From: Eledone cirrhosa
Taxonomy: Eukaryota
Length of the DNA: 64,000 nucleotides
Assembly: GCA_964016885.1 (NCBI GenBank)
Contig: OZ024741.1
Location: 315,518,001 to 315,582,000, forward strand
Reading direction: 5' to 3'
The notes under the pieces: model-generated
What the model saw: the letters and a program-made list of their open reading frames with translations, nothing else
Database searches by the model: none
What the model was told of the DNA's origin: nothing
Shown here: positions 1-64,000 of the stretch, piece after piece
How positions within the stretch are numbered: position 1 is the stretch's first letter
Layout: each line of letters begins with the position of its first letter
Made by a program: the position numbers and the translations under genes

Positions 1-1407
1 TATATACCATAGGGTAATATTTACCAATTGATTCTATTTGGGGTGTTGGGTGGGGGGGGGGGCTTTTTTTAGGAATATAAGTTGATACATATGGTTTAAA
101 TATATAACATTCAATAGTTAATGCAATAGTGATGTTCTTTTACAGAGGTTAATACATTAAATTAACTTCAAAATATATTACTGGAACGTATATCAAAAGT
201 TAAACCACTGGCTCTATTCAATTTGTACTAGAAAGATATCTTATTGGTCTTTTCGAGTTTCGGTGATCTGGTATACTGAAAACGTAGCTAGCGAAGTGAA
301 AACGTCGGTCCTTAAATATTCCCTGTAGCGGTCGGAATTTGTTCTCTTTATTATCTCTTCATTTATAGCCAGCACTCTCCACGTGTTCTTTATTATCTTT
401 CTGGGCCACTTTTGATGGAATACATTTAGCTTTCTGATTTCTGGGTAGATAATGAAGGATATTTTCATAGATGCAGTTTGATTGTTTGCGAATAGTTGAA
501 GCTGATCTGAATGTATTTGCTAGAACACTGTAAACACCTTTTCGATACTGTTGTTGACGGCAAGTTCATTGTTATTATTGCCACTTCATCTTGACTGTGG
601 ATTCGTTGACAGTGTTGTTGTTTATTATCTTCCCCTTTGTCTTATTTGTGTTGATTCGCACCCTGGTATTAGCATTTTCTTGCTGTCATGTTGATAGCTG
701 ATGCAGATCTGCAGTTTTTCTTTGCGCTATTACTGCAATATTGCGAGCAGAGTCCTCTATTCGTGTCAACAAGCAACAGGACTAGCAAATCTAGCACCAA
801 GAGCAGCAGCAGAATCAACATCACCACCATCACCACAAACACCAAGAGCAATAATCATAAAAAAAGCACCCAGGCGGACTCCAAAAATAGCTCTCCCACT
901 CTACGTGATCCACAGACACACACATTCTTACACACACACTCTCCCATTCTCATCAGAACAGAATTCAAAGCCAAATGACTGATTCAGAAACCTCTTCTTC
1001 TCGTAATCAGGAAAAGTAGCCCCAAAAGCCCAAGTAATAAAAAAAAAATGAAACACAAAATTATAGAAACATACTACTCCATTCCAACACACTCCAGGAA
1101 ACATAGAAACCACTCCCTCAACAAATAGACACAGATACTACATCAGCATCCCCAGAAACACCACAGCCACTACTAACCACAGCAGCATCATCAACACTAC
1201 CTAGAAAACGAAAATACACACCACAGACAACGACACAGACACCAAGGTTCATGTTAGTAAGAAGGGCCAACGAAGAATTGTTGGTGCTCATAGCACGAAT
1301 TAGAGATATGAGAAGGGGAGATTTTTGGCATCAGCACTTTCAAACTGCCACAAACACTAATGATGGTGCAAACATCACTAGGCACCCACAAAATCATTTT
1401 AAATAAT

Positions 1408-1770
1408 TTCTTCTTCTTCTTCTTCTTCTTCTTCTTCTTCTTCTTCTTCTTCTTCTTCTTCTTCTTCTTCTTCTTCTTCTTCTTCTTCTTCTTCTTCTTC
1501 TTCTTCTTCTTCTTCTTCTTCTTCTTCTTCTTCTTCTTCTTCTTCCTGAGAGGTCCGTGAGAGCAGAATCTTTAAACACTCCGTCCAGCGGGTCCTGACA
1601 GAAGCAACCTTCTCCAACAGATCCGGCTGGATCCCCAAGTGAGACCAGACAAGCTCATGGATGTTATCCAACCATCTTGCTCGGGGTCTATCCTTGGGTA
1701 CTCTGCCGGTTGATTTTACCAGTAAAATCAATCCAGCTATTCTTTCCTGAGACATTCTAACCACATGCCA
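1408..1770 (-). mobile_element. 3' end of an RTE-like non-LTR retrotransposon with a (GAA)n tail
   Basis: The minus-strand ORF 1399..1764 has the RTE-type C-terminal motif G.VPKDRPRARWLDNI. It runs directly into a perfect (GAA)n tract (TTC on + at 1408-1545). Confidence 0.6.
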
Positions 1771-1904
1771 TATTTCTTCCTATCATTTCTGCAGGCCAAC
1801 GCTGATTTCTATCCTTTGGGGTAAACTTTAACTGACGCTGTCAGTGCCGGCATTTTGTTGTTTTAAATGCTTCCTTGTATTGAGTTATCCCCATTATTCT
1901 ACAA

Positions 1905-2133
<229 letters not shown>

Positions 2134-2625
2134 AACGACCTGCGCATGTATTGCTTTTGGCGGTAGCCTCCTTCCTCCCATTTTCGGGACAGTGTGAGAT
2201 TTTCTTTAGAACTGCTGGACTAACAACCTACCAGTCCCCTCAAGCACTGATGGTGATTATCGCTAGATATTGATATTGATTTGGTTATCAATATTAATAT
2301 TATTGGGTACCCACTGAAGATTTATAATAGCGCACTTGAATAAGTATCTGTTGATCTTATACAAGCTTCTACATAACTTGGTATAATTTCACCCAACTTG
2401 TAGAAATTTTATAATGAAACGAGTCGTCTGGGAAATGATATATTTGATATATCTCATATGAAATAATACAGCAAATTATCCACACAATACAATATAGTTA
2501 GCACCCCAAACGTTTAATTAGGAATATACTCACTTATTTCCTAATGTTTGTTGAGTGAGTTGGAATTTGGCCGGTGTATCGCTTTTAGCTTTCTCCGATT
2601 ATGTATTAATATATTTATATATATA

Positions 2626-2810
2626 GCGAAGGAATTGTGGTAAGGAACCAGATGGACCATAACGCACCAGAGTACTCTATACTTAGGGTAGTAGAGTGGG
2701 TAATAGGAAAAAGTGTAACCCCGACGGCAGAGCTCAAGCCGTTTCGAAGCCTATTTCTGAAATAGCCGTCTAAACGGCTTGAGCTCTGCCGTCGGGGTCA
2801 TACTTTTTCA
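2626..2810. mobile_element. Mini foldback derivative of the Hydra-like PLE pLTR, inserted in (TA)n
   Basis: Reverse-complement tail plus HHR 3' half (ccccgacggcagagctcaagccgttt), followed by its inverse (aaacggcttgagctctgccgtcgggg). Homologous to 14227-14345 and 18530-18660. Confidence 0.8.
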
Positions 2811-3139
2811 TATATATATATATATATATAACTCGTTAGCTTCCTCTCCACATTTTATTATTATAAGGGTCTGTAGAAATGAGTAGTTTACATGTTTACT
2901 CTATCAAGAACCGCTCCAAACTGCTGCCTGGTTGATCTAAAGCAGGCGATTTATCTATGTCACTTCCTCTGTCTCAAGTCTTGAGAACAAAGGGCTGACC
3001 TTGCGAGGTCATCCAATCTCAGACTTGTTGACGCCCGAAAGGAGATAACCCAGAAAATGACCGTGAAATGTCACCCAGGGGTCAAGGTGTGGACAGATTT
3101 CGCTACATATTCACTCTGCATAACCTCATGGTTCTTGAT

Positions 3140-3209
3140 ATAATTGTTTCTACTTTTTGGCACAAGGCCAGCAATTATGTATTACTGGTACTTTTATTTT
3201 ATCGACCCC
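3140..3209 (-). mobile_element. tRNA-derived SINE, 3' fragment (mirror copy at about 15932-16000, +)
   Basis: Reverse complement of ggggtcgataaaataaaagtaccagtaat...ggccttgtgccaaaaagtagaaacaat, the same family as 4144-4333. Confidence 0.85.
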
Positions 3210-3664
3210 AATGTTAGGTCTGCAGTAGACATCTTTCAACTTTAACCTATTAGATTCGATGGATTGTTCTTACAAATATGAATATTGCTTTGATAAAATG
3301 ATAAAATTCAATTTATTTTTGGAAAATTACCACTCTTCCAAATAACGTGTATATATAATACAACTGGCACCATATTATTTAAACTATGATCCAATTTGAT
3401 AAGTGATATATGTTATATGTTATTATTGAATGATTTTTATTGATAGTTGGTATATGCTAACTAATAACAAATTGTTAAATAAAATCATTTGCAGTCTGTG
3501 GTATATTCCTATGGGAAGAAACAATTGACAGTGATTGAACGTCTTGAACTTTTAATTTTTGGTTTATAAGCACCCTTTAACTATATGCTGGCTTTGCTTG
3601 ATCCTATCATAGCGTTGAGCTAAAATACATCTACTAAATGAGTAAAATGTACTGTGTATGTATT

Positions 3665-3714
<50 letters not shown>

Positions 3715-4143
3715 CCGAGAAACAAGAATGTCCATCATTGGTATTTCTTCGCATTAAAGACTAGATACCTTAAATCAGTGCAAGCGATAACTAAATTAAG
3801 TTATCTGGACAGAGGAAATGAAACAAACAACATGGTAGTAATGCAGCGTAAAGAGCGGAAAAGAGACAAGTCAATGAATCTTGTGGGCTTAAGTCCGACA
3901 AATCAAATGACGAGAAGAAACAGACACATCCGAGCCAGGAGAAAAGTGAGAGAGGAAAGAATTTCACGCAGGTCAGACGGGAGGAAGTGAGATAGATGGA
4001 GGAGAGAGAAAGAAGATAGCAGTAAGGTGACAGAAAAAATACGAATCACAGCGAAGGGAAAAAATATATGTGAATGAAAAATGGCGTGTTGCGTTTTTGC
4101 GAATATGAACATATAAATGTATATATGATATATACATACATTA

Positions 4144-4333
4144 GGGCGGTGGATTGGCAGTATCAGTAGAGGGTCGGACGCCATGCTTTCCAGCATAGTT
4201 ACGTCCCTTTACGATCTGAGTTCAAATCCCGCCGAGGTTGACTTTGCCTTTCATCCTTACGGGGTCGATAAAATAAAGTACAAGTAATGCACTGGGTAAT
4301 TGCTGGCCTTGTGCCTAAAGTAGAAACAATTAT
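4144..4333 (+). mobile_element. Full-length tRNA-derived SINE
   Basis: A-box-like tggcagtatcag, B-box gagttcaaatcc and core gactttgcctttcatccttacggggtcgataaaataaagtac. At least 8 copies or fragments in the window. Absent from the mirror arm of the inverted duplication. Confidence 0.85.
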
Positions 4334-4346
4334 ATATACATACATA

Positions 4347-4391
<45 letters not shown>

Positions 4392-4406
4392 GCATATACA
4401 CACACA

Positions 4407-4448
<42 letters not shown>

Positions 4449-4453
<5 letters not shown>

Positions 4454-6800
4454 AAATGTGGAGAGGAAGCACACGAGTTAGGATATATATATATATATTA
4501 AAACAGGGAGAAAGAGACGATTATTAGGAAGAAAAATATTGTTTTTCCTTTTTGTTTCTCTCTCTTTTTTCTGGGTTAGAAAATGTATAAAACGAAATGT
4601 TTTACTTTGTGTGAAGTGTTAAGGTATTAGTTGATTTATTTATTATTTAACAATGGCATTTATTTATCTATTTATATATTTAATTATTGTCTATTACCGG
4701 TTTCACCATTTTTATGTGGGGGGTTTTATGGTTTCTCCTGGTAGGAGAGAAGTTGTAGTGTCTATCTTGTAGTTGATGTTTCTCTATTACTATATTTGTT
4801 GCTTGGGAGTCCGTGTGGTAGTTGTGAGGGGGTGTAGGAGGTAGGGGCGAGGTGATGCCTTCTTTTGTTGGTATGTGGGGAGGTATTGTTTTTTTGTTGT
4901 TGTTGGTTGTTGTGTGGTGTTTGGGTGTTGATTGAGTTTTCTTGTTATTATGGTTTTAATGAAGGGTTTCTTGGATGTGTGTTCTTTTTGGAAAAGTGTT
5001 TCATAGTTAAAGAACTAGGTTTCGTTTATTTCCCAGCGTTGAAGGGATTTTAATTCTTCCCTATTACAGTCCTCTAACCATAATTTTGAAATATTTTCTA
5101 GGGTGGTGTCTTTGGTTATATTTGATCCTATCTTCATTTGCTTGGACTTTTCAATTTAAGGAGTTCAATTTCGGTTTTTATGTTATCAAGTGCCATTCTT
5201 TCCTGAGGTGTCTTTGTGTCTCTGGTCCGTTTGGGATGGATATAATTTGTAGTTTGAGGGAGATGATTAATGGGGATGAGTTAATCCATTTTTCATAGAT
5301 CTCCGCTTTGTTATTGTTTTGTATCATCTTCCAAAAGGAGAATTTCCTGTTTTTAAGAAACACACTTAGCAGAAACTACCCACCATCCCTAATCACCAAT
5401 GGATTCCAACGTGCCCTAAAACTAGACATCCAGGAACTCAGACACCCCAAACCCAGGAAGGAACAGCAACAAAAAACTCTACCATACATCTCCACACACA
5501 ACCCCCTCAACAATGAGGCATTCGACACCATCCTCCAGAACATTCCTTCACTAAAAAGAGACCCTAGAATGAACAAAATCCTCCAGACACACAATATCAT
5601 AAAGAGCAAAAGAGCAAAAGACAACCCAAATCCATAAAAAACACCCTCACACAAGCCAAAATCCAACAAATCCTCACAATGAACCCTATAATAACAAAAT
5701 GCGGAAGGCCCAACAGCGGCATAGGCATCAATCTAATAGAAACTTCAACATTCCATTTTAAACAAGGACAGCGTTTCACAGTTAAACACAACTTTACATG
5801 TGCATCTGAAAACCTTATCTATATTTTGACCTGCTCAGGTTGTCAAGAGCACTACATAGGACAGACAAATAACAGCCTCTGTCAAAATATGACCGTCCAT
5901 AAATCACAAATTAAAATACAGGAATACAGAAAGATTGCATTTAGTGAACATATCGCCAATTGTGCTCACAACCAACATCCAAACTTTAAAATTTTCCCAT
6001 TTACAAATTCATAGACAACGCTACTTTAATTCCAAGGAAACATATTTCATCAATAAATTTCAACCCCTACTTAATGCTCTAAAAATCGGACGAATCTAAA
6101 ACTGCAACAAACAATCAAACATTTACAAGAGTTACCTCCCTCACACCCTACCTAATCCTTTTTCTTAAATAAATTAAATATCATCCAGCAAGAATTGCTT
6201 CCCCCTGCATATTAACTCTCTAAAAAGGGAAATCATATCAAACCTCAGTCCAGCATTGCCTCAATCACGGAATCATGGATCAACTAAGCACTCTTGCTAT
6301 ATTAACACATTTTGATCTGCTTAACTTCAATGACTTTGCTTGTAAATAACATTATTTTTTCTTCCACATTGACTTTTTATGTTCTTCATTATGCACGTTT
6401 TTTTTTCAATTTTCTTTTTCCTTTTTACTTCATAAACCTTGTTTGTAAATAACATTATTCTTTCTGCACCTTCTGTTTAACATGTGCGACACCACACTAA
6501 TACATTTCACTATCATTTGATAAGATAATGCATAAAAATGGTGAAACCGGTAATAAACAATAATTAAATATATAAATAGATAAATAAATGCCATTGTTAA
6601 ATAATAAATAAATCAACTAATACCTTAACACTTCACACAAAGTAAAACATTTCGTTTTAATCATTTTCTAACCCAGAAAAAAGATAGAGAGAAATAAAAA
6701 GGAAAAAAAATATTTTCCTTCCTAATAATCGTCTCTTTCTCCCTGTTTTAATATATATATATATATCCTAACTCGTGTGCTTCCTCTCCACATTTTATTA
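4449..6800. mobile_element. Neptune-like PLE derivative with inverted pLTRs (internally deleted relative of 39531-44930)
   Basis: Terminal inverted repeats 4449-4712 / about 6530-6800. Plus-strand Zn-knuckle/GIY-YIG remnant at 5679-6014 (CGRPN..., NLIYILTCSGCQEHYIGQT). 4716-6760 is nearly identical to about 42889-44930. HHR-like TTGATAA...GAAACCGGTA at about 6510-6555. Confidence 0.9.
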
Positions 6801-6849
6801 TATCTATATATATATAAATGAATGTATGTTTGTTTGTTTGTCCAAAGAT

Positions 6850-8165
6850 ATAAACGGAGAAAGAGAAATCAACGTATAGACAAACAGAGAGTGAAAGAGC
6901 GAGTAGTCTGGCTGCTTTGAACCACTCCCTATATTAGACTGTCTCTAAAGTTATAAACGGAGAAAGAGAAATCAACGTATAGACAAAGAGAGAGTGAAAG
7001 AGCAACGTATAGACAAAGAGAGAGTGCTATAAACGGAGAAAGAGAAATCAACGTATAGACAAAGAGTGAGTGAAAGAGCGAGTGTGAAATTTGTTTAATT
7101 AAAGATAATTTCAATAGAATTAGTATTCTCTCTTTAATTTAATATAATTTCAATAGAATTATTAAATTCTCTCTTTAATTTAATATAATTTCAATAGAAT
7201 TAGTATAGTGTCTGTTTCACATTACTTCCCTTCCACTCCCATTACAGGGAGTTCTTTTTCAGCTAGCCCTTAACTAAGTGCTGTAATTTGATATCTTCAT
7301 TTCGTCTGTCCTTATTTTCCTGACCTGGACATAAACCAACACCTTATCTTCCCTACCTTTATCTCTATAGAAGTTACTACTTATTTCTTCATCCTTTTCT
7401 TTTAGTCTATGTATCTATATAGAGTTTTTTCCTGTTTTTCATCATTTCTCCATATACCGTTTCTGGGTTTCCTTTTTAATACCTTGGTGTTTTGATATTC
7501 TTAAAATATTATAATACCTTGGTGTTTTAATATTCTTAAAATATTATATCTCTCTTCCACTATTATCACTAGAATTTCTACTCTAGCTATCTTATAGCCA
7601 CTAACTGCTGTAATTTGATATCTTCATTTCGTCTGTCCTTATTTTCCTGACCTGGACTTACACCAGCAGCTTACCTTCCCTACCTTTATCTCTATAGAAG
7701 TTACTACTTATTTCTTCATACTTTGGTTTTATATTTTTAGTTTTATTACCCTACCACATAAACAATGATCACTTATAATACCATGATCCATTTTCCTTAT
7801 ATACTGTAATTTTCTGATGAAGGACTGAGGTACGTGTTATTTTGTCTGAATAATTTGTATTATTTTCACTCTGTTTTTACAATTGTTTATATCATCAATC
7901 AACACATACATATTGGTTATGACTCCTTCTACATTTCGATTACATTGAGTTCTTCATACGTATTTCACACTACTGCTCATTTCGGTAGAGTGATTGTGAT
8001 AAAATATTTTCCTTTATTTTCACTCTGTTTTTACAATTGTTTATATCATCAATCAACACATACATATTGGTTATGACTCCTTCTACATTTCGATTACATT
8101 GAGTTCTTCATACGTATTTCACACTACTTCTCATTTCGGTAGAGTGATTGTGATAAAATATTTTC
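6850..8165 (+). repeat. Tandem and dispersed duplications in the Helitron 5' non-coding region
   Basis: tataaacggagaaagagaaatcaacgtatagacaaa x3 (6850-7085); AT-rich repeats 7105-7205; 7279-7400 repeated at about 7607-7720; a 34-bp duplication at about 7478-7548; about 155-bp tandem duplication 7860-8165. Confidence 0.85.
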
Positions 8166-8174
8166 TATTCAATT

Positions 8175-11100
8175 ATGCCTCCCAAACAACGAGCGATTGG
8201 TCAATCTACCCCTCAAGCAACGAAAAAATATGCATTACGAGCTTCAGAGATATACGAGCAACGGGAATCACGATTGGAAACCGTTCGAGTAACAACTGCA
8301 CAAGCCCGTTCATTTGAAACATACGAGCAACGGGAAGCAAGATTGCAAACCGTTCGAGTAAGAACTGCTCAAGCCCGTTCATCTGAAACATACGAGCAAC
8401 GGAAAGCAAGATTGCAAACCGTTCGAGTAAGAACTGCTCAAGCCCGTTCATCTGAAACATACGAACAACGGGAAGCAAGATTGCAAACCGTTCGAGTAAG
8501 AACTGCTCAAGCCCGTTCATCTGAAACATACGAGCAACGGGAAGCAAGATTGCAAACCGTTCGAGTAAGAACTGCTCAAGCCCGTTCATCTAAAACATAC
8601 GAGCAACGGGAAGCAAGATTGCAAACCGTTCGAGTAAGAACTGCTCAAGCCCGTTCATCTGAAACATACGAGCAACGGGAAGCAAGATTGCAAACCGTTC
8701 GAGTAAGAACTGCTCAAGCCCGTTCATCTGAAACATACGAGCAACGGGAAGCAAGATTGCAAACCGTTCGAGTAAGAACTGCTCAAGCCCGTTCATCTGA
8801 AACATACGAGCAACGGGAAGCAAGATTGCAAACCGTTCGAGTAAGAACTGCTCAAGCTCGTTCATCTGAAACATACGAGCAACGGGAAGCAAGATTGCAA
8901 ACCGTTCGAGTAAGAACTGCTCAAGCCCGTTCATCTGAAACATACGAGCAACGGGAAGCAAGATTGCAAACCGTTCGAGTAAGAACTGCTCAAGCCCGTT
9001 CATCTGAAACATACGAGCAACGGGAAGCAAGATTGCAAACCGTTCGAGTAAGAACTGCTCAAGCCCGTTCATCTGAAACATACGAGCAACGGAAAGCAAG
9101 ATTGGAAACGAATCGACTACGCAATGCTCTCACAAGAAGAATACTGCACGATGATTTCAATCTTGGTGCATTTCATTACGATTCAAATTGTGATTACAGT
9201 CTTCATCCAAGTGTGATTATTGGAAAAATGGATAAATTATGCGGGTATTGTGGTGCCCTCAAATTTAAAAATGAAACACCAGGAATGTGCTGCTCGGGTG
9301 GAAAAGTGAAATTGCCAGAATTACATCCACCACCTGAACCATTATCAACGTTAGTATCAGGTGACACAAGCGAATCTAAACATTTCTTGGCAAACATACG
9401 CAAGTACAATTCATGTTTCCAAATGACATCGTTCGGTGCAACAAATATCGTGCGCGAGAATTACATGCCAACATTCAAAGTGCAAGGGCAAATTTATCAT
9501 CGTGCTGGATCACTACTACCACTGCCGGACGCAGATCACAAATTTCTTCAAATTTATTTCATGGGAAACACTGATGATCAAATAGATCAACGTTGCAAAT
9601 TCAATAGGGGAACTAAACGAGAAATTGTTACTGCATTACAAACTTTATTCAATCAACACAACAAATTAATTAGATTGTTCAGAGCTGCCCTGGAACAAAT
9701 GCCAAATGATGACTACACAATTGTAGTTAGAGCAGACAAAACACCTGTTGGCCAACATCAAAGACAGTACAATGCACCAACAATTGATGAAATGGCGATC
9801 GTTATAGTAGGTGAAGAATTTAACTCGCGTGATATAATTCTTCACCGCAGAAATGGTGATGTTCAGCGAGTCTCAGAAACGCATCGGTCATACGATGGAT
9901 TGCAATATCCAATTTTATTTTGGCAAGGAGAAGATGGATATCATTTCAACATCAAACTGAGAAATCCAGAAACAGATGAGGAAACGAATAAGAAAGTCAG
10001 TGCCATGAATTATTATTCATATAGATTAATGATTCGTGAAAACGGTGAAAATCATATTTTGAAATATCGACAATTGTTCCATCAATACATTGTCGATATG
10101 TATGCAAAAATCGAAACCGAACGACTTCTCTACATTCGATTGAATCAAACCAAGCTACCTTCAGAAGAGTACATTCATTTACGTGATGCCATTCTTAATG
10201 ATGGCAATATGAATCCTAATGAATTGGGGAAAATGGTCATACTGCCGGCTACATTTACAGGGAGTCCACGGCACATGCATGAATACGCACAAGATGCAAT
10301 GACATATGTTCGCGCATATGGCCGTCCAGATTTGTTCATTTCATTCACATGCAATCCTACGTGGGATGAAATTAAAGAACTTTTGTTACCTGGTCAATCA
10401 TCTTCGGATCGTCATGATATTACAGCGCGCGTGTTCAAACAAAAATTGAAATCTTTAATCGATTTCATTGTCAAGCATCATGTTTTTGGAGAGACACGCT
10501 GTTGGATGTTTTCCATTGAATGGCAAAAAAGAGGATTGCCACATGCACACATTTTGATTTGGTTGATTGAAAAAGTCACACCAGATCAAATTGATCAAAT
10601 CATCTCAGCAGAAATACCAGATGTCAACGTTGATCCAGACTTATTTGAAGTCATCACTAAAAACATGATTCATGGTCCATGTGGCTTACTCAACAACAAT
10701 TCACCATGCATGTCTGATGGGAAATGCACAAAACAATACCCAAAAGACTTACTTGCCGACACTATCACTGGCAATGACGGATATCCACTATATCGTCGAC
10801 GAGCAACTGAAGATGGCGGCAAATCCATCACTTTAAAAGTACGAAACAATTATGTTGAAGTCAATAATCGTTGGATTGTACCATATTCACCGTTACTCTC
10901 GAAGACGTTCAAAGCACACATCAATGTCGAGTATTGCAATTCGGTGAAAGCGATCAAGTACATTTGCAAATATATCAACAAAGGAAGCGATATGGCAGTC
11001 TTTGGAGTGTGCAATGCAACTACACCTATCGATGAAATCGACCAATACCAACTGGGACGCTACATTAGTAGTAATGAAGCAGTATGGCGCATTTTATCAT

Positions 11101-13313
11101 TTCCAATCCATCATCGACATCCAACAGTTGTTCATTTGGCGGTGCACCTTGAAAATGGACAGCGCGTATACTTCACAACTGAAAATGTACGTGCAAGGGC
11201 ACTGACACCACCGCCAACAACGTTAACTGCGTTTTTCTCATTGTGCAGCGAAGATGTGTTTGCAAAGACACTACTTTATTCTGAAGTGCCAACATATTAC
11301 ACATGGAATACACCAACGAAAAGGTTTAAACGTCGCAAACAGGGTAAAGTAGTTGAAGGACATCCCAATTTATATTCGACCGACGCGTTAGGCCGTTTGT
11401 GCACTGTTCACCCAAATAATGCAGAATGCTTTTATTTGCGATTGTTGTTAATTAACATACGTGGACCGACATCATTCCAAGAATTGAGAACAGTAAACGG
11501 TCAAGTATGTGCCACTTATCGTGAAGCTTGCCAAGAATTAAATCTTCTTGAAAATGATGGACATTGGGACACTTCACTCGCTGATGCATCGAATACTGCT
11601 CGACCAAAGCAAATACGCACATTATTCTCAATAATATTGACAACGTGCTTCCCATCAAATCCAAAAGATCTTTGGGAAAAATATAAAGACTACATGAGTG
11701 AAGACATCCTACATCGTTTGCGTGCAACAAATCAAAATATGAATATTCAATTCACACCAAATGTGTATAATGAAGCATTGGTTTCCATTGAGATCATATG
11801 TTTAGCAATCGCTAACAAAACATTGGTACAATTGGGAATGCCTGCGCCGAATCGATCTGTAAACGACATTTTCGATCGTGATTTGCAACGAGAAACAAAC
11901 TTTGATGTCGCCGAATTGGGTACATTTGTTCAAACGAATCTTCCCAAATTGCTACCAGAACAACGCATAGTATATGACCAAATTATGCAGGCAATTATAA
12001 GTCAAAGCGGCGGATTGTATTTTATAGATGCGCCCGGTGGTACAGGCAAAACTTTTCTCATTTCACTTATTTTGGCAACTATACGATCAGAAAATAATAT
12101 TGCACTGGCAATCGCATCATCTGGAATTGCGGCAACTCTTTTAGATGGTGGCCGAACAGCACATTCAGCCCTGAAATTGCCATTGAATTTGCAAATCGCT
12201 GAGACATCAACATGCAATATTACCAAAAATTCTGGTATAGGTAAAGTACTCCAATCATGTAAAATCATTATATGGGACGAATGTACTATGGCGCACAAAA
12301 AATCATTGGAAGCGCTTAATAATACGCTAAAAGATTTGAAAGGAAATGAACAGCTCTTCGGTGGCACACTCATTTTATTGTCTGGTGATTTTCGACAAAC
12401 TATACCAGTTATACCGCGATCAACACCCGCTGATGAGCTTAATGCATGTCTCAAATCATCAGTTTTATGGCGACACGTACAGAAATTAACTTTAAAAAAC
12501 AATATGCGTGTACAACTACAAAATGACGCATCCGCTGAACGTTTCACAAAACAATTGCTGGATATTGGGAATGGGAAAATGGTAATCGATGATTCCACAA
12601 AATGTATCACATTGCCAACAAACTTCTGTAGAATCACGGCAACCAGAGACGAACTGATTCACAAAGTGTTCCCAAATATTGCGCAGCATTACAAAAATCA
12701 TCAGTGGCTCAGTGTACGTGCTATATTAGCAGCCAAAAACACCGATGTCAATGCCATTAATTTCAGCATTCAAAACGAAATACCAGGCGAAGCGACAACG
12801 TATAAGTCCATCGATACTGTAATGAATCAAGACGAAATTATCAATTATCCAATTGAATTCTTGAATTCACTTGATTTGCCAGGCATGCCACCGCACATTT
12901 TAACATTGAAAATTGGCGTGCCTATCATCCTTCTCCGAAACATCAATCCACCACAACTTTGCAACGGTACCAGACTTTCAGTGAAAAAGACGATGAACAA
13001 TATCATCGAGGCTACAATTTTAAATGGAAAATTTAAAGGAGATGTACTCTTGCCACGCATCCCAATCATTCCAACAGATACGCCATTCGATTTCAAACGT
13101 TTGCAGTTTCCGGTGCGACTCGCCTTTGCAATGACTATCAACAAAGCACAAGGACAATCGCTACAAGTGTGTGGACTAAATTTAGAAAATCCATGCTTCT
13201 CACATGGACAGCTGTATGTGGCTTGCTCACGCGTCGGTAAACCTTCTGATTTATTCGTGTACGCACCAGAAGGAAAAACAAAAAACATTGTGTATCCAAA
13301 AGCACTTCAGTAA
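8175..13313 (+). CDS. Helitron RepHel protein: HUH/Y2 replication initiator plus PIF1-family SF1B helicase
   Basis: Uninterrupted 1712 aa. Zn-like CGYCGALKF..MCCSGGKV; Rep motifs PDLFISFTCNP, EWQKRGLPHAH, KYICKYINK; helicase motifs DAPGGTGKT, IIWDE, GDFRQ, TINKAQGQS, HGQLYVACSRV. Confidence 0.97.
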   Translation: MPPKQRAIGQSTPQATKKYALRASEIYEQRESRLETVRVTTAQARSFETYEQREARLQTVRVRTAQARSSETYEQRKARLQTVRVRTAQARSSETYEQREARLQTVRVRTAQARSSETYEQREARLQTVRVRTAQARSSKTYEQREARLQTVRVRTAQARSSETYEQREARLQTVRVRTAQARSSETYEQREARLQTVRVRTAQARSSETYEQREARLQTVRVRTAQARSSETYEQREARLQTVRVRTAQARSSETYEQREARLQTVRVRTAQARSSETYEQREARLQTVRVRTAQARSSETYEQRKARLETNRLRNALTRRILHDDFNLGAFHYDSNCDYSLHPSVIIGKMDKLCGYCGALKFKNETPGMCCSGGKVKLPELHPPPEPLSTLVSGDTSESKHFLANIRKYNSCFQMTSFGATNIVRENYMPTFKVQGQIYHRAGSLLPLPDADHKFLQIYFMGNTDDQIDQRCKFNRGTKREIVTALQTLFNQHNKLIRLFRAALEQMPNDDYTIVVRADKTPVGQHQRQYNAPTIDEMAIVIVGEEFNSRDIILHRRNGDVQRVSETHRSYDGLQYPILFWQGEDGYHFNIKLRNPETDEETNKKVSAMNYYSYRLMIRENGENHILKYRQLFHQYIVDMYAKIETERLLYIRLNQTKLPSEEYIHLRDAILNDGNMNPNELGKMVILPATFTGSPRHMHEYAQDAMTYVRAYGRPDLFISFTCNPTWDEIKELLLPGQSSSDRHDITARVFKQKLKSLIDFIVKHHVFGETRCWMFSIEWQKRGLPHAHILIWLIEKVTPDQIDQIISAEIPDVNVDPDLFEVITKNMIHGPCGLLNNNSPCMSDGKCTKQYPKDLLADTITGNDGYPLYRRRATEDGGKSITLKVRNNYVEVNNRWIVPYSPLLSKTFKAHINVEYCNSVKAIKYICKYINKGSDMAVFGVCNATTPIDEIDQYQLGRYISSNEAVWRILSFPIHHRHPTVVHLAVHLENGQRVYFTTENVRARALTPPPTTLTAFFSLCSEDVFAKTLLYSEVPTYYTWNTPTKRFKRRKQGKVVEGHPNLYSTDALGRLCTVHPNNAECFYLRLLLINIRGPTSFQELRTVNGQVCATYREACQELNLLENDGHWDTSLADASNTARPKQIRTLFSIILTTCFPSNPKDLWEKYKDYMSEDILHRLRATNQNMNIQFTPNVYNEALVSIEIICLAIANKTLVQLGMPAPNRSVNDIFDRDLQRETNFDVAELGTFVQTNLPKLLPEQRIVYDQIMQAIISQSGGLYFIDAPGGTGKTFLISLILATIRSENNIALAIASSGIAATLLDGGRTAHSALKLPLNLQIAETSTCNITKNSGIGKVLQSCKIIIWDECTMAHKKSLEALNNTLKDLKGNEQLFGGTLILLSGDFRQTIPVIPRSTPADELNACLKSSVLWRHVQKLTLKNNMRVQLQNDASAERFTKQLLDIGNGKMVIDDSTKCITLPTNFCRITATRDELIHKVFPNIAQHYKNHQWLSVRAILAAKNTDVNAINFSIQNEIPGEATTYKSIDTVMNQDEIINYPIEFLNSLDLPGMPPHILTLKIGVPIILLRNINPPQLCNGTRLSVKKTMNNIIEATILNGKFKGDVLLPRIPIIPTDTPFDFKRLQFPVRLAFAMTINKAQGQSLQVCGLNLENPCFSHGQLYVACSRVGKPSDLFVYAPEGKTKNIVYPKALQ
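8241..9110 (+). repeat. In-frame 69-bp (23-aa) tandem array, about 12.5 near-identical copies, in the RepHel N-terminus
   Basis: The YEQR codons (tacgagcaac; one copy tacgaacaac) recur every 69 bp from 8253 to 9081. Peptide unit: ETYEQREARLQTVRVRTAQARSS. Confidence 0.97.
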
Positions 13314-13540
13314 AACAAATTAAATGTTCTTATAACGAATTTTCTTTAAATTCGTCAGTCATTCAGTCATTTAAAGATAAATGTTAAAATCTAAAAAATA
13401 GAAACTAAATTACAGAAGTTTTTAAATAACGATTAAAATGTTAATATTATTCTTTTCTAAATAAGCTTTTTAACAGTGAGCGAAGCCGGGTAGCTCCGCT
13501 AGTATATATATATATAAATATATATGTATGTGTGTATATG

Positions 13541-13605
<65 letters not shown>

Positions 13606-14144
13606 CTGTGTGTGTGTGTGTGCCTGTGTGTGTGTGTGTGCCTGTGTGTGTGTGTGTGCCTGTGTGTGTGTAATTATGTATGTATATATTATATATATAT
13701 ATATATATGTTCATATTCGCAACAACGGAGCACGCCATTTTTCATTCACATATATTTTTTCCCTTCGCTGTGATTCGTATTTTTTCTGTCACCTTACTGC
13801 TATCCTCTTTCTCTCTCCCCCTTCTCTCTCACTTCCTCCCGTCTGACCTGCGTGAAATTCTTTCCTCTCACTTTTCTCCTGGCTCGGACGCGTCTGTTTC
13901 TTCTCGTCATTTGATTTGTCGGACTTAAGCGCACGAGATTCATTGACTTGTCTCTTTTCCTCTCTTTACGTTGCATTACTACCATGTTGTTTATTTATTT
14001 TCCTCTGTTTTCCTCTGTCCAGATAATTTAATTTAGTCATCGCTTGCACTGATTTTAGGTATCTAGTCTTTAATGCGAAGAAATACCAATGATTATCAGC
14101 AGGCTACTGACGATGGACATTCTTGTTTCTCGGTCTATTTATAT

Positions 14145-14227
<83 letters not shown>

Positions 14228-14318
14228 CGAAGGAAATGTGGTAAGGAACCAGGTGGACCATAACGCACCAAAGTACTCAATACTCGAGGTAGTAGAGTGG
14301 GTAATAGGAACCAGTAAG

Positions 14319-14412
14319 ACCCCGACAGCTGAGCTCAAGCCGTTTCGACGGCTAATTCTGGACTAAATGAAAATTTATCCTGGTATTTAAATAGCCGATC
14401 TTCTCAAGGGGT
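14319..14412 (-). ncRNA. Type I hammerhead ribozyme, U3:A8 core variant
   Basis: Reverse complement of the 15223-15316 motif. Confidence 0.75.
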
Positions 14413-15222
14413 AATTCCATATATGGTCAAAGTGATTGTCAAAAATCAGTAGTAATTCTGTGGTTGCAAATTAGCAACAAAAAACTCAACCCCGATGGCA
14501 GAAAAAACCTAATTAGCAGTGGAGAACCGACCAGGAGGTGTAACTGCCCGGATAGATCTATTTGCCCACTCGACAATAGATGCAGAGACCGTAATGTGAT
14601 CTACCAGTGCAACGTGAGGACGGATACCTCCAACAAAGCCTATATAGGACTTACCGCAATAAGGTTTATTGTTATAAAGGTTTATTGTTTATTTCGTGAT
14701 AGTCTCTTTAGTATTTTGGCCCCTTTTGTTGACCCGTCACCGTATCATTTACGTACTTATACCTCTTAAAAGGGTCCTTGCCTAATCCGTCCCACCTAGT
14801 TCTTTTACTTATTTCGTTATTTCTTTATTTATTTATTTCTTTACTTCTTTCTTTCTTTCTTTATTTTATTCTAGCCTAACAATAGCCTGAGACCTAGGTC
14901 GTAGAATTTAATTTATTTTACTTTTTTCTTTACACTTATTTGCTTTTCTTCACTCTCAGTATTTTTTTTTTTTTTTTTTTTTATATATATTTCTACCCCC
15001 CATTGTTCTACCTACCGTTCCGACTTCCTCCCCCTCCCCCTCCCCTGTATCTTCTTTGACCTCATGCCCAGCTGTAGCTGGCACTACCAACGCTTGATTG
15101 GGTCTACTCCACCCCCTCCCCTCTTTCTCCTACTGGCAGGTTTAGCCACCATCTCCCCTACTAATTTGCAACCACAGAATTACTACTGATTTTTGACAAT
15201 CACTTTGACCATATATGGAATT

Positions 15223-15316
15223 ACCCCTTGAGAAGATCGGCTATTTAAATACCAGGATAAATTTTCATTTAGTCCAGAATTAGCCGTCGAAACGGCTTGA
15301 GCTCAGCTGTCGGGGT
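15223..15316 (+). ncRNA. Type I hammerhead ribozyme, U3:A8 core variant
   Basis: Stem I ACCCC/GGGGT; core TTGAGAA; stem II GATCGGCTA/TAGCCGTC with a long loop; GAA; stem III ACGGCT/AGCTGT; GUC cleavage triplet. Confidence 0.8.
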
Positions 15317-15326
15317 CTTACTGGTT

Positions 15327-15396
<70 letters not shown>

Positions 15397-16655
15397 ATAT
15401 ATAAATATATACATATATATATATATACATACATACAAAAATACATACACAATAGTAATATCAATGAGAGTACATTTTACTCATTTAGTAGGTGTATTTT
15501 AGCTCAATGCTATGATTGGATCAAGCAAAGCCAGGATATAGCCATGATATAGTTACAGGATATAATCACTGTCAATTGTTTCTTCCCATAGGAATATACC
15601 ACAGACTGCAAATGATTTATTTAATAATTTGTTATTAGTTAGCATATACCATAGGGGTAATCAGAGTTTAATAAAATCCCAAACGGTTAATTAAATATCA
15701 ATAAAAATCATTCAAGAATAACATATAACATATATCACTTATCAAATTGGATCATAGTTTAAATAATATGGTGCCAGTTGTATTATATATACACGTTATT
15801 TGGAAGAGTGGTAATTTTCCAAAAATAAATTGAATTTTATCATTTTATCAAAGCAATATTCATATTTGTAAGAACAATCCATCGAATCTAATAGGTTAAA
15901 GTTGAAAGATGTCTACTGCAGACCTAACATTGGGGTCGATAAAATAAAAGTACCAGTAATACATAATTGCTGGCCTTGTGCCAAAAAGTAGAAACAATTA
16001 TATCAGGAACCATGAGGTCATGCAGAGTGAATGTGTAGCGAAATCTGGCCACACCTTGACCCCTGGGTGACATTTCACGGTCATTTTGTGGGTTATCTCC
16101 TTTCGGGCGTCAACAAGTTTGAGATTGGATGACCTCGCAAGGTCAGCCCTTTGTTCTCAAGACTTGAGACAGAGGAAGTGACATAGATAAATCGCCTGCT
16201 TTAGATCAACCAGGCAGCAGTTTGGAGCGGTTCTTGATAGAGTAAACATGTAAACTACTCATTTCTACAGACCCCTTGGGGTCTTACAGACTCTTACTTT
16301 CTCTTTCTTTCTTTCACTCAATCACTATCTCTTGGTCTCTCTCTTAACCGAGCCAGTGAAGTTCATGAAGTTTTCTTGGTAAATACAATTTAATTCTACA
16401 AACAAATAACGTCAATAATTCTTGTGTATTTTTCGTATAGCTTCGGTGTGAGCTATTTTCAATAAATTAATAATATAGGGTTTGGTGTCGTCGTAGTTTA
16501 TTCATATATATTCATTTTCTGCGTGATCAAGGAACTATCATATCATCATCATCTTATTGAACACTTACTCACGTACCTGCACACATGCAACCTGTGGCCA
16601 CACTCTATCACACAGCAGTGACCACATGACAAATTAAATCCTCGCTATACATATA

Positions 16656-16692
<37 letters not shown>

Positions 16693-16703
16693 GAACCAGT
16701 AAG

Positions 16704-16797
16704 ACCCCGACAGCTGAGCTCAAGCCGTTTCGACGGCTAATTCTGGACTAAATGAAAATTTATCCTGGTATTTAAATAGCCGATCTTCTCAAGGGGT
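16704..16797 (-). ncRNA. Type I hammerhead ribozyme, U3:A8 variant
   Basis: Same motif as 15223-15316. Confidence 0.75.
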
Positions 16798-18471
16798 AAT
16801 TCCATATATGGTCAAAGTGATTGTCAAAAATCAGTAGTAATTCTGTGGTTGCAAATTAGTAGGGGAGATGGTGGCTAAACCTGCCAGTAGGAGAAAGAGG
16901 GGAGGGGTGGAGTAGACCCAATCAAGCGTTGGTAGTGCCAGCTACAGCTGGGCATGAGGTCAAAGAAGATACAGGGGAGGGGGAGGGGGAGGAAGTCGGA
17001 ACGGTAGGTATAACAATGGGGGGTAGAAATAGGAAAGAAAAAATACTGAGAGTGAAGAAAAGCAATTAAGTGTAAAGAAAAAAGTAAAGTAAATTAAATT
17101 CAACGACCTAGGTGTCAGGCTATTGTTAGGCGAGAATAAAATAAAGAAAGAAAGAAAGAAGTAAATAAATAAATAAATAAGGAAATAAGTAAGAGAACTA
17201 GGTGGGACGGATAAGGCAAGGACCCTTTTAAGAGGTATAAGTACGTAAATGATACGGTGACGGGTCAACAAAAGGGGCCAAAATACTAAAGAGACTACCA
17301 CGAAATAAACAATAAAGGTTTCCATCCCGGGCCAGCAACGACCCAGTGCAGCAAAGTGAACTTGTACGAGATAATAATTCTGAGTCCCGAGAAAAATATA
17401 TACTAATGCTAACTCTAAAAGATCTAAAACAAACTACATGAAAGTTCGTACGAAATAAAGGTAGAATACGGAGAAATAAATTCAGAATCCACCCCGCCCA
17501 GAAGAAAAGCGAAGCAAGAAATACTGAAACGAAAAAATAAGGCATAAGTGCCACTAAGAAATATAGAGGGCACAGAGAATAGTGGGAGCGGTCGGAAAAA
17601 GGGGGAAAGTATCCGGGGTCTAAGCCAACTGCTATAAAGGGCGGAGTCCGCCAAATCTATCAAAGACTAGGGGAGGGGGGGGGGGGGGTACTAAGGCTAC
17701 ATGGGGCCAAAGGGCAGCCTCGGGTGGGCGAGAAAAGACGCCGACAAAGGAGAAGAGCTGGGGTAGAAGGACAAAGGAGAGAGGGGGGAAGGAAATAAAG
17801 GAAGCGATAAAAGAATACAAAGAAGATCTTACGTCTTCCTTGGCAAGCAGGGGTTACCCATTGCAAAATCGGCAACTGGGGTGTTATAGCCCTAGTCTAC
17901 CCCCCCCCCCCCCCGGGTCATTATGGGGTTTGAGGGCGAGGTAAGTCCTACGCAATCTATGTTTACATGCAGTAACCAATTCATCTTTCTTGTTTAGGAG
18001 TTGGTCCGTCGAAAACAGCATTTGTAAGGTTTCCTCCGAGCATAAATTGCACGGACGGCGTCCTCCCGTGTAAGAATTGGCTCTGGACAGTAATCTCCAA
18101 GTGAGATCATAGGTGATGTTGTTGTCCTTGAGGTCCCATATGTGGCCCGAAAGTGTAGTGGCGTGACGCCGGGCCGGGTTTCGAAAGGTATGTCTATGTT
18201 GGTATAGCCGGGTCTTGAAGTCACATGCGGTAAGTCCTATATAGGCTTTGTTGGAGGTATCCGTCCTCACGTTGCACTGGTAGATCACATTACGGTCTCT
18301 GCATCTATTGTCGAGTGGGCAAATAGATCTATCCGGGCAGTTACACCTCCTGGTCGGTTCTCCACTGCTAATTAGGTTTTTTCTGCCATCGGGGTTGAGT
18401 TTTTTGTTGCTAATTTGCAACCACAGAATTACTACTGATTTTTGACAATCACTTTGACCATATATGGAATT

Positions 18472-18565
18472 ACCCCTTGAGAAGATCGGCTATTTAAATA
18501 CCAGGATAAATTTTCATTTAGTCCAGAATTAGCCGTCGAAACGGCTTGAGCTCAGCTGTCGGGGT
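18472..18565 (+). ncRNA. Type I hammerhead ribozyme, U3:A8 variant
   Basis: Same motif as 15223-15316. Confidence 0.75.
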
Positions 18566-18656
18566 CTTACTGGTTCCTATTACCCACTCTACTACCTCAA
18601 GTATTGAGTACTTTGGTGCGTTATGGTCCACCTGGTTCCTTACCACATTTCCTTCG

Positions 18657-18697
<41 letters not shown>

Positions 18698-18700
<3 letters not shown>

Positions 18701-18791
18701 CGAAGGAAATGTGGTAAGGAACCAGGTGGACCATGAGTACAGAATTAGCCGTCGAAACGGTTTGAGCTCAGCCGTCGGGGTCTTACTTGTT

Positions 18792-18795
<4 letters not shown>
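18698..18795. mobile_element. About 100-bp mini-derivative (inverted tail plus HHR 3' half) in (TA)n
   Basis: acgaaggaaatgtggtaaggaaccaggtggacca joined to cagaattagccgtcgaaacgg...ggggtcttacttgttccta. Confidence 0.8.
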
Positions 18796-18833
<38 letters not shown>

Positions 18834-18837
<4 letters not shown>

Positions 18838-21099
18838 AACGAGTAGGACCCCGACGGCTGAGCTCAAGCTTCTTCCGCGACTGGGATTTAAAATAACCCT
18901 ACAAACGTCCCTGACCCGAGTAAACTTCCTGGACGTTACCCTCGACCTCGATAATGACCTGTACTACCCATACAGGAAACCTAACGACAACCTGCACTAC
19001 ATCCACCGCCGATCAAACCATCCTAGGAACATCACCAACAACCTGGTCAAAAACATCTCCCTCCGCATATCCCGTTTGTCTGCTAATGAGCAGATATTCG
19101 AGGAACATGCGCCTTATTACAACCAGGCCCTCAAGCGGAGTGGTTTCCGGGAGGAAATATCCTACTGTCCAGCTCCCATTAGCGGAACCAGCAGGCGACA
19201 CCGCTGCTCACGCAATGTAACATGGTTCAATCCTCCCCACAACGTTGAGGTGACAACTCCTATCGGGAAAATATTCTTTAGGCTCATTGAAAAACACTTC
19301 CCACTACAACACCGCTACCACAACATAATTAACAAAAATACCATCAAACTCTCTTACAGTACTACACCAAACTTTGCACAAAACATCGTCTCCCCCAACA
19401 ACAAAAAACTCAACCCCGATGGAAGAAAAAACCTAAATAGCAGTGGAGAGCCGACCAGGAGGTGCAACTGTCCTGATGGATCCATTTGCCCCCTCGACAA
19501 CAGATGCAGAGATCGTAATGTGATCTACCAGTGCAACGTGAGGACGGACACCTCCAACAAAGCTTATATAGGATTAACCGCTTGTGACTTCAAGACCCGG
19601 CTATACCAACACAGACATTCCTTCCGAAACCCGGCCCGGCGTCATGCCACCACACTTTCGGGCCACATATGGGACCTCACGGATAACAACATTACCTTTG
19701 ATCTCACTTGGAGATTACTGTCCAGAGCCAACTCCTACACGGGAGGATGCAGTCCGTGCAATTTATGCTCGGAGGAAACTTTACAAATGCTGTTTTCAAC
19801 GGACCAACTCCTAAACAAGAAAGATGAACTGGTTACTGCATGTAAACACAGATTGCGTAGGACTTACCTCGCCCTCAAACCCCATAATGACCCGGGGTGG
19901 GGGGGTGGGGGTAGACTAAGGCTATAACACCCCACTTGCCGATTTTGTAATGGGTAACCCCTGCTTGCTAAGGTAGACGTAAGATCTTCTTTTATATCTT
20001 TTTATCGCTTCCTCTATATTTCCTTCTTCCCCCTTTTCCTCCCTAGTCCTTCCACCCCAGTTCTTTTTCTTTGTCGTCGTCTTTTTCTCGCCCACCCGAG
20101 GCAGCCCCTCGGTCCTCTGTAGCCTCAGTACTCCCACCCCTTTTCCGTGCTTTCTATATTTTTTAGTGGCATCTTTGCTTTAATTTCTCGTTTATCAGTT
20201 TATCAGTATTTTTTTGGTGGGGGGGGGGGGGGGGGGGGGGTCGAACTGATTTTCCGTATTTTACTTTTACTTCGTACGAGCTTTTATGTAGCTTGTTTCG
20301 TGGCGGTACCCTTAGAGACAGTATTAGTATTCTTTTTCGGGACTCTGATTTCTTATTTCTTACTAGTTTACTTTTTTGCACTGGGTCATTGCTGGCCTTG
20401 TGCCTGGGGTAGAAACCTTTTTTATTTCATGGTAGTTTCTTTAGTATTTTGGCCCCTCACTTGTAGACCCGTCACCGTTTGATATATGTACTTATACCTC
20501 TTAAATGGTCTCTTTTTAATTCCGTCCCACCTAATATATTTCTTTAGCATAGCAATAGTGAGAGACTGAGGTCGTAGTAACCAGAATTCGTTTATTTTCT
20601 TTTTTACATTTAATCGCTTTTTACTCTCTCAGTTTTTTTTTTCTTTTTTTTTATATATTTACCCCTCATTGTTCTACTTACTGTTTCGACTTCCTCCCCA
20701 TCCTCCTCCCTAGTTTCTTCTTTGACCTCACGCCCAGCTGTAGCCGGCAATATCAACGCATGAATGGGTCTCCTCTTCCCCCTCTCCCTCTTTCTCCTAC
20801 TGGCAGGCTTAGCTACCCCTTCCCCCCACAAATTGCCATCATAGAATTATTATGTTTCAACTACTAACTTTTTGACCAATCCCTGTGACAATCACTTTGA
20901 CCATATATGGAATTACCCCTTGAGAAGTTCGGCTATTCAAATACCAGGATAAATTTTCATTTAGTCCAGAATTAGCCGTCGAAACGGATTGAGCTCAGCC
21001 GTCGGGGTCCTACTCGTTCCTATTACCCACTCTACTACCCTAAGTATTGAGTACTTTGGTGCGTTATGGTCCACCTGGTTCCTTACCACATTTTTTTCG

Positions 21100-21101
<2 letters not shown>
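18834..21101 (+). mobile_element. Hydra-like PLE (RT thumb plus GIY-YIG), 5'-truncated, with a short inverted pLTR end
   Basis: NFLDVTLDL..YRKPND..SNHP, then ORF 19076..19927 with WFNPP, IKLSYS, CNC..CP, VIYQC..YIG, CNLC. The 3' pLTR carries an HHR at 20915-21008. Confidence 0.93.
20915..21008 (+). ncRNA. Type I hammerhead ribozyme, U3:A8 variant (diverged subfamily)
   Basis: ACCCC-TTGAGAA-GTTCGGCTA...TAGCCGTC-GAAACGG..CCGTC-GGGGT. Confidence 0.72.
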
Positions 21102-21189
<88 letters not shown>

Positions 21190-21193
<4 letters not shown>

Positions 21194-21584
21194 ATGTATA
21201 CGTACATACATATATGTATACAGACGTACAGTAGTATGTATATACATACAAGCACACATATATAAATGTACGTATGGGTTTACCGAACATTTAGTATAAT
21301 GTTCGGTTTGTTTGTAAACAAACAGCCCGAATTATTAGCCGTACAGTGTTCGGCAACCATCGTTGCCCTTTTGTTCAACACTGTCAGTGTTGAACAAAAG
21401 GGCAACGATGGTTGCCGAACACTGTACGGCTTAATTCGGGCTGTTTGTTTACAAACAAACCGAACATTATAATAAATGTTCGGTAAACCCATACGTACAT
21501 ATATATATATATGTGTGCATGTATGTATGTATATACATACTACTGTACGTCTGTATACATATATGTATGTACGTATACATACTT
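21190..21584. repeat. Near-perfect palindrome of about 395 bp, centred at about 21384
   Basis: ...gcccttttgttcaacactg-t-cagtgttgaacaaaagggc...; the arms match out to aagtatgtatacgtacatac / gtatgtacgtatacatactt. Confidence 0.95.
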
Positions 21585-21654
21585 ATATTTAAGTATCAGC
21601 CGTACTAAGAGTGAGAAATGAAATTTCAAATTTCACTTTTTCCATTTATATATA

Positions 21655-22000
21655 TATACGTTATTCCGGGTTGAATCGGAGGTAACCACAGTAAGTAAGG
21701 TACTCAATACATAGCAGAGTATAAACGTTTTAATATAGATGAGATTCTACAGGACTAGAACTGTTTCATTCTTTAGAAATCATCAGGAATCTAAGAATGT
21801 AAGAAGAAAATATTACTATCAAAATAAACAAATATTTACGCATTTCAGAGGATAAAGTGGGGTAATCTAATGAGTTGAACCGGTGTTATAGTTACAAAGG
21901 AGACTTTTTATTTTGCCTTATCTAAATCATATTGCTAAGTACATATATTTGAATTAATATATGTTAAACAATTACACTTATCTAAAGGATATTTAATATA
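21655..22000 (-). mobile_element. PLE pLTR/tail fragment with a degenerate HHR (relatives at about 30845-31110 and 39240-39530)
   Basis: Minus strand CTGATGA-tttctaaagaat-GAAAcagttctagtc at about 21753-21792. The same motif occurs at 30872-30910(-) and 39441-39480(+). Confidence 0.6.
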
Positions 22001-22009
22001 TGGCATTTA

Positions 22010-22640
22010 TATACCTATGCTATTGTGATGGGTGCCTTGGGGTTCTACGCCTTTGAAGAGTAAATGCATCAAAATCATCAATAGCAACATCTAATGAGTA
22101 ATCAAGTATGATGATAAATAAACATTTTGCAAGATCACCTTCAAGTTCATATGCGACTACCTGAAAGGAGTTTCTCCTGCTACTTGTACTGTAGAGAGAT
22201 TGTTTTACTGCATGCTCCTAATTCCATCAACGAATTTGAGGGGCATACCAAAGGTAGGAGGATCTTCAACATACGTTCACAGTTAATACTATCAAAAGCT
22301 TTTCAAAAGTCTATAAGGGTTATTGCAGCTATTTTATAATGATTTCTGACTAGTTCGATTAGGCTACAGAGGGCTATAATCTGTGCTAATGTAGATCTAA
22401 ATGGCCTCTATCCATTTTGGTTGGATTTTTTACGATATCTGTTCAAGATAAGGCGATTTTAAATTTTGGCAGCCACCAGTGTCATACAAATTCTACGATA
22501 ATGTATGGTTTTCAAAGACCACCTTTCTTGGGAATAGGTACTATCGTAGAAACAACCCATTATTCTAGTCAGTTTCCGTTAAAGGTAATATATAATACTT
22601 GATATATATAATACTTGATATTTTTCCATCATATAGGTAC
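22010..22640 (-). pseudogene. Highly decayed non-LTR RT fragment
   Basis: The minus strand encodes IVPIPKKG and D.xKAFDS remnants. Confidence 0.55.
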
Positions 22641-22711
22641 AGAATCTAGTACGAATTTTTTCAGGGGGATCTGGAAAATCTTTCTGAAACTGGGTGATTT
22701 GATATGGAATA

Positions 22712-22757
<46 letters not shown>

Positions 22758-22825
22758 CAAGGTTTAGCAAATAATGAAAAAGTTTCAAAATAAATTTTAA
22801 AAAATTAACTTTACTTACTATAGTT

Positions 22826-22909
22826 ACCTTTACCGAATCGGTTTCGAATCTCAAAAATAAACGGTGACCATACGGCCTTCGTTGCAAAGAAAGATTCTCG
22901 TCAGAAGGT
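22826..22909 (-). ncRNA. Type I hammerhead ribozyme, canonical core
   Basis: Reverse complement of 23548-23631. Confidence 0.88.
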
Positions 22910-23547
22910 TCTTTTCATTCGAAGAATATAAAATTCTTGAATTTAAATTACGAACTAGCGCTATCCAAAACTGTTCCCGAGATGAGAGTAAATGAAGTGG
23001 AATCAATTTTTTCAAGGGCCGAAAGTAAAGATAGAGGCAGAGGTAGGTAGGTCAATCGGCCACCACTATCGCTAGCAGCAGTCGGAGCGACCAAATTTGT
23101 TCTCAACATAGAGGAGAATAGTAATAATAGGATATGTGTTCCTACACGCACAAGGTGCTAAGGGACACATGTATTGTCCAACCATATGCCAATGTGGTTC
23201 AATGGCAGGTTATTAAATTAACGAGCCAGAACATATATAATCAAGGTTTAGCAAATAATGAAAAAGTTTCAAAATAAATTTTAAAAAATTAACTTTACTT
23301 ACTATAGTTACCTTTACCGAATTATCCTATTATTACTATGCTCCTCTATGTTGAGAAAAAATTTGGTCGTTCCGACTGCTGCTAGCGATAGTGGTAGCCG
23401 ATTGACCTACCTACCTCTGCCTCTATCTTTACTTTCGGCCCTTGAAAAAATTGATTCCACTTCATTTACTCTCATCTCAGGAACAGTTTTGGATAGCGCT
23501 AGTTCGTAATTTAAATTCAAGAATTTTATATTCTTCGAATGAAAAGA

Positions 23548-23631
23548 ACCTTCTGACGAGAATCTTTCTTTGCAACGAAGGCCGTATGGTCACCGTTTAT
23601 TTTTGAGATTCGAAACCGATTCGGTAAAGGT
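23548..23631 (+). ncRNA. Type I hammerhead ribozyme, canonical core
   Basis: Stem I ACCTT/AAGGT; CTGACGA; stem II GAATCT/AGATTC with a long insert; GAA; stem III ACCGA/TCGGT; GUA triplet. Confidence 0.9.
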
Positions 23632-23811
23632 AACTATAGTAAGTAAAGTTAATTTTTATAAAATTTATTTTGAAACTTTTTCATTATTTGCTAAACCTTG
23701 ATTATATATGTTCTGGCTCGTTAATTTATTAACCTGCCATTGAACCACATTGGCATATAGTTGGACAATACTGTGTCCCTTAGCGCCTTGTGCGTGTAGG
23801 AACACATATCC

Positions 23812-23848
<37 letters not shown>

Positions 23849-23873
23849 TATACATATATACATATATTAGGTA

Positions 23874-23942
<69 letters not shown>

Positions 23943-23950
23943 TATATATA

Positions 23951-24726
23951 TAATAAGTTGACGGACCCAGCATAGGTACCAATGTTAGGACCGATTGCAT
24001 CTCAGCGTACTCAAAGGGTAATGTTAAATACACTCCCAGAGTATACACATAGTTATTCGCTTCAATACAACACACGTAAACGGGTGCCTATAGTAGTTCC
24101 CGAATTCGAGTTTCTGCCACATTTATGCAGCAGCAGAGTGCACAGCATCTTCTGTCCGCATATATTATGCAACAATGCATAATTGGCGCATGTGGCTTTA
24201 TCAGCGGGTTTCGCCTAATCAATAACCAATCGATCGACAGAATGGCAGGAGATTAGAAATCAAATAGTTCTGCTCCCGTCATAAGCTCTCAGCCAACTTG
24301 TCTAAATCAATAAGTTAGTGAAAAAATAGGGTATCAGAAAAAGCAGTCTCACATCGCTGTATAATAGAATGGTAGCATTCGGCTCTAGTCTCCAAGTCCC
24401 ATGGCGAGAAAATCGCGATAGTAACAGTGGTAGTGCATACAACCTTTCTGGACATTAAATGCCAACAGCTATTACACAGCGATATAGAGTAGAGCGCTGG
24501 TTAGCGACCAACCACGTGCGTAAACCAGTCTATTTCAAAACTTACACAATCTGCTAGTTGGGAGACAATAATAATAATAACTTGACGGACTCAGCATAGG
24601 TATCAATGCTAGGACTGGCTGCACCTCAGCGTACTCAATAGGTAATGTTAAATATACTCCCAGAGTATACACATAGTTATTCGCTTCAATACAACACACG
24701 TAAACGGGTATCTATAGTAGTTCCCA
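23951..24726 (-). mobile_element. Non-coding element with about 150-bp terminal direct repeats (624-bp period) and a degenerate HHR-like motif
   Basis: ttgacggac..cagcatagg...tatagtagttccc at 23958 and 24582. Minus strand AGTTGG-CTGAGA-GCTTA...TAGGC-GAAA...CCAATT at about 24181-24298. Confidence 0.55.
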
Positions 24727-24749
24727 GAGAGAGAGAGAGAACAGCAAAG

Positions 24750-24943
24750 AGGGTGTCGTAAGATACCAAGTGGACCATAACGCACCAAAGTACTCAATAC
24801 TTAAGGTAGTAGAGTGGGTTATAGGAAAAGAGTCAGGACCCCGACGGCTGAGCTTCGGCCGTTTAGATAGCTAGATCCGAACTTCTAGCTGTCGAAACGA
24901 CCTGAGCTTACCGGAACTTAGCTGTCGACTCCTGACTCTTTTC
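24750..24943. mobile_element. Mini foldback derivative of the Hydra-like PLE pLTR
   Basis: gtggaccataacgcaccaaagtactcaatactt...ccccgacggctgagc followed by an inverted copy. Same design as 2626-2810. Confidence 0.7.
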
Positions 24944-25067
<124 letters not shown>

Positions 25068-25097
25068 GTGTATGTGTTTGTGTGTGTGTGTGTGTGT

Positions 25098-25545
25098 AAA
25101 TATTAGCTTCTACAGAATTGTATACATGCAAGTATATGATATAGGGTATGTTTAATAATTAAACATTTTGAAAACCGTCCAGCTATGAATATTTAAAGGC
25201 TCACGGCTAGCGCCGTCTAGCGGATTCCATCAGAACCAGGGGGGTACAGCTGTCTATGTACATTTCAGGCTCTGGCTGTCATCAGGACAGTGTTTAACCT
25301 GCTCTCTTCTGGAACTTAAAACAGGCGAAATTACATAGTATTTTCGCTTGTGTAGATGCGCTGGTTAGCCTCATTTGCATACCGAGCCGTATGAGCTGAC
25401 ACGACTTAAAAGTAGAATTAAAATATTAGCTCCGACATAGCTGTATACATACAACTATATGAATTTCCTATATCTAATGAAATACGGTATGTTTAATAAA
25501 TAAACATTTGGAAAGCCCTCCAGCTATGAATATTGAAAACCTTTC
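25098..25545 (-). mobile_element. Retrozyme-like element, 323-341-nt permuted unit
   Basis: Terminal direct repeat (aaatattagct...ggtatgtttaataa...tccagctatgaatatt) at 25098 and 25421; internal HHR; related sequence at 63630-63900. Confidence 0.7.
25250..25290 (-). ncRNA. Minimal type I hammerhead ribozyme with a weakened stem II
   Basis: CTGTC-CTGATGA-cagccagagcct-GAA-ATGTACAT-A-GACAG; palindromic stem III. Confidence 0.7.
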
Positions 25546-25595
25546 TATATATATATATTAAAATAAATAAAATAGATGTTCTTTTGATCAATTAC

Positions 25596-25648
25596 ATTTT
25601 ATTATACATATTTCGGATGTACAACAGTACGTCCTCATCAGACAAAAT
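25596..25648 (-). ncRNA. Minimal type I hammerhead ribozyme
   Basis: ATTTTGT-CTGATGA-GGACGTACTGTTGTACATCC-GAA-ATATGTAT-A-ATAAAAT. Confidence 0.75.
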
Positions 25649-27901
25649 ATAATGATATATGACATACCCTGAGATGTTAAATGGTTAAGATTTAATCAAG
25701 GTAGTGATTAACCCAAGAGAAAATTTTACATATATAGCCTAATTGTGAGAAAATGCGAAAACGTAATAAATTCATTAGAGAATGTGTAAGTAAGAAAAAC
25801 GTTGCTTACTGTAACTGTAGAAAATGGTACTGTAGACAATGGTACCAAAATAGTTACTTTCCTTGACGTTACCTTTAACTTAAACACCAGCTTTTCATAA
25901 GCCTAATGAAAACTTAAATTATGTTAGTAACTATTCAAATCACCCTAGGTCTGTAAAAAAAACTATAGTAAATAGTGTGCAAAAACGTATTAATAAAATA
26001 TCAGCTAATAAAGATATATTTGATAAAAACGCTGAATACTACAACAACGCGTTAAAAAGAGCAGGATATATGAATAATATAGAATATGTAGATAATAATA
26101 GTCCAAGTATTATTCCTAATAATAATAATAAAAATAGTAACATATATAAGAGAAACTCTAATAATTTTAATTCAAACACCCCTACGCTAAATAAATCGAG
26201 AATGCGAACTAGATCTAAACCAGTCATATGGTTTGCCCCCCCCCCCCCCCCTGCTTCGGTCGCAGTTAAAACACCAATTGAAAATTATTCTTTAAAGCAC
26301 TTGACACCTCTTTCCATACTCAACATAAATACCATTCCATTTTTAATAGACATACCATTAAATTCTCACATTCTACAACCAGTAACATGGCCAAAACATT
26401 GCCAAATTAAACACTAAAATCCTAAAACCAAACCACCATAATGATCCTAATAATAGAGTTAACATAAATGATGCTAAACCAAAATGTAATTGTAGAAATA
26501 AAACTAATTGCCCTTTGCAAAATAATTGTTTAGATAGTAAATTAGTTTATAAATGCACCTTAAAAACTGATCACAAAACATACAACTTCATAGGTTCGAC
26601 CTCTTCCACATTCAAAGCCCGTTTTGCGAACCATAAATGCTCATTCTCGAACTCTAAGAAGAAATCATCCACGTCTTTATCACAGCTCATATGGTCATTA
26701 AAAGAGAAGAATTTAAAATACTCCATTCTTTGGACAAAACTTCGGAACTGTGGAATTTACCGCAACTCTAGTATATCAAATAACTGCCCGCTCTGTACAA
26801 TTATTAATAACTATGAGACCCTAATTAACAAAAAAAAAGTGAATTATCTCCCTATATCTTCCTATACACAATTTTTACTTAACTTCTAAATTTCTTGATT
26901 ACGTACACTCTGAACTAAGAATAAATAATGCATTTACACCCCGTTATATATAGGTGTTTATTTAGCCGTAACATGCCTCAATTTATTTTTATTTTTCGTT
27001 ATCATTTACCTAAAATATACTGGATCAATAATATATATCTATATACATAATCGTTATTAAAATATTTCTAACAATAAATACTTCGGAAGCTTTACATACC
27101 TAATATGTTGATATTTTGGTTAAAGAATAATTAATACATTTACACCCAGCTATACATAGGTGTATATTTAACCTTAACATGCCTCAATCTATTATCTTAT
27201 TTTATTTTTATCTTCGTCGTTATTATTTACCTAAAATATACTGGCTCATTAATATATACCTATATACATAATCGTTATTTAAATATTTATAACAATAAGT
27301 AATTCAAAAACTTTACATACCTAATATGTTGGTATCTTTGTTAAAGTTTAAATTTGGGTAAATAATCAACAGTATAATATTTCATTCTTTATGTGCCAGC
27401 TAAATCCTTGTAATGTTACCCTCACAAAATTCAGAAGCTTAGAAATGATAACACACTTAATGAATTTATAAAAGTAATATATAAATAACCAGCAAATAAT
27501 CCTGAAATCTGGAGTCTTCACCCTAATATTATAAATTATAAATTAAATATTTTCAAATTTAACCGTTTAACTTTCGGAAAAAAAATCATTCTGTATATAT
27601 CACCCCCCACCCCACCCACCACCACCCACCCTTTATCTTTCCCTCTTTATAAATCATTTTCCAGTGGCTATCACTGGCTGTTATGATTCATGAGGTGTTT
27701 TCCTAGACATATCGTAGTAGCATACATTTTAAAATTTTAGAACAGTTACAGTACGCAACGTTTTTCTTACTCTAATGAATTTATTACGTTTTCGCATTTT
27801 CTCATAATTAGGCAATATATATAAAATTTTCTCTTGGGTTTATCACTACCTTGATTAAATCTTAACCATTTAACATCTCAGGGTATGTCATATATCATTA
27901 T

Positions 27902-27946
27902 ATTTTGTCTGATGAGGACGTACATCCGAAATATGTATAATAAAAT
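27902..27946 (+). ncRNA. Minimal type I hammerhead ribozyme
   Basis: ATTTTGT-CTGATGA-GGACGTACATCC-GAA-ATATGTAT-A-ATAAAAT. Confidence 0.75.
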
Positions 27947-28008
27947 GTAATTGATCAAAAGAACATCTATTTTATAAATATTTATATTTTATTATATATA
28001 TATATATA

Positions 28009-28240
28009 TGGAATGTAGAAAAGTGACACACGAGTTGATATATATAAACAAATAGCAAAAAGGAAAAAATACAGTAGAAAATGCTGAAGGGATTTTTTCA
28101 GTATAATATCATAACATCTATTTCTAAAGTGGGTATTTCCGCATTTAATCGTGGTACCGGTTTCAGCATTATATGCTTTTGCAACGGCGGAAGTGCAAAG
28201 TGCAGTTAAATTGCATATTTATAAGAATAATAATAAAATG
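28009..28240 (-). mobile_element. pLTR/tail fragment related to the Neptune-like family
   Basis: The tail atgtagaaaagtgacacacgagtt resembles 4456-4479. Minus strand GCAT-ATA-ATGC-T-GAAACCGGTA, HHR-like, at about 28150-28190. Confidence 0.55.
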
Positions 28241-28385
28241 GAGAAGAAAAATTATTAGTTTTTACATACATATTTAAAGAGGAAAGTTCATGTTTCTGTC
28301 CGAGACTATCCTTCGTTCTCTGCTAGTTGACCAACAGAGGTGGTAGTAGTTTAAATTGTTGGTTCTGCCAATGGCTATCGACAAC

Positions 28386-28532
28386 CACCTGATCACCTAT
28401 AGATTTGGTGAGCAGGCTAGTGAGATAGATTTTATCCTTACCAGAGCATGAGATAGAGTGACGGTTGTAAACACAAAAGCCTTCCCTTGTGAGGAATGCA
28501 CCTCCCATCATAATATAGTAGTCAGCGATCTC
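28386..28532 (+). pseudogene. RTE-type APE endonuclease fragment
   Basis: Translates as HLITYRFGEQASEIDFILTRA*DRVTVVNTKAFPCEECTSHHNIVVSDL. Confidence 0.75.
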
Positions 28533-28777
28533 ATTGTCGGAGCTAGACGAACTTGGTAACAGAAGGTAATAAGCATATGCTTGCCGGGCATGCAAAAGAA
28601 ATACATGTTTTTTGCCTGCAGCATATCACATAAATGAATATTTCATCTGAAGGAACCGTTCCCATACCAGTAAGAAATGTAAATGCTACATCTTGGATTA
28701 GATAAGGGAACCATTGAAATTATTCTAATGAATAAAGGCTTTATGTAATCACAGCATCTTAATATTATTCTTATGCT

Positions 28778-29365
28778 CCTCGCCGACGGCCTACGCGCCC
28801 TCCGGCACTACCTCGACATTCCTCCTTCCCCGTCCCCTCCACCCCACTCTCTTCCGCCTCGCCGAGCTGGTCTTCACCCTTTACTGTTTTGCCTTCTCAG
28901 ATGAATTTTACCAACAGATCATTGGGGTAGCTATGGGCACAAGAATGGGCCCCAACTGTGCCAACCTTTTCGTCGACCATGTTGAGGCCCAAATCTTTGC
29001 CAAATACACCGGTCCCACGCCAGAACTGTACAGTCGTTATATTGACGACTGTCTCGGGGCCACGACCCTTACCTGAGAACAGTTTGACTCCTTTCTCTCC
29101 TTCTTCTACTCCTTCCACCCATCCCTCGACTTCACCACCTCTATCTTCACCACCCACGTCATCACCATCGACCCCTCCCGCCGATCCCTCATTACCTCTG
29201 CTTTCTTTAAACCCACCGACTCCCACTCCTACCTCGACTTCACCTCCTCCCACCCTACACACACGAAACACTCCAATCCTTACTCCCAACTCCTCCGAAT
29301 CCGCCACCTTTGCAGCTGAGATGCTGACTTCGAGACCCAGGCTCGTTCTCTGGTCCGCCATTTCA
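28778..29365 (+). pseudogene. PLE (Neptune-like) RT core fragment
   Basis: LRLAELVFT..FYQQIIGVAMGTRMGPNCANLF..YSRYIDDC..FKPTDSHSYL..SSHP. Confidence 0.85.
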
Positions 29366-30205
29366 CACTTTTAACTATCGAGTTAATTATGCTCCTATGG
29401 TGGTTGAAGTGTCTGTTGACATATTTCAGGTTTTCGTTGGGTTTATGGTATGGGCGGTAGAGACCTGTGTCTAATTCCAACGTGACGTCTAAGAAGTTTA
29501 CTGTCCTACCGTTGGCTTCTATTTCTACCGCTAAGCCTTGGGTCTTGAAGATATATCTAAGTCGTTTGTGTCGTCTATCTAATTAGCTATTTTTGAGTCG
29601 TCCCGATACAAGCCTCCGCCCATGCTCGGGATCTCGTCCGTTATTATATTTAGGAGGTATAAGCCGACGACGTTCGTAACCTGTGCGGAGTCACTCGACC
29701 CCATAGTAATGTCGAAGCTATCTGGTCTATTTTGTCGTTCCCATAATTTACTGTCAAATTCTAGTAAAGTTTTCCTAGCTACTAGTATGATGTTGACCTC
29801 ATTTCTAGTGAGACTTGATCTGTTCATGGCTGAGATCAATGCCTTGTTTACGATGACCGGGGATATAGAGGCGTAGTAGTTCGCAATGTCCAATTGGACA
29901 AATCGTACATTCGACTTGGTTTCAATGCCGAAGAACCAGTCGATTACCTCTTTTGTACAGGACCAGCGGCTGAGTTTTGTCCTATTCCTTAGTTCCGGTA
30001 TTACCGGTCAATGATAGATTTGTTTAGTCTACCTAGGTCTGATTTAGAGAGAGCTATGTGTCTGAACGGTAGTTTGCACTGAAAGTCCGGTTTTTTATCC
30101 TTAATTGATATCCTCGGTGTGTTAGGGTTGTAGGGGTGCATCCTGTCGTCTATGCTCAGTTCCGTCATTATCGTATTTGCCAGTTTGTTTATGTGTGCTA
30201 GGTTG
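29366..30205 (-). pseudogene. Hydra-like PLE RT fragment
   Basis: DIANYYASI, FDITMGSSDSAQV, GLYRDD, NFLDVTL, YRPYHKPN. Confidence 0.85.
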
Positions 30206-30240
30206 TCCTTATTTCATTTCACTATATATATATATATATA

Positions 30241-30819
30241 TATTGTTATACTTTGGGAGGGTCATGTTGCCAATAAGAAACGCACGCACCAGTTGCTTTC
30301 ACTTCAATTTAATTTATTATATATTTATAAATTTACAAATTTATAAATTTCTGGTTGGTTGGTTGGTTCCACAACCAGATAGTTGTTTATATATATATAT
30401 ATAGTCATAGTTCTTTCGTCACACACTCTGTGACCTCTTCAGTGACTGGGGATTTCTTTCTTCGTTTCTGTGCCTTTCCTTTCTTCTATCCTACGCCATT
30501 TTGTTTTCTAGCGTAGGATAGAAGAAAGGAAAGGCACAGAAACGAAGAAAGAAATCCCCAGTCACTGAAGAGGTCACAGAGTGTGTGACGAAAGAACTAT
30601 GACTATATATATATAAACAACTATCTGGTTGTGGAACCAACCAACCAACCAGAAATTTATAAATTTGTAAATTTATAAATATATAATAAATTAAATTGAA
30701 GTGAAAGCAACTGGTGCGTGTGTTTCTTATTGGCAACATGACCCTCCCAAAGTATAACAATATCGGTTTCAACACACGATTTCAGATAAAGAATCTTGCT
30801 AAATAAATTCAGAAACGAA

Positions 30820-30820
<1 letters not shown>
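30241..30820. repeat. About 520-bp palindrome of a pLTR-like sequence, centred at about 30503
   Basis: 30241-30496 is the reverse complement of 30510-30762. Related sequence (tattgttatacttggggagggtcat ... tacgccatttt) at 36185-36512. Confidence 0.92.
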
Positions 30821-30850
<30 letters not shown>

Positions 30851-31275
30851 ATATAGAAATGACTTCTACAGGGCTAGAACTGTTTAATTCGGGAGAAATC
30901 ATCAGGAGCCGAGGGTGGTGATTGGATGGGGAGGGTGGTGATTGGAATGCGTGGAGGTCATTGGATTCAAAGAAAAGGGAATTCTTTAAAAACTATATTT
31001 AGAGTGAAAAGGCAGAAAAAATTCTATAGACAGGTTCACACTGGAGGTGCCCCTTCTGATTTTTAAGGGTCACTTAAGCTAACAATAGCTAATGGTCAGG
31101 TGCCTACAAACACACTCACACACACACACATGCACTCACTCCCCCACACTCGCACAAACACACACTCATATACTTATATATATACACGAATACATACATA
31201 TATATATACACACATTCACACATTATTTATAAATCGGAGGTAACCACAGTAAGTAAGGTATTCAATACATAGCAG

Positions 31276-31376
<101 letters not shown>

Positions 31377-31520
31377 TATATATATATACACATATATACA
31401 TATATATATATGCACACACACATATATATATATATACATATATACACATAATACACACATACATACACACACACACGCATTTATATACATACATACACAT
31501 ACATACATATACACACACAT

Positions 31521-31589
<69 letters not shown>

Positions 31590-31681
31590 CAGAAGGGATA
31601 TTCAATTTGTTGGTAATTCAACAAATATAAATGTTTATAACTGATTCAGAGCACTCAACAAGATTTTCAGGAGCATAATAT

Positions 31682-31888
31682 ACAATGATATTAAATAAAT
31701 GGAAACTATATCTATAAAACCATATTTATTCTATTATATATATTTCAAAGGTATCATAATTTGGGTACGCTTTATAAAACACACTTCGTATTTTATCTGA
31801 TGATAACGTACCAAAATGTTGGTACCTTTGAAATATATATAATAGAATAAATATGGTTTTATAGATATAGTTTCCTTTTATTTAATAT

Positions 31889-31893
<5 letters not shown>
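31682..31893. repeat. About 88-bp inverted repeat pair in (TA)n, with CTGATGA in the spacer
   Basis: 31682-31769 versus 31807-31893. Confidence 0.8.
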
Positions 31894-31944
<51 letters not shown>

Positions 31945-31947
<3 letters not shown>

Positions 31948-32340
31948 CACCCAATCAGACAACACTCACCTCCTATGTCTGGGACCTCAAGAAGAACTTT
32001 CACGCTCAAATGGAAATTACTCCAGAATGCGCGCTCATATATGGGAGTACACAAGTGTTGTGTCCTTTGTATTTCAGAGAGCTACGGAATACTATTTGCC
32101 AAAGGCGCGACACTGAACAAACTCTCTGAACACTGCCCGAATTGCACGCACAAAAGCTTTGCAACTTACAAATATCTTCAGCCAGTGTTGAAGCCAGATG
32201 GATAATTTACAAAAAACGCTACTCGACAAAATATCCTCTCCCCCTCAATCCCACCCTGCCCCTACCCTTAACCCAAGCCCCCATCTCGACGCGCCTCACG
32301 GTACTATGGTTATGTAACTACTTCTTACCTACTTGTCTTT
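31945..32340 (+). pseudogene. Hydra-like PLE endonuclease C-terminal fragment
   Basis: FTLKWKLLQNARSY...CVLCISE..I...LNK.SE...CTH. Confidence 0.7.
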
Positions 32341-32590
32341 TCTACCTGTATAATGTACTTGAATTGCGCCTGTATCTGTGTATATATGTGTGTATGTATG
32401 TGTATGTGAGTGTATATATACATGCATATATATATATATATGTGTGTACCCGTGTGTGTGTGCATGTGCGCGCGTGTGTGTATATATATATATGTATATG
32501 TTTATGTATATATATGTATGTGTGTATGTATCTATATGTATGTATTTGTATGTATATTTATGTATATATGTGTGTGTGTGTGTCTGTGTG

Positions 32591-32641
<51 letters not shown>

Positions 32642-32851
32642 GTAATAATAAATGTAAAGACTAAAACCCGAATACATTTAATATATACATATATATACGT
32701 ATATATGTGTATGTATGTATGAATATGTTTGCATGTGTATGTGTATATATTGTGCATGTATGTATATGTGTGTGTATATGTATGTATATGTGTGTGTATA
32801 TGTATGTATATGTGTGTGTGTATGTGTATATATATCTATGTGTGCGTGTCG

Positions 32852-32901
<50 letters not shown>

Positions 32902-32910
32902 GTGTGTCTG

Positions 32911-32942
<32 letters not shown>

Positions 32943-33053
32943 ATGTAATCTGAGTTTCGATTCGTTTGCAATTATGCAAACAACCCTCAATTTTATAGCC
33001 ATGTCAGTAAAATTAACACTTCATTCTTGCTCTTGTGTTGGCATGCGAACAGA

Positions 33054-33099
33054 ACTGCAGACACTAATGTTTCTGGGTATCACCCTTCATCAGTACAGC
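33054..33099 (-). ncRNA. Type I hammerhead ribozyme
   Basis: GCTGTA-CTGATGA-aGGGTgatACCCa-GAA-ACATtaGTGT-C-TGCAGT; GUC triplet. Confidence 0.82.
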
Positions 33100-33164
33100 T
33101 CACTGTTCACCTGCCAAACTGTCAGAGCTAGTGAAAATATATGCTATTTTCAAAAATACACAGT

Positions 33165-33270
33165 GACTGATTGGCCTGATTTGCATATTAGCAGACTGGC
33201 TGAACAGTCAGATCTGCATATTAACAGATCCACTGAGCAGCCAGATTTGCATATCAGCAGTCTGGCCAGT
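33165..33270 (-). promoter_or_regulatory. Three about 33-bp repeats with octamer (ATGCAAAT) motifs plus a CCAAT box
   Basis: atttgcat at 33179 and about 33245, atctgcat at about 33212; on the minus strand ATGCAAATcaggCCAATcag. Function is inferred only. Confidence 0.4.
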
Positions 33271-33380
33271 CAGTTTCCTGTATACGAGCGATAAATGGCC
33301 GGCTTTGCCAAATTCAAATAAAAAAGAAAATTTCGCTCTACATGGCTGAATACAATATAGGTAATCTGAGTTTTTCGATT

Positions 33381-33494
33381 ATGTGTAGGGGTGGTGGTGG
33401 ATGGAGGGGGTCGAGAGAGGAGAGGGAGGCGGGGGGTCCAAGCGGGGAGGGCTGAAGGTGGTGTTTGTGTATGGGTGTAGGTGTAGGTGTACGT

Positions 33495-33573
<79 letters not shown>

Positions 33574-33775
33574 TGAGAGTTGCGGGAAGAACGAGGTTCC
33601 ATGTTCAGGTAAAAGAGAAACCGGTGTGTATATGTGGTGGGGTGTAAGTCGGTGTGTGCGTGCGTGGGGATGGAGAGGTGTGGAGTCCGGAGGCTGAGTG
33701 TGTGTATGTGGGGATACGCACGTGTGTGTTTGTGTTTATATGTGGTGTGGATGTAGGTGGCGTGGTTCGAAAATA
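33381..33775 (-). mobile_element. Inverted copy of the PLE 3' region found at about 35540-35870
   Basis: Reverse-complement similarity (cttcagccct..ccgct..ggacacccc; cctgaacatg; tcagcctccgga). Confidence 0.7.
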
Positions 33776-33807
<32 letters not shown>

Positions 33808-33834
33808 CTGTGTGTATATATATATATATATAGT

Positions 33835-34010
33835 AATAATAATAAAATTGAAGACTAAAATCCAAACAGGGCTCGATAAGGAAAATATATATCAAATATA
33901 TAAGAACCGTAGAGCAAATATTTATTAAAATAACAGATTAAAGTTTAAGCAAAGAATCGCTGCTTTCACCCTTAACGGGATCTTCTGAAACTAACAAAAT
34001 CAATCTGTAA
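33835..34010 (-). mobile_element. Solo pLTR end of the 53165-55415 PLE family, with HHR at 33942-33992
   Basis: Reverse complement of about 55245-55412. Confidence 0.85.
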
Positions 34011-34029
34011 ATATATATATATATATGAT

Positions 34030-34635
34030 GGCTGCCAACTCGTTTTCGAGTACGGCCACTATTTATATCCATGTAGGAGAACCCCTACCGGTGCGCTGAA
34101 CGAGTGTGACTTTTTAGTCCAGCCAGCGATTTGAAAACTCTGGTACAAACACTGCACTTGTGACAATTATTGACACATAGTGCTGGGCCCATGGTACCAT
34201 GTGACGACAAGTGCAGAGCGATCTCCAGGTATAAAGCAATGCCTGTGCCGTGAAGCTTTTATAGTGAGCAAAGGCACTGCACAAAGCCAGTCCCACTCTC
34301 TTAACCAAGATGATATTTACCAAAAAAAGAACAAGTCAACATCATTAGATACCATCAGGGTTGCAGGTGTTATATCAGAGTTTTCCTTCTCCTAGAATTC
34401 TGCCTTGACAAAGGCTAAGGGGTCATCTCTCCCGGTGATTTGGGATGGCCATTGACTCTTAAGAGCTCCTTTGCCCTTTGACAGGTTTTGTGTTTAGTCC
34501 TGCAGGATGTCCAAAATCACCCTCCTCACCAAGAAACCTTGGTGGGGTTGCCAGTTTAGTCGCCAACGACCCGACCATGAAACAGGTTGTACTGGGATAC
34601 ATGTAACCAGTAGCACCAACTGGTGACCTGACATA
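34030..34635 (-). mobile_element. Probable RTE-type LINE 5' UTR fragment
   Basis: Minus strand agcctt...ggca..tctaggagaaggaaaactctg, a motif I recognise from RTE-family leaders; moderately GC-rich. Confidence 0.4.
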
Positions 34636-34637
34636 AA

Positions 34638-35283
34638 TACATGGCTGAATACAATAAATGTAATCTGAGTTTTTCGAATATTAATAATAACATTCGATTC
34701 GTTTGCAATTATGCAAACAAGCCTCATTTTTAAAGCCATATCAGTAGAATAAACCCCTCATTCTTGCACTTGTGCTGGCATGTAAACAGAACTGCAGACA
34801 CTAATGTTTCTGGGTATCACCCTTCATCAAGCTTCTTTGCATAATTGTAAACGAATCGAATGTTATTATTAATGTTGGACGCCATGCTTTCTAGCATAGT
34901 TACGCCCCCTTACAGTCTGAGCTCAAATCCCGCCGAGGTTAACTTTGCCTTTCATCCTTACGGGGTCGATAAAATAAAGTACCAGTAATGTACTGGGTAT
35001 TTTGCTGGCCTTGTGCCTAAAGTAGAAACAATTATTAATATGGATTGGCAGTATCGGTAGCGGGTCTGACGCCATGCTTTTCAGCAAATAGTTACGACCC
35101 TTTATGGTCTGAGTTCAAATCCCGCCGAGGTTAACTTTGCCTTTCATCCTTACGGGGTCGATAAAATAAAGTACCAGTAATACACTGGGATAATTGGTGG
35201 CCTTGTGCCAAAAGTAGGAACAATTATTAATATGCGAAAAACTCAGATTGCATTTATTCTATTCAGCCATGTAGAGCGAAATG
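34638..35283. mobile_element. Second, inverted-repeat copy of the 416-nt retrozyme-like family, interrupted by two tandem SINEs
   Basis: The minus part 34638-34829 ends inside the HHR core. The plus part is 34837-34873 and 35224-35283. Confidence 0.78.
34876..35226 (+). mobile_element. Two head-to-tail SINE copies (34876-35034 and 35040-35226)
   Basis: Both carry the B-box region and the ctttgcctttcatccttacggggtcgataaaataaagtacc core. Confidence 0.88.
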
Positions 35284-35315
35284 TTATATATATATATATA
35301 TTTTTTATATATATA

Positions 35316-35391
<76 letters not shown>

Positions 35392-35393
<2 letters not shown>

Positions 35394-36060
35394 TTGCGAC
35401 CATCTCTTCACGGATTCCTCGTATGTGGACCTTGACCGCGGAATCAACTACCATCCTAGGATTTTACCAACCTTTCCACCACATCTTCTTACGGAATCAC
35501 CTTCATGACTCACCCACACACACACCCAAAAAAATGTTTTGGGCCACACGCCACCTACACCCACAACACGCTTAAACACCACACACACGTGCGTTCCGCC
35601 ACATATTTACACATTCAGCCTCCGGATTCCTCTCCGCCACCCCTCTATCCACACACGCGCACACACTCCGACCTACACCCCACGCCACACACACCTCTTC
35701 CTGAACATGCAACCCCGTTCTTCCCCCAACCCTTGCTTTCACATACACACACACACACACACACACGTACACCTACACACACACACCACCTTCAGCCCTC
35801 CCCGCTCGGACACCCCGTCTCCCTCTCCCCACTCCACCCGCCACCACCCCTACACGCCCCACAACCTTCCACTACCTGTTTTACCCCATTTTAATTTTAT
35901 TTTGATCATGTTTTTATTTTTATTTTCATTAGCACCGTTCCCTCCCACACCCTTTTTGCTATATGTCTCTCCACCACTCCCCTACACACCCTTTGAACTC
36001 TCTTCCCGCACACTTTTCACCTGAAGAAGGGCTTATGCCCGAAACGTCGTTCCCCACCAC
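35392..36060 (+). mobile_element. PLE 3' end (endonuclease tail, 3' UTR, HHR-like motif)
   Basis: CTGAAGAA-GGGC-TTAT-GCCC-GAAACGTC at 36021-36048; upstream ...ILGFYQPF.. remnant; stem I is weak. Confidence 0.6.
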
Positions 36061-36499
36061 CACCCCACTCTCAAGAGCGTGAAATTAATAAACATTCGTT
36101 GTACTGGCTCTCTGTTTTGTTCCTGTTCAAATTTTCCATTATATATATAATATATATATATATATGTAAATATATATATATATGACAGCGAGGAATTTGT
36201 TTTGCAAGGTTTTTTATATGAAATCGTGTGTCGAAACAAATATTGTTATACTTGGGGAGGGTCATATTGTTGTAATAATATTGCCAGAAATAATAACAGA
36301 ACACACACACTGTTTGGTTGGTTTTCGCTTCTGTATCTTTTATATCTGAATAGTGTTTGGCCATCAATGTTTATCATTGATTGACCAACGGTCAAAAATA
36401 CAGATATGAATACATATATATAGTCTAACAAAGTTCTTTCGTTGCACATCTGCAACAACATCAGTGGTACTATTATGTTTCCTCCTGTTGTATTGCAAG

Positions 36500-38985
36500 T
36501 CTACGCCATTTTTATTTTATCTGTTTATTTATTTATTTATTTATTGTCTACGTCTATGCGCATGCGTTTGCGTGTGTGTATAGTGTTTGGTGTGTGTGTT
36601 TGCTTTTGCTTGACTGTGTTTTGGTTATTGCATTCTATCTTAGTTTATTAGTGCGTGTTTACATGTGTTTGTTGTTATTGTGCTTGTGTATATATTCATT
36701 TATTTATTTATTTATTTATATTTATCTTAAGTCAGTATTGTTTGTTTGGGTGTTGTTGTTATTCCATTAATTTTTTTTGTTTAGCTTTGGCTTTCTAAGC
36801 TCTATTTCACTTGCTTCTCTGATTTGCCTAGCTGTTGGGTCATTTCTATGTTTAGATATTATTTTAATTTCCATGTTGTCTATGTTACCGTCATGTCTGG
36901 CGTGTTAGTATAGTACTGAACCGTTTTGTTTTTTTTGTCCTTTTAATTCCCCCCAGTGTTGGTCTATTCTTTCTCCTATGCTTCGAGCTGTCTCAACTAT
37001 GTATGTTGTTGTCATGTTTCTGCAAGTACCCTCTGTACATCTTATGCTATAAACTACATTTCTAGTTTTACAGTTTATCTGGGGGTTTACTTTAATATAA
37101 TACATTTCTTAGTAGTACAGTGGGTTTTCTTAAAAGGGTATGTTTTGCTGATCAGGGATTTCATGGTAGTTCCTGGCTTTTCTACCACTTTAATCTTTAA
37201 ATGGGTCTTTCTCAGGGCCTTCCTACATTGGTTAGCTAATTTCCCTCCAGGGGTAGCGTCCACGAACATGACACTCTGGTATCTTTGGTTGTTGTACCAC
37301 GAGGTGGCTTTCCCTATCTTATGTTTAGTCCTATCTAAGCTATTCCATGATTTGCTCCTGTATAATGGACAAATTCCTTTCATGTCCAGTTCTATGAGTG
37401 TCTTATACTTCTCCGTGGCTCCTTTGTATACTCTGATTCTGTCTCTTTGGTTGTAGCCAGAGAACTGCATGCGGTTGATGAAGTGTTGGGTGTCTTTCCA
37501 TTTCTGTTAGGTCGCACATGCGGGACACGTTCTTCATCACTCGTACCAAGTCTGCGATCAGAATATTAAACTTAGCACTACCGGACATTGCTGAGTTTTT
37601 GAGTATCAGGTATTTGGAGGTCATGGATTTAGCGTAGTGTGAGTGAAGAATTTGGGCCCTCTCGTCTATAGTGTTAATCCAGAGTTCCGTGTCTAATACT
37701 GGTAGTCTATTGTTAGGGTGTTTGGAAGGGCAGTTAATAGTTACAGTTATACTCTGGTGTATGGAGTTAGCTATATGCTGGATGCTTTCCATTGTGCTAT
37801 ATTCTAAATCATGTTCGTTAGTACTCTCTTGTGGGGGTGTCCTTATTACTATATTAACATCGTGTACGCAACGAGAGTACATGATGAGGTTTATGGAGTT
37901 CTCTTCAAGGAGATTTTTGAGTCTCCTTTCCCACCATACCATAAAACGGTAGGCAACATTACCAGCTATACTGACGACAAATGCTGCTCCCTCATTTTGA
38001 GTGTAGATATTTTCATTGAATTTGAATATATGGCCCTTTAGGGTAGTTTTAATACTAGCTCCTATTGCACCGCGAACATTTTTCTCACCTGATTATTGTT
38101 TTGGGGTGTCCTTATGGCTTTGGTCCACCCAATTCACCTTCCCATGGGAGTGTTTTTAGTCATTGAGGTTATGGTATTGGGGGGTCTACCTCTTATGGGT
38201 CTACTAGGGCAGAAACCACTAAGGTCATGGTTGTCTAGTTACTCGGTGTCATAAGTAAGTCTAAGTAGGAGGCCCAGTTCATCTGTGTCGACGTCGCAGA
38301 ACTCCGCCTCACACTCACTGATTATTTCCGCACATTTTTCCATAGCAAAGTCAATGTTAATGGATGGATAGTGTGATACCACATCCATACTGCCTATTAT
38401 ACAGTTAGATAGGTTTTTGTTTTTGTTGCACTCATTGATTCTGCTGAGGAGGTCCTCTGGACTGTCATATACATCTGGGGACATCTTAATTATGGGGCAT
38501 ATAACCATTGAGAGGAAGTAGGAGATCCTGTAGTTGCTAGCGATATTGGCTCCGCATACAGGTCATGTTGGTGGTCTTGTCGTCGGGTCGTCGACTGTCT
38601 TATGGTCTTTGCAGAGCCCATACAAGGGTGGTATGCCATTGTTAGACGCCTGGAAGTTGTTGGCAGTGCGTCTGCTTGGCTGTAGGATGTCGGTCCACAT
38701 CATCATGTGAGTGTTGAGGATCTTCTCTTTCCCCTCATGTGTTTGTTGAGTAATTTAGCTCGTGTTGGTGATGCGGGGTTGCATAGTCTTGATATAGTTC
38801 GGCATGCTGTCTATCGTGATCCTACCAGATTTATCTGGGTGAGGCTAACTAAGCCTTCTACAGCTTCCCTTCCAAGTTGTTGGACCTCTGGTCTGCTTTG
38901 TCTCTTAGTATATCGGTCTACTATTTGTCTAATTTTATTTCTAGCTATGGTGAACTGTGCCTCTGTCTCGTCATCTTGTTTGTTG
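36500..38985 (-). mobile_element. Decayed Nematis-like PLE (RT plus GIY-YIG)
   Basis: PPLYG..KDHK, IGSMDVVSHYPSI, YSRCVHDV, LPVLDTELW, HYAKSMTS, VMFVDATPGGKL, KVVEKPG, CKTRNVVYSIRC..YIVETARS..ER..QH; many frameshifts. Confidence 0.88.
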
Positions 38986-39530
38986 AATATATATGATAAA
39001 AAATATATATATGTGTGGGGGGTGTCTCTGTTTGTGTGTATGTGTGTCTGTATGTAAATGTAAATATATGTGTGTATGTATGTGTGTATATGTATACATA
39101 TTTATATATATGTATATATATGTATATATATGTATATATATATATGTATGTGCTTGTGTATGTGTGTGTGTGTGTATGTATGTATTCGTGTATATATATA
39201 AGTATATGAGTGTGTTTGTGTGTGTGTGTGCGTGTTTGTAGGCATCTGATCAATAGCAATTGTGAGCTGAAGTGAACCTTAAAAATCAGGAATGGAATCT
39301 CCAGTGTAAACCTGTCTTTAGAATTTTTTAAAGAATTCCCTTTTCTTTAAACCCATCAACCAATGACCTCCAACCATCCCAAATACCACCCTCTCCTACC
39401 ACCAGAAAAGATATAAATCCACCACATTACTTGGACAGTTGGCTACTTGATGATTTCTCCCGAATGAAACAGTTCTAGTCCCGAAGAAGCCATTTCTATA
39501 ATAAATATTTATACTCTGCTTTTTACTGAT

Positions 39531-42500
39531 TAAAACGAAATGTTTTACTTTGTGTGAAGTGTTAAGGTATTAGTTGATTTATTTATTATTTAACAATGGC
39601 ATTTATTTATCTATTTATATATTTAATTATTGTCTATTACCGGTTTCAGAATGTTTATGCATTATCAAATGATAGTGAAATGTATTAGTGTGGTGTCGCA
39701 CATGTTAAACAGAAGGTGCAGAAAGAATAATGTTATTTACAAACAAGGTTTATGAAGTAAAAAGGAAAAAGAAAAATGAAAAAAAAACGTGCATAATGAA
39801 GAACATAAAAAGTCAATGTGGAAGAAAAAATAATGTTATTTACAAGCAAAGTCATTGAAGTTAAGCAGATCAAAATGTGTTAATATAGCAAGAGTGCTTA
39901 GTTGATCCATGATTCCGTGATTGAGGCAATGCTGGACTGAGGTTTGATATGATTTCCCTTTTTAGAGAGTTAATATGCAGGGGGAAGCAATTCTTGCTGG
40001 ATGATATTTAATTTATTTAAGAAAAAGGATTAGGTAGGGTATGAGGGAGGTAACTCTTGTAAATGTTTGATTGTTTGTTGCAGTTTTAGATTCGTCCGAT
40101 TTTTAGAGCATTAAGTAGGGGTTGAAATTTATTGATGAAATATGTTTCCTTGGAATGAAAGTAGCGTTGTCTATGAATTTGTAAATGGTGAAAATTTTAA
40201 AGTTTGGATGTTGGTTGTGAGCACAATTGGCGATATGTTCACTAAATGCAATCTTTCTGTATTCCTGTATTTTAATTTGTGATTTATGGACGGTCATATG
40301 TTAACGGAGGCTGTTTTTTGTCTGTCCTATGTAGTGCTCTTGACAACCTGAGCAGGTCAAAACATAGATAAGGTTTTCAGATGCACATGTAAAGTTGTGT
40401 TTAACTGTGAAACGCTGTCCTTGTTTAAAATGGAATGTTGAACCTTCTATTAGATTGATGCATATGCCACAGTTGGGCCTTCCGCATTTTGTTATTGTAG
40501 GGTTCATTGTGGGGGTTTGTTGGGTTGTCTTTTGCTCTTTATGATATTGTGTGTTTGGAGGATTTTGTTCATTCTTTGGTCTCTTTTTAGTAAAGGAATG
40601 TTCTGGAGGATGGTGTCGAATGCCTCATTGTTGAGGGGGTTGTGTGTGGAGATGTATGGTAGAGTTTTTTGTTGCGGTTTCTTCCTGGGTTTGGGGTGTC
40701 TGAGTTCCTGGATGTCTAGTTTTAAGGCACGTTGGAATCCATTGGTGATTAGGGATGGTGGGTAGTTTCTGCTGATCAGTGTGTGTTTTTAATTCTTCTA
40801 GTCGTGTGTAGCATGTGAATTTATCTGAAACGATTGTGCAGATCCTTCTGGCTAGGTTATAAGGAATTGCCATTTTGGTTTGTCTAGGGTGGCACGAGTT
40901 AAATGGAAGATATTGTTTGGAGTCTGTGGGTTTGTAGTATATGTCTGTTTCTATTTTGTTGCTTGTTTTCTTGATGAGGATGTCGAGGAAAGGGAGTTGT
41001 TCATGGCTGTAATCCATTGTGAATTGTAAGTTTGTGTTGAGTCCATTCAGAAGGGTTTTAAACTCAAACAGTCTATCTATACTTTCATGCCAGAGGATGA
41101 AGCAGTCGTCCAGATATCTCTTCCAGTTCTTTTCTATGTGTTGGTAGAAGTGGTTACCGTATTTGTCTAGAACTTTGCGGTAGAGAATGGTTTCCAAATA
41201 TCCCATGACAAGGTTGGCGTATGAGGGAGCCACTTTCGTGCCCATGGCAGTGCCAGATTTCTGTCTGTAGTATTTGGCATTGAATTCGAAGCAATTGTTT
41301 TCCAAGATGAATTTGAGTCCCTCCAACACAATTTTTTTAGGGATGCGCTGTGGGAGTTCACTAGGGAAATGTTCCATCCAGAATTGTATTGCCTCTATAC
41401 CTAGGTTTTATGGGATATTGGAATATAAATTGATGACATCAAAGGTTACTAGCAGGGTATGTTCCTTATTGAGTGTTGTTGGGAGGTGGTTGAGCATGTC
41501 AAAGTCGTCCCTTATGAAGCTTTTTATAAGTTTTAGGAAAGGTTTAAGCAGTATATCTAGGAAGTTGCATAGGCGGTGGGTTTCACATGTGGTGCCTGCT
41601 ATTATGGGACTTGATTTAAGGTCATCAGGAGGGGCTATATTGATGTAAACGTCAGTGGCTTGCTTGCAGGCCCTACCTATTACTTCGCTTTTGTGTGTCT
41701 TGGGGATACCGTAGAAGAGGCTGGTTCTGCTTTTGAAATTGGTGATGTAGCTGTATTCCTTGTCTGTAAGGCCTTCTTTGTAAAGGGATGTTAGGGATTT
41801 TAGGTTTCCCATTACTTTCTGTTGTGTCTATTGCTGGGCCTTTTCATAATATGTTTGGTTTTCTAGAGTTGAGAGTACTAGAGTTGTGTAATAATCTGTC
41901 TCCATAAGGACTACTGCACTCCTTTTATCTGCCTCTTTGATTGTTAGGGTTTTGTCGTTTTTTAGACTGTTAAGACCATTCCATTCTTTTTTGCTTAGAT
42001 TTGGTTTTTGTTTATGTCTGTGTAGGTGGTGGTATGGGTAATTAGTAATGTGTTCGCAGAATTGATCGAGGAATTTATTCTTGCCTTTTTTGGGGTGTAG
42101 TTGCTTCTATTTCTGGCTATTGAGTAATCATCATTGTATTTGTCGTATAGTTGTTCGCTGAGTCTTAGTTTTCTACAGAATTCTGCAATATCTTCCTTCA
42201 TTTCGGGGTAGTTTGATTGTTGGGGAGTTGGTGTAAATTTTAGACCTTTGGAGAGTATGTTGATTTGGTCTGTTGTTAATTCTTTAGAGGTTAAATTGAC
42301 AATTTTTATTGCATTTTGTGTCTCCTGTGTGTTTTGTGTTTTCTTGTAATCCTGTGTCTGTGTGCTGTGTCTAAAAATGATTACGGAAGTTGTGATGGCT
42401 GTTGAAGTTTGGATGTCTCTTATAGTTGATTTGGCCCCTGCTGTTGTTGTAAGATGGTGTGTAGCTGAGGTGGTTGTTGAGTTTAGGTTGTATCGTGTGG

Positions 42501-44927
42501 TTGTATTGAGCCCTGCTGATGTTGTCGTAGGGTGTGTAGATTTGATGGACGTGGTTATAGGGTGTGAAGTTGTGGTGGTATCGTGTGGTTGTGCTGAGCA
42601 CTGCTGTTGTTGTAGGGTGTGTAGACTTGGTGGTGTTGTAGTAGGGTTGTCTTGTGTGTTCATATTGAGTCCTGTTGTTGCTGTTATATGGTGTGTAGCT
42701 AAGGTGGTTGTAGTGGTTAGGGTGTCTCGTGAGGTTGTATTGTCCCCTGCTGGTGTTGTAGTAGGGTGTGGTTAGTGGGGAGGGTAGATTAGGGTTTCCT
42801 TATAGCTGGTGTGTGGTTGTGAGGCCCTGTGTGACATGTGTGGTAGTTGTGTATTTTGTTGTGTGGGGGATGTTAGGGGAGTTGTAAGTGTGGGGGGTTT
42901 TATGGTTTCTCCTGGTAGGAGAGAAGTTGTAGTGTCTATCTTGTAGTTGATGTTTCTCTATTACTATATTTGTTGCTTGGGAGTCCGTGTGGTAGTTGTG
43001 AGGGGGTGTAGGAGGTAGGGGCGAGGTGATGCCTTCTTTTGTTGGTATGTGGGGAGGTATTGTTTTTTTGTTGTTGTTGGTTGTTGTGTGGTGTTTGGGT
43101 GTTGATTGAGTTTTCTTGTTATTATGGTTTTAATGAAGGGTTTCTTGGATGTGTGTTCTTTTTGGAAAAGTGTTTCATAGTTAAAGAACTAGGTTTCGTT
43201 TATTTCCCAGCGTTGAAGGGATTTTAATTCTTCCCTATTACAGTCCTCTAACCATAATTTTGAAATATTTTCTAGGGTGGTGTCTTTGGTTATATTTGAT
43301 CCTATCTTCATTTGCTTGGACTTTTCAATTTAAGGAGTTCAATTTCGGTTTTTATGTTATCAAGTGCCATTCTTTCCCTGAGGTGTCTTTGTGTCTCTGG
43401 TCCGTTTGGGATGGATATAATTTGTAGTTTGAGGGAGATGATTAATGGGGATGAGTTAATCCATTTTTCATAGATCTCCGCTTTGTTATTGTTTTGTATC
43501 ATCTTCCAAAAGGAGAATTTCCTGTTTTTAAGAAACACACTTATCAGCAGAAACTACCCACCATCCCTAATCACCAATGGATTCCAACGTGCCCTAAAAC
43601 TAGACATCCAGGAACTCAGACACCCCAAACCCAGGAAGGAACAGCAACAAAAAACTCTACCATACATCTCCACACACAACCCCCTCAACAATGAGGCATT
43701 CGACACCATCCTCCAGAACATTCCTTCACTAAAAAGAGACCCTAGAATGAACAAAATCCTCCAGACACACAATATCATAAAGAGCAAAAGAGCAAAAGAC
43801 AACCCAAATCCATAAAAAACACCCTCACACAAGCCAAAATCCAACAAATCCTCACAATGAACCCTATAATAACAAAATGCGGAAGGCCCAACAACGGCAT
43901 AGGCATCAATCTAATAGAAACTTCAACATTCCATTTTAAACAAGGACAGCGTTTCACAGTTAAACACAACTTTACATGTGCATCTGAAAACCTTATCTAT
44001 GTTTTGACCTGCTCAGGTTGTCAAGAGCACTACATAGGACAGACAAAAAACAGCCTCTGTCAAAATATGACCGTCCATAAATCACAAATTAAAATACAGG
44101 AATACAGAAAGATTGCATTTAGTGAACATATCGCCAATTGTGCTCACAACCAACATCCAAACTTTAAAATTTTCACCATTTACAAATTCATAGACAACGC
44201 TACTTTCATTCCAAGGAAACATATTTCATCAATAAATTTCAACCCCTACTTAATGCTCTAAAAATCGGACGAATCTAAAACTGCAACAAACAATCAAACA
44301 TTTACAAGAGTTACCTCCCTCACACCCTACCTAATCCTTTTTCTTAAATAAATTAAATATCATCCAGCAAGAATTGCTTCCCCTGCATATTAACTCTCTA
44401 AAAAGGGAAATCATATCAAACCTCAGTCCAGTATTTGCCTCCATCACGGAATCATGGATCAACTAAGCACTCTTGCTATATTAACACATTTTGATCTGCT
44501 TAACTTCAATGACTTTGCTTGTAAATAACATTATTTTTTCTTCCACATTGACTTTTTATGTTCTTCATTATACACGTTTTTTTTTCATTTTTCTTTTTCC
44601 TTTTTACTTCATAAACCTTGTTTGTAAATAACATTATTCTTTCTGCACCTTCTGTTTAACATGTGCGACACCACACTAATACATTTCACTATCATTTGAT
44701 AAGATAATGCATAAAAATGGTGAAACCGGTAATAAACAATAATTAAATATATAAATAGATAAATAAATGCCATTGTTAAATAATAAATAAATCAACTAAT
44801 ACAAAGTAAAACATTTCGTTTTATACATTTTCTAACCCAGAAAAAAAGAGAGAGAGAAACAAAAAAGGAAAAACATATATATTTTTCTTCCTAATAATCG
44901 CCTCTTTCTCCCTGTTTTAATATATAT

Positions 44928-44930
<3 letters not shown>
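39531..44930 (-). mobile_element. Near full-length Neptune-like PLE (minus, about 43535 to 39531) with a 1.4-kb inverted 3' copy (about 43530-44930, +)
   Basis: NLTSKEL..LSKGLKFTPTP, IKEADKGS, FYGIPKTHK, TFDVINLYSNIP, GTAMGTKVAPSYANL, KRYLDDCF, LPFLDI, YKPTD..SCHP, CGRPNCGIC, NLIYVLTCSGCQEHYIGQT. Frameshifted, with a Thr-rich repetitive N-terminal linker. Confidence 0.95.
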
Positions 44931-44967
<37 letters not shown>

Positions 44968-44984
44968 TATGTATATATATGTAT

Positions 44985-45016
<32 letters not shown>

Positions 45017-45039
45017 ACTCTTAGTGTGAAGTTTGGGTT

Positions 45040-45092
45040 TGAAATAAATCTTTTGTGACATCAGTCGTGGAACTTTTACCGACACACCTCGT
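45040..45092 (-). mobile_element. Possible mariner-type terminal inverted repeat remnant
   Basis: Minus strand tacgaggtgtgtcggtaaaagttcc abuts TA; no partner TIR seen. Confidence 0.35.
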
Positions 45093-45154
45093 ATATATAT
45101 ATTTACACTCTCTCTCGCTCTATATATACATACAGAATATACATATATATATAT

Positions 45155-45229
<75 letters not shown>

Positions 45230-45805
45230 ATATTTTACAGCCTCAATAGAACTACCTCGCACTCATATGTTGTATATTATGTTATTGCCAGTTATCCTGT
45301 TAATCGTCATACTTTCAACTCTGATAACAGCATTCCAGTGCAAGTATGTGCTTTCTTGTATCAATTCAGTAATCATTGAATTTGAACCTGTCATGTGTTT
45401 AGTTTTACAGTCAATAAAATTGCAGATTTTTTAAATTTTGTATGTGAACATTAAGTAATGGACCTCCATAAGTTTCAGCAATGGGTGTTCAATATAAACA
45501 CTTCTTTTCCCAGTTACATTGTCTTGTGAATATTAATGACCACTTATGTTAATATTAAATGTACTAATTACAGTCTTTTGACTAATTATTGCCTCATATA
45601 TTCTGACCAGGACATTTTAAAAAATGTTTTCTTAATTGACACCAACATAGTATTTTTTTTTTTCATTTTGATAGAATAAAAAAGCAAACTATGCCTCGAT
45701 GTTATTTGAACACAGATACATCAGACATAAAGCTGGGAACAATAAACTAATACATACAGTACTCAATATTGTGGACTTCCTCTACATTTAATATTAGTAT
45801 TTTAC

Positions 45806-46003
45806 AGGGTGGTGGATTGGAAGTATCGGTAGAGGCTCGGACGCCTATGGCTCTTTATGATCTAAGTTCAAATCCCGCCGACGTTAACTTTGCCTTTCAT
45901 CCTTACGGGGTCGATAAAATAAAGTACCAGTCACGCACTGGCGTCGATTTAATCGACTTTCCCCTTCCCCAAAATTGCTGGCCTCGTGCCTATATAAGAA
46001 AGC
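45806..46003 (+). mobile_element. SINE with a 16-bp target-site duplication
   Basis: Core gttcaaatcccgccg...ggggtcgataaaataaagtaccag; aatattagtattttac at 45790-45805 and 46004-46019. Confidence 0.9.
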
Positions 46004-47682
46004 AATATTAGTATTTTACTGTTTTGACAAAATACACAGAGGGAATATTTTAATGAATTAATTACATTTTCTATAGTCCAATCAATATTAAGTTTATGAT
46101 ACCATTACATCAAGAACAAAATGTCACGTATGAAATGGATACTTACTGAAACAGTTTATAATTGTGTCTAATATGGTGAAGTTTAATACAGTGATAACAT
46201 CTCTACCAGACAACTGATTCAGTTGTGAATACAATGAATACAACGATACAGACGTATATATACAGAGACACTTATAAGTAAGTAATGTGTTAGTACAGAG
46301 CAGTAAGACGATTTTATTTATAGCTTAATCAGACTACATTTTTGATTGTATAATAACAATCACTGTTTGATTTGAAAATATTGTTGATATTCCTAGATTT
46401 GACAGAAGATAAACAGATAATTAGAAAAACATAGTTCAAAACTGTAAAATTGATCCTATTAGTCATCGTTCTTGTCATGAAGAATATTGGGGATTCCTAA
46501 CTTAAGAAGAAAGACACAAATTTTAGGGAGTGATGTTTGTATACATAGAAAGTTTATCAGGAACGAAAGAATGGAAGTAAAGTTTTATTGAATGAGGTTT
46601 GAACTGTATGTGTAAAAGGATAAAACTCTTTACATATCATTAAGAATAGCGCGCTAACGTCTCTGCTTACCAACATCTTTCGGAAATTAAATAATATCCT
46701 AATTATGAGGGAGCCAAATGTAATATTTTATTATAGTTTTTCACTACTACATTAATCCATGTTCAAATCCATCTGGAGATAATTTCCTTTTTCATAACAG
46801 TATAATTTACTGGGGGCTTACTAATTTCATTAATCTTCTGTTATTGTTTAGGCTTGGGCCAGTCATAACTGAAAAAACCTGTGATTAAAAGCATTCCAGC
46901 CATGACCATACTGACATTTATGTGTCTTTCAGACAAAGTTATCCAAAGTGTTTTTGACTGCTTTCTTTAGCGGGTTGGGCGGAATTAAAGAAAGTTTCTC
47001 TACCTCACTTTTTTAAATAAATATGTTAACCGTTCAAATAACTTTCTAACAAATAGATTCGCAGAACCAATTAGATGTAGCCAGGTCTCAGACATTTGTA
47101 TCTGTCAGGTTTTGATTGATACAAGACACTCAAATACCTTTAGTTCATGCATTATCCTTATTGAATAGACATGTTATAGATATTATCTCAATAACTATAT
47201 ATTTCCCAAACCCAGTGAAAATAAAATTTTAAATAGAGATAACACTCAATCTGATGAAGTCTCAGCCAAGTAACATCAAATATATTATCCAGAAATCAAA
47301 TTATATAACAAGATTAACAATTTTTTTAAAAGTTACCAATTTGCATCAGCCCTGATATATATACCTAAGGCATATTGCCTATAAGAAATATGACTTACAT
47401 GGCCACGATAATATAAACTGTCATGACATATGTATTGAGAAACCGAACCGATTCGCAATACAAGACTGTTACTTATTCTATCGACTAATTAGTAGCGGTG
47501 AAAATCACATTCGTATCAGAACATAAATGAGTGAAAATAAATAACACAAGAACATATTTTATATTGGTTAAAATAATGTTCTTACCTAGGTTAATTGTTT
47601 CAATTATATAAGAATGGAGGAATTAGATTGTTCGATGAGAATATCGGTCTCGAAATTATTAAGCTTCAAAGTGAATTAAATA

Positions 47683-47860
47683 GTTGTTTCTACTTTTGGC
47701 ACAAAGCCAGCAATTATCCCAGTGTATTTTATTTTATCGACCCAGTAAGGATGAAAGGCAAAGTTAACCTCGGCGGGATTTGAACTCAGACCATAAAGGG
47801 CCGTAACTCTATGCCGCAAGGCATGGTGTCTGACCCTCTATCGATACTGCTAATCCACCG
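47683..47860 (-). mobile_element. SINE
   Basis: Reverse complement of the 4144 family. Confidence 0.85.
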
Positions 47861-48012
47861 ATGTGAGATTGTGACGAATTCGTCATTTTCTCGTCAATTA
47901 TTTTTATTTCGTTAATAGCTATGTTATTTAATTTTCTTTAAATTTCCATTTGCTGTAGTAAAAATAAAAGTTACTTTTACATTAATTCTAACTTTATAAT
48001 ATGCCATGTATA

Positions 48013-48239
48013 TAGGGGCAGTGGAAGCATTTCTGTATTAAGGGCCTAAATTTGATCAATTTAGATTAGTTTAGCTCTTTGCACGGTAAAATGGTCAGAA
48101 AACTTCGATAAGCGATAAACATAACATGTAGATAAATTGTAGCGCATATCCAAATAGATATGTGTTTTGGTAGTTTGGGGAGAAAAATATAATTATTGTG
48201 GGGAACATGCCCCCTGCATCTCGATTTCCACCACCCCTG
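48013..48239. mobile_element. Non-autonomous DNA transposon (MITE), short version
   Basis: TIR-like taggggcagtggaa / ttccaccacccctg; internal homology to 60921-61377. Confidence 0.7.
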
Positions 48240-48308
48240 TATGTATATATATATATATACATGTATATATATATATATATATATACAGTACTAACCGTTG
48301 TGTTACTA

Positions 48309-48395
<87 letters not shown>

Positions 48396-48879
48396 GTTTG
48401 AATATGTATAATAAAGCCAAAACAATGCAGGTATGGACATAGAAAAAAGAATGCAATTGCAAAAGATATTGTTGACAATTCGTCTTTTACCTTAGATTTA
48501 ATTTTCGAGATAATATCTCTTCTTCAGAGGGAAATAAAGGTCTCAAACCAGCGTTCTAAATATCTTGCCAAGCCATGCTGACAGGAAATAGTATAGAGTA
48601 TCTGTTCTATCTCTAATGTCAAAGAGTTAAAATTAGGTGGGTAAAGAGTAGTCTCCCTTTAAAAGGGGTTTGTTTAGGGGTTTTTTTTTAATATACATGC
48701 CTGTTTAAGTGTGTGGGAGAATGCATGAAGGTGTAAGTATGTGAGTGTGTGTGTGTGAGTGTGAGAAGATAAGTCTATTCGTAAATGTGGGGGATAGGTG
48801 TTATCTGGTGTTAGAACTGGTTTTGTGTGTGTATGTGTGAGAGAGAATAAGTGGAGGTGTAAGCGTGTGTGTGTGGGGG

Positions 48880-49595
48880 GGGTGTAAATATGGGGCTAGA
48901 AGCCCTATCAGGTTATAAATTGGGTGTTGAGTTCTAGTCTATTATTGATGGGTGGTTGTGTTTTATCTATAATTAGTGCTTCCTTAATTCTAAGATTGCC
49001 GAGGTTTCTTTCCTTAGTTTCTATCCTAACTGTTATGGTTTTGTCGGTGTTTTTGCATTTAACTAGGTGTTTCTTAAATAAGGAAGCGTTAGTATTGGGG
49101 TGTTCTTTTATTCTTATGTGGAGTGGTCTGGTGGTGCTACCTACGTAGAAGTAGTTGCATTTGTCACACTCTAGTCTGTATACGACGTAAGCCTGGTGGC
49201 ATAGGTCTGTGTCGTTGATGGGGCAGTTGGCTAGTCTGCAGCAGTTGTCATGTCTGGTGGAGTGTCTTTTGGTTAGCTGTCCGCGTAGAGAAGGACCTGA
49301 GTGGGCCAGTTGGATATCTAGTCCCTCTCGTCTGATGGCTCTGCGGATGGCTGTTGTTGTTTCTTCACTGAAGTGTGGGAGCTTCAGGAAGCAAGTGTTA
49401 GTGCCTCGGGTGTGGTGTCCTCTGTTCTTTCTGGCACGGTTTTTGGTGGATGTCGTGTATCCGTTCAGTTTGAGTACTTCCAGGAAATGTGTGGTGTGTG
49501 TGTCTCGGTCTCTAGCGTCGGTGCATTTGTTCCGGATACGTGCCAGTTCATTCCTTATGTATCCGAACTTGGCACCGAGTGGCAGGGCCGATCTG

Positions 49596-49597
<2 letters not shown>
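48880..49597 (-). pseudogene. Penelope/Poseidon-like PLE C-terminal (thumb plus GIY-YIG) fragment
   Basis: Minus strand ..LKLNGY.., C....CPI....CHQAYVVYRLECDKCNYFYVGSTTRPLHIRIKEH, NLRIKEALII....P.IN. Confidence 0.85.
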
Positions 49598-49644
<47 letters not shown>

Positions 49645-49647
<3 letters not shown>

Positions 49648-52643
49648 TTAAGGATACTATTTATGGTTATGTATACAATAAAACCTTTTATGGTTATATA
49701 TATTTTAAACCCTAAATAGTGAAAGACAGTAATTCATTACTATCTTATTACCAGTAAGATAAATAGCTCAATGTAATAACATCAGTTGTTTTACAGAGCA
49801 GTTATATAGAGATTACATTAATCAAAGTTCAGTTTAAATCATTTATTTGCTTACAATTGTTTCCTCCAAACCGAGGTTTGGTTTCTTCGGAGCAACTATT
49901 TAGTGATTTATAACATACTTGACCTCCTTTTCAACACAAGAGACATATAAAAACATATGTATATATTGACCCACAGTGGGTTGACATCCATCATAATGAT
50001 ATAGCATGGCAATTTACATATAAGGGTTAAAGGACAAAATTAAAGTTAAAATTAAAATTAAAATAAAAATAAAACATTGGCAGTTTATGAAGATAAAGCA
50101 AGAGGAAAGTTTAGAGTAGTCAGTGTATGAAACAGTCTCACGTGTGGCATGCACGCGTGACTTATTTATAGTGCGGCAGATTGTTACATGTAAAAACAAG
50201 CAGTTAAAGCAGGCAATCAATAGCATCATGGGGGCCGTATTGTTAAAGCATTTTTTCACATACACCTGTACGATATATAATCCCGTTTGTAGAGAAACAC
50301 CAAAAATATCCAAAAATATCAAAAATATTATAAAAGAGAAGCAAAACAGCACCACTGTCCTCGCACCTACCACCACTCACAGAATCCAGAAAACGCAATA
50401 TATAGACTACATGTCTATCACACAATCCATGAACATTCAGCATTGGGTGTCTGGAGAACCATATTATAAATCATATATTGTCGTTTCTTAATTTGATTCA
50501 TAGATCAGGTTGTTTTTGTTGTGAGAGATGACATTGTATTATATTCCGGAAGTGTGTGTGTGACTAAGGGGAGTTAATGCGTAAGGGGAGGTAACTAGCT
50601 GATTTTCATAGTTAAATTTATTATCCTAAAGTACATTAATGGTGTTTCAAATGAGTCCCTATCATATAAGGTTATAAACAATTTCTAAATTTAAGTATCT
50701 TATCTATAAATTACAGTGTAGTCTATTAAGAAGTACTAAAGGTGTTCATATCAGGATGATTACCTTCTATCATGGAGTGCCACAACTGAACAATCTACAA
50801 GAAGAGTCAGACCTCCAAATCAATGATCTTTGTAAGTGTAGTCCACCCGCAGACTCTGGCAGGGTCTTATTACTATATATGACTCCCGGTAAGCTCTGGG
50901 TCATTGTGTGTCTGAATGCATGGCAAATTTAAATATCATCAGGGTGGTCCGGAGATTAATTCTCTCATACAAAGACACTAATCTGGCCATCAAGCAATAC
51001 ATAAACTCCTAACTCATATATCACCTGTACATAATTCATTGTACTCAGTATATAGAATATATAGCCCTTACAATAAATTAATTACTTAATCTTCTATCTA
51101 TCCTATGGTGGCACTCCATGCACAGGACAATGTTAGCACAACCAATTCAGTGCTTACAGTTTACATTAATCATATATTAGTGCAATGTAGTCCAAGTAAT
51201 TCAAGGCCAATATATCAAAAGTAGAAGTACATGGGGATATCTCCAGGGTAAAAGGTACTATTAGGGTGTCACTATTTGCGTTAAAGTGTATTAATGAGTG
51301 TGGAGATGAGGTGTAAGGTGTGTCACTGATGCTAGTTGCTAGAGGTGGTGACGGGTTCAAGTCTGACATTGTTATATATTGGGTTTAAAGTTTTGGAAAG
51401 AGTGTCGGAAGCGGTGTTGGCAAGATACGGACACTTCTGATTTTTTATTAAGGAGATTATGGTTAGAGAAGATGATAGTATGGGTCTCTAGTAGACAGAG
51501 GTTACACAATTTATTAGGTGGTTTGTACGATGTCGCATTACCTATCACTTCCCATTTAAGTGTATACGGTTTATTTTTAGTTTTTAGATAGTGTATGTAG
51601 CTAGATAGTGAGGTGGAGTTGGCTAGACTGTGTTTTTTGAAAGAGTGGAGGTGCGAATTGTATCTAGTTTTGAAGCAGTTAGAAGTAGAGCCTATATTGG
51701 TTTCAGAAGAGCTGTTAGTTGTGACTGTGCATGAGTATATGATATGCTTGATTAAGCATTTTTTATCTAAAGGGCAGGTTCTATTTGATCTACAGTTACA
51801 ATTATTCTGGGTGTTAGTATGCCGGTTATTATGTTGTGTAGAAGTCTGGATGTTAGTTATAGGGTTATGGTTATGTGGGTTGTCGTTCCCAGCGTTATTG
51901 TTTACACTAGTGCTATTACTATTATTTCTATTGATATTAGGGTTAGTTGCTATAATATTATTTTGAAGGTTAATCGTCTGTTGTGATTTAGTTTGTTGGA
52001 AGTAAGAATAAATTTTTCTTTTATTGCTACTAGCTATGTGGTATGCTATGTTAGGCGTAGTAGAGTATGACATTTTAATAGTGTTTTTGTTTAAAAGGCT
52101 ATGGTACTTGTGGCCGGATGGGAAGTTGTTATCTAGTAGTGAGAAGAAAGCCCTAGGTAGGTTGGTAGAGACGTTTAGGTTGAAAGGAGGGTTGAAAAAT
52201 GTATTATTCCTTCTTCTATTTTTGTTTGTTATGTCTGGTGATTTGTTTCCTTTTATGGTACTATGGTAATTTCTGTGGTGTGGGTTACTTTTGTTGGTAT
52301 CATCCCTATTAGTGTGTGTGTGTGGTTGCTATTCCTATTACTAAATTTTCTCATGGACATGTGCGAAATAATGTTGTAGCTATGTGTTTTAGTAGGTAGG
52401 AACTCGATCTCTATATTATGGCCTGATCTAGCTAATGCCTGATTATAATATTGCGAGTTTTATATGTAAATTGCCTTGCTATATCATTATGATGGATGTC
52501 AACCCACTGTGGGTCAATATATACATATGTTTTTATATGTCTCTTGTGTTGAAAAGGAGGTCAAGTATGTTATAAATCACTCGGTTTGGAGGAAACAATT
52601 GTAAGCAAATAAATGATTTAAACTGAACTTTGATTAATGTAAC

Positions 52644-52645
<2 letters not shown>
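49645..52645 (-). mobile_element. Hydra-like PLE, 5'-truncated, with a long 3' UTR and an inverted 5' pLTR
   Basis: FFNPPF, ORF 51372..52073 (CNCRSNRTCPL..IIYSC..IGST..FKTRYNSH, CNLCLLE, CQH). Inverted repeat about 49812-50006 / 52478-52642. Confidence 0.9.
49847..49895 (-). ncRNA. Minimal type I hammerhead-like motif (core CCGAAGA)
   Basis: TTGCT-CCGAAGA-aaCCAAACctcgGTTTGGag-GAA-ACAATTGT-A-AGCAA. Confidence 0.6.
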
Positions 52646-52677
<32 letters not shown>

Positions 52678-52678
<1 letters not shown>

Positions 52679-53110
52679 AGTAGTAACACAACGGCTAGTT
52701 CACCATACCGAGAACAATTGTTTCACCTTATGCGGATCTTCAGATTGGACTGGGGATATTACTCTGACTATGGATATTACCTTCCAGTGTACTACCTCTA
52801 TACACGTCTCCAGCACCGGTCAGCAGATTCTTTTCATCACGTGGAAGTTTGGCTTTTAGCAGATTCTTCACCACGTGGGAGTTTGGCTTTCTACCCTGTG
52901 AGAATTCTCTATATCCTCGTGTCCTACATAACTTTGTGCTCACAAACGTCAGAATGGATTTAAGACCAGTCCGAGCTGGAGATCTGCATAAGGTGACACA
53001 ATTGTTCTCGGTATGGTGAACTAACTGTTGTGTTACTACTTCTACCAAACTCCTCACATGGACTGAATGCTCTACCACTACGGATATTACCTTCCAGTGT
53101 TCTACTTCTA
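52678..53110 (+). mobile_element. Retrozyme-like element, 310-nt permuted unit, with an inverted partial copy
   Basis: ggatattaccttccagtgt at 52772 and 53082. Inverted repeat 52678-52752 / about 52967-53042. HHRs at 52971-53011(+) and 52708-52748(-). Confidence 0.78.
52971..53011 (+). ncRNA. Minimal type I hammerhead; the consensus of the two copies is canonical
   Basis: Plus copy CCGAG-CTGGAGA-..-GACA-CAATTG-TT-CTCGG has an intact stem I and a mutated core. The minus copy has intact CTGAAGA/GAAA but a mutated stem I. Confidence 0.65.
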
Positions 53111-53125
53111 TCCCTCTCCCTCTCG

Positions 53126-53161
<36 letters not shown>

Positions 53162-53164
53162 TTA

Positions 53165-55413
53165 TTTATTAAAATAACAGATTAAAGTTTAAGCAAAGAA
53201 TCGCTGCTTTCACCCTTAACGGGATCTTCTGAAACTAACAAAGTCAATCTGTAAACGCAGAAGTGGATATTTCAAAAAACGTTGCAACCGGGGGAAGACG
53301 ATACTTTGGTTCGTGAAAACGTTCCCTGGCAAAGAACGGAGAAAAACGAATATAATACGTCATTAATAGGAGCGGTGAAAAACAATTTCAAAGACAGGAC
53401 CACGTTTATGGTATAAAAGAAGTCGTAGACTAATGTTCTCTTAGGTGGTTCGTAGAGACGTTCCCTGGCAATGAACGGAAAAAACGAAGATAATACGTCA
53501 TATGTGTGAGCGTGGAGAACAATTGCACGCAAAGACAAAACCACGTATAGCTGAAGTCGTAGACTAAAATTCTAACTAGGAAACCGAATGATTCTCCGCT
53601 TCAGAGTTAAGAATAAAGTAAATAAAATACAATACAGAGGTAATTGAAATGAAATAAATAGATACCCGCGTCCAAATACGTACATACACAAGCATACGCG
53701 AAAACACTCGCCATAGGTATACAAAACTACGCACATATAAATATGTGTGTGTGTGTGTGTGCGTGTTTACAAATAAATTAATAATTAAATAAACGTATAT
53801 AAATAAATAAATACGTATATAACAAGCGCAGACACATACCTACATGTAAATACACAAAAATTTTGAAGCTGTGATGTTATGTGCAAGGTTAGGAATCGTA
53901 GAGTAAGACATTTTAATAGTATTTCTATTAAAAATTTTACTATGTTTATGTGTAGGAGGAAAATGCTTCGTAATAAGGGATAGAAAGATCTTAGCTAATG
54001 GTGTGGCCACCTCCATATTATATGGTGGTTTATACCATATAATGCGACGCGATCTATTTCTTCTAGGTCTATTCTCGTACTCTGTATATGATACCTTATC
54101 GACAAATCCACTCCGAGCAAGAGCTTCATTGTAATAAGTGGAATTGTCGTTGAAAATATGCTCGTTAGTAGATAGACGGGAAAGCCTCAACGAAACGTTT
54201 CTTACCAGGTTCTTGGTTATGCTGGCAGGATGGTTGGAATGCTTACTTATGTAATTAAGCGTATCATTCGGCTTTCTATACGGGTAATACAAGCCATTCG
54301 ATAAATTGAGGGTAACGCCGAGGTAATTAACGACCGAGAGGTTGGCCTCAACCTGTATAGAGAGGTTCAAGCCTTTAAAGAAGGCTGTGAGTTCTTTTCT
54401 GAACCTGTCGCAAGCACGAGGGCCGCACTTAGTCATGGTCAAAAGACCATCATCACGGTACAAACCGCCGCCCGCGCTGGGGAATTCGTCCTTGATAGAG
54501 AAAAGAAGGAAAAGGCCGATAAGATCAATAACCTCCGCAGAATCACTGGCGCCCATATTCACGTCGAATGGGGTAGTATTGGATTTTTTAATCCAAATAG
54601 AGTCGTCGAAATTAATCACCGACTTTCGGGCATTGAGGATGACATCAACTTCGAATCCTTAACCACTGTGAGTGTTTTAGCGAAATTGATAGCTCTAAGA
54701 AGTGGTAAAGTGATGGAGGAGTAGTAATTATTGATGTCGGATTGGATAAAACGGCAATGTTCCTTGTTGCATATGCCGTTGAACCAATCAATCACCGCGA
54801 AGGAATTGTTCCACAGTGCAAGACGGGCCAAACTTCTAATTTCAGTTATAATTCTATCAAGAATCCTATTACTAAGTCTACCTAAATCGGTCTTCGTAGG
54901 GTTAATAAGCCGAATAGAGGGGTTGTTCGGAAAATTGGATTTGTGATCCTTCAGGGTAAAGTGGGGAGAAATAGGGTCCAGAGGTTCGGTCCGGTCCAGG
55001 ATGTTAAGATCAGAGGTGATTTTAAACCCAGAATCGTTGATTTCATTGATGACGCACCGATTAGTTTTACGGTAATCCTTAGTTACAGCATGTCTTTGCG
55101 TGTAATTGTTTTTCACCGCTCCTATTAATGACGTACTATATTCGTTTTTTCCCATTCTTTGCCAGGGAACGTTTCCACAAACCAAAGTATCGTCTTCCTG
55201 TCTTCCTCCGGTTGCAACGTTTTTTGAAATATCCACTTCTGCGTTTACAGATTGACTTTGTTAGTTTCAGAAGATCCCGTTAAGGGTGAAAGCAGCAATT
55301 CTTTGCTTAAACTTTAATCTGTTATTTTAATAAATATTTGCTCTACGGTCCTTATATATTTGATATATCCTTATCGAGCCTTCTTTGGATTTTAGTCTTC
55401 AAATTTATTATTA

Positions 55414-55415
<2 letters not shown>
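53165..55415 (-). mobile_element. Hydra-like PLE, RT-containing, endonuclease missing, with inverted pLTRs
   Basis: HFTLKDHK.NF..RLINPTK, FIQSDINNYYSSI, FDVNMGASDSAEV, GLYRDDGL, YRKPND, WYKPPY. Inverted repeat 53165-53385 / about 55105-55335. Confidence 0.92.
55263..55313 (+). ncRNA. Type I hammerhead-like motif with CAGAAGA core (copies at 53186-53236(-) and 33942-33992(-))
   Basis: AGTTT-CAGAAGA-tCCCgttaaGGGt-GAA-AGCA...TGCT-T-AAACT. Confidence 0.62.
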
Positions 55416-55456
<41 letters not shown>

Positions 55457-55599
55457 TTTTAAAAATTGTGCTCTGTATCCTTTCCTACGGGATTAATATA
55501 TCGAGCTTCTCGCATTTGGTAAGAAACTTGTATTATACCGAATTTATTCATTTCCTATATATATATATCTATGAGTATGTGTTCATTTAATATGGCTAT

Positions 55600-58500
55600 T
55601 GGTGAGCTTTGTTCCTCTGGGACACCGCGACCGCACTTCTTCCGACGCCTGGAGAATTTCCTGGGAACGTCTCGTTCCTTGCTTTTAGTGGGGGACTGGA
55701 ATGGTATCCTGGATGCACGTTGGGACTATGTAGGGGCATGTCCCGATAGAGGGGGGTGTAACAGCCTCAAACGATTAATCGGCCGATTTGATCTGGCCGA
55801 TAGATATCGACTAGATTTTCCGACTGTGCCACGGTGGACGTGGAGTAATCGCAGCGGAACATCTAGGTGGTACCTAGATAGGTTCCTAGTTAGAAATAAG
55901 GATAGGGACATAATAAGATGTCCACGAATGTTCATGGTTGACTATTCGGATCACAAGTTGGTGACCGGAGTGGTCAACCTTGATAGAACTCATAGACAGG
56001 GACCCGGTTACTGGAAGCTAAACTTGTCTTTACCGACAAACTTACAGTAAGGGGATTAGCACACTAGTTAAGCAGCGTTTGACAGGGGCAATTGTCAACA
56101 ACAGGTGGTGGGGCTCTCTCAAGAGAGAAATTAGAATAGAATCGATAGGTTTTAGTCGGGAATTAGCATCAGATAGGAATAGAACTGAAAGGGAATTAAC
56201 AAATAGAGTAGAAGAGGCGATTAGGAGTGGCAACGTGGCCGGCGTGCTGGCGTCAAGAACGGCCCTAGACCAGTTCTTTGATGCGAAGCACGAGGGCTGC
56301 GTTGTCAGGAGTAAAATACGTGCTCTGGGTAACGAGGGAGCCAAAGCTGTTAGCTGGGCCCGAGTGACAGAGGCAAAAAGTGGAAACAAGTCCACGATTC
56401 GGTCTTTGAAGGACCAGGATGGACGCGTGATCCTTGAACCTGAGCGGATGACGCGGCCTTTCAACGGCGCTTTGCACGACTGTTCGGGAGGGGCGGCGGG
56501 CCGGGTGGGGCCATGGATTTCGGTCCATACCTCGACGGTCTGGCGCGGCTCTCGGACGGGGAGGCGAAGTCCTGCGAGAGGCCGATTTCAGCCGCTGAAA
56601 TAGAGGAAGCGCTGAGCCAATGCGGCAAACGCAAATCTCCGGGTCTCGATGGTCTACCATACGAACTTTATGTAGCGATGCCGGGCTTGTTCTCCGGTCT
56701 CCTCGAGGCGGTCTACTGCAACTGGCAACAGAACGGGAGAATTCCCAGTTCTGTGACCAAGGGCGTAGTCACGCTGGTGAGGAAGGACGAGAACAAGGGG
56801 GATGACATAGATAAATTCAGGCCCATAACCCTGCTAAACACAGAGTTAAAGATTTTGGCCAAGGTGTTAGCGAAGAGGTTGGCGCTTGTCGTCGGGAACC
56901 TGGTGGGAGAAGCGCAGACATGCGCAATCCCGTCCAGGTCCATATACGACAACCTCCACCTCATGCGATACATCGTAGAGAGGGTAGAGAGCGAACCCGG
57001 CTTTGGTGGGACCCTGATCAACTTGGATCAATCTAAAGCGTTCGATAGGGTTGACCATCGGTACCTGGATGCGGTGCTCGCGGCTGCAGGCTTCGGACCC
57101 GTTTTCAGGGGCTGGATTGCTGCAATGCACAGCAGCAACACCTGCTCGAGGGTCAAGGTGAACGGCTACCTCTCGGAGCCGTTCCAAATCACGCAATCCA
57201 TTCGACAGGGATGCCCTCTCTCCTCCCTCCCGTATGTGCTGGCTCTCGAGCCACTACTGCGGAAGCTGGAGCTGTTGCAGGGCATCCCCTTGGAACCGGG
57301 ATTGCGGAAAGCGGTGTCGGCCTACGCCGATGACATGACAGTAATGGTGTCGTGCGCCTCGGAAATCGGGCAGATCGGCACCTTACTGGAGGAATATGGA
57401 AGGTTCACAGGAGCCAAGCTGAACCGGGACAAGTCCGTCGGTTTGCAACTCGGGACGTGGAGGGGCAAAACGATGCCCTCCGACGGCATCGTCGGACGCT
57501 GGACGGAGGGACCGGTGAAGCTACTCGGGCTCTGGTTCGGACCGGACCTCCAGGTGGAGAAAAACTGGGACGAGGTAACGGGCAAGGTGTTTGCACTCGC
57601 TCAGTAGTGGGCCGAGTGCAAACTATCCCTGAAAGGTCGAGCGGAGGTGGCGAACGCTTATATAGCGCCCGTCATCTACTACCGCTTGACCGTCGTGCCT
57701 TGCCCAGAGAAAACACTCGCCAAAATGGAGCGCGTGCTCTCCCGATTTCTTTGGAAGAAGCGGGCTCCTTTGGTGAGAAGATCCATCTGCTGTCAAAACC
57801 CTTCGAACGGAGGGATGGGGACGCCGTGGCTGATGATGCGTAGACACGCATTAAGGCTACGGCACCTCCAGGTATTCCTCACCGGTCAGCCGGTGTGGGC
57901 CATGTTTGTGAGGCGAGCCTTTCTGAGACTCGTCTCACTCACCGAGCTGCAATCCTGTGTCAAGCAAAGACCGAGAAAAGTGGGCCACTGGCACATTGAA
58001 TGTGCCCAGGCGCTCACGGCCGTCTGGCAAGCGGATCCGGCAATCAGTGGAGACTCAACCTCAACATTCTATAGAGGGTTGGTGCGCAGTAAGTGCGACG
58101 ACGCTCTCGGAGAGGCTCTGGGCATTGAGGAAGACGAGCTGGCCAGTCTGTTCGGTAGGACGTTTGGCCCGGGACCGATGGACAACTTCCAAATGTCCCT
58201 GGCTTGGCAATGTTACCGAGGAGCTCTACCCGTTCGGGACAAGCTCTACAGACACGGGCGCCCGGGTAGGGACCCCTCGAAGAAGATCTGTCCAAGATAC
58301 GTGCGTGACGAGGAAACCGTCGCACACGCATTCGTACACTGCCCGGGCGTTGCTGACCTGTGGGGCTATGTAGAACGACTACTGTCGCGGGTGGGACCAA
58401 TCCGGTTGACCACCGAGAACATTGTCACAATCAAACCGCCTCCCCGTTTTAAAAACGAAGGAGAAGCGGTTTTCCTCTGTGTGATAGCCATGGCGAAAGA

Positions 58501-58945
58501 AGTTGTATGGTGGACAAGGTTGAAAGGGCTGAGGTCAGACACCTTTCTCTCCGGCCAACAACTGGTCCTTTTTTTCAAGTACCACTTTAGAAGAAGGATC
58601 AGAATGGAGAGAGAGGTGCTCTACCCCAGCAAGTTTTATGAAAGATGGGTGAAAGTAGCGAGAATGGCCCGAGTGAATGGGCCTTCTCTCTATATCAGCC
58701 TGTAGGTGAGAGAGGAGAAGAATGAGAAGAGGAAGGAAGCACCCGCTCTTTGTGCTCCTGAAGAGGAGGGTTGCACATTTTTTGGGGGGTGTGTGCGACC
58801 CATGTCAACGCCCCTCCCTATTGAGGACATCGATTGTTAAATTTAATTTGTTATATGTTTTTTTACACGTCTTTTTAAATGTATGTAAACTCCCCCCTTT
58901 GTATTTGTCCCAATCTTTGATGCCCTGGTGGCAAATAAATAGAAA
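55600..58945 (+). mobile_element. 5'-truncated Tx1/L1-clade LINE; ORF2 (APE, RT, CCHC-like) broken by about 2 frameshifts and 1 stop
   Basis: APE: VGDWNG.LD, WTW, LDRFLV, SDHKLV, GPGYWKLN. RT: KSPGLDGL, FRPITLLN, LDQSKAFDRVDH, RQGCPLS, AYADD. C-terminal CP...ETVAHAFVHC. 3' aaataaatagaaa. Markedly GC-rich. Confidence 0.95.
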
Positions 58946-58950
58946 TATAT

Positions 58951-59120
58951 ATCTACTACCACCAAACTCTCCTCCTCTCTATATCTACTGCCACCAAACT
59001 CTCCTCCCCTCTATATCTACTGCCACCAAACTCTCCTCCTCTCTATATCTACTGCCACCAAACTCTCCTCCTCTCTATATCTACTACCACCAAACTCTCC
59101 TCCTCTCTATATCTACAACC
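58951..59120. repeat. 32-bp minisatellite (about 5 copies), decaying to about 59585
   Basis: Unit atctactRccaccaaactctcctcctctctat. Confidence 0.9.
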
Positions 59121-59591
59121 ACCATATTCGCCCCCTCTCTATATCTAATCTACAGCAGTCTCTCTATACCAATCAATGCTACATTTTCTCTTTCTCTATA
59201 TCTATCACATGGCACTCACTTCCAACCCCCCTCCCTATATTAATTACCACTACACTCTCCAACTCTCTATACCTACCATACAAAACACGCTCTGAATCCC
59301 TCTCTCTATATACACTACCAACAAACTCTCCCCTCTCTATATATCTACCATACAACACACACTCTCTATATCAATTACCACTATACTCTCCCTCTCTATA
59401 TATCTACTACACGGTACTCTCTTCCAAACCCCCTCTCTATATCAATTAAAACTAAAGTCTCCCCCTCTTTATATCTACCGCGACACTGTGTCTTTAATCC
59501 CCCCTCTCTATACCAATCACCACTACACTGTCCCCCTCTCTATATCTACCATACGACAATCTCTCCCAATCCCCCCTCTCTCAATCAATTA

Positions 59592-59936
59592 CTCTCAGGT
59601 CTTGAATAATCATCGTCCCCCTTCCCACTTATTAAATTTTTCAAATTTTTCCACCCACCCCACTTTATTCACCCCGCTTATAAAATGTTACTAATCTATC
59701 TCCAGCGAAATGTTATTGTAAGTGATTCATATTGACACAGCAGCTGGAAAGTCTAATAATTATTTTATTTTACATTAACAAAACATTTATGACAAAAAAA
59801 AAGAGCACTACAAGTAATCCCATATTTACGAATGTAAACTATACAAATTACCCCCCCCCCCGCTTATAAGAATCGATGCAAATGTCCCCCCGCTTATTAT
59901 TCTAACTCCTTTCTCCTATTATTTGGGACCCGAGAG
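59592..59936. mobile_element. MITE with TA flanks (Tc1/mariner-type)
   Basis: TA-CTCTCAGGTCTTGAATAAT ... ATTATTTGGGACCCGAGAG-TA imperfect TIRs. Confidence 0.65.
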
Positions 59937-59977
59937 TATATATATATATATATATATATATTTGTGTGTGTGTGTGT

Positions 59978-60557
59978 GTAAGTCCAAAGAATCATTAGAT
60001 AAAATATATACAGTATTTCGTCTCCCAATCAGTATAAATTAACAACACAAAAAATCATTTAAACGAGGCTATACGATTAAAATGTACTTATGAAGAAATA
60101 ATAGACAAATGATACAGATTCTTTTCCGCGGTGTACAACCATATGACATTTACCTAGTATTTCTCATAGCCTGTAGAAATTGACTACACAAATAGTTAAC
60201 TACACGGAATTAGATACAAAATTGAAGTTAGAAGAAAAAATGCACATAAATATTACCAAAATTCTCATCGCCTCTACCAACCAGTGGTTTCGTTCCACTT
60301 TTGGGATGTATCCGGTCTTGGATAAATCCACAAAGCTCGGAACTCATCAAGAGATACCCAGACTGGACTAAGATTCTTCTACCATGATGCCTGCCAGAAA
60401 TGAATTCAAAATGGCTAAGAAACATCACATGGCCAGTGGTCAAGGCAGAAAGATTGTTATTGGTCCCTGTCGGCGAGTAGGCTGGTTGCTAGAAAGCGCA
60501 GCCGAATACTGCCTAAAGTTTTACTCAAACTTACGGGAGTATATATTAAATTCAAAG

Positions 60558-60596
<39 letters not shown>

Positions 60597-60868
60597 CAAA
60601 GTCACAGATATATATATGCGTGTGGCAACCATTCATGGTGTGGCTCAATGAAGAATTAATTAGATAATTATAAATCAGAGCAATTTACAAAAATGTAAGT
60701 CCAAAGAATAATTAGATAAAAATATATACAGTATTTTCTCTCCCAATAACTTGGTCTGATTAATAATTATCTAATTAATTCTTCATTGAATGACAACGTG
60801 AATGGTTGCCAAACGCATATATGTATCTGTGACTTTGTCTAATATATATATATATACCCTTTGAATTT

Positions 60869-60870
<2 letters not shown>
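59978..60870 (-). mobile_element. Retrozyme-like element, about 717-nt permuted unit, with an inverted partial copy
   Basis: gtaagtccaaagaat..attagataaaa..tatatacagtattt..ctcccaat at 59978 and 60695. Inverted repeat about 60549-60680 / 60752-60868. HHR at 60271-60354. Confidence 0.72.
60271..60354 (-). ncRNA. Type I hammerhead ribozyme (core TTGATGA)
   Basis: TCTC-TTGATGA-GTTCC...GGAAC-GAA-ACCA ctggt TGGT-A-GAGG; GUA triplet. Confidence 0.7.
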
Positions 60871-60920
<50 letters not shown>

Positions 60921-60924
<4 letters not shown>

Positions 60925-61377
60925 GGCGGTGAAAGCATTTCTGAATTGAGGGACCAAATTAAGTCAATTGAGTTGTAGCAATTAGTTTAGCTCTTTGCAC
61001 TCTAAAATGGTAAGAACTTTCAGTTCTATCAGATCATATTACATTTACAGCTTTCAATAATTATAAACTGATTATAGCAAAATGACCTATGAAATCTGTC
61101 TCTGAATACACATACTAGCAATTGGCAAATAGTGGTATGTGGAGAAAATAGTGACATGACATGAAAACAAAATTCTATAAATGTTAACATAATATATTAT
61201 CAAATATCGATCAAGTTATAAAAAAACTTCGATATGCGAAAAACATAACATGGTCATAAATTATATCGCATATATAAATAGTTCTGTTTTGGGGGTAGAT
61301 TTTGGAAAAACATAGTTAACGGATGGGGGACATGCTCCCCTAGAAGCCCCAACTCCAACCCAGTTCCACCACCCTTG
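60921..61377. mobile_element. MITE, longer version of 48013-48239
   Basis: cagaggcggtgaaa / ttccaccacccttg ends; shared internal attagtttagctctttgcac and aaaacttcgata..aaacataacatg. Confidence 0.7.
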
Positions 61378-61720
61378 GTATAGTTTTGTTTTAATCTGAC
61401 AAATATAGTTTTCTATATTACATACTAGTTCTCACTTTTAAAATACACTTATTCAAAGTATAATTCCTCTTGCAGCAGCCAGGTACCAAGATTGTGCTGA
61501 CATGTGTAGGTGATAGAGTAAACATGATACATTGTAATTAGGATACATACTAAATTGTAATGAAGTATTTGCTTGTACTTACAACAGGAAAAGGCGAGAT
61601 AATAAAAAGCGAGGAAAGCGCTCTAGAGCATATTCAAGACCAACTTAAGATATTTCTTAAGATACGGGTGAGCTAATTGCTTTACTAACTCTCCAATGTC
61701 TATACTTATCTTGGTAAAAC

Positions 61721-61840
61721 TATAATTGTGTCTACGTTTGGCACAATGCCAGCAATTATCCAGTGCATTACTGGTACTTTATTTAATCGACCCCGTAAGG
61801 ATGAAAGGTAAAGTTAACCTCGGCGGGATTTGAACTCAGA
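61721..61840 (-). mobile_element. SINE, 3' part
   Basis: Reverse complement of the B-box/core region. Confidence 0.82.
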
Positions 61841-63528
61841 ATGGCAAACTATAAAATTATAGTAAAACTATAATATTCTCGAAATATAATATTATGGTAA
61901 AACTATAATATTCTCGAAAAGCAAACGATTTCTTTTTTAATTACAGTCTCTGTTATGTGCATTTTATACATTTTATATTATTTCCCTAAATGTCATGAAT
62001 TTACGTAGATAAGACCTGTAGATGATAAGGATATCCACCGAGCGACGAATTCCAGAGGACTCTATATTGTGGAGGGAACGGGCTGTATGTAGTGATTTAT
62101 GTGGACACTATGGTGGAGGACGATACACAGAATACACACACACACAAATACACACACGCACGCACACGCACACATATATATACCGATGTTACATTGAGCA
62201 GTGGAGAAGACGTCTGACCCTACCTTAACTAGTATAGGCATAATCTGTTGATTCTCCAAAAACTCCAGCTGATCTGGCAAATAGCAGATTGGGCATACTA
62301 AGATTTGGGAGTCTAAAATTGTAGGGACACTTGGACACAAGGACAGTGTTTTGTCCCCTTCTGGGCGCTTGTCCTATATCGATCTTTCGGTTGTTATACT
62401 TTTTATTGTAGATGTGCATTATAATCCCACCCTAGGTTTATTTAAACAGCACAGAGGCTGCATCATGAGCTTAACGGAGCTGTCGTAATATAGAGCTTAC
62501 TGAGTTGATATAGCAGTAATGATAATGTGAGCAGTCTGATGTGACTTGCACGATTGGTTTGTTATCTAAAAATGAACCTGCACACCATCTAACAGGCCTT
62601 AATTAAAGTACCAAGCCCTAGGAACATTGCGCAGTTGCTTAAAACATGCATAACACCGCTAGATTTGCCAGTGAAATTCATTTTATTTTGATGGCCGAGA
62701 CATGCGTCACTATAGTTTGTTGCTGGATTTTAGAAATATGTTAGAGGAAAACTATATTAGTAAATAGGAATCCACTATCGATCTAGATGCAGGGTAAATT
62801 TGTAGTTTAATTATTTACCTATAATAATTACCTTCAGTTCCGATAGATTAAATTAATAACAATTATTATAATATTGTGGTTTCATATGTATATTTTGGTA
62901 CAGACTTTCGCTGAGCATTCTAATATATAAATCTAAGCCAAAAAAGATATTTGTTTAATCATCTATCTTTCTCTATTTATTTATTGATATCTCATTGTAT
63001 TCTCTTATGATATAAATAAGATTAATAGCAGGGTTTTACGGTTAGAGATTTTTTTAATTTGTGTACCGTTGGAAATCTTCTTATCAAGAAGAATTAATTT
63101 AAACTTGAATTCCTACGAAATTATCAATCTCCTTTCACATTTTTTATTTTTTGTATATTTTTATACACCCTACGCTATTGACTAACTACTGTCCTTTGCT
63201 TGTCAATATGCAAACTAAAATTCTCATGTATATTTAATCATATGTCTGTTAATGTACGGATGAACAGAAGTACTAAATTGTGACATACCGTCATTAACAC
63301 CGTTTCTGATTTGCTGTTGCTTTTGAATGTGCTTGTAATTTGGCAATATATTAATTGATAGAGTTTGAAGTTATCTCTCTTGAAACGTATACCAATATAT
63401 AAATTACTGATGATATGTAGAGCATTGGACATATACCGCATAAATATCGTGGTATGGTCCACCGCTATACATTGAAACATGTAGAATTACAATTATACTT
63501 TAATGGTAACTTGGTTATTCTCCACCCC

Positions 63529-63910
<382 letters not shown>

Positions 63911-64000
63911 AATATGTATATATATAATTAGAATCAAAAGAGCGCTCAGCGACCTGTATAGATTATTAAAAGATCGACGGTCATAATCAGTTGATTCAGG

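Follow-up and report, generated by a model that had tools for sequence, protein, structure and literature searches.

Metazoan non-LTR retrozymes, as described in the main accounts (PMC7229834; bioRxiv 10.64898/2026.07.22.740005), are ORF-less units with one type I hammerhead, a GC content below 45%, head-to-tail closure and co-occurrence with Penelope-like elements (PLEs), and the same accounts propose PLEs as both the mobilisers and the origin of animal retrozymes. The 484-nt unit described below is alike in each of these features. It is longer than the units of ~170-400 nt given in PMC7229834, and lies within the 51-972 bp of the 2026 survey (bioRxiv 10.64898/2026.07.22.740005). Known retrozymes form head-to-tail tandem arrays or monomers, whereas the arms at our locus are inverted 5'-5', are just over one unit long and end on TA words; the main text of PMC7229834 contains neither "inverted" nor "target site". 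The hammerhead also differs, having a 7-bp stem II and a 38-nt loop where the canonical retrozyme stem II is 4 bp.

EN+ PLEs, especially the Hydra elements, resemble the locus in several respects (PMC8557442, PMC4209133). Their copies occur in partial tandem with a 5'-truncated copy inverted at the 5' end, they target (TA)n, they have alternative 3' ends, and their hammerhead, located towards the 3' end, combines a long stem II with a palindromic stem III. The inverted arrangement with both ends out in (TA)n is, according to these sources, the ordinary PLE insertion pattern (PMC8557442; PMC4209133). However, EN+ PLEs have an RT/GIY-YIG ORF and a kilobase period, in contrast to the ORF-less 484-nt period found here, and their alternative 3' ends reflect a 30-40-nt tail, while those of the 484-nt unit are ~100 nt apart. 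Among individual elements, Poseidon of the green anole, studied in vitro, starts reverse transcription at +111-118 with a hammerhead cut at +26, a distance of 85-92 nt, compared to 83 nt here; it also resembles the locus in its AT-rich target, in the cutting and extension of both strands and in a predicted dimer (PMC11167929). It differs in being autonomous, in starting on uncut RNA and in showing no target homology at the start, whereas the arms described here end on TA microhomology (PMC11167929). The non-autonomous Chlamys PLEs, for example MRC1, likewise have pLTRs and head-to-tail insertions, but are green algal, have a known autonomous partner whose 3' sequence they share and belong to a clade mostly devoid of canonical hammerheads (PMC8557442).

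More-than-unit reverse transcription of circles has been proposed for PLEs. In the accounts covered, this circle template and the mobilisation of retrozymes by PLEs are standing hypotheses based on co-occurrence, shared hammerheads and pLTR phylogeny. In the open-access literature searched, with PMC7229834 and the 2026 preprint covered by their main texts, we found no description of an inverted retrozyme insertion, nor of an ORF-less closed unit bearing the complete inverted, TA-primed PLE signature.

Results

Structure of the inverted locus

The window analysed, i.e. the whole stretch of 64,000 nucleotides, contains two permutations of one 484-nt ORF-less unit, inverted 5'-5', with the 3' ends directed outwards into (TA)n. 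The left arm (22749..23322, hammerhead sense on the minus strand) is 574 nt long (484 + 90), or 1.17-1.19 units, according to how the overlap with the TA tract is divided. Its 5' end is located inside hammerhead stem III, 8 nt before the first predicted cleavage site; its 3' end lies 82-83 nt past the second and merges into a (TA)20 tract, the putative target (22716..22755), whose last 7 nt match the unit as well. The two predicted cleavage sites are spaced exactly 484 nt apart, and the full monomer between them (22831..23314, minus strand) is 36.8% GC, with a longest stop-free stretch of 69 codons in the six frames of the doubled unit. The remaining 90 nt (23233..23322, minus strand) are identical to 22749-22838 at an offset of 484 and include the arm's second copy of the cleavage site, 23315/23314, with half of stem III. 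Since the left arm crosses the cut site twice, its template was not a simple cleaved monomer.

The right arm (23323..23817, plus strand) is 495 nt long (484 + 11), and its 3' end, 191 nt past the cleavage site, merges into a TA-rich tract that is the putative target on this side (23815..23952). The period of this arm is given by an identical 11-nt word at both ends, 23323-23333 being repeated at 23807..23817 (plus strand), the presumed priming site, and by colinearity with the left arm. The arms meet head to head (5'-5') at 23322..23323, with no microhomology, no shared letters and no TA remnant. In a self-comparison of the arms, two antidiagonals 484-485 apart were observed alongside the 484-offset overlap; arm-to-arm identity was 98.5% over 387 nt and 97.5% over 200 nt, and the left and right monomers differed at 10 positions (~2%). 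In unit coordinates, the arms start 296 nt apart. These starts, together with the 10 differences, exclude a simple mirror fold-back. An earlier note on this DNA had described an exact 484-nt period in both copies, two permutations of one unit, a minus copy of about 1.17 units that begins in stem III, and a plus copy that begins and ends on the same word. All of this was borne out, the minus-copy start being refined to 23322.

The outer ends of both arms enter the flanking tracts at TA words internal to the unit, as the same note had stated. The word at 23703..23709 (plus strand) corresponds to the left-arm 3' end and to the 3' end of other family copies, and is a candidate priming site. The three 3' ends seen in the family (23709, 23806 and 23817) each fall on one of the seven TA words of the unit.

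In L1 twin priming, both target strands also prime cDNA, and the RNA 3' ends of both arms face outwards, as they do here. The L1 arms, however, are non-overlapping parts of one poly(A) RNA, whereas both arms of our locus cover the whole unit and no poly(A) is present.

The hammerhead motif and its folding

Each arm contains one complete type I hammerhead motif, at 23548..23631 (plus strand, predicted cut after 23626, GUA) in the right arm and at 22826..22909 (minus strand, predicted cut 22831/22830) in the left, the left arm's second cut site having only part of the motif. An active retrozyme copy is expected to hold two complete hammerheads; by this measure, the locus is a monomer-type copy. 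In the right arm, stem I is 5 bp (23548-52/23627-31) and is followed by the core CUGACGA (23553-23559), a 7-bp stem II (23560-66/23605-11) with a structured 38-nt loop, GAAA (23612-23615), and a near-palindromic stem III (23615-25) of 4 bp with a 3-nt loop. A strict motif scan recovered the CUGACGA/GAAA/GUA core claimed in the earlier note; within the window it matched the two copies in the 484-nt unit only, and 30 of 30 shuffled windows gave no match. For 23540-23640, the MFE fold is the hammerhead; for the longer segment 23530-23650 it is not (z -0.38; 66 of 200 shuffles fold equally well). An Rfam search returned no match at the gathering score and no hammerhead family among 28 matches at E up to 10.

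The 22 nt that immediately follow the cleavage site (23627-23648) resemble a short repeat at 21680-21701 and 31238-31259 (19/22, E 0.63), which belongs to another family likewise ending in (TA)n. The same stretch contains words that we take to resemble splice donors.

When the 484-mer was circularised and folded, as the earlier note had proposed, it was more stable than shuffled controls (z -3.0 and -3.4, 0/40). The antisense circle was likewise stable (z -2.3, 1/40 shuffles), and therefore the fold speaks only weakly for a circle. In the circle as predicted, adopting the hammerhead carries a penalty of 6.7 kcal/mol, a hint that the ribozyme may be switched off there. In Xenopus, eight of nine retrozyme dimers that had been predicted showed no cleavage when assayed in vitro (bioRxiv 10.64898/2026.07.22.740005); thus, a good hammerhead motif need not be active.

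The 484-nt family in public DNA reads

Among the 17 public runs listed as carrying the unit, none is recorded as RNA, and the four with the largest share come from one organism and one study, possibly the source of the window itself. Four runs were aligned to 23323-23812 at 80% likeness, seven runs of small share (X6-X12) being left out: X1, X3 (a run without a recorded kind, not treated as RNA), X15 (RAD reads with the same species label as X1, from a separate study) and X5 (organism B). Family matches comprised 1013 contig pieces in X1, 27 contigs in X3 and 2399 reads in X15; X5 yielded one uninformative 157-nt contig of depth 2. The head-to-tail joint 23806 -> 23323, a step back of 484, was present in 62 X15 reads with 18 different starts (mean X15 depth at the first bin, ~81) and in two X1 contigs, alongside minor variant joints. 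The unit is thus closed in DNA. We conclude that it belongs to a multi-copy family closing head-to-tail at 484 nt; of the "484-nt circle" of the earlier note, the closed unit is observed, while the circle is an interpretation.

Family copies also run out into (TA)n. An exit at 23709 was seen in 106 X15 reads, a number that may include the locus itself and may be favoured by RAD size selection. Two X1 records (4 and 5) that end at the same position carry 7 and 6 substitutions, in contrast to the single gap by which the left arm differs; these records thus represent other copies. One X3 contig exits at 23806. Among the joints listed for X1, X3, X15 and X5, neither the 5'-5' junction of the locus nor any other strand-changing joint occurs; the reads accordingly do not confirm the insertion, nor do they show that the inverted form is widespread in the family. 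In X15, read pile-ups and loose ends at 23452, 23522, 23654, 23662 and 23723 were considered as element boundaries and rejected as library artefacts, all five falling on AATT sites.

Variants were taken from 40 of 194 rows, covering 38 positions. Four of these variants fall in the hammerhead, none of them in the core. Two of the changes, 23562 A>G and 23609 T>C, form a compensatory pair in stem II with matching frequencies in X15 (162/462 and 142/435 on one strand, 74/157 and 107/210 on the other). Of the other changes, 23606 A>G retains a wobble pair and 23592 is located in the loop. Stem III becomes perfectly palindromic through the deletion of 1 nt at 23620 (294 of depth 686), a form associated with dimeric cleavage in the PLE hammerhead literature (PMC4209133). 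Over the whole predicted circle, 13 of 20 paired variant positions in the same 40 of 194 rows keep the pair and 7 break it.

On 23323-23812, X3 showed A>G and T>C changes in a ratio of 29:12, versus 17:23 in X1 and 27:36 in X15 (Fisher p 0.014 and 0.009, post hoc; 27 X3 contigs). An excess of this kind would fit A-to-I editing of hammerhead-sense RNA, although alleles can mimic editing.

PLE relics and other elements in the window

The window is animal-like and (TA)n-rich, with a Helitron ORF and RT/GIY-YIG relics; its repeat landscape presumably resembles that of octopus genomes. The Helitron is represented by an uninterrupted Rep/helicase frame of 1718 aa with 69-bp STPR repeats (8157-13313). 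Several PLE-like relics are laid out like the 484-nt locus, with a short arm in inverted orientation, arms joined head to head and a TA tract at each 3' end. An ORF-bearing pair (14227-15328 and 16692-18657) shares an identical junction and hence goes back to one event that was duplicated. The region 14227-21100 is a cluster of one Hydra-type PLE family, which ends at two sites ~80 nt apart, at least one of them on a short TA word; hammerhead scans of this cluster found none. At 25559-27992, a decayed, ORF-bearing PLE of the Hydra type includes a pLTR in inverted orientation, has (TA)n at either end and carries small hammerheads on opposite strands (25641-25603, minus; 27909-27939, plus). A further PLE-like family has three copies (4451-6798, 39527-40792 and 42889-44919), the first of them another relic of this layout, with an inverted terminal arm and TA-rich ends. 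A near-perfect palindrome at 30243-30760 adjoins a PLE RT relic; both of its arms contain a minimal hammerhead (30442-30408, minus; 30565-30599, plus).

The CxCX5C linker, a Hydra mark, was found in three of six ORFs checked. Pfam assigned no family to eight of 12 ORFs, including those with CxCX5C; the Hydra label is a matter of motif reading. In the account of PMC8557442, this linker defines the Hydra clade, a group of hammerhead-bearing elements that target (TA)n.

A second ORF-less hammerhead unit, with a period of ~717 nt, was identified on the minus strand at 59981-60750 (1.07 units), with a short inverted arm extending to 60868. It shares the inverted geometry of the 484-nt locus, with both 3' ends facing outwards, ends in TA/CA tracts, has internal (TA)n and contains a hammerhead (60350-60275) with a long stem II loop and the core UUGAUGA. 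Its colinear similarity to the 484-nt unit is borderline, equally high scores being reached by 4 of 200 and 20 of 500 shuffles, and the match, though the best tile of the window, is close to AT-rich tiles. When the 484-nt unit was compared with the PLEs of the 64-kb window, neither the DNA nor its translation matched significantly, and no sequence was common to the unit and the pLTR or 3' end of an autonomous partner within that window; tblastx against the whole window likewise gave nothing below E 0.75. Neither this comparison nor the supplement of PMC8557442 provided a sequence link to a named PLE, and two hammerhead-motif strings were not found in that supplement.

Pattern scans gave 0 matches in viral contigs and none in phages; the five matches in metagenome contigs were not homologous to the 484-nt unit beyond the pattern itself. 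Two metagenome contigs, L004 (2001-2048) and L005 (2001-2058), contain unrelated small hammerhead-like motifs. L004 is plant-like DNA, and one of its frames is presumably lipid-transfer-protein-like.

Discussion

A probable retrozyme inserted in the manner of a PLE

We consider the locus to be one insertion of a non-autonomous PLE, a retrozyme, primed from both strands of (TA)n by the enzyme of a helper PLE, and assign this reading a probability of about 0.75. It is supported by the anatomy of the locus, the 484-nt closure, the TA-word 3' ends, stem conservation and the same geometry in nearby PLE relics. The marks that define a PLE insertion in PMC8557442 (a partial tandem, an inverted 5'-truncated copy, a microsatellite target and internal 3' ends) are all found at the locus, and the unit has several of those of a non-LTR retrozyme: a type I hammerhead motif, the lack of an ORF, a short low-GC unit and head-to-tail closure. 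The telomerase-like RT and GIY-YIG ORF of autonomous EN+ PLEs is missing from the 484-nt unit. Our reading is thus of a unit that inserts in the way of a PLE and has the build of a non-LTR retrozyme, rather than of an autonomous PLE.

Such an insertion could have proceeded as follows. A more-than-unit source copy would be transcribed, and a (TA)n-targeting PLE protein, most plausibly of the Hydra type, would bind the RNA downstream of the hammerhead and nick both strands of the TA tract. The freed 3' ends might then pair with short internal TA words (the equivalents of 23703-23709 and 23812-23817) and prime cDNA synthesis, and the two resulting cDNAs, of 574 and 495 nt, would be joined end to end, giving 5'-5' inverted arms.

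Alternative origins

The best surviving alternative, though an unlikely one, is that the unit is only the terminal part (pLTR and 5' region) of an autonomous PLE and the locus a heavily truncated or rearranged copy of it. The hammerhead does have PLE-type proportions, with a long stem II, a short stem I and a palindromic stem III, and in PMC4209133, opposite-strand hammerhead pairs 100-700 bp apart are already ascribed to truncated PLEs. Summed contig depth in X1 was ~10-30x greater over 23527-23764 than over 23323-23440, as if more sequences shared the part from the hammerhead to the 3' end; this excess fits 5' truncation or a longer relative, but contig depth is not a copy number and the gradient is not seen in X15 or X3. 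Moreover, the stretch from cut to cut is 484 nt without an ORF, and reads close the loop at that length. Of the loose ends, 18 of 203 rows were covered, and none of these enters consistent foreign sequence; all are explained by chimeras at AATT restriction sites, by exits into (TA)n or by subfamily variation. The earlier note had held that a pLTR plus 5' region of an autonomous PLE would speak against its interpretation. The unit may well descend from exactly such a region, which makes this case more a likely origin of the retrozyme than a rival to it.

Two independent insertions at different times, back to back in the same TA tract, appear less probable again. They would account for arms that are 2% apart in a window where (TA)n has been targeted repeatedly, and at most of the checkable differing sites (23340, 23396, 23479, 23759 and 23771) the left-arm letter is a common family allele. 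Nevertheless, no remnant of TA separates the arms, and the 5'-5' arrangement is described as the standard product of a single PLE event (PMC8557442). The arms also have family-rare alleles in common; at 23592, for example, the other letter is found in 339/364 and 114/133 X15 reads. The sharing of such alleles suggests that both arms came from one source lineage in one event.

An origin at the DNA level, with a tandem satellite inverted or folded back by recombination or replication error and no RNA step, is the least probable of all: the head-to-tail joints are present as DNA, TA tracts are fragile and inverted duplications are frequent in the window, but a fold-back gives mirror symmetry at the centre, in contrast to the offset and diverged arms seen here, the outer ends fall on internal TA words at which other copies end as well, and the hammerhead stems are kept through compensatory change. 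A long, uniform DNA satellite, the other case that the earlier note had set against itself, is disfavoured by the exit of family copies into (TA)n at 23709 and 23806 and by uneven contig depth along the unit; no long uniform tandem array is present at the locus, and for the rest of the family the evidence comes from short reads and contigs, which do not size arrays.

Circle or multimer

The note had deduced a circular or multimeric template from the two permutations. This joint proposal agrees with the double crossing of the cleavage site in the left arm and with the closure of the unit in reads, but a circle alone is not required, an uncut multimer explaining the same anatomy. A cleaved linear monomer could have templated the left arm only via template jumps, we infer, while a circle or an uncut multimer can do so directly. 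Within the retrozyme insertion favoured above, we consider an uncut or re-joined linear multimer slightly more probable than even, and a ligated circle slightly less.

The right-arm stop 11 nt past a full turn, the identical overlap in the left arm and the stable circular fold with its disfavoured hammerhead point towards the circle. The rough chance of a stop so close to one full turn is 0.046 (post hoc, under a uniform assumption), and as a sign of a circle it is only suggestive. The identical 90-nt overlap was considered as proof of a circle and rejected, zero differences having a probability of 0.15 at the 2% divergence of the arms. On the side of the multimer, two enzymes priming on adjacent units would likewise bring the downstream cDNA to a stop after roughly one unit, a 2% divergence of the arms is compatible with neighbouring units, and the one PLE tested in vitro had uncut RNA as its dominant substrate, as reported in PMC11167929.

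The more specific proposal is that a ribozyme produced a circular RNA, that a Penelope-type enzyme reverse-transcribed it by the rolling-circle mode, and that the locus is the direct footprint of this process; the proposal is tentative, and we regard it as possible but doubtful. One cDNA would then represent a single turn, stalled 11 nt after re-entering its own priming site, and the other 1.19 turns, in which the ligated hammerhead junction would have been passed twice. A circular template predicts identical overlaps within an arm and 5' ends that pile up exactly one unit from the priming site; a multimer predicts neither.

Implications

To what is known of retrozymes, the locus adds the anatomy of an insertion site, in which an ORF-less hammerhead unit bears the full PLE signature. 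It thereby makes the mobilisation of retrozymes testable by counting end positions and overlaps. If the rolling-circle reading is true, ORF-less circles of 484 nt and ~717 nt would, genome-wide, parasitise the (TA)n-targeting Hydra PLEs.
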